From positions 107,880,001 through 107,944,000 of the forward strand of contig NC_042998.1 in the NCBI RefSeq assembly GCF_006345805.1: DNA of 64,000 nt, written 5' to 3'. The translations under genes and the position numbers were made by a program. The first letter of the stretch is position 1. Each line of letters begins with the position of its first letter. This DNA is from Octopus sinensis. Its lineage: Eukaryota. This document shows positions 1 through 64,000 of this stretch, one piece after another. The notes below the pieces were generated by a model, which was not told where the DNA came from, made no database searches, and worked only from the letters and a program-made list of their open reading frames with translations.

Positions 1-984
1 GGTGGAAAAAATACTCCTTATTCTAGACCATGAGTTTGGGTTTGATAGGATGCATAGTTAAAGCAGTTACAATACCAATATCACATAACAGCATAGTAAT
101 AATAATGTTTATTTGATAAATTTTCTATCATTGTGTGTGTGAGTCCTGCAGAGATACACATATTAGATAGTGTGTGTGTATATGTGCGTGTGTGTATGTG
201 TGTGTGTGTGTGTGTGCATTTGTGTGTGTGAGCCTTGCAGCTATGTTGAACATATAGGATGGTGTCTGGTGAGACCTTCATGTGTGCTATATATATTGCA
301 CATACTTTAATTATAATTCAAACATCAAAACTTAAGATTAGTGAGAAATGGGGAAAAGAAGTATTCTATTATAAGATTGTGCTATTGGTGCTTAGAGATA
401 AATTAGATAAAAGAGGAAAGCTTGCCATGTGTTTCAAGTGTGAACATATTGATTAATATAATCAGAGAGCAGATGGGATTTTTTTTTCAGGAATGATAAA
501 TTTGCAGTTGGCAGTATACATGTGATTTTAAAAAAAATATATAAAAAAGAAATGCACCAGGAAATACTAAATGTAAATTAATTAACATCTAGAAATCACA
601 TTTATTGAATTATGTGGATCAATAATTTATTAAAGGTTTTAAGAGTTTTGTATGGTAAGAAAAGAGGAACAGGATATTATGAGGATACTTGGATTGTCAC
701 AGCAGTTTATGATGATGATGACAGCAGTAATAAGGATGTCATTAAGGACAATGGTAAGGAAGTTGATAACAGTAGTTGGGTTTATAATATTGGGAGTTGA
801 CATCCATTGTCAAATTCTTATTAATTTAGTAATGTTTCACCTATAAATTGCATCTAAACTAATCACTATTAAATCATTATGAAGATTAACATCAGAATTA
901 GTGTAGTAATTTTCCTATGTCCACCCATGTCCAATAGTAGAGTTCTTATTCTGACAGTGTGAAAATATGATAAATAATGATATA

Positions 985-3690
985 GATAAAAAAAGAGGAA
1001 GTTTGCCTATGTTCACCGATGTGAGGACCAAAGTGTTCTGAATTGCATGACAGTGTGTGAGAGAAAATTGTGATTTCATAGGATAGAAATGTGTCCACAT
1101 AAATGATGGTGCACTTGCATTTAGTGATTCTGTAAAGAAAGAGGCATGGAAATGCCATTATGGAAGACTGCTGAATGTAGAGAATGAATGAAAGGAGGAG
1201 GGTATACCAAATGTTGACTCAATTGAGGGACCAGCTACCCGAATCAACAGTACCTTGGTAAATAAAGCAATTAAGGTCATGAAGCCAAGGAAAGCCCCCA
1301 GCCCTTCAGGAGTCACTGCTGAGATACTTAAAATATCTGGCAGTGTAGGTTATGATCTAGTTACCTGTATCGTAAATCAGGTAGTTCAAGAAGGAGTCAC
1401 ACCTAATGACTGGTGTAGCAGCACCATAGTCAACTGCTACAAAGGTAAAGGTGATGTCTTGGATAGAAATAATTACAGAGGTATCAAATTGTTGGATTAG
1501 GTAATGAAAGTTACGGAGAGAGTCATAACCCAACTACTTAGTGGGGAATTAGTCTAGATGAGATGCAGTTTGGTTTTGTGCCAAGGAGAAGCACCATTGA
1601 TGTTATATTTCTGGTAAGGCACCTGCAGGAGAAATACATAGCCAAAGATAAACTTCTATACTTAGCTTTTGTTGACTTGGAGAAAGCTTTTGACAGGGTC
1701 CCCCGATCCCTTATCTGGTGGTCAATGTGGCAACTAGGGATAGATGAGTGGCTGGTGAGAGCTGTACAAGCCAGCTACAATGTTGCTACCAGTAAGGTGA
1801 GGATTGGCAACAAGTACAGTGAAGAATTCAAGGTACAAGTAAGGGTTTATCAAGGATCAGTCCTAATCCCCCTCTTGTTCATCATAGTCCTCCAGGCAAT
1901 AACAAGAGGAATTTAAGAGAGGCTCTATACCGATGATCTTGTTCTTATAGCTGAATCACTACCAGAACTAGAGAAGAAGTTTCATGTATCAAAGCAAGGT
2001 CTAGAATCAAAGGGCCTTAGAGTTAACCTAGCAAAAACCAAAGTCTTAGTAAGTAGGAAGTCAGACAAATCACAATTCATTTCAGGTAGATGGCCCTGCA
2101 TGATCTGTAGAAAAATGTAGGTAGCAACTCTGTAAGATGCACTCAGTGTAAGCTTTGGACACATAAAAGGTACAGCAATATCTGAGGAAAGTTAACAGGG
2201 AAAATAGCTTTTGTGTGTGGTAGATGCACAGGTACAATAAACAGTGAAAATGTGCAGAAAATAGACACCATCAACTGCTACAGGCATAAGCTAGAGGTAG
2301 TAGATAGCTTCTGTTACCTAGGTGATCAAATTAATGGCAGAGGTGGATGCTCCGAGAGCACAGCTATCAGAATAAGATTAGATTGGGCAAAGTGCAGAGA
2401 GTTCCTACCTCTGATGGCAACAAAGGGCCTCTCTCTCAGAATGAAAGGCAGATTGTATGATGCCTGTGTACAAACAGCTATGCTACATGGCAGTGAAATA
2501 TGGACTGTGACTACCAAGGACATGCGTAGGCTTGAAATAAATGAAGCCAGTATGCTTTGCTGGATGTGCAATGTCAATGTGCATGTTCGACAGAGTGTAA
2601 GCATCTTGAGAGAAAAGTTAGGCATAAGAGGTATCAAATGTGGTGTGCAAGAGAGACAAATATGCTGGTATGGTCATGTGATACATATGGACGAGGTTAG
2701 CTGTGTAAAGAAGTGCTGATCTATAACTGTGGAGGGAATCTGTGGTATGGGTAGATCCAAGAAGACATGGGATGAGGTGATGAAGCATGATCTCTGAACT
2801 TTGGGCCTCACAGAGGCAATGACTAGTGACCAAGACCTTTGGCAATATGCTGTGCGTGAGAAGATCAAAGCCAAGTGAAATCACAGTTGTAGCTGATGCT
2901 GGTGTCACGTAACTGGCAAGTGGAATGTAAAAAGAACCTTTTAAGTGTTGAGCCTCATGGGGGCAAAGTGGTTGAGCTCCTTGTGAATCTTGGGCCTCAC
3001 AGAAGCAATGACTAAGACCTTTGGCGTTATGTATGTTGTGAGAAGAAGACCCATCAAGCCAAGTAAAATCACAGTCATGGCAGATACCAGTGTCATGCAA
3101 ATGGCACCCATGCCAGTGGCATGTAAATGCACCTTTCGAGTATTGGGCCTCATGGAGGCAGGACTGAGACTGAGATCCTTTCAAATGTTGGGCTTCACAG
3201 AGGCAATGACCAAGTCCATTTGGCATTATGTTGTGCTTGAGAAGAAGATCCATCAAGCCAAATAAAATTGCAGTCATGGCAGATACTGGTGTCATGGAAA
3301 TGGCACCCATGCTGGTGGCATGTAAAAGCACCTTTCTAGTGTTGGGCCCCACTGAGGCAAGGACCGAGACCATTTGGCATTATGCTGGGCTTAAAGCATT
3401 GGGCCGCATTGAGGCAATGACCAAATCCATTTGGCATTATACCATGCTTGAGATGAAGACCCATCAAGCCAAATAAAACCGCAGTTGTGGCAGATACCTG
3501 TATCATGCAAATGGCTTGTAAAAGCACCAATTACACTCTTAGAGTGGTTGGTGTAAGGAAGGGCATCCAGCCATAGAAACCATATCAAAACAGACTGGAG
3601 TCTGATGCAGCCATCCAGCTTGCCAGCCTTGGTCAAACTGTCCAACCCATGCCAGGATGGACAACGGACATTAAATGATGATGATGATGG
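985..3690 (+). mobile_element. 5'-truncated degenerate RTE-clade LINE (RT region, reiterated 3' UTR, (GAT)n tail)
   Basis: RT fragments YRGIKLLD, QFGFVPRRSTID, LAFVDLEKAFDRVP and KGRLYDACVQTAMLHGSE, broken by stops and frameshifts. Ends with ccaacccatgccaggatgg...ggacattaaat(gat)n. Confidence 0.9.
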
Positions 3691-4701
3691 TACAGACTTA
3701 TGGCATATACTAAATCCCTCTTGAAATATAGTAATATTGGAACCATTTTAATACTGTATCACACTGCAAAAGACTACATAATGTTACCAAATATTACATG
3801 ACACAACAGAATACAGTATGACACTGGTTAGCTTTCAGTTCTGAAATAACATCAATAATGTCTAACAAATTGTACTCAATGCTATAAGATCAGTGAAGTG
3901 GGCAGTGGAGATCAGATATAAGAAGCAGGGCAGTGGGCTGTGAAAATCAGACATAAAGACCAGGGTATTGGGCTGTGTAAGTCATGTATAAGGGACAATA
4001 CAGTGAAATGCCTTTTCCTTTTTTCTTTTCTCACAAGACACCACAAGCTTTTCTTACTCATTCTTTTACAAATTAACTGCTCTACTGAACTGTTGGGTTT
4101 TTTTTCTTGGCTCCTGGTTTGTTTAAAAGAAAGACTTTTCTTAATTTTTTTTCTCAAAGCCAAGACACATGCTATTCTTCCTCATTGTGTGACAGCTCTA
4201 TTACCAAATTCCAACATCAGCTGCAATTCTTGGTCCAATTAATTAAGAATATCATTACATTTGCAACCACATTTTTACTGTTTATAATATGCATTAACAG
4301 GGAACAAAAGAGGCAAATTAGTTGATGAATTTAATATCAAGAACAAATACAATAGATATGTGAGACTAATTCATATGCTTTGAGTTACACACAAAGAATA
4401 TAATTCCATGTATAAAAATTATGTTGTCATTACATGCATGTGGAGTAACTAATTGTCAATGAAATATAACTCAATCTCGTGATGTTTCTAAATGAGTTCT
4501 TTGTAATACGGAAATGGAAAAATATGTTCAAACTTAAAACAAATTACAATTAAATGGGGCTTGAACAATTTACCAGTATTGTTTGAGCAATTTGTGCATG
4601 AATTGTCATTCGTCACTGTGGCTACATTTTTTTAAAAAATTTGTGGAATGGTTAAAAATATTTTAGACTGACTCTATGGTTACTTACTTTATTAAATCTA
4701 C

Positions 4702-5136
4702 TTACTCTATACTCTTTACTCTCTCTTTTACTTGTTTCAGTCATTTGACTGCAGCCATGCTGGAGCACCGCCTTTAGTCAAGCAAATCGACCCCGGGACT
4801 TATTCTTTGTAAGCCCAGTACTTATTCTATCGGTCTATTTTGCCGAACCGCTAAGTGACAGGAACGTAAACACACCAGCATCAGTTGTCAAGCAATGCTG
4901 GGGGGACATACACAGACACACAAACATATACACACACATACAAATATATATATATATATATATACATATATACGACAGGCTTCTTTCAGTTTCCGTCTAC
5001 CAAATCCACTCACAAGGCATTGGTCGGCCCGAGGCTATAGCAGAAGACACTTACCCAAGATGCCACGCAGTGGGACTGAACCCGGAACCATGTGGTTGGT
5101 AAGCAAGCTACTTACCACACAGCCACTCCTGTGCCT
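4702..5136 (-). mobile_element. tRNA-derived SINE family A, full length (central core resembles the Nin/Deu-type domain, from memory)
   Basis: Head with A box TGGCTGTGTGG and B box GGTTCAGTCC, core ccttgtgagtggatttggtagacggaaactgaaagaagcc, internal TA/CA tract and AAAAGAGT-type tail. Close match to 56519-56916. Confidence 0.85.
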
Positions 5137-5724
5137 ACTATGGTTACTAACTTTATTAAATACTTTATTTATTTATTCATTGCATATAAACTAGATGGTT
5201 CTTCAAATCTAAATATATTTTACATTTGGGAAATATTTTTTCCTTAAATTAGTTTCAACTTGATCGACTAAAGTATCAATAGCTAACATCATGTGTTTAG
5301 TGCTCTTCCCTACCATTTACAACATCTAAAATTGTAACTGCTTACTCTAAATACCATATTGGTTATAATCTGCTCACTATGAAATTAACAGGTCTTTAAT
5401 TAACCTGTAACATTGAGATCAAATACTGTCCTGTTTCAAGAGTAAACAATGAGGAAACGGCTTTAGTCTATTCTCCTTTGGCTTACTAGATCACAGTTGG
5501 GTAAATTTTTTCTCCACAAGGGCCACATGCACATGTGAAAGGCTTGAGACTACTAAATAAAAGTTATTTTTGCACAAAAATATAATTATTTCTTTATCGC
5601 AAATAGCTTGGAATTATTTAGTAAACAAAGTAACAGGTATAGCTGTTATGATTCTTCATAAAAGCTATTTGTTGAGGCAGATTTTTGACAGCTGAAAACC
5701 CTTCCTGTTGTCAACCCTCACTAG

Positions 5725-5828
5725 TTTTGGGTACAGTCCCACTGAGTAGCATTTTGGGCAAGTGTCTTCTACTATAGTTCCAGGCTGACCAAAATTTTGC
5801 GAGAAGAATTGGATAGACAGAAACTGTT
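5725..5828 (+). mobile_element. SINE family A fragment
   Basis: Degenerate cagtcccact...gggcaagtgtcttctactatag...gacagaaactg. Confidence 0.6.
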
Positions 5829-6669
5829 GATGATGGTGCTCATGAGATACTGTAATGATAATGATGTTGGTAGGGTGTCCATGAATGGAATAATTTTAGT
5901 GAAACTATTTTAGTGAACTGATTTCATGCATACACCTTACTGCAAGTAATTGTCATTGCCACCACTGGCATTACCATGACTACCAACAGCCATTCCAAAC
6001 AACAAATAAGCAGCAGCAGCAGAACCACCACTGCTGCCGCCGCCATTTATCATTATCGTCTCTTACTTTTCCATTTTGTTTTCTATGACTTTCCATTTCT
6101 AACTCTATTTTGAGTAACTTGTCTTAGCATGTTGCGAAAGGTTAGATATAAATGAGCTATCATATTAATATATAGATTAACATTACCATTATTATCATTT
6201 TCATGTTCACCTTCTGATGCTCCCATGGTTAGCATTGTTTGTTTTAGCACATTTTGGGATTCTCTGTCATCTCTTTTATGAGGTTCAGCACCCTGAGGTC
6301 AGACCTCCCCACATCTTCCTATATCTTTTTTGATCTTTCTCTTTCGTAGTATCTTCCCATTTGCACCATGGTAATAAAAACTAACATGTTAACAAAGCAA
6401 GACATTAAACTGTCATGTTAATAAGAAGTGGTATGATAATAAAAAGGGACATAATGATAAAATATAATACATAAAATATTAAGAAAACAATAATAAATAA
6501 AATTAGTGGTATTCAAATTAAAGGGTCAAATTAAGAGAAAGTAAATTAAAAACATAACCGAGGGCATGTGGTCTAGTGTTTAGAGTGTTGCATGTATGAT
6601 TGTGAGAACATGAGTTTGCTTCCTGGACCAGGCAAAGCACTGTGCTCTTGAGCAAAACATTTTATTTCA

Positions 6670-6834
6670 TACATTATTTACAATTGACGGATATTTGCCC
6701 TCATCTTGTTTGTTGTTAACACAATGTTTCGGCTGGTATACCCTCCAGCCTTCATCAGGTGTCTTGGGGAAATTTCGAACCTGGGTTCTCATTCCTAAGG
6801 TATTTTTCGATGTTGTTGTTGTTATTATTATTAA

Positions 6835-6866
<32 letters not shown>

Positions 6867-6937
6867 TCACTGCCTGGAATAGAACTCGGAATCTTGGGGT
6901 TAGTAGCCCACACTCTTAACCACTACGCCATATGCCC
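6670..6937 (-). mobile_element. tRNA-headed SINE family C with (AAT/AAC)n linker and hammerhead-containing 3' end
   Basis: A box TGGCGTAGTGG, B box GAGTTCTATTCC, microsatellite linker, then a ~140-bp tail also present at 9108-9247. Confidence 0.8.
6718..6763 (-). ncRNA. Minimal type I hammerhead ribozyme motif (one lesion in helix III)
   Basis: GACAC CUGAUGA A GGCUGG-agggUAUA-CCAGCC GAAAC AUU GUGUU: intact core, perfect 6-bp helix II, 5-bp helix I. Confidence 0.75.
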
Positions 6938-7824
6938 TGTTCCAGTCCACTCAGCTGTATATGAGTAACCACCCTGCAACATAACTATAACCAACATAAT
7001 TATAACTAGCTTAAGCTCAATTATTCTATCTAATATACTCTGGCTATCTCAGCTTAAACGTCTATTTCTTGGCTAACAGTGTACTTATGTCACTGCTGTT
7101 ATCCAGAAGAGTTTGTACTTTTGTTCCTTGCCTGTGATGAATCTAGTAGAGGTTGCTTTCTGCCTTCATTTGCACAGCATACATCTGTTTGTCTCCATTC
7201 AAGTATTTCCACAATCCCTCTTGACTTACCTTTTATTGTGCCTGTGTTGATGATAGAGGCCCTAAATATGTTGACTTGACAGGAAAAGGTGGGATGAGTT
7301 TGTGGAATCTATGTTCTGCAGCTGAAGAGAAGAAAGTTTGTGTGATTTTATGGTTCTCACTTATAGTTTCTACCTTTAGATGATTTAATTCTATCATTTA
7401 CTTTCAAAATGAATTACAACAAACAACTATTTACATATTAGGTTATGTATAAGTCTCAGATGCCTGGCATATGTTAAATAATAAGGGAAGAAAGACTTTG
7501 TTAGAAGTAGACAGTTGTTAGTAATGCAACTCATATCCTGACAAGTATACATGGGTACATATATATATGCAGGCAAGATTTCAAGGATACAGGTTGTAGT
7601 GAGATAGGGGGCCTCTGTAAATTTCTGTGTGAGGCTGACTTATAACGTATGTAACAAAGGTGCTTATTGTGACAGATTTCTGCAAAAGCACCAATTGGAA
7701 AGCACCATATGGTTTTTGATAGTTTGGGAGAGAAACTAGGTTTCCATAAAATTTTTTACCAAGTATGAATAATATTCTAATAATAAAGTATATTAATAGA
7801 TTAAGTAATAGCTGACATGGTCAA

Positions 7825-8235
7825 TGACAGCACCGCTTGACTAGCATCCGTGCTAGAGGAACGTTAAGAGCACCATCCGAGCATGATCGTTGCCAGGGCT
7901 GCTGACTGGCTCCCGTGCCAGTGGCACATAAAAAGCACCATTTGAGTGTGATTATTACCAGCATCACCTTACTGACACTTCTGCTGGTGGCACGTGAAAA
8001 ATAACATTCGAGTGTAGCTGTTGCCAGTAATGCCTGACTGGCACTCATGCCAGTCATAAAAGCACTCACTATGCTCTCGGAGTGGTTGACGTTAGGAAGG
8101 GCATCCAGCTGTAGAAATGCTGCCAGATCAGATTGGAACCTTGTGCAGTCATCTGGCACACCAGTCCTCAGTCAAACTGTCCAACCCATTCCAGCATGGA
8201 AAGTGGACGTTAAAAGATGATGATGATGATGATGT
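7825..8235 (+). mobile_element. RTE 3' UTR fragment (about three diverged 60-nt modules plus tail)
   Basis: gtggcac.taaaaagcacc modules, common terminal segment and (GAT)n. Confidence 0.8.
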
Positions 8236-8721
8236 TAAATACATTATCTTTTGGGTGAGATGGAGATATTAGTAGAAATAAATAATATATAGTGATATAC
8301 ACACACTTACATACAAAGAATTTATGGCAGAACTTGATACAAAGAATTTTTAAGATATATTGTTTTACCTTGCAGTTTTTAATCCCTTACATACAGAGAA
8401 TGGGTTCTTCAAGGCAACAAAACTTATCAACCTTCAGCAAACTCTCTTTTGTCTTTCCCACAGCAACAAAACAACCTTATAAATAAATAGCAAGTCTGTT
8501 GCTCAAAACAGCTTTGTATATAAAGTATTAATAATTTAACTTCTATATCTAACATCCAGCATTTTTTAGTCAGTTAGGTACTTTACTAATCAGTCTTGGA
8601 GATGAGTGAAATGTTATGTTAACTTATTTAGCAGTTGAGCTCCACAGAGCCTTCAGTTCTAAATTTGTTACAAGCATGTATGTCATAAAGCATCCTGCTG
8701 CTGATTTACACTCAAAAACTT

Positions 8722-8890
8722 AACCACTACACTCATGGAGTGGTTGGCATTAGGAAAGGCGTCCAGCTGTAGAAACACTACCAGATCAGACTGGAGCCTG
8801 GTGCAGCCTCCTGGCTTCCCAGACCCCGGTTGAACCGTCCAACCCGTGCTAGCACGGAAAATGGACGTTAAACGATGATGATGATGATGT
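8722..8890 (+). mobile_element. RTE 3' terminal fragment
   Basis: cactacactc..ggagtggttggc...ccgtgctagcacgg...gttaaac(gat)n. Confidence 0.8.
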
Positions 8891-9107
8891 TATGAAGACA
8901 TTTGAAGTTATGATATTCTATCTCTACACTCCCTTCTAGAAGACGAGAATTGAGAAGAAAGTAAATTTGTACAGCAGATAATGGCTTTTTACACATTCAT
9001 GCTACATACCCAATGCATTGCTCATGGAATGTATATCTATACCTTCAGATTTTTGATGGAGGAAGGAAAATACTGTGTGCATGTCCTTTTTCAAAATATA
9101 TGAAAAG

Positions 9108-9268
9108 TGCATTATTTACATTTTAACAGATATTTGTCCTCATCTTGTTTGTTATTAACACAACGTTTTGCTGATATACCCTCCAGCCTTCATCAGGTGT
9201 CTTGGGGAAATTTCAAACCTGGGTTCTCATTCCTAAAGCATTTTTCGTTATTATTATTATTATTATTA
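9108..9268 (-). mobile_element. Headless second copy of SINE family C, with disrupted hammerhead at 9157-9201
   Basis: Matches 6672-6810. Hammerhead reads CUGAUGAAGGCUGG..UCAGCAAAACGUUGUGUU (G12 lost). (TAA)7 linker abuts the R4/Dong element. Confidence 0.8.
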
Positions 9269-9269
9269 C

Positions 9270-12200
9270 TTTTTTTTTTCTTTTTTCAAATTTGCATCCA
9301 TTTCTTGCCGAGTGTCTTCCTGACTCCTAGGGCAAAGAGACTCATAGTATACATTGGTAGGCTATTAAACCAAACTCAGTAGTTCGTTCATTTTTTTTTT
9401 TTTTTTTTTTAAGTTAAATTAAAATACATGAGCAGCAACAGTTCTCACATCGACAATGCTCTTCTCAATACGTGTGATGTACCAGTTAAGACAATCTTTT
9501 GCACTTCTTGCAGGGATGGTAAGCCAGGGATCATTCTCATATAATTTTCGGTTCCCTTCTTGATCATTCCTAGTGCTCCTACGATCACTGGTATTGTAAC
9601 CGCCTTGAGATGCCCCATTTTCTCAATTTCAATGAGTAGGTCTTTATATTTTCTGAGTTTGTCAAACTCTTTCGCTGAGATATTATGATCACAGGGGATG
9701 CTCATGTCGATCAATAAGCAAACTTTATTATTTTGGTCTTTCACAACAATATCTGGTTTATTGGCCTTGATGGTTCGGTCTGTATGTACTGGAAAGTCCC
9801 ACAGAATGGTTACATTTTCTCCTTCAGTTACAGCCTCAGGGTGGTGATTATACCACTTGTCGGCAGTTTTGATATTGTAATGCCGACTTATTAGCCAGTG
9901 TAGATATTGGCCAACTCTGTCATGTCTTAATTTATACTCCACTGGTGCTAAGACTTTACATCCAGAGATTAGGTGGTCCACTGTTTCAATCATGTCGTTG
10001 CAGAATCGGCATTTTGGGTCTGCTCCATTTTTCATCACATTGGCCTGGTAGTTCCGGGTTAATAGGCTTTGATCTTGAGCAGCCAGGATGAAACCTTTGC
10101 TCTCTGCTTTTAGCCCTGAGCTCCGTAGCCACTGATGGGTTTGCTTCTGGTCAACATCAGCTTGTTTGCTGCGGGTCACATATTTGCCGTGCAGAGGTTT
10201 CTCCTCCCACCTATCAGCCAATTGCTCGTGCGCTTTTTTCATTGCCATCATTTTCACCTTCTTTGCAACAATAGTTACCGTACTTCCCTCGGGTTGTTCA
10301 GTTTGGGTATCCTGCACAAGATCAATAGCAAATCTTTTGCTTTCCTTTATGATAGAATGAAGCTTCTTTCATCTCTCGTGATGTTCCACGAGCTTTAGCA
10401 TCCAGTCATTCGATATTTCGAGATATTTGGCCAGTCCAATTGTGGTTGTTTTGTAAGCTAGTTCAAATTGGATCAGGCCTCGACCTCCTTGGGCTCTGGG
10501 AAGGTAAGGCGATCTACGTCTGCCTTTGGGTGGTGCATCCTATTACAACTCAGCAGCTTGCATATTTTCCTATCTATATTCTTTACTTCACTCATATTCC
10601 AGTTCAACACATTGTAGCTATAAGTAACAACTGGAACTGCTAAGGAATTTATAGCTAACACCTTGTTACGTGCATTTAGTTCAGATTTCAGGACTGCACG
10701 AACTCTCCTATAACATTTCTTCCTGATCTTCTCTTTCATGCTTGCATGCTGAATACCAGAGCCTTCATTTATCCCTAAATATTTATATGTTTGTTCTTGC
10801 TCAAGCTCTCTTATGACTGTGTCAACATCTAACACGACTGAATTTGTGGTCTTCACTTTCCCTTTCTGGAAAGTGGCCTTGGCACACTTCTCAAGTCCAA
10901 ACTCCATCCCGATGTCATCGCTGAATGCTTTCACGGTGCGCAATAGGCCTTCAAGTTCATTATTGTCTTTACCATAAAGTTTTAAGTCATCCATATAAAA
11001 TAGATGGCTTATTTTTTTATTGGCAATTTTATACCCATACCCTGTTCTGTTTAATTCACTTGTAAGGGGCATTAGGGCTATGCAGAATATTAAAGGTGAA
11101 AGTGAGTCACCTTGAAAAATTCCACAGTTGATGTTTATATTTTCTGAGGCAAGTACTCCATTAGAGTGGTATAATTGGAGATTCGTATTCCACAACGACA
11201 TATTGTGCATCAGGAAGTTTGAAATCACAGGGGAAATTTTGAAGATGTCCAGCGATCTCAAGATCCATGGATGCGGTATACTGTCGAAAGCCTTTTTATA
11301 GTCAATCTATGCGGTGCTGAGATTTCTGCGCTTGTTGTGACAGTTCTCAAGGATCATACGGTTGATTAGCAGTTGATCTTTGCATCCATAAGAGCCTCGG
11401 CGGCACCCTTTTTGTTCAATGGGGAAAATATTGTTCTTCTCCATGAATGCATATGTTTTCTCCACCAGGATAGATGTTAGGATTTTATACGTGGTGGATA
11501 GACAGGTTATAGGCTGATAGTTTTTTGGAAGGTTGGTTTCGTTATTCTTTGGGAGTAGGTAAGTAATGCCACTTGCTAACCATTCAGGTGTTTTCTTTGG
11601 GTCTCTCATAATTCCATTGAGCAGCTGAACTAGCTTACCGTGTGCGCATGGGAGCGATGCGAGCCAGAAATTCGGCACCCTATCTTTACCGGGGGATTTC
11701 CAATTATGGGCCTTCGTGAGTGCCTTTCTTAGGTCTGCTATTGTGATGTCTTCCCATGCTTGTTGTTGTAAATTTTGGTAGGATCCTTCAGTTTGTATAA
11801 TCCAGTCTGCATTTATGTTGTACGTCTTCTTGTCACTCCAAATCCTTTTCCAAAAGTTTTGAACTTCTTCCATAGGAGGGGGGTCTTTAACGGTTACTTT
11901 CTCCTTCCCTATTTCTCTGTAGAATTTTTTGGCATTGGATGTGAACAGCTTATTTTGCTTGTAAAACTTGTTTCTCTTCTCAAATCTTCGTATTCTTTGG
12001 GCTTTTGCTTGGACTTTTTGTTTCAGCGTTTCTTTTATTGATATCGGTTCTTCTCTTGGTGAGGATCCAAATTTTCTCTTCATCTTTCTTCTTGTTCTGG
12101 ATCTTACATCATTTCCACATATTAGTTCATTTAATATTGATATTTCCCCTCTCATAAATTCAATCTCTTTTTCAATTTTACTTCTCCAGGTTTGATTTCT

Positions 12201-13242
12201 TCCCAGGTTTTGTTTTCTTTGTTTTTTCGGGGGCATACAGCTGGTTTCAATTGCCCTAGCAGAAGCGTAAATAATTTCATTTAACTCAGTAAAATCAGGT
12301 TTTAATTCTCGTATTATTTCATTTGTTACATAGTTGCCAATTTGGATTTGTTTTTTATTTTGGTTTGTATTTGAGAGTTTATGAAGTGGTTCTCTATCAT
12401 TCATACTTGTATGTCTTACAACTTCAAGCGTATTCAGGATTTTCTGCCTCATATCTGCCATAGACTCTCCGTGTTCTTCAGCAAATGCGAGATCTTCAGT
12501 TACTGTTGTTTTTTCGTTTTCCTGGCTATCTTTAACAGGTACAATAGAATTTCTTGTATCTTCAGGCCTTTGCGTACTTTGGTCAGATGGCAGTCTTTCA
12601 ATTAAGCCTCGTGGCGGGCTATACTGTTCATCTGATTCTTCATTTCCTTTGTGTCTTATATTTATGTCATTTTCCGTTGCGTGCTTGATCGCGCTTATTT
12701 CACTGTCTGTGAGTCTGTTATTTCTAAGGATATCCCTCCTCACATTTGCTAATTTGTTCTCGTCCAAATAGGGCCTACTGTCTTGATTCCGTGTTCTCCA
12801 TATACTGTAAGAGTTTGCGGTGTGTCTCTCTTGAGATGGCCTACCTAATGCATAGTAATAAGCGTATATTACTTCTTTATACTCTTCTCGGGTCCATTTG
12901 TTCCGCTTACATTTTTCTTTCTGTGGTGGTTGTGGTGGTGAACTTGGAGGGCTTGAGTTGGGGGATTTCCCGTTCAAGTGACCATCCATGTCCGTATTCG
13001 GAGAAGAGTTTGTGCCAGTTGATGACTTTTCGATCCCAGGCTGGCTCTTCCCTGGGGGACGCGCTTCCAGATTAACCATAGGACAAGCGATTTGGTATAC
13101 TGATTTAGTTTTCCTTTTAGTTTCCAAAAACATTTTGGTGCTACGATAATGTTATCATTTTTTAGCTTTGATTGGCTCGTGGGGAGACGGCCATCATTGC
13201 CGTTACAATTATAATCGTACCATTATAGCAGCCGTATTCGGC
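9270..13242 (-). mobile_element. Near full-length R4/Dong-type non-LTR retrotransposon (RT plus restriction-like endonuclease)
   Basis: Single long ORF with RT motifs, CCHC knuckle and PD-D endonuclease. A-rich 3' end joined to (TAA)n; 5' end adjoins TTA-rich sequence. Confidence 0.85.
9445..13133 (-). pseudogene. R4/Dong ORF with two nonsense codons (11307-11309, 10369-10371) and one frameshift (about 10505)
   Basis: KWTREEYKEVIYAYY; QPITCLSTTYKIL; IDYKKAFDS; GIFQGDSLSP; YMDDLKLY; YKYLG; CRFCNDMIETVDHLISGC; KPDIVV..LIDMSIP; KLRKYKDL. Confidence 0.88.
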
Positions 13243-13350
13243 TTATTATTGTTATTATCATCACTATTATTATCACTATCATCATTATCACCACCATTAC
13301 CATCATCATTATCATCATCACCATCACCATCACCACCATCATCATCAATG
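13243..13350. repeat. Degenerate TTA/CAT/CAC low-complexity tract
   Basis: Directly visible. A similar shorter tract lies at about 13600-13660. Confidence 0.85.
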
Positions 13351-13748
13351 ATATTGTTTTATGTGTAGTCACAGCAGTATCTTATTATTGTTATTTTTGT
13401 TTTTTTATCATTATCACCATCACAATAGTGTCTGTCTGTCTCCTTGGCTGGCTTGGTGGTTGGCTGGCTGACTGTCTTCAATGCCAGAGTTCTTGCCTGT
13501 CAAATAATACTTTCATATTTGGTTAACAATAGAGCCTAGGTGAGGTTTGTGTTGGTTGAACTCTTTGAGTGTATGTGTGTGTGTAGATAGATAGATAGAT
13601 TATCAGCACTATTACTATCATTATTATCATCATCACCATCATCACCATCACCATCAGTGATATTTAAAAAATTTTTTTTTTTAGGTGGGGTCCTATTGGT
13701 CAAAAAAAGTTCAGATGTTTACTACTATTAGGCTTAAGAAAAATTAAG

Positions 13749-15112
13749 GAAGGGCTGTTCTGTATTGTTTGTGAATAGAGTGTTTGACCAGAGAGAATCT
13801 TAGCATCATCATTTTTTTTTTTTTTTTCCCATGTGTTATTGCAATAAAAAGTGTTTGTATATTTCGTGTAAGGTAATATTGTGGAGGTTGAAGTTGACTT
13901 TTCTAGAGATGTTTGTATGTCCAGTTAGAAGAACAGGTGTGTTTTTACAATAAAAAGTATATGTTGCCGGTGACACGTAAAAGCACCGTTCGTTCGTGGC
14001 CGTTGGCACGTAAAAGCACCATCCGTTCGTGGCCATTTGCCAGCTCTGTCTGGCCCCGTGTCGGTGGCACGTAAAAGCACCATCCGTCCATGTCCGTTGC
14101 CAGCCTCGGCTGGCCCCCGTGCCGGTGACACGTAAAAGCACCGTCCGCTCGTGGCCGTTTGCCAGCTCTGTCTGGCAACCGTGTCGGTGGCACGTAAAAG
14201 CACCATCTGTTCACGTCCGTTGCCAGCCTTGGCTGGCCCCCGTGCCGGTGACACGTAAAAGCACCGTCCGCTCGTGGCCGTTTGCCAGCTCTGTCTGGCA
14301 ACCGTGTCGGTGGCACGTAAAAGCACCATCCGTTCGCATCCGTTGCCAGCCTCAGCTGGCCCCTGTGCCGGTGACACGTAAAAGCACCGTCCGTTCGTGG
14401 CCGGTTGCCAGCTCTGTCTGGCCCCGTGTCGGTGGCACGTAAAAGCACCATCCGTTCGTGTCCGTTGCCAGCATCGCCTGGCCCCGAGCCGGTGACACGT
14501 AAAAGCACCATCCGTTCGTGGCCGTTCACCAGCTCTGTCTGGCACCTGTGCAGGTGGCACGTAAAAAACACCCACTACACTCGCGGAGTGGTTGGCGTTA
14601 GGAAGGGCATCCAGTCGTAGAAACACTGCCAGATCTGACTGGGCCTGACGAAGCCTTCCAGCTTCACAGACCCCAGTTGACCCGTCCAACCCATGCTAGC
14701 ATGGAAAACGGACGCTAAACGATGATGATGATGATGATTCAGGGAGGAAGCAAAGAAAAGTCAGATTTTCATAGAAAGTTTTAGGGTTTTGTAAGTCCAC
14801 AAAAAGAAAAGCATGATGTTTTTAGAGAGAAGAAAAAAAAAAAAGGATGTTTACAGAGGCAATTGTGGGTATCAAAGTTTTTAAAGCTGGTCGAATGTAT
14901 GATTGAAAACTGTAGATATGGAAATTTGTAAATTTTCTTAACTTATTTTGAAGGGCTGTTCTGTATTATTTGTGAATAGAGAAGCTGTGTTCGACCAGAG
15001 AGAATCTTAGCATCATTATTTTTTCCATGTGCGTTTGTGTTATTGCAATAAAAAGTGTTTGTATATTTCATGCTTATTTTGAAGGGCTGTTCTGTATTAT
15101 TTGTGAATAGAG
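13749..15112 (+). repeat. Local diverged direct duplication: 13749-13868, 14950-15069 and partial third copy 15073-15112
   Basis: gaagggctgttctgtatt.tttgtgaatagag...gaccagagagaatcttagcatcat...gtgttattgcaataaaaagtgtttgtatatttc is repeated. Confidence 0.8.
13969..14738 (+). mobile_element. Young RTE 3' UTR: tandem array of 60-62-bp modules (alternating A/B) plus terminal stem-loop and (GAT)n
   Basis: Module starts at 14063, 14124, 14186, 14247, 14309, 14370, 14431, 14491 and 14553. The units at 14124 and 14247 are identical. The same modules follow the RT ORF at 46100-46420. Confidence 0.9.
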
Positions 15113-15739
15113 ATATTATTATTATTATTATTATTATTCATGTCACTGGCTGGAATCCCAGAATTCCAAGTTCGATTCTAGCCAGTGACTTGAACAACAA
15201 CAACAACATGATGAGAAGTGCTTCTAATATATTCCTAATCCTTCGTCTAGAACCAGACTGGGAGACTTCACCATTGCTGCGATGCCAAATTTGCAATCAT
15301 CTGATAAATGATTTCTTACATTATTTCAAAACTATCATTTTTGAGAAACATTTATACTTTGTATGAGAAATGCTGAAAAAGAAGTTCTGATTGTGAATTG
15401 AAGAAGTAGGTATGGAATTTGTTTGTCAAAAGTATATGGTAGAACACAAAAATAAAAAATTAAAAAGAAAAACAAACATTTCTCTAAGAAAACTTCCATC
15501 AATGATTTACTTCTGTAAGGAGTATTTATAGCAATCTTTGACAAGTACATAACAATGAAAGTTATCATATATATATATACACACATATACATACACACAC
15601 ACACACACACACACATGTATATATACATACATATACATACACACACAAATATATTAACTCAATATATAATTGTTGTAATATATACTTAATTGTACCTATA
15701 GTCAACTTAATAAATCCAAAAAGAAATACTTATATGGAA

Positions 15740-15775
<36 letters not shown>

Positions 15776-15869
15776 TTATTTATTTACACAAACACATATG
15801 CATACACAGTCATATAAGAGATGGCTGTAGAGTGTTTGTGTTCCTGAAGAGTAAATGACACAACTAACA

Positions 15870-16061
15870 CATAATACCTATATATATATGTACATTGAAT
15901 ATATATATATATTATAAAAATACATGTATAAATATATGTATATATTTTTTAAATGATATATGTTTATATATAAATGTGTGTGTGTATATATATATAAATA
16001 TAAATTATATATATATGTGTGTGTGTGTATGCATATATATATGTGTGTGTTTATATATATA

Positions 16062-16092
<31 letters not shown>

Positions 16093-16201
16093 ATGTATAT
16101 ATATATATGTATATATATATATATCTTTATATATATCTTTATATATATATATATTTATTTATATATATATTATTTATATATATATATATATATTACTAAT
16201 T

Positions 16202-16249
<48 letters not shown>

Positions 16250-16260
16250 ATATATTATTA
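15870..16260. repeat. Long interrupted (TA)n/(TG)n microsatellite; a TA/CA tract also lies at 15560-15800
   Basis: Directly visible. Confidence 0.95.
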
Positions 16261-17899
16261 GTTATGATATCAGTTATGTTATTAATATTAGTATTAGCTG
16301 TAGCATCTAGATCCTGTCTTAAGTTAGTGTTGTTGTTAAGATCGAGACTTCTTCATTATACTCTTGTGTATTGATCTATGTCTTTCGTGGGCTATGGGTT
16401 CTGGGTCTCTGCAAGTAGAAATAGGTTTGTTAAAATAATGTAGAAATAAAGTAACTTTTTACAGAAAGTAATAAATCAACAGGAAAAAAAAAATCCAAGT
16501 AACAGTAAGTGACATTAAAGAGTCCAAAGAAATTAAACAATGAGAGTGATAAGATGGTTTAGAGGTAGCCAACAATGTAAGTGTCTTCTAACTATTTTGA
16601 CAAAAGCCTATAGTAAGTTATATAACATCTCAGCAACCAATACTCATTGGTTTTGTGGCAATGTTTCTGAAATTTCTAGACATATCTGTTCCTGAAGTAG
16701 TAATTTAAATACATAAATCCAGTATATTTGGCTCAGTCTAATTGATTTATGATATTTGATTATATCTTTCCAGATTCTTCTTTAGATCCCAATACTATTT
16801 ACTATAGGAAATATCCAATCAGAATAGAGTGATTTTTATTAATAATCTGTGCTGATTAATTTGACTAACTTTTTCACTGAGATGTTTCTTGTGAAAATAA
16901 ATCAATATTTTAGTTGTAGTCTTTTTGTTCTGATTGAGCAGACATATCAATTGTATTCCAGCTGTGACCAGCTTATCTTTCAGTATAACAGAGTCCTTAT
17001 AATTTAATGTCAACTTCTTAATTTATTTAATGTCAACTTCTTAATTTAGGATAGCAAGGTGTGATTTAGTAGAGATTTGGCTACTATATTTTGCAGATTG
17101 AATGACTGCTTAGAAACTTCCTGGTTAACTTGACTAATACTTTATTTTTAGCTGTATATACTGTAAACATTTTGAAATCAGAATATACAAGGAAGTTTTA
17201 GTGGTGTCTAAAATGTCCTTGAAAGCTGAATTCATCTAACAGTTCTAGCTCTATTTAAGGTACAACTCTTTTCATATAACTTACATAGTACTACATTATT
17301 CTCTATAACATACTTTTAAGTGTGAGTTATATAAGTTCTCCAGTGCTACTCGGCCTAACACAATCATCTAAAGACATTTTACAGCTACCCTTATTACTAA
17401 ATTTGCTTGCAATGATTATGCACATTTGCTTTGCATTATGCAAACACATGATTAGACGAATTCCCCAGAAACACTTATATTAGTCAGGCTAATCAAATAT
17501 TTGCATTTAGTGGCCTGTGTTAGCATAACCAACAAATTCTAATGTTAATGCCAACCATTTGTGGCATGGAATACTGTGTGAATTTAAGTCAATTCTACTG
17601 CACTCAAAGATTGACTGCTATCTTTCATTATCCTTAATCAACATTGCATGCAGTCCTTACATGTAACAGGTTCTCTTGTCTGGTCTCCCTCATTAAAACA
17701 TGGATCCATATTCATATCAGCTTGTGCAGCTTGTACAATGATGTTAACAAGAATAATCACAAATTTCAAAAAAATTAATTTCACTCATTGAATGGATTCT
17801 CCATGAAATGGATGCTTGTGGCCATTACCCTTTCTGCCCCACTTTCTGTATTCCACTGGTTTTCTTTGACTTCAATATATATATACATTTGGCAGTTTC

Positions 17900-18110
17900 T
17901 GTAGCATAAGTGTGGCTGTGCAGTTAAGAAATTTGCTTCAGAACCATGGGGCCTGGTCCCACTGCATGAATGTTGTCAGCTAATGTTGTATACTACAGCT
18001 GTGGGTTGACCAATATTTTGTGGATGAAATTGGTAGACAATAACTGAAGAAGTTTGTCAGAAGTATGTGTGTGTGTGGGCATGCATATGCATGTGTGTGT
18101 GCATGTTTTT
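17900..18110 (+). mobile_element. Degenerate SINE family A
   Basis: gtggctgtgcagttaagaa...gtcccactgc...gaccaatattttgtggatgaaattggtagacaataactgaagaag. Confidence 0.6.
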
Positions 18111-18639
18111 GTGTTGGTGATTTTGTATTTCTGTGTTTTTTGTGTTTACTGATTATAAACAAAACACCAAGCTCCCTATTAACATAAGCAGTGGCATAGT
18201 ACAACTGAACTTCTTGACATGTTTTGAAATGTTATGCATTCTTAACAAATATGCCTGTGTTGTTTATTGGTCAGTAAACCTTACTTGGAAATGGGTGAAG
18301 GTCAATGACAGGAAAGGCATCAAGCTATAGAAAATCTGCCTTGACAAATTCCATCTGACCCAGGCAAGCAAGGAAAAGTGGTTGTTAAAACAATGATGAT
18401 GATGGTGATAATGATTAATTTACTTTACTTATACTGTTAAGGCTTGTAAGAAAGGCATAAATGTTATAAATTCCCTTTTCTTCACATCCTTTTTTTAGAG
18501 CTTTGGTAATATATGCATAGAAAGTATTTCAAAGCATGAATGAGTCAAGTAATTAAGCTGAAAACTAAGATTTAATTAGTTTTCTAAGATTTTAATCTTC
18601 ATCAGCAGCAGAAATCATTTAGAAACAAATTAGTCTCTA

Positions 18640-18812
18640 AAAAGCCAGTAGTGCTGGCAAAGAGCTCCTTCAAATGTAGTCGCTGCATGCAAGACTGCCA
18701 CTCTTATGAGGGCCTCTACAGTCACAACAGATGCTGCACTACCATCAGCAGCTGACACAATTTCTTTGGGCACAGATCCATGGCCTCTTGAGACTGATGG
18801 ATGCCTACTACT
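18640..18812 (+). mobile_element. 3' end of a second RTE-type LINE with C-terminal zinc finger
   Basis: Translates SFKCSRCMQDCHSYEGLYSHNRCC then stop, followed by ccatggcctcttgagactgatggatgcctactact. Confidence 0.6.
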
Positions 18813-18902
18813 CTCTGATTTGGTTTGTTTTAAACTTTTTAGACTTTTCTTTTGATCACTTGATTCTTAGGGTAGCTTCTCAAGAAATGTTTTTCTTATT
18901 AT

Positions 18903-19272
18903 AGGTGTAGGAGTGGCTGTGTGGTAAGTAGCTTGCTTACGAACCACATTGTTCCAGGTTCAGTCCCACTGCGTGGAACCTTGGGAAAGTGTCTTCTACT
19001 ATAGCCTTAGGCTGACCAAAGCGTTGTGAGTGGATTTGGTAGACGGAAACTGAAAGAAGCCTGTCATATATATATATATATATGTATGTATTTGTGTGTG
19101 TGTATGTTTGTGTGTCTGTGTTTGCCCCCACCCCCAACATCGATTGACAACCGATGCTGGTGTGTTTATGTCCCTGTAACTTAGCAGTTTGGCAAAAGAG
19201 ACCGATAGAATAAGTACTAGGCTTACAAAGATTAAGTCCTGGGGTTAATTTGCTTGAAACAAGTAAAAGAGT
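18903..19272 (+). mobile_element. SINE family A, near full length
   Basis: A and B boxes, central core and aagtaaaagag tail. Confidence 0.85.
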
Positions 19273-19509
19273 TTCCTTTTCTTTTGTATTTCACAATATA
19301 CTGAATTATTATTCTAGGCTGTTTTGCTGCTGGTTGCCTGCTGCCTTGTTGAGAGTGACTTATGACCTATAACAATTTGTTTTTCAGTTATAGCAATCTT
19401 AAGTCATTTATGCTGTTGATAACAAAACACTGCCACTTTTGGTTTTTCATTGATTAGAAGTTCTTATCAGTAAATAAGCAACTTATTATATAACACACAT
19501 CATAAGTAA

Positions 19510-19670
19510 AAGTGTAGTTGGGTGGTAAAGAGTTTAACTTCATAATCACTGGGTTCTAGGTTCAATCCTGTTGTGTAGAACTTTGAGCAAACGATATACT
19601 ATAACCTTAGATTAACTTAAACCTTGTAAGTGGAATTGGACAGACAGAAAGTGGGCAGAAGCCCACCATA
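19510..19670 (+). mobile_element. Highly degenerate SINE family A
   Basis: ggttcaatcc..ctttgagcaa..ccttgtaagtggaattggacagacagaaag..agaagccc. Confidence 0.5.
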
Positions 19671-20812
19671 TAGACTGTCTTCTTCTTGATTGGAGAATTA
19701 ATCTGATGCTTGACCCTTGAATGCTTTTAATAGGGTCTAAATATTCATACCAAGTCCTCAGTTTCTTGATATGCTGATTCTTATTGTAGAGTTCTGGTTT
19801 CCACAATCAGTTTTGGAAACCCTACAAAAGATCATTAGCATTGCCCTTCATCCTTAGACTTAAGCCATAAAGAAAGAAAAATAAAACTTGAATGTAAGGT
19901 AAATATTTCACTTTCATTTGTTCATCATAGTCATTGTCGGTTCAGACATCAGAGTGGCAAAAGGTAATGAATTACTGGTTAAAAGTAATAATACTAAATC
20001 ATACTTTGAAGGAGCATTTCATATGTGTGTATTGCAACAGTATCTGACCTATCTATCAATACTAATATTATATATTTACATTATCATCCACAGATGTTGG
20101 CTAAGGAAATTGTCATATTTTTTCCTCAACTTCACAAATATATAAAAATAATTTTTACAAATGACTTGTTTTTTTCCATCAAAATTCTCAAGTTAATTTT
20201 CTGAATTCATTTTCTGATAACATTAATGTCACAAGTTTTCAAAAAACGTCTATCAATATTTGCTTTGTAATTTAAAATTAGCTCTGATGCTGCATCAATA
20301 ATCTAATCAAAGCACAAGTAATATTTTAGGAGTTAAAGGTCACTCCAGTAGCTTTCATATGACAGTTTCATGAATCTATATTATTATGCTTTAGTACATT
20401 CATTAAATAGGATTTTTTTTAGTACATTGATCAATCTTATATAATTACAGAGTAAACAATTATAGAAATTTCTTTTGAAATTTTTTTACTGTCTTTCTCA
20501 CACTGACCTAAAAGTGATTGATACTGCAAAAATAGATTAATTCTTGGTTTTCAGGGATATTTCCTGAAGGTTAGTATACGATACTATACTACTGTTTGAA
20601 ATATAAGACACTGAGGTTAATTACACAAAAATTCCACCCATAATAGTAAAGTTCATATTAAAATGTATAATTGAGTTGAGCATAAGAATAATTATACTGT
20701 GAGGAAATGAAAACATGAAGTTGTTTCCTTCCGGTCACTGTATAATTATTTAAAATCATATTTTTGATACTGACTGTATTAAATACATTAATACTGATTT
20801 AACCTATGAGGT

Positions 20813-21712
20813 TATGAGGTGGTATCAAGAAATTTCCTGACTAGTCGTGTTTAATAAAAAAATAACTTATTCACCTAAATTTTAACATCATATCCTTCAA
20901 AATAGTCATCTTGCACAGCAATACACCAGTCCCAGTGTTTCTACCACTTTTGGAATCTGGCCTGGAAGTCGTTTTCCATAAGTGAGTTGAGGACCTTCTG
21001 TAATTCACTCTGGATCTTGACAATGGTGTTAAAATGGCAACCTTTGAGCTGCATTTTCACCTTGGGAAAAAGATGGAAGTCTGAAGGTGCTAAATCTGGT
21101 GAATAGGGTGGGTGCGGAAGTGATACCATGTTTTTGGTGAGAAACTCACAAGTGAGGAGAGCTTGGTGATGGGGTGTATTGTCATCATGAAGAATCCAAT
21201 TCTTCACAGATGTTAGGATTGCCTGCACAGAGCCATATGGCAGACCAACAACACCAGCAATGTCACTGATAGTCCTCCGATGGTTCTCATGCACAAGCTG
21301 ATGAATTTTCTCCACATTTGTGGGGGAAATGCCCATGGCAGGTCTCCCAGATCACTCATAATCTTCCAGGGGTGTGCTTCTGCTTTAGAAGCACCCATAC
21401 CACTTGATATATTGTGTATGGTTCATTGCCTCATTGCCATAAGCTTGCCAAAGCATGCTCAGTGTCTCTGTAGCAGACTTCCCAAGTTTAATGCAAAATT
21501 CTACATTGGCTCTTTGTTCCAACTTCCTGTCTATGACAAAAATCACAGGCTACAGCATACAACTTTCACAGCTTGCAAAGTAAACACAGCAATGTCACAT
21601 GGCATACTGCCTCATGAAGGTCACTGCTAGTTCTCACTGTGCATGCAACCATGTGCTGCCTTCTGTTGGTGCACTACAAAACTAGCTCAGGAACTTTTTG
21701 ATACCACCAGTA
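20813..21712 (-). mobile_element. Internally deleted mariner DNA transposon
   Basis: Imperfect ~30-bp TIRs (tatgaggtggtatcaagaaatttcctgactag / ctagctcaggaactttttgataccaccagta). Peptide with HTH fragment joined directly to WILHDDN and HPPYSPDLAPSDFHLF. Confidence 0.88.
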
Positions 21713-24389
21713 TATGGCCAGTTTACACTATTCACCTGCAACATTTGCTTCATATTCTGCCAGAAAAACATTTTGGCTTTACTCAATAAGGTCTGATTGC
21801 AGTTGAATCAAGGACAGAAGGAAAATTAGATCTGGCTATAGTTTTATAAGAAATTTTCTATCCTTGAAAATGGATAGTCTGCATGATTTACACACAAACA
21901 CACGTGTGTGTGTGTGTTTACCCACTTATCTTCATTTACTGTAGATTGAATCTTTACTCCCTTTATTAAACTTATCTTAATTTTGGTTATGCTAGTCATT
22001 ACTTGTTCCACACACAATAACATTATCATTATAAGGAAATGATACATTTAGATGCTAAACTGTAATTATATTATAAATTATTTTTTGAAAATCTGCTATG
22101 GCATTCTTCAACCCAAAAGACAGTTTACAATACTGATATTGCTCATCTCTTTTGGAATAAAATTGACTAGAATAGTATCAGCTTTACAATTTTTAAAAAT
22201 ACCCTTCAAAATTTGAGGAGTGGTCAGACCATAAATTGAGACTGTAGATAAAGTTCAATTGTATTTTATCTCCACACCTTTGAGGAGAGGCACCAAACTT
22301 CATCCCAACATTTATCAATGGATGTTACCGATGACTATTTTAATACTTTTGCTTGTAGTATTGCATCATGTAAGCTTGAGATCATTATTTTCAAGTAATC
22401 TTTGAAGTGCATCATTCTGTTGGAATCAAATTATAAGGGCATCCTGACTGCCTTCTTCAGTGGTACACATCTCAGTTTAATATCACAAGGCATGAATAAA
22501 GTTTATGATGAAATCTCATACTTGCTATTTACAAATTGCCACAAAGTGGCTGACAAAAGCTATATTTTCTGGTTTAGTATAGAAAGACACAAGTTTATTA
22601 AAGCAACGAGGAAGGGTGTTATATAAGGCAACTACCTTTCTGATGCAATATACTCATAGAAGTTTGCAGAAATTTAGTTTAATTATAAGAGTTTTTTATC
22701 TTCTTTTGATATGGTGACCTTGATTAAAAAACTTTGAAAATGCAATACCAATATGACTGCTATTTTCTTTTTTTAACTATTTGGATCTGAAGGAAGGGGC
22801 AGTGCCTATGATCTTTGTAGATCTCCAAGATAGATGAGTTTGAAACTGTTAATGTTCTGCTAAAATATCATATGTCAATATCTGCAAGAAAGACATGGAT
22901 AGAGAAAAGAATCCAGAGGACCATTGTTCCTGGGGTGGAGGGACTGAGTAGAGGGGTTAGGGTGAAGTAGATCTTTCAAATCATACATAATAATATCAAA
23001 TAATTTTGGCTGTAATCTACCCAGCTAGCTGGAAGCATTTATCTGTTTCAATGTATTTGTTGCTTCCCTTTTCTATGCAAGATATGCCACTCAATAGTGA
23101 TATATAAACTTCTACAATAATGCTACATTTTTTGTTCTATATTGTTTGTCTCAAAGAATACTTCACATTTTTAGTACCCATAACAACAACAGTAATAACT
23201 GTAATGGTAATAATAGCAGAGTTGTAATAGTTATAGTAACGACAATTGTAAAGTTGTCTCTATGAATCTTTCTGAGGATTACAAAAATTTCTGAACACAT
23301 TGTGTAGATAAGAAATACTTCCATAAGATTAGTTCAGTGATGTTATTCCTTTTTATTTAACATTGTACTAATAGTCATATGACATGCATATACACGACAA
23401 AGTTCACATTTCACCACAGTTTGTAATGTTAGAAAGTTAATCTGATGTTTAAAAGGAGCCATCAAATAATATTGTAGATGCTAAATTTATTTTTTTGCAA
23501 TTCATTATCAAATTAATCTACATATTCATGTGTATTAGATACTAGATATTAGAAATTTCTAGATACTAGAAATTAGATATTAGAATCAATTCATACTAAA
23601 GTTAATTTTAATTGGATTTATCATGTAAAAATAAAAAAGTCATACAATATTTGGCAGGACACACAATATTTAATTTAAACTAAAATTTAGGAATAAAACG
23701 GTTCAGTTAAACTATTTATTAATGTTAGTGCTATGAGTTGTATTATGAAGGGAAAAGAAAACTTTTAAGATAACAATGAAAAAAAAAAAAGGGCATGAGT
23801 AATTTAACTACACCCAATTGTCACCTGATTCACTATTTTCTTTAATTCTCACTATGTAATTGGGTCACAATGAAGAAGGTAAAACTGCAGTGTAAATACC
23901 ACCATAATTATTTCATTACTGTTTTGAAGGGGCCAGACAGGACAGCAGTAGTGATACAATATGAATGTATTTTAGGAACAATAAATTTAGGAAAGAGGGT
24001 GTTAATAGTGACAAACTAATTCATATTTCACATATTGTTTTTCTTTTGTAAATTAGCTTAATCCTTTTATGAAAGAGCTAAAATGTTAATTTGACAAAAT
24101 GTGAGGCTTTATCTTGCTCACTTGTCTACTAATGAGAACAAGCTCTATCTATTTCAAACAAAGATATTCTCTAAACAAGAAATAATGTAACTTAAGGCAT
24201 TTAATATTTTAGAATAATTAAACAGCTGAACAAATTACATGAACCAATTTTTACAAAAATCTACCAGATGGGTTGAAGTGTTTTTATATACTGTAGAGAG
24301 AATTCTGTATAGTGTAGGTGAAGTTCTACATGATGGTAGTTGTCATAAATGGAATAGTGCTGCTCATGTAATGTCCACTTTTCCATGAT

Positions 24390-24775
24390 TTCATGGATCA
24401 AATAGAATTTGTTGAGGCAGATTTTCTATGGTTTTTCTGTTGCTAACCCTGAGCTGTTTCTAAGTAAGGCAATATTTCCCCATGGCTTGGAGCCTGGATA
24501 TATCTTCATGGTAGACAGGAAATGAAGGACACTGCTTGTATGACAGTGATGCTTGTTTACAAGTGTCATGTGATGCCAAGATAAGGAGACATGATCACAA
24601 ACACATGCACATATCATTAGGCTTCTTTCAGTTTCCATCTACCTAGTACACCCATGAGGCTTTGGTCAGTCTGAGACTATAGCAGAAGATATTTAGCCAA
24701 GGTAATACACAGTGGGACTGAACCTGAAATCTCATGGTTGTGAATTAGACTTTTTAACCACATTCATGCCTGCAC
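24390..24775 (-). mobile_element. Degenerate SINE family A (24570-24775) joined to a degenerate LINE-type tail
   Basis: ggcttctttcagtttccatctacc...cagtgggactgaacc on the plus strand. Confidence 0.55.
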
Positions 24776-24794
24776 CTTAATAAATTACATAGCG

Positions 24795-25485
24795 GTTGAG
24801 GGAACCTGTGGAAGAGGTAGACCCAGGAAAGCCTGGGACGAGGTGGTGAAGAATGACCTTCGCGCTTTAGGTCTTACCGAGGAAATGACCAGAGACCTAG
24901 ACCTTTGGAAGTATGCTGTGCGCGAGAAGACCCAGCAGGACACGTGAGGCCATAACCCATGGCCCCTACCTGGGACATAGTCAGTCTACCTGTGCATACC
25001 TTCCTTCTTGGGACACTTGTGAAGACCTGTTGAGGCAAGTGAAAATCAAACCAAATCAAAATCGATGAACATCAATGGAATTTGTATCTTTGTGGTACCA
25101 GTGCTGGTGGCACATAAGAAAACCATCCGAACGTGGCCGTAGCCAGTACCGTATCGACTGGCCTCCATGCTGTGGGCACGTAACAAACACCATCCGATCG
25201 TGGCCATGCCAGCCTCGCCTGGCCTCTGTGCCGGTGGCACGTAAAAAACACCATCCGAGCGTGGCCGTTCGCCAGCCTCGTCTGGCACCTGTGTCGGTGG
25301 CACATAAAAAGCACCCACTACACTCACGGAGTGGTTGGCGTTAGGAAGGGCATACAGCTGTAGAAACACTGCCAGATCTGACTGGCCTGGTGCAGCCTTC
25401 GGGCTTCCCAGACCCCAGTTGAACCGTCCAACCCATGCTAACATGGAAAGCGGACGTTAAACGATGATGATGATGATGATGATGA
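24795..25485 (+). mobile_element. RTE 3' fragment: ORF C-terminus, 3' UTR with three structured modules, and tail
   Basis: GTCGRGRPRKAWDEVVKNDL-like frame, modules at about 25095-25310 and (GAT)n. Confidence 0.85.
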
Positions 25486-28060
25486 ATAATCTGTGAGAGG
25501 GTAACCCCTAATTACTTGTTTTTGTTTTTTCAAACACTCATGAGGAGAAATTACCCAGTGAAGGCAAAATGGAATATAATCAACGTTATCAAGAGTGGAT
25601 TGAAAACTTAGAGCACAAAGAATCTCATTAAGTCTGTACTTTTGTGTAAAAAACCTTTCAACAATACAAATAACACTACGGTGGTAGAGCTGGTATGCTG
25701 TCTAGTTTAACACTGTCAGCTGGATCAGACCATCATTTCTTTCCTGAGCATTACAGACACTGATCTTCAGATGTTCCAGATGAACATCAGCCATATAAAT
25801 TTTATTAATGTGCAGAGTTCTGTAAAATTCACTCTTAAATTATAAAATAATACCCTGTCTGATGCAATCAAGAGAAAATAAGTGTTTATGTATAGTTAAA
25901 AAATTAACTTACTCGGGTATTAAAGATATGTCTCTGTGCTTTGGTTTTAGGTTAGTTTTAAAACTGTTGTCATCCTTGGAGGGAAAGGAAGCATAGTCTA
26001 CCTGGAAAATGTGAAACAATATCAATTAAAAGTAATTAGAATGTTAAGATGACAAACAAGTCACCAACATTGCTTGTGACCTCAGCTGTAGTCATCATTT
26101 TATGATCTTGTAGCAAACACTCAAGTGAAATTTCTCTCTCCCCTTTATTATATATACGTGCATTCAAATGTAGCAGGTGACAACTAGCCTTTGACCGCTA
26201 TTTGGACCCCATTGTGTTCACTACTTTGATTAGTTGGTATCGGCGCAATTTGTCTCTTACTCTGTTGTACCAATCTGCAGTGTATAACCAATTGGAGCCT
26301 CTAAATAAAAACCCAGCCTCTCCTCATCTCTGGGTCTTTGGTTCCATACCTTTTAAGATCTAGCCACTGACCACACAAGACACAGCCAGTTCCAGTGACG
26401 ACACCACAGAGACACATTGAGACTTACCAACATTGTCCAACAGCATTATGGCAATCTCTTTCTTCATCACCACTATCATCTTCTTAATGTTGTCAACATC
26501 ATCTCTCTACGTACGCAGCTCAACAAGTAACTCATGCAGGTTCCAATACTTCATTGTTTGTGAATTACTTCACCATGGATCAACAGTAAATATACAACCT
26601 GCAAAAACTCCTGTACCAAGTGATCCAGGCAGCAGCATCTCAGCCACAACTCTGTACAACATACTGCAACCGGCTTAGCATCATGGCCACACCTTCTTGA
26701 TACAGTATTTCAGCTACTGTGCACAATTGATTATGAACTGGTACTCTCATTTTTGTGTCTAAACATTCTTCTAACTTCTCATTATAGACTCTTTCACTGT
26801 CTACTTCACTACTATTCTCATATGTACTTAACACACACACATACAACCATGCCTATACACAGATGCACTTTGTCCTCATGATGGCCTTCTATTATTCTGT
26901 ATACATGATGCACACAGACACACATGCTAACATATCAATAAATCTTCTCTTAAACATTCTACCTGGTTGCGTCTCTCTTTCTCCCTCTGGCACATTATAC
27001 GTATTATTCTTTTTATATTTATTGTCAGGGCTGTGTGATGTGCCTGAGAACTCACTCTCATTACCTTGCATTACATGGTCCTTACATCTTTCCTTACTAA
27101 CAGTCAGACATTTTGTATTTTGTATTCATTTCAATTTGTGTACTGGTCTCTTGAAAAGTTAAATGGATTAAGTCATATTTCACATCATTCTTCAACTAAT
27201 TCTCTTGATTTCTTTTCTACTCTAGGCACAAGGCCTAAAAATTTTGGGGAGTGTGTGTGTGTGTGTGTGGGGGGAGGGGGGCAGCCAATTAGATCGATCA
27301 TAGTATGCAACTGGTACTTAATTTACCGACCACATTGTTTTAAGAATGATCAGATGAAATCTCTTACGAAATATATTGTAATGTTGCATGAAAGAACAAG
27401 GATATCAAGAATAAATGGATATAGATACATTTGTTATTACTCATAGCAGAAGCTGAATATATTGAGGTATTTCCTGCTTGATGTAGGATACAGAAGGGCA
27501 ATATCCACTAATACTGTAGTCATGTAAGTAGACACCCTTGTGATGTGTGCCAAACTGAAGAATATGATGTGACATTAACAGTAAAGAATTAGCTAGAAAA
27601 TATTGTAAACTTAGGTGTTGTAGTATGGTATTTGCTTGCTGTGGCTGGTGTTTTGTTAAGTTGCTTAGGATCTGGTTCAGTCAAAATCTTTAATAGACCA
27701 GAAACTATGAAGTGACTATGAAGATAACAAAAGTAGTCAGAAAAGAAGCTTCTCTAAAAGAGGTAAACAAAAGTCGTAAAATCTACTTCATCTTAGAGAT
27801 GATATACTGCTGTCTGACACAATACCATGTTCCAGGAAATATTTGATTAAACTGGAGCACCTATACTTCTGCTGTTACTTATACCTACTATAAGTGCCTA
27901 GTTTTAATTTGTCCTGATTGATCAAACTCAAACATGGAGTGATCCCTATGACCTAGTTTTGCGTCATATGCTCATTGCCCTCTGCAAGCTGGGCAATAAA
28001 GTTGGTAGAAATTCAATCCCTACATACTATAGAGTGCTACAAGATGAATTGAGCAGTATT

Positions 28061-28293
28061 ATTTCTTTATTGCCCAAAGGGGCTAATCATAGAGGGGACA
28101 AACAAGGACAGACAAAGGGATTATGTTAATTACATCGACCCCAGTGCGTAACTAGTACTTATTTAATTGACCCCGAACGGATGAATAGGAAAGTCGACCT
28201 TGGTGGAATTTGAACTCAGAACGTAGCAGCAGACGAAATACCACTAAGCAATTTCGCCCGGCATGCTAACGATTTTGCCAGCTCGCCGCCTTA
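28061..28293 (-). mobile_element. tRNA-derived SINE family B with 14-bp target-site duplication
   Basis: TSD aattgagcagtatt at 28047-28060 and 28294-28307. Head aggcggcgagctggc..gagttcaaattcc; core gtcgac...ggggtcaattaaataagtac resembles the Meta/MESC domain (from memory). Confidence 0.88.
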
Positions 28294-28589
28294 AATTGAG
28301 CAGTATTGGTCAGAAGAATACTTTGGCTAATAACAAGGAAGTGCTACAGACTTGGCTGGAGAGCTTTCAAATCAACATATAAAATAATTGCTACAGTTCT
28401 TTGATCTCCAAGTGCTGCCAGAAGCAATTCCTTTACAATAAACAATGGTTGCATGGCATGATCAACTAAGTCTATAAAGAAATGTGCTCGTAGATATCTT
28501 GTCTGCAGATTTAATGGTTAACTAAGTACATGAGGAAGCAATGTTATCTTTGACATAATCATTTAATTTTTCTCTGATGATGAAAGAAA

Positions 28590-28830
28590 TGGAAGGGCAT
28601 CCAGCTGTAAAAAATCATACTAAAACTGAACTTGTCTGTGCTACTTCCAAGTAAAATACACTGAGTCCACTCTGCAGAGCGGTTGGTATTAGGAAAGGCA
28701 TCTAGCCGTAAACCCCCCACCAAAATAGACACAATAGCCCGGGGTTGTCTTCTACTTGGCTGGATCCTGTCAACTGTCCTACCCATGCATGCATGGAAGA
28801 TGGACATTAAATGATGATGACGATGATAGA
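28590..28830 (+). mobile_element. Degenerate RTE-type 3' tail
   Basis: gaagggcatccagctgt...cccatgcatgcatgg...ggacattaaat(gat)n. Confidence 0.7.
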
Positions 28831-28886
28831 TACTTTCTTCAGAATATAGCTCTGGAACCCTGAGATTAAAGGAAATAGCATACCAA

Positions 28887-28992
<106 letters not shown>

Positions 28993-28998
28993 ACTTAC

Positions 28999-29145
28999 CA
29001 TTTCATCTCTTTTTTGATGAATAACATTAGAAAATTCAACTTTCAGTGTGTTAAGGTGTTTTCGCATGGAGCTCACTTCTTCTTCTAGAATAGCAACTCT
29101 ACGGAAAGCTTGGAGCTGACAATCAACAAAGGATTTCACCAAATT
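28999..29145 (-). CDS. CCDC171: Exon, 147 nt, phase 0-0: NLVKSFVDCQLQAFRRVAILEEEVSSMRKHLNTLKVEF...KRDEM
   Basis: Acceptor ctctctattaaag|AAT and donor ATG|gtaagt. Resembles recalled human [38 protein letters not shown]. Confidence 0.85.
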
Positions 29146-29289
29146 CTTTAATAGAGAGAAATTCATAATATATAACAAACTAGCTAAATTATAATATTAT
29201 TATGATCATTATCTGTTTTTCAAAAGTTTCATGCTAGTTTCTACTTTGCCATTAAATGAACCTTTATGTCTTGAGGCATAATGATGATG

Positions 29290-29690
29290 ATGCGTGGAGG
29301 TGTGGTTGTGTGGTAAGAAGCTTGCTTCCCAACCACATTGTTCCAGGTCAGTCCCACTGCATAGCATCTTGGGCAAGTGTCTTTTACTATAGCACCAGGT
29401 CAACCAAAGCCTTGTGAGTAGATTTGGTATGTATGTGTGTGTATGTTTGTGTTGCCTTGTTTTGATATTGCATGATAGTTGTAAAATGGTTGTCACTGTC
29501 ATAAAAGCAGTATCATTTGTTTCCAATATTCTGCAAAAACATGTTTGGCCATGGGAAATATTATTTTGCATGGAAACAGGTGAGTATTGGTGAGAGGAAG
29601 GACATCCAGCCATAGAAAATCCTCCTCAATAATCTCCAGCCAATCCAGAAAAGCATAGAGAAGTGGGTATTAAAATGATGGTGATATATG
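29290..29690 (+). mobile_element. Degenerate SINE family A followed by a LINE-type tail remnant
   Basis: gtggttgtgtggtaagaagcttgc..cagtcccactgc..ccttgtgagtagatttggta. Confidence 0.65.
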
Positions 29691-29761
29691 CAAACCAATT
29701 CATTGAAATTTACAAGTAAAATTTGATCATTGAAGTGTTAATGCAAAACAGAAAAACTTAC

Positions 29762-29884
29762 TTGACAAGCTATGAGTTCTGGTGCAGTTTTACCAATGAC
29801 AGAAGGAATGTGTTCAGCTTTTAACAACAAAGGAAGGGATGAACAGGGATCACAGGTTTTGGAGAAGCTAATTTGTTCTTTCAC
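29762..29884 (-). CDS. CCDC171: Exon, 123 nt, phase 0-0: VKEQISFSKTC...GKTAPELIACQ
   Basis: Acceptor tttcttcag|GTG and donor CAA|gtaagt. Resembles recalled human VRDQISLS...GPEVVACQ. Confidence 0.85.
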
Positions 29885-30857
29885 CTGAAGAAATAAATAT
29901 GGTAAATAGTGAGAATGAATGTCATTAATTTACTGAGATCATATTACTAATAGTCTCATGATAAAACTTTAATCTTTAGTTAACTTTAATGTCTTAAAGG
30001 TTTTAAACAGTTTCACCTCAAGATTTATCCCACCCTACAATTTCTCTTTTTACTGTTTACCATGTAGTGAGAACCTGGCTGAAATTCAAGCTAAAATTCT
30101 CAGATTTCTCCTGTCTAAAATCATGATCTAATATATTTCCATAAAAGGTATTAATGCCTATATGAATATGATTTGACCAACTGACATTAGCTGAGGCACT
30201 AAGGCAGAACTGCATAGAAAGCATGCAAGATTTCCTGCAAAACAAATTCAAGACTCTCCTGAGTGAACAGTTATTTAAAAGTGAGTTATTTCAACTTAAA
30301 TTTGCACAAGTTGGTCGGTTTTCTTGTGTGGTAGTCTCTCATCTTGCTCATCTTCCTCTCCTATTCACAGGCTTTAAGTAGTAGTGTCAATCAAAGAATG
30401 CTCAGTATATGCTATGATTCATATGTCCTGTACTATTTACACAATATTTATTAAATGTATGTATGTAAATACAGTGCAGTGGTAAATAAAATATGTGGCA
30501 TTTCAAATAAATCTTAGTGTGGTTATTGTCAACACATGCAATCAAACAGCCTACCTGACATGAGAATAGCTAGAAAAAACGATAAGACTAACATCCACAC
30601 TAAAATCACTTCCCTCAATACACAAAAATCTGTACATTCCCAGTAGACTACTGCCAAGAACCAAAATATTAGGCATAAATTACATTGGAGGAGTTATTAA
30701 TATGAGCAACCACAAATGAAATACAATTAATCGATGAAATGATTTAATCTAAGAAGTCAATGAGTTTTGTTGTTAAGGGAAAATAATTTGTGTTGAAGGT
30801 GAACTAATAATAGAACTATAGATGTATTTAGACAGAAATAAAATATGTTTGGAGAAC

Positions 30858-32138
30858 TACAAGGGTTGGTTGAAAAGTTCATAGGCTGACCCAGATACTC
30901 TCATGGAATGTGACTAAGTGAGGTTTATTTTCCAACATAATCCCCCATGTGGTCCACATACTTCTTTTATTGGTGTTGTTGTGCTTAGATCCCATTGGTG
31001 AAGAAGCTTTCATCCTATTGGTCAAAAAATCATCAACAGCAGATATGACATCATCATCACTGCAATGCTGATTCTCAGCCAAGTGCTTTTTCATGTTGGG
31101 GGAACAGATGATAGTCAGATGGAGTAAAATCAAGAGGATAGGGAGAGTGATCAACCAATTTAAAGTCACAGTCAAGCATGGCAGTTATTGAAACCAAGGA
31201 TTTGTGTGCTTGAGCATTGTTCAGATGAAACAAGAACTCTTTTTGTCAGTTTTCCTGGGTGTTTAGTCTTGATAGCCTTTTGTAACTGCCTCAGCAAATT
31301 GGCATAGTACTCTCCATTGATGGTGTAGCCCTTTGAAGATAGTCAATAAACACAAAGCCTTCTGCATCCCAGAAAACTGATGCCATCACCTTCCCTGCAG
31401 ATGAAGTGATGACCTTCTTTGGAGCATGTGAGGAGGGGATCTTTCCACTGCATGGATAACCTTTTTGTCTCTGGTTCAAAGTGATCAACCCAACACTTAT
31501 CCTGGATTAAGAAACTCTACAGGAAACCACCTGAATATTCCACAAACAACACCAGATTTTCCCATGATGTTGTCAGCCTGGTGCACTTTTGATCAAGTGT
31601 CAGGAAACATGAACCCACATAACAGAAGCCTTCATCATTGTGCACAATATTCTCAACTCTCTCACAATATATGCTAATAACAATGACTATTAGTGTTGCC
31701 TGTCATCCATCACCATGTGGTGAACACAATCTTTGTTTTCTTCAGTGGTGGTAGTCACAGGACATCCAGATGTTGGGTCATCTTTAAGATTCTCCCTTCC
31801 CCTCCTAAACTCAGCAGCCTACTTTTGCACTGTTGATAAAGCTGGAACGTCATCCCCTTATGTAGCAAGAATGTCAGCATAAATGTCCTTGGGTACCTGC
31901 CGGTACTTGATAATATCATGATGTCAAATTTTGTCCATTCTCAAGAGAAGTTACTAGTAGTTACTTTTGAAGTCTTCTCTGAACTGTCAGATGTCAGTTT
32001 ACTTAGGGGGAAAAAAAAACAAACCCCCAAACAATGCAGTTATTGATAAGAAGTGTTGAAATTAATGCATGCAAAATTTCACAGCTATAGTATCACTCCT
32101 CCATAGTCAGCCTATGAACTTTTCAGCCCACCCTTGTA
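30858..32138 (-). mobile_element. Full-length (1281 bp) decayed mariner transposon
   Basis: 33-bp TIRs with 2 mismatches (30858-30890 and 32106-32138), TA ends. Frameshifted transposase pieces SAGKVMASVFWDAEG and PYPLDFTPSDYHLFPNMKKHL. Confidence 0.9.
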
Positions 32139-33099
32139 TAGGACACAAAGGACTCACCCTCTCTGTACAAAGTTGAAGTATTTTAGGGGTGTGTTGGAAG
32201 TGTATAATGTTGTATTACAGGGAAGTGGATGAAAAGGATTGGCTACCATTACACAAAAAAATTCGTTTATCTGTCAAGTAGGCTAATGATAATTTAAACA
32301 ATGAAAGTGTCTGTATTTTAAATAGAAATCTTGTGCTTGGTGACAAGAGAAATATTGCACAGGTGTTTTATTTCTCTCTCAGATGTATTAAAAGAATAAT
32401 AAAATGAACACTGAAGTCTATAGAGAAGGGGATTACTCAAGCTGTTACTAATCTAATACACTTTAGAGAGAAGACTGTTTGAAAATGAAATAATACATTT
32501 GTTTTTGTTACTGAGTGCCAAAGTCAATGTGAGTTACAAAGCAGATCAAGATCCATCAAAAAAACCTCAATGCAGTTACTTTATTTAACTGTTATTTTGC
32601 ACAGGCTGAGGACCAAATGGACTCATATATGTATGTAGTTGACTGAGAAATCATTGAAAGGTCTCATATTTGGTACATATGTATGGTAGCTTTAAGATTT
32701 TGCTGTTGTGTAATCCCAGCTCAATGTATCACAGGTCTGTTCTGATCAAGCAGACCTGATTATTGATAAATGACGAGGAACATTACACAGATCCAGAGTT
32801 CTGTCTAGTTTAGAACTATATTCCATGTGCAGCTGTGTAGTCATTAAGAAAAATAAGTAATGGGGTCAATTCATTTGACTAATTCAAGGTGGTGTGTGGT
32901 GTCCCAGCATGGCCACATACAGTCTAATGACTGAAACAAGTAAAAGATAAAAATTACATACCCACCCACACATATATATAATGTAATGTCTGGGGAGAGT
33001 CGTTCTGCTTTAATACCTTATTAATTAACACGCTCACTGGTTCAATTTCTACTCATTTACTTACTTATTTATTTTTTTCTAAAATATATATATATATAA

Positions 33100-33290
33100 A
33101 ATCATCATCATTTAATGTCTATTTTCCATGCTGGCATAGGCTCCAGTCTGATTTGGCATGGTTTCTATGGCTGGATGTCCTTCCTAATGCCAACCACTTT
33201 ACAGTGTGTGCTGGGTGCTTTTAACGTGGCACTGCATGAGTACTTCTATGTGGCACCAGCACAAGTGCTTTTTACATGACACTGGCAACG
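33100..33290 (-). mobile_element. RTE-type 3' tail remnant
   Basis: catcatcatttaatgtc...ggctggatgtccttcctaatgccaaccac. Confidence 0.7.
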
Positions 33291-33734
33291 GACTCTTGAA
33301 GGCTAGTCCGCTGCACCAGATGGAGTGGTTTTAACACTTCTGCTTAGAAGTTTCGAGTCTTCTTGAGTGCAGCAAGGCACCAGGTATCTTGGGCCTATAC
33401 ACACACACATACATATAAATGCAATACCAGTTCAAATATTTTTGAGAAATATTTGAACCCATAAAAGACTTTTCAATGTTGTTGGTAATGGAAAAAAAAA
33501 TTCTCTCTTGAAAAGGTGTAAAGATGCCAGAGTCACCCCCAGCTATTCAACAGCCATTGACTCTACTGAGTTTATCCATCCTTTGAAAAGTTTTGTTTTT
33601 TATCCTACAGGATGTCCAAAGAAAACCATCGACCTTACCAAACAGGCTTAGTAGGGTTGCTGGTTAAGTTGGCAACAGCCCAATCATGCAATAGGTTCTA
33701 CTTAGTTGTATATATATACATACATATAAAACAT

Positions 33735-34180
33735 CATCATCATTGTTTAGCATCCATTTTCCATGCTAGCATGGGTTGGACGGTTCAACTGGGGTCTGTG
33801 AAGCCAGAAGGCTTCATCAGGCCTAGTCAGATCTGGCAGTGTTTCTACGGCTGGATGCCCTTCCTAACGCCAACCACTCCATGAGTGTAGTGGGTGCTTT
33901 TTACGTGCCACCCGCACAGGTGCCAGACAGAGCTGGCAAACGGCCACGAACGGATGGTGCTTTTTATGTGCCACCGGCATGGGGGCCAGGCGAAGCTAGC
34001 AACGGACACGAACAGATGGTGCTTTTTACGTGCCACTGGCACGAGGCCAGTCGGGGTGGCGGGCGCTGGCAACGGTCACGAACGGATGGTTCTCTTACAT
34101 GCCACCGGCACTGGTAACACATCTGCAATTTCCATTGATCGATTTCGATTCTGATCCTCACTTGCCTCAACAGGTGTGTA
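33735..34180 (-). mobile_element. RTE 3' UTR with three structured modules plus tail
   Basis: Reverse complement of the 13969-14738 type. Confidence 0.85.
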
Positions 34181-34194
34181 TATATATATAGTGC

Positions 34195-35250
34195 GTTTAA
34201 ATATTTGTTGTGCAAGATTTTTTATGTGAAGTCGTGTGTTGAAACAGATATTGTTATATTTCGGAATGGTCATATTGCCAGTTTAGCCAATAAAAACACA
34301 CGCACTATATATTTGGTGTTATTTTGCTTCAGTGTTATTTATTTTTTTTACATTAATCTTAATCTTATTTCGGCCAGAGTTCTTTCGTCACACTCCTGTG
34401 ACCGCATCAGTGGTCCTTTGTTTTCTTCTTTCTTATTTGTGTCTCTCCTTACTAACTGTCGCCATTTTGTATTTCTATTGTATGTCTTCATTTGCACATG
34501 TTTATGTGCGTCTATGTTTATTTAGTGTGTGTATGGGGGGGATGCCTGTAATATTTGTATCTTCTGGAGGTGAACTGGCATACCGCTTTAGAAGGACCCT
34601 AGACAAACTTAAGCTAAGAATTAAGGTTGTTGAAAAGCCAGGCAACCCTATCAAATCTATAATTGGTAGAACTTATCCTTTAGAGCTCCACGACCTCCAT
34701 TTTTCAGGTCAATGTCTTTTTGTTCTACTAAAAGGATAGGTTCTACCAATTATAGGTTTGACAAATTACAGAAGCTACACACATAATAGAAAATAAACCT
34801 AGCCTGAATAGAAAACTAGAATGGAGCACTAACACACACCACAACATATGACGATAGAGGATCCCGAAAACATAATAAATACACAGATAAATAAACTAAT
34901 AGAAATAAATAACTATATATATTTTGCTGTTTTTGTTTATTCTTATTTTGTTCATGTGTTTACATCCACTTATTATTATCATTACATATACTTGTATGTA
35001 TGTATGTATAACAACTTATTTCGGCCAGAGTTCTTTTGTCACACTCCTGTGACCGCATCAGTGGTCCTTTGTTTTCTTCTTTCTTATTTGTGACTCTCCT
35101 TACTAACCGTCAGCCATTTTGTATTTCTATTGTATGTCTTCATTTGCACATGTTTATGTGCGTCTATGTTTATTTAGTGTATAAAATTGGATTCAATCCT
35201 AAATCTGATTTTTCCCTGTAAATTTGGATTTATTCCCTAATATTTATTAT
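34195..35250 (-). mobile_element. Rearranged Penelope-like element: two ~165-bp direct repeats (34364-34528 and 35015-35180, 4 differences), flanked by (TA)n
   Basis: Each repeat carries a hammerhead-like motif on the minus strand. The internal plus-strand peptide PVIFVSSGGELAYRFRRTLDKLKLRIKVVEKPGNPIKSIIGRTYP resembles the PLE RT-endonuclease linker (from memory). Confidence 0.65.
34370..34416 (-). ncRNA. Variant minimal type I hammerhead-like motif (second copy at about 35021-35067, with G12 mutated)
   Basis: GGACCA CUGAUG CG GUCACA-GGAG-UGUGAC GAA AG-AA-CU C UGGCC. Position 9 is non-canonical. Confidence 0.55.
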
Positions 35251-35399
35251 TATTATATATATATATATAGTAGTTGTCTACTCCTTATGCAGAGTTTGAC
35301 TACCTCCTGTACCTACACCTTAGAACCATCAAGGCACCTAATGTGTAGTTGGCATTAGGAAGGGCATCCAGTTGTTGAAACCATGCCAAAGCAGACACT

Positions 35400-35600
35400 G
35401 GAGCACAATGCAGTTCTTTGACACCCACATAGACTGCATATCTGATTTGGACCACCAAGAGCTGCAGATAAGTCCTGATTTTTGTGGATCTTAAAATGTC
35501 TTTTGAGGCCTCCGTTAGACTTGCAAACCTTCTTGCATACATTGCATTGAAAGGTGTGCACAGAGATATAGGCAGAGTAGTTGGAGGTTCCTTTTCCATG
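35400..35600 (-). other. Isolated C2H2 zinc-finger coding fragment
   Basis: FQCNVCKKVCKSNGGLKRHFKIH (C-x2-C-x12-H-x3-H), followed by a truncated CSLC. Confidence 0.6.
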
Positions 35601-35619
35601 GTTTTGCATATATATATGT

Positions 35620-35950
35620 ATCAGGCTGGGTAACCATGTCTCTCCTTTACAGTGACACACCTGTTTCTGTCCTCATTCTTGATTACTCTCTCTCTCTGGC
35701 TGGGTAACCATGTACCTCCTCTGCAGCAAGACACCCGTTTCTGTTTCTCTGTCACACTCTAACCTTTTATCATCTGACACAAGATCACCTCTTCCAGTAC
35801 CCCTCCCCTCTCAAAGGATCTTTGTCTTGCAAGTTACTTGGTGACCTTGCCAGTGCTGATGGCAGGTAAAAAGCATTCAGTCCACTCTGTGAAATGGTTG
35901 GCATTTGGAAAGCGTCCAGTTGTAAAAACCTTGTCAAAATTGAAGTCAGG
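35620..35950 (+). mobile_element. LINE 3' UTR subfamily fragment, shared with 54640-54910 (+) and about 51140-51300 (-)
   Basis: ctgggtaaccatgtacctcct.t.cagcaagacacc.gtttctgt...gcaagttacttggtga.c.tgccagtgctg. Confidence 0.65.
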
Positions 35951-36539
35951 TCACTCTTGAGCGCTACTGGTAACAGATAACCCAGTACAACCTGTCACAT
36001 GGTCGGGTCGTCAGCGACTAAACTGGCAACTCCATCAAGCTTGCTTGATGTGGAAGGTGATTGTTGGACACCCTGCAGGATGAAAAGTAAGACCCATCAA
36101 AGGGTGGAAGAACTACTGTGTAGCCAATGGCCAATTCAACAAGTACCTTGTTGTGGTGAAGTGCCTGTGTGCTCCATTGACCCGGAGAGCTATACTAGAG
36201 GGAGAGAAATATTCAGGCAGGTCTTACTAGGTCAGACAAGTCAAAGGGCAGGAGACAAACAAAATCTTAATGACAATAAATCAAAGTGTCGGCAGCAGGG
36301 CGTGGATTTAGTTATCGGCAGGACCTAACAGATCAGATTCCTGGCTTTGAACTAGTGGGATGTCATACAGAGGATCTTGAATAGAAGACAATGCATGAGA
36401 CCCTAATATTCCTAGTTAGATGGAAACTGCAGGACCACATGGAGCAACATGCTGTGACTCCTATAGTATGCACAACCGAAACGCCTATAAGGGGCGTCCT
36501 ATGGGATGACCTAGATGAGATGAAAACTGACTTTGTCTG

Positions 36540-36720
36540 TGCTTGTGCCACATAAAAAGCACTCAGTCCACTCTACTGGGTGGCAGAGCATCCAACCATG
36601 AAAACTCTGCCAAAACAGACTCAGAAGTCTGATGCAGGCTTCTGCCTGGCCAGCTCCTGTCAAACTGTCCAACCCATGTCAGCATGGAAGACGGACATTA
36701 AATGATGATGATAATGATGC
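36540..36720 (+). mobile_element. RTE-type 3' tail
   Basis: gccacataaaaagcac...ccaacccatgtcagcatgg...ggacattaaat(gat)n. Confidence 0.75.
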
Positions 36721-36873
36721 AGTTGGTAGTCTGGAATGTTGTACTCTTTCTACTGTTTAGTCTGGTTCAGTATACTTGGGCAGTCCTAGAGAAAGGGGAC
36801 AAATGTTTGTTGATATGCCATAAACTAAATGTGAGAATATCATCATCGTTATTTAACAGCCACACACATACAT

Positions 36874-36921
<48 letters not shown>

Positions 36922-37589
36922 TCTAATACTTGGCCACTAAGCATATTACTGGTACTATTTTCTTCCAGATGGAAGAAATTAGTTTGCAGTTCAGAAAATT
37001 TCAGTTTTTTTATTCATAAGCAACCAATTTGTGAGTGAATTATATGGTGTTAACCACTGAATACCACTCTACAGATTTTATACTTTTATCAATTTAAATA
37101 GTTGTGGATTTTATGATAGAGATATATGCTATATATATATATATATATATGTAAAAAATGAAGTTCGAAAATGCTGCTATAGTACACAAATTTTTAATTT
37201 TTATATATACATTATAACATGTTTCGGTTCTTGAGAACCTTATCAAAAAAAGTTATATATAAAAAAAGATAGTTCATGCTATCAAATATAAAAAATTCAT
37301 TTATAATATACAATAGAGTCAGACATCAAAAGTTCATATATCGTGAAGTGAGTTCGTTCATGCTATATGTTTAGAGAGTATGATGTAGAGATAAAGAACT
37401 GTATTTCATCAAAAAATTTAGACCAAGTTTAAACACCCTAGGCCAGGAATATTAAAACAAAAGATTGGTCCTCCGAAAAGGAGAAGCAAAATTCCACCAC
37501 GGCCGCTACCTTAAACAGTCACTCGCACTGACGGAAATATACCTTAGGGAAAAAAGGGAAAAAAATCTCTTCGAACAGATCTAACCCTG

Positions 37590-38142
37590 ATGGACTGGCC
37601 ACATACGATACAGCTAAGGGTCAGACCCGATTCTGATTGGTCAACACGTTGATGACGCCTCGTTCTGCTAGACTGGACAGGATACAAACAAGGGGCAGAT
37701 CTAATACAGCTATAGGCCGGGAATGGTCAGAATATTGATGACGTCCCGTTCTGCTTGACTGATCACCTGGCAGGGTGCAGACAGGGGGCAGATCTAATAC
37801 AGCTATAGGTCGGGATTGGTCAGAATATTGATGACATCCCGTTCTGCTTGACTAAGCCACCTAACAAAACGATTGGTCAAGGGGCAGATCTAATAAAGCT
37901 ATAGGTCGGGATTGGTCAGAATATTGATGACGTCCCGTTCTGCTTGACTAAGCCACCTAACGAAACGATTGGTCAAAACAGGATACAGACAAGGGGCAGA
38001 TCTAATACAGCTATAGGTCGGGATTGGTCGGAATATTGATGACGTCCCGTTCTGCTTGACTAAGCCACCTAAAGAAACGATTGGTCAAAACGTTGATGAC
38101 GTCACGTTACGCTGGACTGGCCACCTAACAGGTGATATAAAA
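37590..38142 (+). promoter_or_regulatory. Tandem promoter-like array: four 93-112-bp units plus a diverged precursor unit, ending in a TATA box
   Basis: Unit starts near 37692, 37785, 37881 and 37993. Seven GATTGGTC (reverse CCAAT) motifs lie in this span and an eighth at 37464. TGACGTC at 37739, 37928 and 38040; full TGACGTCA at 38097; TATAAAA at 38136. Confidence 0.65.
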
Positions 38143-38445
38143 CCCAAACAATTCACAAGGTTCGCCAGAACGATCCAGCGAACACCGACCAAAAGTCATC
38201 ACAGTTCCTCAAGGTAAAATCTAAAATGAATTCCTCGCTCTTTCAGGAACACCAATTTTTTATATTGACTGCATATCACCACTTTGATCTATTTTTTATA
38301 TTGAATGCATATCACCACTATGAACCACTACATCATACTCTCTAAACATATAGCATGAACGAACTCACTTCACGATATATGAACTTTTGATGTCTGACTC
38401 TATTGTATATTATAAATGAATTTTTTATATTTGATAGCATGAACT

Positions 38446-38518
38446 ATCTTTTTTTATATATAACTTTTTTTGATAAGGTTCTCAAGAACCGAAACATGTT
38501 ATAATGTATATATAAAAA
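38446..38518 (+). ncRNA. Minimal type I hammerhead ribozyme with U3-A8 core; an identical copy lies on the minus strand at 37198-37270
   Basis: UUGAUAA (38470-38476), GGUUC-UCAA-GAACC, GAAAC, palindromic AACAUGUU helix III; predicted GUU cleavage after 38500. Confidence 0.75.
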
Positions 38519-38600
38519 TTAAAAATTTGTGTACTATAGCAGCATTTTCGAACTTCATTTTTTACAAATATATACCCACTCGTATACGAGCTAATCTCAT

Positions 38601-38655
<55 letters not shown>

Positions 38656-40698
38656 ACAGTGGTAAATGAGTGATAAAGCAGAGACACATATATACATTGT
38701 TGCAGAGATGTGTATATACTGAGAATAAATCAGTTGTGACAAATTCTACATTCACAATGGTTCATGTTGAAAGTTAAAAAAAGCAGTTGTTCTATAAAGG
38801 TATTTCTGCTAAAAACAATGGAATTGAATTACATAGCAAAGTAATAAATTGGTAAGTGTAAAGTGGTTCAAGGGAATTTACATAGATACTAAAGTGGAAT
38901 AACAATGATTCCTTAAATTGGTATAAGTATTATATTTTCAAAGTGTTTACCTTGATTAATTAACAATTAAAGTCTGTTATCTAGTCTATCTGATGATAAG
39001 TACTGAACACAATAATGAACTAATTACACATTGACAGCATTAATAGAAGTGGGTTTTATCAGTTTAACTGATTGGCTGGGTGCTTAAAAAACAGACATTT
39101 AATGGTAGAGTAGTGTGTCAGCATAGTGGTTTTAATGCTGGTCATATTGGTAATGGTGAGGGAAATATTAACATAAACGATGATGATGATGAATTTCTTT
39201 TTGATAGGTTCTAATATGAAAACTACTTCCCTGTGGATATAGTTAAAAAAAAAAAACTGCAATAGTCACCTTCATTTCTATTACCACTATCACTCCTATT
39301 GTTATCATAACATGATCACTATCACTAGAAACAAGACTGCCAACACTCCAAAACCCTTCCCTCACAACCATCACCAAAAGCAACAAGAATTAGGTCAAGT
39401 GGACTAATTCTGAAACTTTGCAAGATACTTAGGTATGTATTTAACTCTGCAAGGAGTACAAACCGAAATAAGCAAAATTAGTTTTGTCCAGAAAGAAATG
39501 TCAAGATATTTTTCAGTTTCAAAGAATAAAATTACACTATTCTGGAAACTTGACAGGGTAACTTAGTAATAGTAAATTCAGTGATGAGGTTGAGAGGATA
39601 AATATCATAGGTTCAAATTTTGCTACAAGGTGGATAATTCGTCATTGGTTTTGATGACGAGCGTCCATTTGTGTGATCATCTGGATTCTTTCTCCATCCA
39701 TTCCGATAGTCTAACCAAGCATCACAAAAACTGGTTACTCCGACAGAAAGTCCATCACTGCTAGAGTGTTAGTCCTCCACTAACCTGTCACACATCTCAC
39801 TCTGCCATGTGTAGCAGCAAATGCGATGTCACTAAATTAATACTGCAGCCAGCAGACAAAATGGTGACAACTGCCTAACAACATCCTGTCTGACCATGTG
39901 GGCCTGAGAACAAAGATAGGATCAGATATCACTCCTGAACTGTGGTCTAACATCTAGAAGTCATCTTGAATTTATCTCATTTCCTCTGACTTGATCTCCA
40001 AATACCTGATAAGTTATGTTTGTTTTACAAGCCTACAAAACTGTAAATTGCATGGAGCCAAATCAGACTGTTATTAAATAATATATGTAACTCCTAACAA
40101 ATATGCCACTTTCTTTCATTTGTCCACTCATTTATATAATAGTGCATATACACTGTATATTTATTTGTGTGTGCATGTATATCTATATACATATCTTTCT
40201 TTCTCTGATTCTTCAGTCCCTGCTATAACATTAGCTCGTACAATAAACACCTCCGTCTATTTTTAGAAACTCGACCATTATATCTTATTCTTCCTTTTTG
40301 AGGTTTACTACTCACATTAGTAACCTCCCACTCCTGTACCATTTTCTGTACCCATCCCTCCACCTTAGTGCCTTTCAAAAATATCACCCCACCTCCTACA
40401 TATTCCTTCCCTACATTCTTCTCATTTTATCCCTCCCCTACTCCTCTCCTATCCTCCTCATAATATCTTGACCACCATCTAACACTCCTTTTTCATTTTC
40501 TATTCCTTTCTTCTTTTCTCACCTATTCCTTTTAACCACTCTCCTCATTTTAACATACATATCTATTCTATTCTCTCTATCTACCGAGTACTACTACTAC
40601 ATTCTCAAAATTTCATTCACACCACAAACCCTTTTGAATGAACAGTACATGGAATCTACATCTCCACACTTTCCATTTGTAATAACAAAATATGAAAA

Positions 40699-41000
40699 AC
40701 TAGCAGAGATACTCGGTGTTGCCCATGTCACATGCAATTGAAGAATTAGACTTTTCTGTTATATTTTCTGTAATGAACTGGAATACCTATGTTTAGAATT
40801 TCATCAAAATTGCAGATGAGGGTTATTTCCCTCTTTACACACCCTAAAAAAATTGTAATCGTGCCACATGTATCCCATACTACTGATTTTTATGCGCATA
40901 TTCCAAAATTCCAGTCTTATAGAACCTGTTAAAAGGACATTGACCTGAATAATGGAGGTCGTGGAGCTCTAAAATGTGAGAGTTAAGGCCCCTATTGGGG
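40699..41000 (+). mobile_element. Possible Helitron/Helentron-associated non-autonomous element
   Basis: Begins actagcagagatactcggtgttgccc, like HINE-type 5' ends I recall. The 3' end is not resolved. Confidence 0.4.
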
Positions 41001-43129
41001 GTGGATGTCTTAATGTCAATCAGAGAAATTGAATTGTTAAGAATCTGTTTAACTTGGGTCTTATATCTATTGTTTGAATTTCTTTAAAATAGGAAATATA
41101 TGTTCACTGGGTTTGTAAAAAGGAGCAAAGCTACAGGAAACCAAAAGATGAATGATCACAGTAAGCAGTCAGCTACCCTACCCTAGTCGTTACCACTCCC
41201 AATGTAGGATTCCTCACCATCCAGGTGACAGGCACAGCCGTAAGATGCATTATGAATCTATTGCAATTGGAAGGGCATGACCCAACTGAAATAAACATTA
41301 ACAACTGTGTGACTTGAGGGCTAAGGAGAAATGAAAGTGTCACCTCTGGAGTTTGCAAATGACCACTATACTGATACGTAACTGGACAGAATAAATTTAC
41401 AATCTATAAATGTCTTTGAATAACCAGTCACTCATCTGGGAAGGCCTTGAAATCAATGTTACCATCTGGGGACTATGTGTGACCCAGTGATAATAAAAAG
41501 ACTGAAAGGAGGTCTGCAATCAAATAACTTTACTCAACACTTTGCAACTGAATCAGTGGAGGCAAAGATGCCTCTCATTTACTTGACAATTTATGCACCA
41601 CATTGCAGAAATCACAATGTAAGTGTATGTCAAAGCAAACTCTTACACTGTTGTACCATTGAGTTACAAATAATGCTCATCTTTTATTTTTTTCCTTATT
41701 CAAATTTTTGACTGCTTAAAAATGAGTTTGGTATTTGTAGACAAACACTGGCAAAGAGAACTTCACTCATGATGTAGACTGCAAATGAAAAGGGAGATCA
41801 ACATTGATCCGTTCAGTGTTTGCATCTCTACATTCCTTAGCATACATTCTTTTGTGCTTGGCATGTGGCATACTGTACAGCAGTACAAATTACAAGATTA
41901 GGAGGAGAGAAAAGATGCACTGGGCTCTGCACAAATTTATTCCACTGACAAAAAGATTATTTGTATTGGTTTTTCAGTAACATGCCATTTCTTCTTTGCA
42001 AAAGTGGTTGTTTTTCTTGCAGTAGTTGTCATAATGAAAACTGCTGTTTCTATAACTTCCTCACTTAATGATGGTCCATGGTAGATTTAGCATATGCAGT
42101 AGTTGTTGTACTCCTCCAGTCATCTGTGTAGCTGCATCTCATCTTTTGTTACTGAGGGTTCATACATTGTTCTTGATGGAAGAGTCCATCATCATCATGT
42201 GTGTGAGTGTGTGTGTGTGTGTGTGTGATTTTAAATTGAAAACACAACTATATTCTAGTTTTAGCTCTTTTTTTATTGAAGATCTTCCATATTCCCTTAT
42301 AAGCTCTTAACAATTTGTTTGCAGCACTAAGGTTCTTTGAGCCAGTAATATTTTCAGACCTTCAAGTTCAAATTTTCTGGATGTAGAGATTGATTTTGGG
42401 GTGTTTTACAGCAATTCTACTATGAAACAAATCTATAGTATTGGACTTTATTAATGGTGACATTACCACATGTTAGAACTTTTGACTGTTGACTGAAGCA
42501 TGTCTAAATCAGGCAGTGATGACGTCATCAACAAAGTGATAATCATATTTTCATTTTGGGATATCAGTGCAGATAAGTAGATTTTTCACTGGAACTTAAG
42601 GGTGTTACTCATTAAATTTGATTTTTATTAATTTCTGGAACTGTCTTTCACAAGTCATAAGTACACATACACACAGATAATCAGTTGAGCTTATAGGTCA
42701 ATGATGTAATGTAAGTATTGTGTAAAAGAAAATGGGCTTTAAATTACAATACACATATATACGCAAACATACAATTTCTATACTATCATTCTCTCACATG
42801 ACTATTAATTATATCTGAATAGACTTATTTTACATATGTTTTAAATGAAATACTAGTGTGTTAGATAATGAGCATGGTGACCTAAATCATGGAAAAATAT
42901 GCCACACACATTATGAAACATAAAATATGCATCACATTAACCAACACAAAGGTTCTATCTTACCATCCTCACCACTGTTCAATGCAAGAGCCATCTCATT
43001 TAACAAATTGTATTCCAACTATCTAAGGCTTAGAATAACACTTTAGGATGGCGTCTGGAAGGTTAGTATAATTATCCAACTCAAACTGACACTGAAGCAA
43101 ATATGAAGAAAATGATAATTAAAAATAAG

Positions 43130-43720
43130 TTTAATCAGGTTGAAGGAGCTGCACTTATGTCCTTCACAGACCCTCCTAGACTGGTGCAATCAATGCACAG
43201 TTGAGATTCATCTTGAAAAATATAAGTTAACAACTGCGGGAAAAACTTAGGGAGGGAATTCCTGAAGATGCTTATAAAGGAAGAGATGAGAAACTGGTTA
43301 GCGTAGAGCTGAGGGAAAGTAGAAGACATAGTATGGGTGATGAGAATAGAGAAAAGTGGGCTTGAGTGTAAATATTATGTAGCTAACCAGCTGAGAAGCT
43401 ACTGAAACAGCAGTAGAAGAACCAGAGTAAGAGATCATGTTTTTCAAGTAGAGGTTGATGTGTATTGTTAAATGACTCCATCTAAATCAGCTGAGTAGCT
43501 TTGTTTTGGATGCAGTCAAGGATGTTTGTGTATATAAAAAGAAGCATGTCATTGTGGGTCATATTTGAGAGAACTAGCATCTGTTTGGGAGTGAAGTACT
43601 TCCTGTCCCTAAAAAGAAATGCTAGTCTTTGTGATGCAATCTTTGCTATGATGTGGATGTAGGATCACCAAAACATATCATCAGTGTTTATGAGGCCTAA
43701 CATCTCTAGCAAAGGTTTTA
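43130..43720 (-). mobile_element. Old CR1/Jockey-type LINE RT C-terminal remnant
   Basis: Translates in pieces as RLAFLFRDRKYFTPKQML and ILDCIQNKATQLI. Confidence 0.6.
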
Positions 43721-44199
43721 GCTGTAGACATGACTCTTGTTTAAGAATATCTTCAGTGTGTCTGGTCTTGAAGGCAGTGTAGAATGTGCTTCCTTTTCTT
43801 TTTTTAAGATGTGGGGTGGGTTGCTTAATGTGTTAGACATAATAACCAAATATCTCACTCCTGTCTTAAAGAAGAAAAGGTATTATGAAAAAAGTAGTCT
43901 CAGAAATAAATTGAGAATAAAACTAGATGGTCACACCTGAAATGTATTAAATTTCATGGCTGATTTGGGACAAGGCTGTACTCCTAGTTTCTTCTCTTCA
44001 ACTATCATAAATTGCTATAAGAACTAGTTATCAGCAGAAAAGAGTTTCCATGAGTAACCAGTCGTAAGCACCTCTGTTATAGTATTCTATTAATACTTGC
44101 TAAAACAACTATCAATTGAAATCTGTAATTAGTTTGACTGTGCTTACTTCATAGAAAATGTGTGGGCTTGTTTCAATGTGATGTGTGTGTGTGTACGAT

Positions 44200-44345
44200 C
44201 ATCATCATTTAATGTCTGCTTTTCTGCTTTCCATGTTTGCATGGGTTGGATAGTTTAACAGGGATTGGCTGGGAAGTGTCTGTTTTGGGATGGTTTTTAT
44301 GGCTGGATGCCCTTTCTAACACCAACCACCCCACAGAGTGGATTA
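44200..44345 (-). mobile_element. RTE-type 3' tail
   Basis: catcatcatttaatgtc...ggctggatgccctttctaacaccaaccac. Confidence 0.7.
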
Positions 44346-44519
44346 AAGAATTTGCATTCCTCCCCAGTGAGGAATCAGATCCTGGTCTCCTGCATAACAA
44401 GCAGGGATACTTACCACTATATTACCGAGGATACCTACACACACACACACACACATACATATATACTTTATTTAAAAGCAGCAGAAAATATAACATATAT
44501 ATATATATGTGTGTGTATA

Positions 44520-46587
44520 TCTGGTGAGATTGCTGAGATGCTTAAATGGAAATGTGTTGATTTGTGCTGCCTCCAAGAAGTAAGGTAGAGAGGAAGTTCT
44601 GCTAGGTTCCTCACAGGCAAAGAACACAGATACAAGATTTTCTGAGCAGGGAACACTGATGGAGTCGGTGGTGGGGGTATACTTTTTGCGGAGAAATGGG
44701 TTGATAAGGTAATCGAGGTAGTCAGAGGTAGACAGCTGCAAGAGAAATACTTAGCCAAAGATAAACCTCGCAACCTGGCTTTTGTTGACATGAAGAAAGC
44801 CTTTGACAGGGTCCCCCGATCCCATATCTGGTGGTCAATGAGGAAACTAGGGATAGATGAATGGTTAGTGAAAGCTGCGCAAACCATGTACAGGAACGCT
44901 GTCAGTAAGGTGAGGGTTGGCAATGAGTACAGTGAAGAATTGTGGGTAGAGGTAGGGGTCCACCAAGCTTCAGTCCTCAGCCCCTCCTATTTATCATAGT
45001 CCTCCAGGCAATAACTGAGGAATTCCAGACAGGATGTCCCTGGGAGCACCTCTATGCTGATGACCTTGCTCTAATTGCTGAGTCACTATCAGAACTGGAG
45101 GAGAAGTTTCAGGTGTGGAAGCAAGGATTAGAATCGAATGGCCTTAGAGTCAACCTAGCTAAAACCAAAGTCCTAATAATCTACCCTTCAAGTAGATGGC
45201 CCAACTCGATCTGTAGAAAAGGCATACGTAGAGACTCTATAAGATGTACCTAGTGTAAGCTATGGACACAAAAGAGGTGCAGCAATATCAAAGGAAAGCT
45301 AACTAGGAAGATAGTTTTTGTGTGGCAGATGCTCAGGAGCAATAAACACTAAAAATGTGCAAGCAACAACTTCTGCCACATTCTAGGGAGAAAAACTAGA
45401 AGCAGGTGATAGCTTTCGTTAACTAGGTGACCAAGTCAGTAGCCGGGATGGATGCTCTGAAAGTGCAGCTGCTAGAATGAGAATAGCCTGGGCAAAGTTC
45501 AGAGAGCTCTTACCTCTTCTGGTGACAAAGGGCCTCTTGCTCAGAGTAAAAGGTAGACTGTATGACACATGTGTATGAACATCCATGCTACATGGCAGTG
45601 AAACATGGGCTGTGACTGCTGAGGACATGCATAAGCTTGCAAGAAATGAAGCTAGTAAGCTCTACTGGATGTGTAATGTCAGTGTGCATATGCAACAGAA
45701 TATAAGCACTCTGAGAGAAAAGTTAGACATAAGAAGCATCAGATGTGGTGTGCAAGAGAGATGACGGTGCTGGTATAGTCATGTGACGTGAGTGGATGAG
45801 GATAGCTGTGTGAAAAAGTGTCACACCCTAGTGGTTGAGGGAAACTGTGGAAGAGGTAGACCCAGGAAGACCTGGGATGAGATGGTGAAGCATGACCTTT
45901 GAACATTGGTCCACACCAAGGCAATGACTAGTGACTGAGACCTTTGGAAATATACTGTGCTTGAGAAGACCCAGCAAGCCAAATGAGACCATAACCTGTG
46001 GCCTATGTCAGTAGTGTAACCAGCCCACTTAGGCATGCCTTTCTTTTACTGGACACTAAACTCTGCTTGCGAAGACCTGTTGAGGCAAGTGAAATCGAAA
46101 TCAAATTCGATGACAGCACTGCACGACTGGCATCCATGTTAGTGGAGTGCTAAGAGCACCATCCGAGCATACTCGTTGCCAGGGCCGCTGACTGGTCCCC
46201 GTGGCGGTGGCATGTAAAAAGCATCGTTCGACCGTGATCATTACCAGCATCGCCTTACTGGCACTTGTGCCGGTGGTACGTGAAAAACAACATTCAAGCA
46301 AGGGCGATGCCAGTGCCGCAGGACTAGCTCTTGTGCAGATGACACGTAAAAACACCATTTGAGCATGGCTGTTGCCAGTACCAACTGAGCGGCCTTTGTG
46401 CTGGTGGTAAGTAAAAGCACCCACTACACTCTCGGAGTGGTTGGTGTTAGGAAGGGCATCCAGCTGTAGAAACTCTGCCAGATCAGATTGGAGCCTGGTG
46501 CAGCCATCTGGCTCACCAGTCCCCAATCAAACCATCCAACCCATGCCAGCATGGAAAGTGGACGTTAAACAATGATGATGATGATGA
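44520..46587 (+). mobile_element. Internally deleted RTE LINE: APE fragment fused to RT, with 3' UTR modules and tail
   Basis: SGEIAEMLKWKCVDLCCLQEVR...WVDKVIEVVR jumps at about 44728 to QLQEKYLAKDKP, then KAFDRVP and LYADDLALIAES. Four modules at 46100-46420, then (GAT)n. Confidence 0.88.
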
Positions 46588-47059
46588 TATATATATATAT
46601 ATAATGGAAAATCAATAAAAAAGAGTATAGTGAACTTGTTGTGAAGAGTAGAAAATCCAATGTTTTAGACAGTCCTTGAGGGGTAAATCAAAAGACGCAG
46701 AATTAATGAAAGACAGTTGAGTTTCACATTCTCTAAGTTGAAAAAACTGGCCAAGGATCTAAAAATCTGCTATCTCTCATTAATTTCTCTTCTTTTAACT
46801 TTCCCATACTCTTTTTATCAGTTTTATTACATAATATAAATCTAGCCAACACAAACCAGCAACAGCTTCTTTGGGGTCTGTTTTAACGTACACAAACACA
46901 CACTTTTTATGCGTGCATGCATGTGTGTGTGTGCATACGTATGTACATACATACATATTGTTATATTTCAGGATGGTCCTATTTTTTTCTCAAATAAACA
47001 CATGCACTATATATTCATCCTTCACTTCAGCTTTATTTTTCAATACACCTACCCACAGA

Positions 47060-47670
47060 TATCATCATCATCATCATCATCATTTAACGTCCGTTTTCCT
47101 TGCATTTTCCATGGGCTGGACAGTTCGACCAGGGTCTGGGAAGCCAGGAGACTGCACCAGGCTCCAGTCTGATCTGGCAGTGTTTCTACAGCTGGATGCC
47201 CTTCCTAACTCCAACCACTCCGTGAGTGTGATGGGTGCTTTTTACGTGCCACCAGCACAGGGGCCAGAGGAGACTGGCAAAGGCCATGATTGGTTGGTGC
47301 ATTTTATGTGCCACTGGCACAGAAGCCAGTCAAGGCGGCACTGACATCAGCGATGTTCGGATGGTGCTTTTTACATGCCACCAGCACAGGTATTACAACT
47401 ACAATTTCCATTTGATTTTTATTTTGATGTTGATGTACTTGACTCAATAGGTCTCCTCAAGCACAGCAGGTCACCCTACAATCCAAGGTAAGCACAGCAG
47501 GTCGTCCTACGATCCAAGGTATTTTGAATGGGCTGGGGATGGTTATGTGAAGCTGGTGTAGGATATGCCGTGGACTCACTTTATTTGTTGGATCTTCGCA
47601 GTCACAGCATATCTCCAGAGGTCTCAGTCTTTCGTCATTGCCTCTGTGAAGCCCAACGTTTGAAGGTCAT
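47060..47670 (-). mobile_element. RTE 3' fragment (tail, modules, ORF end)
   Basis: Reverse complement of the common tail and of gggcttcacagaggcaatgac. Confidence 0.8.
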
Positions 47671-48169
47671 GATATATACATAACTACCAGAAGAATACCT
47701 GATTATTGTTTAGGAAACAAAAAATGCTATCAGTGGCCAATTTTTTGAATGAGACTATGATTCAGTACAAATTTATTATTTCCAAGACAATGTGTATATT
47801 ATTTCTAATAGATAAACATTTTTATTTGTTAATATATTATTCACAATTCAATAACTCACTGTAAAAGGAATGGTGCAATGTCATTCCTACCACAACAATC
47901 TGGTTAGGATAACATTAACGCATACAGAACATATATTTCAAATCTCACATCAGGAGAGAAGGAAGTGCTCATGACCATTTACAGGGCTTCTGAAACTGGT
48001 GGGAGAGAAGGGGAATGGAATCCTTGAACCAGAGACCTGATCTGAATGTTTGCAACAGAGTGAGCTCTACTAAATACAGTGTTATGTTTCTATGCCAAGC
48101 TTTCATGCTAGCAACCAGGATCTTAGACATAGAGATCTTCACTGATAGTCTTCCCTTGGACTCACAATT

Positions 48170-48560
48170 TCCAAGGCACAAATGAGGTTGTGTGGTAAGA
48201 ATCTTGCTTTCTAACCACGTGATTCTGAGTTCAGTTCCACGCATGGCAACTTGGACAAGTGTCTTCTATTCCAGCCTCAGACTGACCAAAACCTTATGAG
48301 TGGATTTGGTAGATGGAAACTCACACATATACATACATACATACATGTGTGTGTATGCCTTTGTGTCTATGTTTGTCTCTCACCATCACTTGACAACTGG
48401 TGTTTATGTTCCCATAATTTAGCAGTTCAGCAAAAGATATCGATAAAATAAGTATATGGGTTAAAAGAAAAATAAGTATTTGGGTTGATTCATTTGACTA
48501 AAAATTTTTTGATGTGGTTTTCCAGCATGGCTGCAGTCAACTGGCTGAAACAAGTAAAAG
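48170..48560 (+). mobile_element. SINE family A, diverged full length
   Basis: gaggttgtgtggtaag..gagttcagttcc..gagtggatttggtagatggaaact..ctgaaacaagtaaaag. Confidence 0.75.
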
Positions 48561-49433
48561 ATTATCTGCCATCCCACTTAATTATGAAGCAAAATCTAAA
48601 TTGATTTTGATCTCTCAATGCACACCCCAATTTCTTCCTGTAAATTTTGATGAAAACCTTCCTGAGGTATCTAAGTGATACCATAAATAACAGCTGATGT
48701 CATAAACTGTAACTACATGACTAACTGAACTTTAAACTGTTATCTGCTATGCTATTATTGTTTATTTTCACTTAGTAGTTGCCTAAACAAAAGCTGGATG
48801 TATAAACTTTTAGTAAGAGGTAAGGAGCAATCCCAGTTACCACATACCATAGAGAGAGGAAACAAAAATGTGGTCAATTGATGTGTCAGACATAATAGCC
48901 AAATCTACAACTTCTATCTTTAAAATAATAAAGGATACTTTGAAAAATGTAGATTTAGAAATACATTGAAAAAAGACTAGGTAACCACAGCTTGAACAAC
49001 ATAAAATGTAGATTTACTGAATCATGCTTGCCTGAAAATAAAATAGTTCCTGGCTGAAAATCATTGTTCTTCATTAAGATATTTTATACCACATACTTAT
49101 CAGACGTAACATAAGGTAAACCACATACTTAGACATAACATAAGGTAAACCACATACTTGTCAATATATATTCCATATTGTGTATCTTTTCAATATTCAA
49201 TATGCTTGAACCATATACCTTAACTATCTGTCTGTTCTGTCTCACTACCTAATGTGTGTGTGTGAGAGAGAGAGTTGAAGGCACAAGACATATTATAAAA
49301 ACCTGCCTAGACCCACACATCTCCAAAGCAAGAACCTATTAGTGGCTTGTATCTTTATACTGTGTATATTAAATGATATTTACCTCTCATTAGATGGAGT
49401 ACATTTTTTGTTGATCTTACCATAATGGAAGAG

Positions 49434-50778
49434 TACCATAAAAACCCTTCGCAAAAACAAAAATAAACTTTAGTGCGTAAATTACATGAGTAGATCATTT
49501 CCAGAATTTTTAAAGAAATATTTTTGGTTGAAAAATGACGTACAAATGTAAACATTCGCACTGGAAGTTGATTCATTTAATGTCAGAATAGGTTTTTACA
49601 GAAAAAATATAATGAAGTTGACTTTTATTTATGCTAGACGGTATAATGCTTACTTTTTCTGTAAAGATTTACTAAAAGCATTAAATGACTAATTATATTT
49701 TGAAGTTTGACGTTCATGCTGGTAGTCACAGTGTGGGCCATATTTTACTGCATCTCACACTGACAACACCATAATTCATCTTTGCGCATATAAACTCACC
49801 AAGTGAATATGACTTAGTGTTCCTTCAGAAACCTTCATTTACTTTATATGATGTTTAATGTCATTACACATCGATGTTGAATTATGCAGCAATCTTATGT
49901 TCTCTTCATAGAACAATTGTAATGTATGCATTACCAGTTCTTTTGGTATAGTAGAATTTTGCTATTCTTGCTTACGTCTGTTCACAGACGTGTATATTCT
50001 AACAACTTGCTTCTTAAATTTTGGTCCTCTCTTGTTCAATAAACATTGAGTTAAACTTGCAAAAGCTGTTTATTTTTTCCTTTTGATTTTTAATGTTTAT
50101 TTTAGTAGGTTACCAAACTATCAGCTAAAACGATAATGACAAGTTTTTAAGCTTGTTTGATATTTTATAAGTGTGAAAGGGATCAAAATTTCGATACTCT
50201 GTATCAAAGGTTCTGACAAGAATAGGCGGAAAATCAAAGCTTGAGACAAGAAGACACTTTCAACCAATCAGAATTCTGTTTACATAATCAGTTTGATCGG
50301 TCACCTTCCTCTGTTGATTGAGTAAAGTGTCATTCAAGCTGATGTTTATTGGTAATTAAACTTAATTTGCAACACCTGTATGTATATCTCAGCTTTCTTT
50401 TCTTTTCATGTGATCATGATTTGAGAAGACATACAGAAGTATGCTAAAGATCGGACATAATCTCTTGTGGGCAAGAAATGTAAAATAAAGTTTATTATAG
50501 ACAACACAAATATTTTGTAATTTAATAGCTTTCAGTGTGATACCTGTTAAACAGAAATTATTTTTATTTAATGAAAATTTAATAAAATCTAATCATAAGT
50601 AAGTGAAATTATGCTAAATACAACTAAATTGAAAACCTTTTCCCCCTGGCCATGTTGGCAATTCTGAAACGTTTGGGAGCAAATTTTACATGAGTAGAAG
50701 CTTTTTTTAACAATTTTTATCCTGAAAATCACCTGCGTAAATTACACAGGTGTGCACATTACATGGGTTTTTACAGTA
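49434..50778 (-). mobile_element. Decayed pogo/Tc2-like DNA transposon (about 1.35 kb)
   Basis: Termini taccataaaaaccc / gggtttttacagta. Subterminal gcgtaaattaca motifs at both ends. Minus-strand KRGPKFKKQVVRIY resembles a Brinker-type HTH start. CCAAT (50263) and GGCGGAAA motifs lie upstream. Confidence 0.6.
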
Positions 50779-50789
50779 AACTATATATG

Positions 50790-51930
50790 TCATCATCATT
50801 TAATGTCTGTTTTCCATACTGGTATGAGTAGGATGGTTTGACAAGAGCTGGTAGGGCTGGGAGCTGCACCAGGATCCTTTCTCTCTTCTGGCATGGTTTT
50901 TATGGATGGATGCCCTACCTAATGCCAACTACTTTACAAAAGTGCACCGGGTGCTTTTTACTTGGCACCAGTACCAATACTTTTACATGGTATGGGTATA
51001 GGTGTTCTTTCACATTATGGGTGTTTTTATGTGGCACCAGCATGGATGCTTTTTATATGGTGCTGGCATAAGTGCTTTTAATGTGGTACAGGAATGGGTG
51101 CTTTTTACGTGGTGCCAGCACAGATGCTCTTAACTTGGAGTTGGCATCAGTACCTGTGGAGTGACAGGGATATCTCAGCTGAGGGAGGGAGAGCAACTGA
51201 GACAAGTGGCCATGTGCCAGGTAAGAGGTTGGAGTATGACAGAGGGTCGAGGATAGCTGTCTTACTACAGAGGAGATACTTAGTTACCCCAGCAGGACAA
51301 AGAAGCAGAGGGAGATGGTACAGAGTTAGAGGAAAAGACAGTGACAATCAGAGTGAGGAAGAGAGGGCCTACCCACAGGGAACAGTGGGGGGAGTATAAG
51401 TAGTACAGAGGGGATATCATCATCATCATCATCATCTAACGTCCATTGTACATGCTACCATGGGTTGGACGGTTTGACCAGGGCTGGTAAGCTGAGGAGC
51501 TGCACCAGACTCCAGTCTAGTTTGGCATTGTTTCTATGGCTGGATGCCCTTCCTAATTCAACCACTCCAAGAATGTAATGGGTGCTTTTACATGCCACCA
51601 GCACAAGTGCCAGTTGCATGACACTGGTATCTGCCATGATTATCATTTCACTTGGTTTGATGGGTGTTCTACTCAAGCACAGCATATTGCTAAAGGTCTC
51701 AGTCATTTGTCATTGCCTCTGTGAGGCCCAACTCTAGAAAGGTGCTTTTTATGTGCCAGTTACGTGACACTGGCATAGGCCACAACTACGATTTTACTTG
51801 TCTTCCCAGGTCTTCTGAAATATGGCATATTGTCAAAAGTCTCGGTCACAAGTCAGTGCCTCTGTGGGGCTCAATGTTTGAAGATCATGCTTCACCACCT
51901 TGACCCATGTCTTCCTGAGTCTACCTTTTC
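50790..51930 (-). mobile_element. Cluster of RTE-type 3' fragments (50790-51130, 51140-51410, 51415-51930)
   Basis: Two (ATC)n-initiated reverse tails and reiterated gtcattgcctctgtgaggccc. Confidence 0.7.
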
Positions 51931-52030
51931 CACATGTTCCCTCTACAGATAGAGATTAGCACTTCTTTGTCAAAACAAAACATTGTCTACCATATCCCTT
52001 ATTTAATACACAGCATTCAATAATACATAC

Positions 52031-52085
52031 CTTATCAAATTGTTTGTGGACTGACTTCAAGTATTTCTGTAAAACCATTTTGTCT
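52031..52085 (-). CDS. CCDC171: Small exon, 55 nt, phase 2-0: (Q)DKMVLQKYLKSVHKQFDK
   Basis: Acceptor ttccttgttttag|A and donor AAG|gtatgt. Length and phase exactly bridge the neighbouring exons. Resembles recalled human DKECVANHMRAVENTLHK. Confidence 0.8.
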
Positions 52086-52363
52086 CTAAAACAAGGAAAT
52101 ATAAAAACACCCATATTAAACATGGAATCTACTAAAAATATATAAAAAGAGCTATATAATGAACTAGATGTGAAGTATGTATCACTTACATATTTATTAA
52201 ATTTAAACTCATGTATATGTATATATATATATTTGTGGTGAAACACACACACTCACACATATACTTATTTATTGAATTCATCTACCTCCATAAACTTGTG
52301 GAAATACATACTCATACATAGTAGACATACTTGTAAATACAACCTTGTGTCATTATACATGCA

Positions 52364-52464
52364 CTAAAGAGATGCAGTAGAGAAAGGAAATTACAGAGCT
52401 ATCAAATTGTTGAATCAGGTTATGGATAGCTCTGTAATTTCCTTTCTCTGGGTCATCTCTTTAG
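52364..52464. repeat. Fold-back inverted repeat derived from an RTE RT fragment
   Basis: Perfect 25-bp arms at 52379-52403 and 52425-52449, plus 11-bp outer arms at 52364-52374 and 52454-52464. Confidence 0.9.
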
Positions 52465-52499
52465 CAGTAGAGATGGGTGTTCCTAAAATGTGTCAGCCA

Positions 52500-52830
52500 G
52501 AATAAGAAGTGGCTGGAAAATTTTTTAGGGAGCTATTACTTCTGCTGGCACAAAGGATCATTGCTCTGAAAATCAAAAGTGTTTTTGTGTAAAGTGCTTT
52601 TGTGTTGTGTGACAATGAGATGTGGGCTTTGATTGAAGAGGACCTGTGAAGACTAGAAAGAAATGAAACAAGCATACATTGCTATATGGACTATATTAGT
52701 GCACTCAATAATGAAGTATAACTGAACTGAGAGATTTGTGTATGAGAGGAATCAACTGTAGGGTTCAAGAGAGGAGACTGCACTGGTAAGGGCATATGAT
52801 GGAAATGAAGGGTGCCAACTGCACAAACAA
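52500..52830 (+). mobile_element. Degenerate RTE RT C-terminal fragment
   Basis: Colinear with 2390-2720 (RELLLLLAQR...RLERNETS...VQERRLHW). Confidence 0.7.
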
Positions 52831-52834
52831 GTGC

Positions 52835-53444
52835 TCAAAGTAAAACAGGTGAAGCCACACATGACCTAGCACTCCGTCAATGACAATGATGAGGTTTCCA
52901 GTTGATCTGAACAATGGAACAGCCAGCTCATGAAATTGATATGAAAGTGGTTGAGCACTCTACAGACATGTGTACCCTTAACAACATAGTTCTAAGGGAG
53001 ATTCAGCATGACACAGGATGTGACAAGGCTGGTCCTTTGAAGTACAGGTACTACTCATTTTTTCCAGCTGAGTGGACTAGTGACTGGAACACTGAAATAA
53101 AGTGTCTTGCTCTTGAACAAGAGTCACTAGGTATCAAACTCACAACCTTATGATTATGAGTCAAATACCAAAACCTATTTCTTTACTACCCACAAGGGGC
53201 TAAACACAGAGAGGACAAACAAGGACAGACAAACGGATTAAGTCGATTATATTGACCCCAGTGAGTAACTGGTACTTATTTAATCAACCCCGAAAGGATG
53301 AAAGGCAAAGTCGACCTCGGTGGAATTTGAACTCAGAACGTAGTGGCCGACGAAATACCGCTAAGCATTTTGCCCGGCGTGCTAACGTTTCTGCCAGCTC
53401 GCCGCCTTCAAATACCCAAACCATTAAACCACATGCCTTCACAA
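52835..53444 (-). mobile_element. SINE family D with SINE family B nested in its tRNA head
   Basis: Head tggtttaatgg..gagtttgatacc is split by the insert. Body ccactcagctgg..gagtagtacctgtacttcaaagg. Confidence 0.7.
53174..53407 (-). mobile_element. SINE family B with ~13-bp TSD
   Basis: Flanks tcaaataccaaaa / tcaaatacccaaa. Close match to 28061-28293. Confidence 0.88.
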
Positions 53445-53589
53445 AGTCACACATAACTGAACGTTTAATCTGTACATATTGAATCTCTATTTCCGTTGAC
53501 AATATCTTGCCACTCTTCCATCTCTACTCTTCCAATTCTATGCTAGTGTTTGTGCAAATTTTCTTTTCAGATGATGACAAAAGTTCTCA

Positions 53590-54305
53590 AACGATTGCCT
53601 TTCCACTGTCACTACCATGTACACAATTTCAAGGCTGCTACCATCAATGTTAGCACAATGAAAGGAAGGAGTGGTGAGATTATTGAAATGCTGGAATAAT
53701 GCCATGTTGATGAGTATTGTGTGGAGGTGGAAGGGAGATTCCTCATGGATAAGAAACAGGTTTGAATTTTTTCTGGGTAGGCAAGAGTGATGTAGTGGGT
53801 GGTGTAGGCATGCTGTTAGCAGAAAAGTGGGTAGATAAGGTAATTGAGGTAGTCAGAGTATGTGATAGGGTAATTAAACTGAGACTTATCATAGATAAAT
53901 TAACAATTACAGACAGAAATTCAGAGATATCCTAATGGAAGCTTCTAATGAAAGAGAGGAAGAGTTGGGGACATATAGCTTAGAGGACAGTAGGAAGTTC
54001 CAGCAAGACAATCTACTGAGGCTACAGACAAAATCTGTGGTTGGTGCAGAGTCCCAGTTTGACCAGGGTGACATGGTGGTGGATCAAGAAGGTAGACAGT
54101 GCTATAAAAGCAAAGAGACAGACCTAGAAAGACTAGAGAAACAGTGGAATCAGAGAATTATATCAGGTAGCCAAAGGACAGCTAGGTATCAGGTTTACAT
54201 AGCAAAAAGAATAGCTGAAGTTAAGAGATTTACAAATGTTCTATAGCATAAGGATCAGAGGCATGATGTGTTCAGGATTGCACAGCAGTGTATCGGAGAA
54301 AATAG
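53590..54305 (+). mobile_element. RTE APE-endonuclease and linker remnant
   Basis: FKAATINVSTMKGRSGEIIEMLE..., KWVDKVIEVVRVCDRVIKLRL and QVYIAKRIAEVKRFTNVL. Confidence 0.8.
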
Positions 54306-54639
54306 AGTTACTGCATACCCCAACCCCACACTCTTTGCATTCACCTGAAGTCTGTACCCCCTACTCATGCACCTTGGCAATATCCTACCATTTATATTCT
54401 AACCCTGTATCTTGAGGGCATGCCATTCCACTTTGCCACCACTCATCTATCCCTTGCTCATCTCTACCATCCAATTTATATTCTCTGATCCCTGTTCCTT
54501 GTGAGCATGCTCTGGCACTTCACCACCATCTCTCGCCTGCTCTTTTCCACTCTCCCTCTTTCTCTTTTCACTCTCCCTTTTACTCTATTCCTCTGACTGG
54601 TTAACCATGGTTAATACCTGTTACTGGCCTTAATCTTAT

Positions 54640-55110
54640 TACTTATTCTCTCTCTCTCTGACTGGGTAACCATGTACCTCCTTTACAGCAAGACACCTGT
54701 TTCTGTCTCTCTGTCACACTCTAACCTTTCATCATCTAGCACAAGATCATCTCCTCCAATACCACATCCTCTCTCAAAGGATATTCATCCTGCAAGTTAC
54801 TTGGTGATCCTGCCAGTGCTGGTGCATGTAAAAATCATTCAGTTCACACTGTAAAGAGGTTGGCATTTGATAGGGCATCAAGCTGTAAAAAAACATGCCA
54901 AAACTGACCACAGCTGCGTTGGTGCCACATAAAAAGCACACAGTTTACTCTGCAGAGTGGTTGGTACAAGGACGAGCATCCTGCCATAGCAACCATGCCA
55001 AAGCAAACAGCGAAGCATGGTGCAATCTTCTGCCTAGCCACCTCCTGTCAAACTGTCCAACTTATGCCAGTATAGAATGCAGGCATTAAATAATAATGAG
55101 GATGATGATT
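54640..55110 (+). mobile_element. LINE 3' UTR subfamily plus tail
   Basis: Homologous to 35620-35950; ends aactgtccaacttatgccagtatag...ggcattaaat. Confidence 0.65.
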
Positions 55111-55717
55111 ATGTATGTACACATGTATTTGAGTATGTGAATTTGATTAAAACTAATTATTTGGTGAGTTTTGTCAAAGTGAAAATGATTGAATGTTGAT
55201 TTAGCAAAAGAATCATATAAAGTAGGTAAGGCCCTGTCTCTCATCCACATTGATGGAAAATACAAGAGAGTTGTGGGGTTTCCAAATTCTTCAAAGGGTA
55301 CCCAACTAAGATCACAGGTTTTCTTAATTCCCCTTTTATATATTTAAAAAATGAAAACCCATGCTTTTTACAGTCAGTGCATGCTCTTTTATGTCCATCA
55401 AATTGGTTGGTACACACAGACACCTTCTTCCATCACAGTGTTTTACAACAATATAGTACCATCTATTTATGTCATAAAAACTGCCTTAAACTACTACAAT
55501 AAATTTCTACTGTGACTACTCTTAGCATTATGAAGAGATGAGGTTCCTTAGATGGAGTGACACATCTAGGATGTTAATCACTTAGAAGGTAATTTATTAA
55601 TAGGTCATCACCACATCTGCCCATATTCAGTAGGTAAAGTTCTGTCTCTCATCTACACTGATGGAACAAACAAAAGGTTTGCAAGTTTCTTCAAAGGGTA
55701 CCCATCTGAGAGGGCAG

Positions 55718-55790
55718 TCAGGGCTGGATTTATGGGAGAGGAGGCGAGGGGGCAATTGCCCTGGGCATCTAGATATTGGTGGGGGGCCCC
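55718..55790. mobile_element. Possible hAT-type terminal fragment
   Basis: GC-rich cagggctggatttatggg...ggggcaattgccctgggc...ggggcccc, like hAT MITE ends I recall. Partner end not confirmed. Confidence 0.35.
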
Positions 55791-56518
55791 TACTAGGAAG
55801 GATATGTAGCACTCAATACAGGAAGCCCCCCGCACCTCCCAGCAATCAGGTTGTCTTTCAGTATACAAAGGTATCTTGACTAAAAAAATGTAATGGATAA
55901 ATGTATAAAGATAAAGATAAAGAGAAAGAGCTTGACAGAAAAATGTTATTGTCTCTAGGCCAAATTCCTTCTTTCAACTAATGACTGAGCTTGACCTTGG
56001 CTTGACTAATAGCAGTTAAAGGCGCACACACACAAACACACATTTCTAATTCTAAATTTATTTCAGTGAGGCTTTGAAAGCAAGCAAGTAAAAAAAAAAA
56101 AAACTTTTGAATTTAGTTTTAATTATAAAATTACATCTCTCAATAGCTAAAAGCATTCTGTTTTAGCTTTAGAATTATTACATATATATTCAAATGTTTC
56201 TTAAAATTGAACCTTTTTCTTTCTTATTTTTTCATATAATTTTCATTGTTATGTCAATTACTGAATGGAAGTGGGGCAAAATTGGTAACTGGGTCAAAAT
56301 TAATTTCTTTCATTTTGTACTATTGCACCATCTTTGGGAGTAAAATTTGGTCAGTATGGGCTACATGGTTGGTAGTAAAAACTGGTCAGTATAGTTTACA
56401 TAGTTGTTGTTGAAGTTGAAAGTTTGAAACATAGGTGACAGGTAATATTTTCAAGAAGTTTTTCCCCAAAGTTGACCTGATTGTAACTGAGGTAGCTGAT
56501 AAAATATCTGGATAAGCT

Positions 56519-56916
56519 ATACTCTTTTACTCTTTTACTCGTTTCAGTCATTTGACTGCGGCCATGCTGGAGCACCACCTTTAATCGAGCAAATCAACCC
56601 CGGGACTTATTCATTGTAAGCCCAGTACTTATTCTATCGTGACTTATTCTAAGTGACGGTGACGTAAACACACCAGCATCGGTTGTCAAGCAATGCTAGG
56701 GGGACAAACACAGACACACAAACACACACATACATATATATATACATATATACGACAGGCTTCTTTCAGTTTCCGTCTACCAAATCCACTCACAAGGCAT
56801 TGGTCGGCCCAGGGCTATAGCAGAAGACACTTGCCCAAGATGCCACGCAGTGGGACTGAACCCGGAACCATGTGGTTGGTTAGCAAGCTACTTACCACAC
56901 AGCCACTCCTGCGCCT
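56519..56916 (-). mobile_element. SINE family A, young
   Basis: Close match to 4702-5136 with a small internal deletion. Confidence 0.88.
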
Positions 56917-57499
56917 ATAGTAAAGAAGCTATAAAAAAATATTTTATGTTGAGTTTCGTTAATTTAATATTATGCACTATTTTTCCATAATCCTCTTTCA
57001 TTTGACCAAGATATTTTAAATTTTGTTGCATTTCTTATGTCTAAGGATAGATGTTTATGTGTATGTCACTTTTTTTTCAAATTTAGTTCTGGAAAACTGG
57101 AAGGGCATATTTACCTTGCCTTGTCTTATCCCTTTTGCTCTACCTGAATTTGTCTTTTATATGCTCAAAGAGAACAGTGATAATTTTCTGAAATAGTGTT
57201 CTGAATATGTTATAGGTTTTACTGCGTTTAGAGAAGGTCTTTACTTTACTGATATTTGAATATTTGTAAAGAATACATTTTCTTCAAAGCTAAAAATGCA
57301 ATAAATATTACTCATAGTGCCCCACATACTCTTACTGGAAATTGCAAAAGCAAACTTTTGGAAATAGTTGTTTGAATTTCTCTGTTTTTGTTAAGGTTTC
57401 CCCTGCTTTTTGTGGTTTTTTTTTATGCATTGCAAAATAATGAAGGGAAGCCATTTTAAAAGAAGAATTTTTAAAATCCATGTCTTTTAAATGTTGATA

Positions 57500-57547
57500 T
57501 CTCTATCCACCCTCTCTCTTACACACCCACCCACTCTCTCTCTCACA

Positions 57548-57606
<59 letters not shown>

Positions 57607-57625
57607 ACACACACACACACACTCA
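57500..57625. repeat. (CT)n/(CA)n microsatellite; another (CA)n lies at about 36875-36920
   Basis: Directly visible. Confidence 0.95.
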
Positions 57626-57725
57626 TCATGGCTTTGGAACAGCAACAACCACAAAAACTATATTTTCTTTTTTGTAATTTTCTGTCATTTTATCTTATTC
57701 TACATACTGAAACATGTAACTCACA

Positions 57726-57953
57726 TTAACCCTTTTGTTACTGTATTTATTTTGTGATGCTCTGTATTTCTTTCAATTACTTTAAATGTGACAAAGAATT
57801 TAGTAAAATAACTTAGTTATCATTCAGCTAGTGTTAGGAACATAAATTGTGACTAAGGTTTGGTGGAAGATTTTAATTCAAAACTTATGAAAACAAGACA
57901 TTTGTACTCAGAGCCAGAGCTGGTTTCAGCCAGGTTGGTAACGAAAGGGTTAA
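57726..57953. mobile_element. piggyBac-like MITE (220 bp between TTAA sites)
   Basis: TTAA-cccttttgttac ... gtaacgaaaggg-TTAA: 12-bp TIR with 1 mismatch plus TTAA TSD. Confidence 0.8.
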
Positions 57954-58659
57954 AAGAAAAAAAATTACCCCACTCTTCCCTCCTTCATTGTACTTTTCAT
58001 AATGAAGAGAAAGTCAAAAACCTCAAGTGGATGTGTAAAATACGAAACCTGAATTTTGAAAAAGTGTATCCATAAAGCAACATTTTCTGTCATTTATTTA
58101 CACTTTCTTTGCTAACTCATCAAATTCAATTATTTGAAATGGATGGGTTTTGAGATTTAAATTTGATAATTTTCTAAGATTTTAATTCTTATGTATAAGG
58201 GGCCCACTGAACTTGAAGTGCCATCGGACTTGAATCTAGTACAGAGAATGAAGTTGTTAATGATATGAAGGGCACCAAGCTATAAAAAAAAATATCAAAA
58301 AAGAAACATTGATATGACATGGCTCTACAAAACATTGCATATGCTATCTATCTAAGAGGATAGTAAATCTGAATAAGAACTGATACAGGGTAGAAGGGAC
58401 TGTTTAGTTCTCTGAATAAGAGAACCTTCTCTAGTGCTGGGGTAATGATAAAATACCACTGGCTGACATTCTAAGACATGCACAACAACAAAACAGTTAG
58501 CTGAGTATGCTAGATGATGTGGACTGTGATGAATGACAAGACCTATCAAACATGTGCCAGAATAGAAAAATGAACATAATATGACAATTATGATAAGATA
58601 TGTAAATGCGTAAGAGTTTGTGAAACCACAAGTACACGCACACACACACAGTGGAGCTT

Positions 58660-59125
58660 TATGCACTTGATTATGATAAAGTATCATCAGAAACCAACTT
58701 GGGCAATGAGATACAGGCTTCAAAGATCAAGTGCATAAGCACTTCTTGTCAATTTCATCCACAGAAATGCATTGAACAAGTGAGAAGCATGTTGCTACCT
58801 CATAACAAACAATACTGTTGTTCCCAAATGCATGAAATATCATGTGATCATGTGGCCAACCAGACTATCAGATGTTACATATTGCTGACCCCAATGTACT
58901 TTGCATTGAGTGCCTTTGAATGATGCCACTTGCTTAGCCTTTGAATGATGTCACCCTGCTTGGCCTTTGAATGATGCTACCCTGCTAGCAGGCCAATGTT
59001 CCCCGATGATTGAAAGGGGTGATGGGAGCAACATGAAATGAAGTGTTTTGTGCTGCTTGGGAATTGAACCCACAACCTAGCGAATGTGAGTGCAACAATC
59101 TTAACACAAGGCCATGCACCTTCAC
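58660..59125 (-). mobile_element. Diverged tRNA-headed SINE including a 3x 25-26-bp tandem repeat (58912-58987)
   Basis: Head at about 59050-59125 (gtgaaggtgcatggcc..ggttcaattcc); gcctttgaatgatg repeated three times. Confidence 0.55.
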
Positions 59126-59169
59126 ACATGAAACATATAAGCTAAAAATAAAGTACATGCAATGATATA

Positions 59170-59400
59170 TCAGTTGTTAGTTGTCGGAGCACTGCATCCT
59201 TCAAAACTTCCATGCTTCCTGTGATTCGCCAACACTACACTTGATTTTCTCCCCTCCATACATGCGCAAGCGTGTATCTGACTCATACACTGTTCGCTTT
59301 CCAGACATTTCTACATTACTGCATGTACTTTATATGCACTTTCTGACAAGTTGTGGTGCACCTGAGCACTGTATACAATAATTTCATTATTATTATTATT
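59170..59400 (+). mobile_element. LINE-type 3' end with (ATT)n tail (CR1/L2-like)
   Basis: gttgtggtgcacctgagcactgtatacaataatttc(att)n. Confidence 0.5.
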
Positions 59401-59514
59401 TTATATAAATATTTGTGGGCATGTGTCTATGTGTTCCCACAAGTATGTTTATATGTGTGAGTCTGTGTGTATTATGTGTTCATGCCTCTACAAGTGTGTG
59501 TATATACATATATA

Positions 59515-60200
59515 CCATCATCATTTAATGTCCACTGTTCCATGCTTGCATGGGTTGGATAGAATCTGTTGAGAATCTGACAGTCTCAACCAGATGCTTT
59601 TCCTGTCACCAACCTCACTTATTTCCAAGCAAAGTAATATTTCTCCATAGGTAGACAATTTTTCTCAGAAAACTGGAAATGAACAGTCTTGTTTGTATGA
59701 AAGTGATGCTCATTTATAACAATTGTGACATTTAGACAAAGGTACACACAAAGAAATACACATGCACATGTACACAATGGGCTTCTTTTAGTTTCTGTCT
59801 ACCAAATCTACTCATAGGGCTAGGGTGGCTTGGACTATAGTAGAAGGCACTTGCCCAACCTGCCACACAGTGGGACTGAACTCAAGACTACATGGTTGGA
59901 AAGCATGTATCTTAACCACACAACCACATCTCTGCCTGTAGCCATGCTTTGCCAATTATTATGAACTGTGTCTGGTCTACAAAGACATCATCATCATCAT
60001 TATTAACGTCCACATTCCATGCTAGTCTGGGTTGGATGATTTGACAGGATCTGATGGGTCCAAGGACTGCAACATCCTCTAATGTCTCCTTTAGTATGGT
60101 TTCTACAGCAGGACATCCTTTCTAAAGCCAACTGCTTTGTGTATTGGCTGCATTTTTTTGTGGCATCAGCACTAGTAAGGTCATCACGCAGCTTGCAAGA
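59515..60200 (-). mobile_element. Cluster of degenerate LINE tails and a SINE family A copy (59760-59940)
   Basis: catcatcatttaatgtcc starts at 59516 and about 59990; cagtgggactgaactc. Confidence 0.6.
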
Positions 60201-60281
60201 TTAACATCCTCTTTGAACACACACACATACACGCACATACACGCACACACACACACACAAGCACACACTCCAGTTACTTAC

Positions 60282-60427
60282 TGAGCAGCTGTTCTCAGAG
60301 TCCTTTCAGCATCAAGAAGGTTTTCTTGCAGCTCTGCTTTTTCACTATTATTTTGTTTTATTCTATTCTTCACTTCATATAATGATTGTTCTTTAGTCTT
60401 TAGAGTATCTTGGCACTTGGATAAAGT
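60282..60427 (-). CDS. CCDC171: Exon, 146 nt, phase 0-2: TLSKCQDTLKTKEQSL...EKAELQENLLDAERTLRTAA
   Basis: Acceptor tatttttag|ACT and donor CA|gtaagt. Not in the ORF track. Resembles recalled human KRRLEENIHDAESALRMAA. Confidence 0.82.
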
Positions 60428-61029
60428 CTAAAAATACAAGCCATAACAGACTATTTAGACATTAGAAAAGAATGAGAAAAGTGATTTATCAAAGATTTTA
60501 GCTTCATCACAAAACACTAAGATAACCCCTAGAATGTTTTTTGGGAGCACAGCATTTCCTCTTCTGAGAGTGACATGATACTTGGACAAACAATGTCTTT
60601 CATATTATTTTTTAATAACATCTATTTTGCCTTCCAGAGATTGATAAACCTATGACACGCACAAAAGATGTTCCTTTGCTTATGGATATATAGTAATTCC
60701 TGATGTTGATACTATCCTTGTAGATTATGTTAATGTTGTCTTTGTTGTGGTAAGTTACTTTTGTTATGGCTGCTACTACATCCAACATCACATTCATTCA
60801 GCCATCTTGCCTCAATCATGTTGGAATTAAGAACCATTGATGAAACGAATTTCTTTGGTATCTTCTGCTATCTCTATAACAGACAACCCACAACAGTAAG
60901 AAATGTGCATTCAATATAAGTCAATGCACTTTCACCATTATTTCTTCTCCATGGTAACATCAGAAGATTCATTAAATCTAATATTGCATCATGCTTGATC
61001 ATCATTAATTTAGGAAATGTATTTCTTTT

Positions 61030-61930
61030 GCAAAATTCTACCAATAATATAATGTTCTTATTTTTATGGTTCAAAAGACTAGTTAGTAGTGTATTTGGAC
61101 CTCTGAAAACTGTCAAAAGCTATCAACAGAGCAAAGTTTTTCATTCTGGGAAATGACTCCCACGTCAAAATTATAAAAAAGAATGATACATAGCAAGGGT
61201 TTTTATAATTGTCCCTGACTTGCTACTACAGAGTAGAACTGTTTCAATGCAAGTTTCAGAAAGAAGTATTTTAATTCTATTACTGATTGAATGATTCCAA
61301 AAAATATAAAGTTTATATGCTTTTCCCCTATTCTAATTGACATCTTTGTTTAAAAACATTTCTATCTTCTGCCATTTCATACAGAGGATAGCAAAAACCT
61401 GTGACAAAAGGAAACTGGACTTCTGAGATTGTGAAGTTTAGGTCATCAATCAACATGACTTTGATTTTTATTCCCACTCTTCAGATATAGTTTCAAAACT
61501 TGTCTATTGCCTTTAAGCAGCCAAAGGGCTATCACTTAAAATTACAGTAATTTCAGCATATCTAATACTGGAAGTTTTACAGCAAGCGATCTACTCAAAA
61601 GCTTTCTCTTGATAGTGTATCAATCTTCTTGCAGAGATATATCTATAACATAATCCATAACAATTATGCAAGTGTGTCACCTTGAAGTATTCCTGAAGAA
61701 GACACCACAAATTTGTTATACTGCTTGAAGGAAATACAAACATCACTGTTGGTACATAGTCATAACAGCATTAATGTATGAATTTGGCACTCCATAGAAA
61801 TTAACTTGTCTTAAATCAGTGACTTGTTTACACAGTCAGATGTTATAGAATTGCTCACAAAGGTTATCACAAGATTACATTTTTGATAATACTAGATTTC
61901 AGCCACACTAGCTGCTGATTATCTTGGTTA
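61030..61930 (-). mobile_element. Old RTE/RTE-X-like LINE RT remnant
   Basis: Pieces YGVPNSYINAVMTMYQQ, SGILQGDTLA and WNHSISNRIKILL..ETVLL. Confidence 0.7.
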
Positions 61931-61987
61931 TCTGTCCTACCTAATATGATTCTGACCAACAATGTATTAAAGCTTAACAATACATAC

Positions 61988-62179
61988 TTCAGTAACTTCT
62001 GATAATATATTTTCTTTCAGAAAAACTTTGTTATTCTGTTCCTCAAGCTGTGATGATATTTCTGTCAGCTGAGCAGATTGCTCTCTCAGCAGTTGATCAT
62101 TCCGCTGTTCTCGAAGCATAGAAGATTTTAGTTCAAATACAAGTTTCTCAAATGTCTCCACTGATATTTGCTTCTGTTG
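61988..62179 (-). CDS. CCDC171: Exon, 192 nt, phase 0-0: QQKQISVETFEKLVFELKSSMLREQRNDQLLREQSAQL...ENILSEVTE
   Basis: Acceptor tatatttag|CAA and donor GAA|gtatgt. Resembles recalled human [23 protein letters not shown]. Confidence 0.8.
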
Positions 62180-62570
62180 CTAAATATAAACAACAACAAG
62201 AAACAAAAATGAAATTCATCAAAATTAAGCTATATTGCAGTGATTTCTATATAACAATAATAAATAAATGCTGAAGGGGTTGCAAGATGCAATAGAAATT
62301 TTAGAGAAAATAAATAAGTAAATGAGTGGAAATCGAATTGGTGAGTGTGTTAAGTAATAAAGCACTAAAAGAGAACAACTCTCCCCAGACAATAAAATAA
62401 TAAATAACATTCATATAAATAACATTGCATATTAAAAAAAAAATTAATAGTTTATTCATATAAGGGACTTTTCTGAATGGAGAAATCAATGACAAATTAA
62501 CTACTCATGTTATTCAAAAACAAAAACCCATATTTCCATTTCTCATTTCCTTTTTAAGATATCTTAAGAC

Positions 62571-63005
62571 TATCATAAAAACCCATGTAATTTGTGCAGG
62601 TGGTTTTCAGGATAAAATTTGTTAAAAAAAGCTTCTACTCATGTAAATTCACACCCAAAAGTTTCAGAATTGCTGATATTGCTAGGGAGAGAAGGTTTTG
62701 AATTTAGTTGTATTTAGTATGATTTCACTTACTTATGATTAGATTTTATTAAATTTTCAATGAATAAAAATAATTTCTGTATAACAGGTATCACATTGAA
62801 AGCAATCAAATTACAAAATATTTGTGTTGTTTATAATAAACTTTATTTTACATTTCTTGCCCACAGGAGATTACGTCCAATCTTTAGGATGCTGTTGTGG
62901 GTCTTCTCAAATCATGATCATACGAAAAGTTGTTGATAAGAATTATCAACAAAAACAAAGCTGATAAATACGTACAGGTGTTGCAAATTAAGTTTAATTA
63001 CCATA
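62571..63005 (+). mobile_element. Terminal fragment of the same pogo/Tc2-like family, inverted relative to 50345-50778
   Basis: Reverse complement aligns by eye over about 430 bp at roughly 80-90% identity; starts tatcataaaaacccatgtaat. Confidence 0.8.
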
Positions 63006-63681
63006 TTTATGTTTAACCTGTTTATCATTAAGTAAATAATATATATACTCTATACACAACAAAATGTGAATCAAATACTTAAATAAATTTAAATATTAAA
63101 GCCATTAATTGTGAGTAAACAACTACATAAAAATGTAAACATTCATATGTTGTGCATAAATTGTCTGTTGTTTACTTAGAGTCATTTAAAGCACAAATAT
63201 GTAAACTAGGATGGTCATAATTGAAAACAGATTTGCTTAATCATTGAAGTTAAAGAGACACCACAACTACACAGCACTAAGCATATTCAAGAGCATCTAT
63301 GACATATTAATAAAGAAAATTAAAAACAACTAGCAAAACATGGAAGGAAGTTAGAGTAAGTTATACAAGAACTTTTAGAAACTGCTTGACTTTTGCCATG
63401 CATGCTCAAATTACAGACTAGCCTCACCTGTAAGCTTGCTTATAGAGAACAAGCAAAATCAATATCAAATAATTCAGCAGAATCATTCATCCCAAGGTCT
63501 GTGTATTTGAATTTGGTACATAAAGCACATGTATAAAATGGTGTAAAGCATGGAAAATTCCATATCACCCGAAATGAATAAATTAGCAGGCAATAATTAG
63601 TACAGTTAAGTTAAAGATACATTGTAGTTGGTAATTTAACTTGATATACAATTGAAATGAAAAAAGATATCTTAAGAGTAC

Positions 63682-63864
63682 CCTTTCATGCAGTTGCTTT
63701 AGCTGTTCTTGTAGATGGAAAATAGTTGATTTATCAAGTTCAAACTGTTCTTTTTCTTGTGCAGATATATCTTGCTTCTGCTTCAACTGTTGTAATTGTG
63801 TTGTCATTTTGTGAACATGTCTATTTAAATCAGAAGTGTAGTTTTGTAGAGATTGTATCATATC
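63682..63864 (-). CDS. CCDC171: Coiled-coil protein exon (first in window), 183 nt, phase 0-0: DMIQSLQNY...QLKQLHER
   Basis: Acceptor ttctttcaag|GAT and donor AGG|gtactc. Stop-free heptad-rich peptide, in frame with the five exons below. Gene name rests on recalled similarity of the downstream exons to human CCDC171. Confidence 0.75.
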
Positions 63865-64000
63865 CTTGAAAGAAACAAAGAAACAAATACTGAGATGTAT
63901 ATTACGTTACACAACCATTATATAAATATAATTAACCAGGACTGGAGAAAAAAAAAATTCAGGTGTAGAAGCAAGGCCCGGAATAAAATCTTAGTAAGTA

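What the first reader, a model, noticed from the sequence alone, without database searches (positions are those of the whole stretch)
37151..38605. Brand-new Penelope-like insertion forming a 238-bp perfect inverted repeat inside the host intron
Seen: the arms match at all 238 positions, the 939-bp spacer opens with a peptide end typical of PLE GIY-YIG endonucleases (KELYFIKKFRPSLN*), the right arm continues about 40 bp further to (TA)n, and the left arm abuts (TA)n. Known: PLEs often insert as 5'-truncated copies with an inverted pseudo-LTR. Inferred: this is an active or very recently active family that targets (TA)n, and the host pre-mRNA gains a long perfect dsRNA stem, a strong ADAR substrate in an editing-rich lineage.
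Basis: partly seen in the sequence, partly recalled or inferred. Interest (0 to 1): 0.8.

Follow-up and report, generated by a model that had tools for sequence, protein, structure and literature searches.

The report
Young inverted retroelement insertion in intron
A very young 1.45-kb mobile-element insertion, most likely a truncated head-to-head Penelope-like retroelement, sits in a (TA)n microsatellite inside an intron of a cephalopod CCDC171-like gene and forms a perfect 239-bp hairpin; it is an ordinary kind of event, and its family could not be proven here.

Summary
The geometry is real. The arms 37150-37388 and 38328-38566 are a perfect 239-nt inverted repeat around a 939-nt spacer. The left arm abuts (TA)10. 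The right arm is followed by a 34-38-nt unique tail and then (TA)26. The peptide exists, but the frame runs on to ...SLNTLGQEY before the stop, not to a stop right after LN.

The insertion lies in a 22.1-kb GT-AG intron of a CCDC171-like gene on the minus strand. The closest protein is from Argonauta hians, so the host is probably a cephalopod; the species was not identified.

The anatomy fits what is published for Penelope-like elements (PLEs):
- an inverted 5'-truncated copy,
- a one-sided 30-40-bp tail,
- a (TA)n target,
- an ORF end followed by a promoter-like region.

The sequence evidence for a GIY-YIG endonuclease is weak. Only 21 codons remain, profile searches gave no signal, and a motif matrix ranked the peptide 28th of 127,882 positions. 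No hammerhead ribozyme and no second copy were found anywhere reachable.

A serious rival is an integrase-type TIR transposon (Ginger2-like): the termini read TGTAA...TTACA and the target is TA-rich, but the 4-bp target duplication is imperfect.

"Brand-new" can only be bounded to under about 1.7 My. ADAR editing is untested inference.

The parts
37130..37149 (.). Left flank: (TA)10 microsatellite directly abutting the left arm. Presumed half of the target tract.
   Evidence: Read directly. The mismatch at 37149 marks the end of the inverted repeat.
37150..37388 (-). Left arm: exact reverse complement of 38328-38566. Read as a short, 239-nt 5'-truncated inverted copy of the element's 3' region, without the tail. 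25% G+C. Its outer end reads TGTAA.
   Evidence: 239/239 complementarity. G+C content.
37390..37455 (+). ORF remnant of 21 codons, DKELYFIKKFRPSLNTLGQEY, plus the TAA stop at 37453-37455. It begins at the arm/spacer junction. Possibly the C-terminal end of a GIY-YIG endonuclease (E, I and PSLN positions).
   Evidence: Translation. It aligns to the E/I/N columns of PLE endonuclease C-termini. Motif matrix rank 28 of 127,882. No HMMER, Pfam or BLAST support.
37389..38327 (+). Spacer: the unique body of the longer 5'-truncated copy, consisting of the ORF end plus an untranslated, pLTR-like region. 44% G+C.
37635..38135 (+). Six tandem units (86-112 nt apart, the last two 57 nt). Each carries GATTGGTC (an inverted CCAAT box) and TGACG[TC]C (CRE-like). 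Enhancer-like array.
   Evidence: TGACGTC occurs 7 times in the window against 1.4 expected, and 5 of the 7 lie here.
38136..38142 (+). TATAAAA immediately after the last repeat unit. Putative TATA box of a promoter pointing rightwards into the right arm.
   Evidence: Promoter function is inferred, not shown.
38255..38323 (+). 36-nt tandem duplication (1.9 copies) just inside the right arm and not part of the inverted repeat.
38328..38566 (+). Right arm: the 3'-terminal 239 nt of the longer copy, contiguous with the spacer. Its outer end reads TTACA.
38567..38604 (+). One-sided tail of 34-38 nt with no counterpart at the left arm. It contains the 12-nt palindrome CTCGTATACGAG (38579-38590) preceded by ACCCAC.
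   Evidence: The length matches the 30-40-bp PLE tail of PMC8557442 and PMC11167929. Under the TIR rival this stretch is host DNA.
38601..38652 (.). Right flank: (TA)26 microsatellite. Presumed other half of the target tract.
   Evidence: TRF: period 2, 26 copies, 96% matches.
29885..52030 (-). Host intron (22,146 nt, GT...AG) of a CCDC171-like gene. It lies between the exon at 52085-52031 and the exon whose first base is 29884 (aligned down to about 29762).
   Evidence: phmmer hit to the Argonauta hians CCDC171-like protein. tblastn exon map at 59-76% identity. Splice sites read directly.

Best explanation
This is a single, recent insertion of a Penelope-like retroelement (PLE) into a (TA)n microsatellite, made of two 5'-truncated copies joined head to head.

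Proposed mechanism (inferred):
1. The element's endonuclease cut both strands of the TA tract.
2. Each free 3' end primed reverse transcription of element RNA at one of two adjacent internal start sites.
3. The copy primed at the distal site (right, plus strand, about 1,216 nt) kept the 34-38-nt tail. It ran back through a promoter-bearing pLTR-like region and stopped 21 codons before the end of the RT-EN ORF.
4. The copy primed at the proximal site (left, inverted) has no tail and stopped after 239 nt.
5. Host repair joined the two 5' ends.

The result is a perfect 239-bp inverted repeat around a 939-nt loop, in a 22-kb intron of a CCDC171-like gene, with the longer copy antisense to the host gene.

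Shown: the geometry, the flanks, the intron context and the predicted RNA hairpin. Inferred: PLE identity, dual-strand priming, promoter activity and any ADAR or Dicer processing of the hairpin.
For: 1. Head-to-head arrangement with the 3' ends pointing outwards, arms 239/239 identical. PMC8557442 describes exactly this: an inverted 5'-truncated copy that forms inverted repeats.
2. A 34-38-nt extension at one end only. The same paper describes a 30-40-bp tail often present at only one end. PMC11167929 shows that the tail equals the stretch between two adjacent internal RT start sites, and that the PLE protein nicks and extends both DNA strands.
3. (TA)n on both sides. (TA)n bias is reported for Naiad PLEs, and microsatellite bias was earlier hypothesised for Neptune.
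4. The order is ORF end, then a repeat array with CCAAT/CRE-like motifs, then TATAAAA, then the unit's end. This is the order expected for ORF followed by pLTR. An internal promoter pointing out through a TIR would be odd for a cut-and-paste element.
5. The 21-codon remnant aligns with the invariant E, I and N of PLE endonuclease C-termini. It shares PSLN with retrieved PLE ENs (KEAIHIRLNHPSLNRDGG). Its motif-matrix rank is 28 of 127,882, roughly p = 0.01-0.05 once restricted to positions next to the inner junctions.
6. PLEs exist in this genome. A second remnant at 34364-35180 has the top-scoring EN C-terminal motif in the window (27 bits against 12 for the next), a partial-tandem (pLTR-like) 165-nt direct repeat, and a (TA)n tract about 70 nt beyond its right end.
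7. Recently active PLE families are reported in Octopus vulgaris: 31 families and 336 near-full-length insertions (PMC13282606).
Against: - No RT and no recognisable GIY-YIG core are present.
- The peptide gives no signal with Pfam, with HMMER profiles built from 120-240 PLE endonucleases (rank about 1,150-1,200 of about 2,100 hits), or with blastp-short.
- No hammerhead ribozyme was found even at E <= 10 or by a core-motif scan, although canonical C-terminal-EN PLEs usually carry one.
- No other copy exists in the window, and none was found in the metagenome, prokaryote-genome or viral collections.
- No protein sharing words with the peptide was retrieved.
- The outer termini read TGTAA...TTACA, the TGTNR signature of integrase-type elements. 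This is about a 1-in-128 coincidence under the PLE reading.
Confidence: 0.55

Rival explanations
1. A non-autonomous cut-and-paste DNA transposon with 239-bp terminal inverted repeats, of the integrase-related kind (Ginger2-like), inserted at a TATA site. On this reading the 34-38-nt 'tail' and the right (TA)26 are simply host sequence, and the peptide is a coincidence.
For: - The termini TGTAA...TTACA fit the conserved TGTNR pattern.
- Ginger2 prefers the AT-rich target RTATAY, has 50-180-bp TIRs (Ginger1 up to 270 bp) and occurs in molluscs (PMC2836005).
- The flanks are A-TATA | element | AATA-T, so 3 of 4 TSD positions match and the R and Y context fits.
- Recently active TIR insertions outnumber near-full-length PLE insertions about 10 to 1 in Octopus vulgaris, including 871 unclassified TIR copies.
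- The peptide is not statistically significant.
Against: - The 4-bp TSD is not perfect (TATA versus AATA) in an element whose 478 arm bases carry no change. No TSD length from 2 to 11 bp is perfect with these termini (sequence).
- Ginger is not listed among O. vulgaris TE groups.
- The arm is longer than the reported Ginger2 range.
- A promoter-like array with a TATA box pointing outwards through a TIR, downstream of an ORF end, is not the layout of a TIR element.
- A (TA)26 tract exactly 34-38 nt beyond the end would have to be coincidence.
- The motif match was found after comparing with many superfamilies.
Confidence: 0.25
2. Not a primary insertion product. It is either an assembly artefact (a repeat graph mis-resolved at a complex element flanked by microsatellites) or a later local inverted duplication of 239 bp by replication template switching next to an older insertion.
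For: - PMC8557442 warns that complex PLE tandem/inverted structures often cause problems in shotgun assemblies.
- Perfect identity of the arms is also what a computational duplication would give.
- Both ends lie in low-complexity TA runs.
Against: - The whole structure is only 1.45 kb, has sharp boundaries and contains no Ns.
- The asymmetry (a tail on one side only) is a specific biological signature, not a typical assembler error.
- The arms end exactly at the TA tract on the left.
Confidence: 0.1
3. The spacer's ORF end derives from the host CCDC171-like gene itself (a captured or retro-copied 3' end) rather than from a transposon ORF.
For: The hexapeptide IKKFRP in the remnant is identical to the last six residues of the Argonauta hians CCDC171-like protein (...KRKSLIKKFRP). 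Only about 7 independent non-exon 6-mer matches occur in about 90,000 six-frame 6-mers of the window, so p is about 1e-3 for this peptide.
Against: - Similarity does not extend beyond the 6-mer.
- The remnant is on the opposite strand to the gene.
- It lies between exons for residues about 1098 and 1099, which is out of order.
- The frame continues 9 codons past FRP, whereas the Argonauta model stops there.
- This was a post-hoc observation.
- The Argonauta terminal exon could not be inspected because the gene range was too long.
Confidence: 0.03

Closest known systems
Endonuclease-positive Penelope-like elements with (TA)n/microsatellite bias ((TA)n for Naiad; bias hypothesised for Neptune; PMC8557442), and Poseidon_Ac, whose mechanism was studied in vitro (PMC11167929)
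   Same: 5' truncation. An inverted truncated copy forming flanking inverted repeats. A 30-40-bp tail at one end. AT-rich/(TA)n target. An ORF ending in an E...I...LN-type motif followed by an untranslated region that carries regulatory sequence. Naiads also lack a hammerhead ribozyme.
   Different: Only 21 codons of ORF are present, so the RT and the GIY-YIG core are unverified. There is no hammerhead ribozyme, although a C-terminal EN position would place it with clades that normally have one. There is no direct (tandem) pLTR, only the inverted form. The peptide scores poorly against Poseidon-type EN profiles.
Ginger2/Tdd DNA transposons (PMC2836005)
   Same: TGTNR...YNACA termini, long TIRs, preference for TA-rich RTATAY targets, presence in molluscs.
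   Different: The 4-bp TSD is not intact (TATA/AATA). The arm is longer than 50-180 bp. No transposase is present. The internal promoter-like array points outwards. The one-sided 34-38-nt stretch before a second TA tract is left unexplained.
LINE-1 5' inversions by twin priming
   Same: Both DNA ends at the target prime reverse transcription, giving a head-to-head inverted/direct structure with 5' truncation.
   Different: Twin priming inverts a different, more 5' segment of the RNA without duplicating the 3' end. Here the inverted part duplicates the 3'-terminal 239 nt of the direct part. There is no poly(A).
Intronic inverted repeat pairs (for example inverted Alu pairs) as ADAR substrates; dsRNA-correlated editing across Metazoa (PMC5625713)
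   Same: An intronic inverted repeat predicted to form long intramolecular dsRNA in the pre-mRNA.
   Different: Here a single insertion supplies both arms, and they are perfectly complementary (239 bp, 75% A+U). Typical substrates are two diverged copies. No editing data were available.

Membership tests
Penelope-like elements (EN+) | PLE-type reverse transcriptase in the element's ORF | not testable with these tools
   This copy is truncated 21 codons before the stop. No longer copy could be retrieved: none in the window, and no matches in the public DNA collections.
Penelope-like elements (EN+) | GIY-YIG endonuclease domain | tested here: inconclusive
   Only the putative last helix is present. 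It aligns on the invariant E, I and N, and its motif-matrix rank is 28 of 127,882. Pfam gave no hit, HMMER profiles of 120-240 PLE ENs scored -2 to -3 bits, and blastp-short gave nothing. The protein search tools refuse queries this short.
Penelope-like elements (EN+) | Pseudo-LTR architecture: partial tandem and/or an adjacent inverted 5'-truncated copy | tested here: met
   The inverted form is present: 239-nt arms with 3' ends outwards and abrupt inner junctions, as defined in PMC8557442. No direct tandem is present.
Penelope-like elements (EN+) | [quoted passage not shown] | tested here: met
   34-38 nt (38567 to about 38600-38604) at the right end only; criterion. Caveat: under the TIR rival this stretch is host DNA.
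Penelope-like elements (EN+) | Hammerhead ribozyme in the pLTR (canonical C-terminal-EN clades) | tested here: not met
   No Rfam hammerhead family at E <= 10 in 36800-38900. No CUGANGA...GAAA core on either strand. Naiad and Chlamys PLEs also lack it, so this does not exclude PLEs as a whole.
Penelope-like elements (EN+) | AT-rich / microsatellite target | tested here: met
   (TA)10 on the left and (TA)26 on the right. Bias reported.
Ginger2 DNA transposons | TGTNR termini | tested here: met
   5'-TGTAA...TTACA-3' at 37150 and 38566; criterion from PMC2836005.
Ginger2 DNA transposons | 4-bp target-site duplication within RTATAY | tested here: not met
   The left flank is TATA and the right flank is AATA, 3 of 4, although the R and Y context is compatible.
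Ginger2 DNA transposons | TIRs of about 50-180 bp and a DDE integrase-like transposase in autonomous copies | tested here: inconclusive
   The arms are 239 bp, outside the Ginger2 range but inside Ginger1's 40-270 bp. No transposase ORF is present in the element; this is expected if it is non-autonomous.
ADAR substrates (long intramolecular dsRNA) | A long duplex in a transcribed RNA, with clustered A-to-G changes in RNA-seq | not testable with these tools
   The duplex is predicted: the arms pair fully and the MFE is -653 kcal/mol for the host-sense strand. The intronic position is shown. No expression or editing data are available here.

The most novel reading that the evidence does not exclude
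A currently or very recently active, hammerhead-less PLE lineage with a C-terminal endonuclease in a coleoid cephalopod that targets (TA)n. This single insertion would be a natural product of the dual-strand priming and two-RT-start-site mechanism so far seen only in vitro for an Anolis PLE. It would also deliver both an outward-facing promoter (antisense to the host gene) and a perfect 239-bp dsRNA-forming repeat into a CCDC171-like intron.
Probability: 0.3. Interest if true: 0.45.

Novelty: new member of a known kind. Interest (0 to 1): 0.3.

Why it matters
If the PLE reading holds, this is a clean in-genome example of the unusual PLE insertion chemistry: both strands primed, two alternative RT start sites, and a one-sided tail. 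It would also point to a family that was mobile within roughly the last 1-2 My in a cephalopod. For the host it is a neutral-looking intronic insertion. It adds a perfect A/U-rich 239-bp hairpin and possibly an antisense promoter, which makes a convenient natural test case for ADAR or Dicer action on new dsRNA. None of this is unexpected for specialists, since inverted PLE insertions and intronic inverted repeats are well known.

Tried and rejected
1. Direct search with the peptide. The search for homologous proteins refuses queries under 40 aa. The search of protein representatives refuses translations containing stops. I did not pad the query or work around these limits.
2. I seeded searches with the published Poseidon_Ac EN and with alignments that included the peptide. 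These retrieved 241 proteins, all or nearly all PLE endonuclease fragments, but none shares a 5-residue word with the peptide.
3. Exact look-up of 10 small ORFs from the element and of the neighbouring 608-aa LINE ORF. None is in the collection, so the source genome could not be reached.
4. DNA pattern scans of the metagenome, prokaryote-genome and viral collections, using a degenerate back-translation of the peptide and a 25-mer from the repeat unit. All gave zero matches.
5. Hammerhead and other ribozymes: nothing.
6. A DIRS-like internal complementary region for the tail: none. The one 11-mer match, at 40230, is at chance level.
7. LTR reading: a polypurine run at 37547-37565 is not followed by TG, so there is no credible 3'-LTR start (sequence).
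8. Weak tblastn similarity of 38283-38336 to PLE EN segments (E about 0.1 per query across 241 queries) was judged to be noise.
9. Tc1/IR-DR, hAT, piggyBac and other TIR termini or TSDs do not fit the ends. No perfect TSD of 2-11 bp exists with these termini.

Full report
**The observation**

The window is 37% G+C with no Ns. A direct check shows that 37150-37388 and 38328-38566 are exact reverse complements over 239 nt. The first mismatch going outwards is at 37149, and the extra 8 nt that the repeat finder added are chance matches in TA runs. The spacer is 939 nt.

The left arm touches (TA)10 at 37130-37149. The right arm is followed by 34-38 nt of unique sequence (AATATATACCCACTCGTATACGAGCTAATCTCAT...), and then by (TA)26 at 38601-38652. 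This is by far the longest inverted repeat in the 64 kb and the only perfect one.

However, the frame does not stop after LN. It reads (R)DKELYFIKKFRPSLNTLGQEY and stops at 37453-37455. The R codon straddles the arm/spacer junction.

**Where it sits**

A 92-aa ORF at 63.6-63.9 kb on the minus strand matches residues 907-967 of a 1,234-aa protein (E = 2e-10). NCBI names that protein coiled-coil domain-containing protein 171-like, from Argonauta hians.

tblastn of that protein against the window maps six collinear minus-strand exons at 59-76% identity:
- 63864-63682
- 62179-61985
- 60427-60281
- about 52085-52031
- about 29884-29762
- 29148-29011

The two exons that flank the element have canonical sites...TTTTAG|AGAC...GATAAG|GTATGT and ...TTCTTCAG|GTGAAA. 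The element therefore lies in a 22,146-nt intron (52030 to 29885). It is about 13.4 kb from the upstream exon and 7.3 kb from the downstream one, and its longer copy is antisense to the host gene. The host is most likely a cephalopod, but the species was not identified.

**Internal anatomy**

The arms are 25% G+C and the spacer is 44%. After the stop codon the spacer carries six tandem units at 37635-38135. Together with the sequence just before them, they hold eight GATTGGTC motifs (inverted CCAAT) and five TGACG[TC]C motifs (CRE-like). TGACGTC occurs 7 times in the window against 1.4 expected, and 5 of the 7 lie here. TATAAAA follows directly after the last unit, at 38136. This looks like an enhancer array plus TATA box pointing rightwards into the right arm; that function is inferred. 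A 36-nt duplication lies just inside the right arm.

No Rfam family, and no hammerhead in particular, matches the region even at E <= 10. No CUGANGA...GAAA core exists on either strand.

**Is it a Penelope-like element?**

The published signature of PLE insertions has four parts: strong 5' truncation, frequent adjacent inverted 5'-truncated copies that create inverted repeats, a 30-40-bp tail often present at only one end, and (TA)n bias in Naiads (microsatellite bias was earlier hypothesised for Neptune) (PMC8557442).

In vitro, the Anolis Poseidon protein cuts and extends both DNA strands. It starts reverse transcription at two adjacent internal sites, and the spacing between those sites equals the tail (PMC11167929).

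The structure here fits point by point:
- two copies with their 3' ends outwards,
- one copy with a 34-38-nt tail and one without,
- both ending in a TA tract,
- an ORF end followed by a regulatory-looking untranslated region.

I therefore favour a single insertion event in which both strands of the cut (TA)n primed cDNA synthesis. One cDNA started at the distal site and reached about 1,216 nt. The other started at the proximal site and reached 239 nt. Their 5' ends were then joined by repair.

**How strong is the sequence evidence?**

It is weak. The search tools refuse the 22-aa peptide, and I did not work around that. Instead I took the Poseidon_Ac protein from the supplement of PMC11167929 and collected 240 PLE endonuclease sequences.

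- The peptide aligns on the invariant E, I and N of their last motif.
- It shares PSLN with sequences such as KEAIHIRLNHPSLNRDGG.
- HMMER profiles built from these sets score it at -2 to -3 bits, ranking about 1,150-1,200 among about 2,100 six-frame pieces.
- Pfam and blastp-short give nothing.
- An ungapped motif matrix ranks it 28th of 127,882 six-frame positions. That is roughly p = 0.01-0.05 once restricted to positions beside the inner junctions in the right orientation.

The same matrix found a clear positive control. TEATHIIENKPSLNRKLEWS at 34768 scores 27 bits, against 12 for the runner-up. It lies inside a 651-nt unit with a 165-nt direct repeat at about 98% identity (34364-34528 / 35015-35180), and a (TA)n tract lies about 70 nt beyond its right end. 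This is an older partial-tandem PLE remnant, so PLEs do occur in this genome next to TA tracts.

A third search, seeded with the peptide's own words, returned a single unrelated candidate. Exact look-ups of element ORFs found nothing. Pattern scans of the metagenome, prokaryote and viral collections found nothing either. The window holds no second copy.

**The main rival**

The outer termini read TGTAA...TTACA. Ginger DNA transposons and Gypsy LTRs share TGTNR termini. Ginger2 elements have 50-180-bp TIRs, make 4-bp duplications, prefer RTATAY and occur in molluscs (PMC2836005). Here the flanks are A-TATA and AATA-T, so 3 of 4 positions match.

Several points count against this reading:
- The duplication is imperfect in an element whose 478 arm bases are unchanged.
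- No duplication length from 2 to 11 bp is perfect with these termini.
- The arm is longer than the Ginger2 range.
- The ORF-end/promoter order and the outward direction are wrong for a TIR element.
- A second TA tract exactly 34-38 nt away would have to be coincidence.

However, TA runs make target-duplication arguments soft. Recently active TIR copies are also about ten times as numerous as near-full-length PLE copies in Octopus vulgaris.

My estimates are about 0.55 for PLE, 0.25 for an integrase-type TIR element, 0.1 for an artefact or secondary rearrangement, and a few percent for a host-derived origin.

**Age**

The octopus calibration quoted in PMC13282606 equates a JC distance of 0.09 with 25 My. 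With that rate, zero differences in 2 x 239 nt give a median of about 0.4 My and a 95% upper bound of about 1.7 My, barring gene conversion between the arms. "Brand-new" is therefore compatible with the data but not demonstrated, and current activity is not shown.

**Consequences**

The host-sense RNA of 37130-38600 folds with the two arms fully paired, with an MFE of -653 kcal/mol. Long intramolecular dsRNA from repeats correlates with A-to-I editing across animals (abstract of PMC5625713, as listed). Editing or dicing of this A/U-rich stem is therefore a reasonable expectation, but it is untested here. If the promoter-like array works, it would drive transcription antisense to the host gene.

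**An unexplained detail**

IKKFRP in the remnant equals the last six residues of the Argonauta CCDC171-like protein. About seven other chance 6-mer matches occur across the window, so p is about 1e-3 for this peptide. The similarity does not extend further, and both the strand and the exon order are wrong for a host exon. I treat it as a probable coincidence. The Argonauta locus could not be read because its gene range was too long.

**Verdict**

This is a real, young, structurally tidy insertion of a known general kind. It is most likely a Penelope-like element, but family membership is unproven. Interest is modest.

Noticed in passing
window 34364-35270 (+): An older Penelope-like remnant. 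It is a 651-nt unit present as about 1.25 tandem copies, with a 165-nt direct repeat at 34364-34528 / 35015-35180 (about 98% identical). It contains the best GIY-YIG C-terminal motif in the window (TEATHIIENKPSLNRKLEWSTNTHHNI*, 34768-34848). A (TA)n tract lies at about 35252-35270, about 70 nt beyond the second repeat copy.
   Followed up: partly
window 63864-29011 (-): The 3' part of a CCDC171-like gene: six exons matching residues 906-1182 of the Argonauta hians protein GAB1604752.1 at 59-76% identity. The last roughly 50 residues were not found in the window.
   Followed up: yes
window 37408-37425 (+) versus the C-terminus of P0242: The hexapeptide IKKFRP of the ORF remnant is identical to the final six residues of the Argonauta CCDC171-like protein (...KRKSLIKKFRP). 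This is about p = 1e-3 by the window's own background and remains unexplained. It is probably chance, or a TE-derived terminal exon in that gene model.
   Followed up: partly
window 9445-13133 (-): A nearly intact non-LTR retrotransposon in three adjacent ORFs of 608, 262 and 290 aa. The 262-aa ORF has RVT_1 (E = 6e-15) and the 290-aa ORF has a weak zf-RVT match. The 608-aa ORF is not in the protein collection by exact look-up.
   Followed up: partly
window 1563-2719 (+) and 44942-45253 (+): Further reverse-transcriptase fragments. The first has RVT_1 at E = 1e-11. They share the peptide PLLFIIVLQAIT, so they are probably copies of one LINE family.
   Followed up: no
window 44360-44431 (-), with related ORF-like stretches at about 2.6-3.4, 7.8-8.2, 13.9-14.7, 25.0-25.4, 33.8-34.1, 46.1-46.5, 47.2-47.3 and 51.1 kb: A tRNA-like Rfam hit (31.8 bits) lies in or beside one copy of a highly repeated SINE-like family. 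The family is recognisable by pseudo-peptides such as FLQLDALPNANHS and GWMPFLTPTTP. Several copies form the 73-86% inverted pairs seen.
   Followed up: no
window 20941-21336 (-): A 131-aa ORF with a mariner-like transposase C-terminus (...HDDNTPHH...PYSPDLAPSDFHLFP...). Probably a Tc1/mariner remnant.
   Followed up: no
window 38579-38590 (+): A perfect 12-nt palindrome, CTCGTATACGAG, preceded by ACCCAC, inside the one-sided tail. It is reminiscent of the AC-rich stem-loop where the Anolis PLE starts reverse transcription, and it also contains a GTATAC (RTATAY) site.
   Followed up: no
window 35355-35660 (-): A 101-aa ORF with one weak C2H2 zinc-finger match (E = 2.5e-4, below the Pfam cut-off), just downstream of the older PLE remnant.
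   Followed up: no
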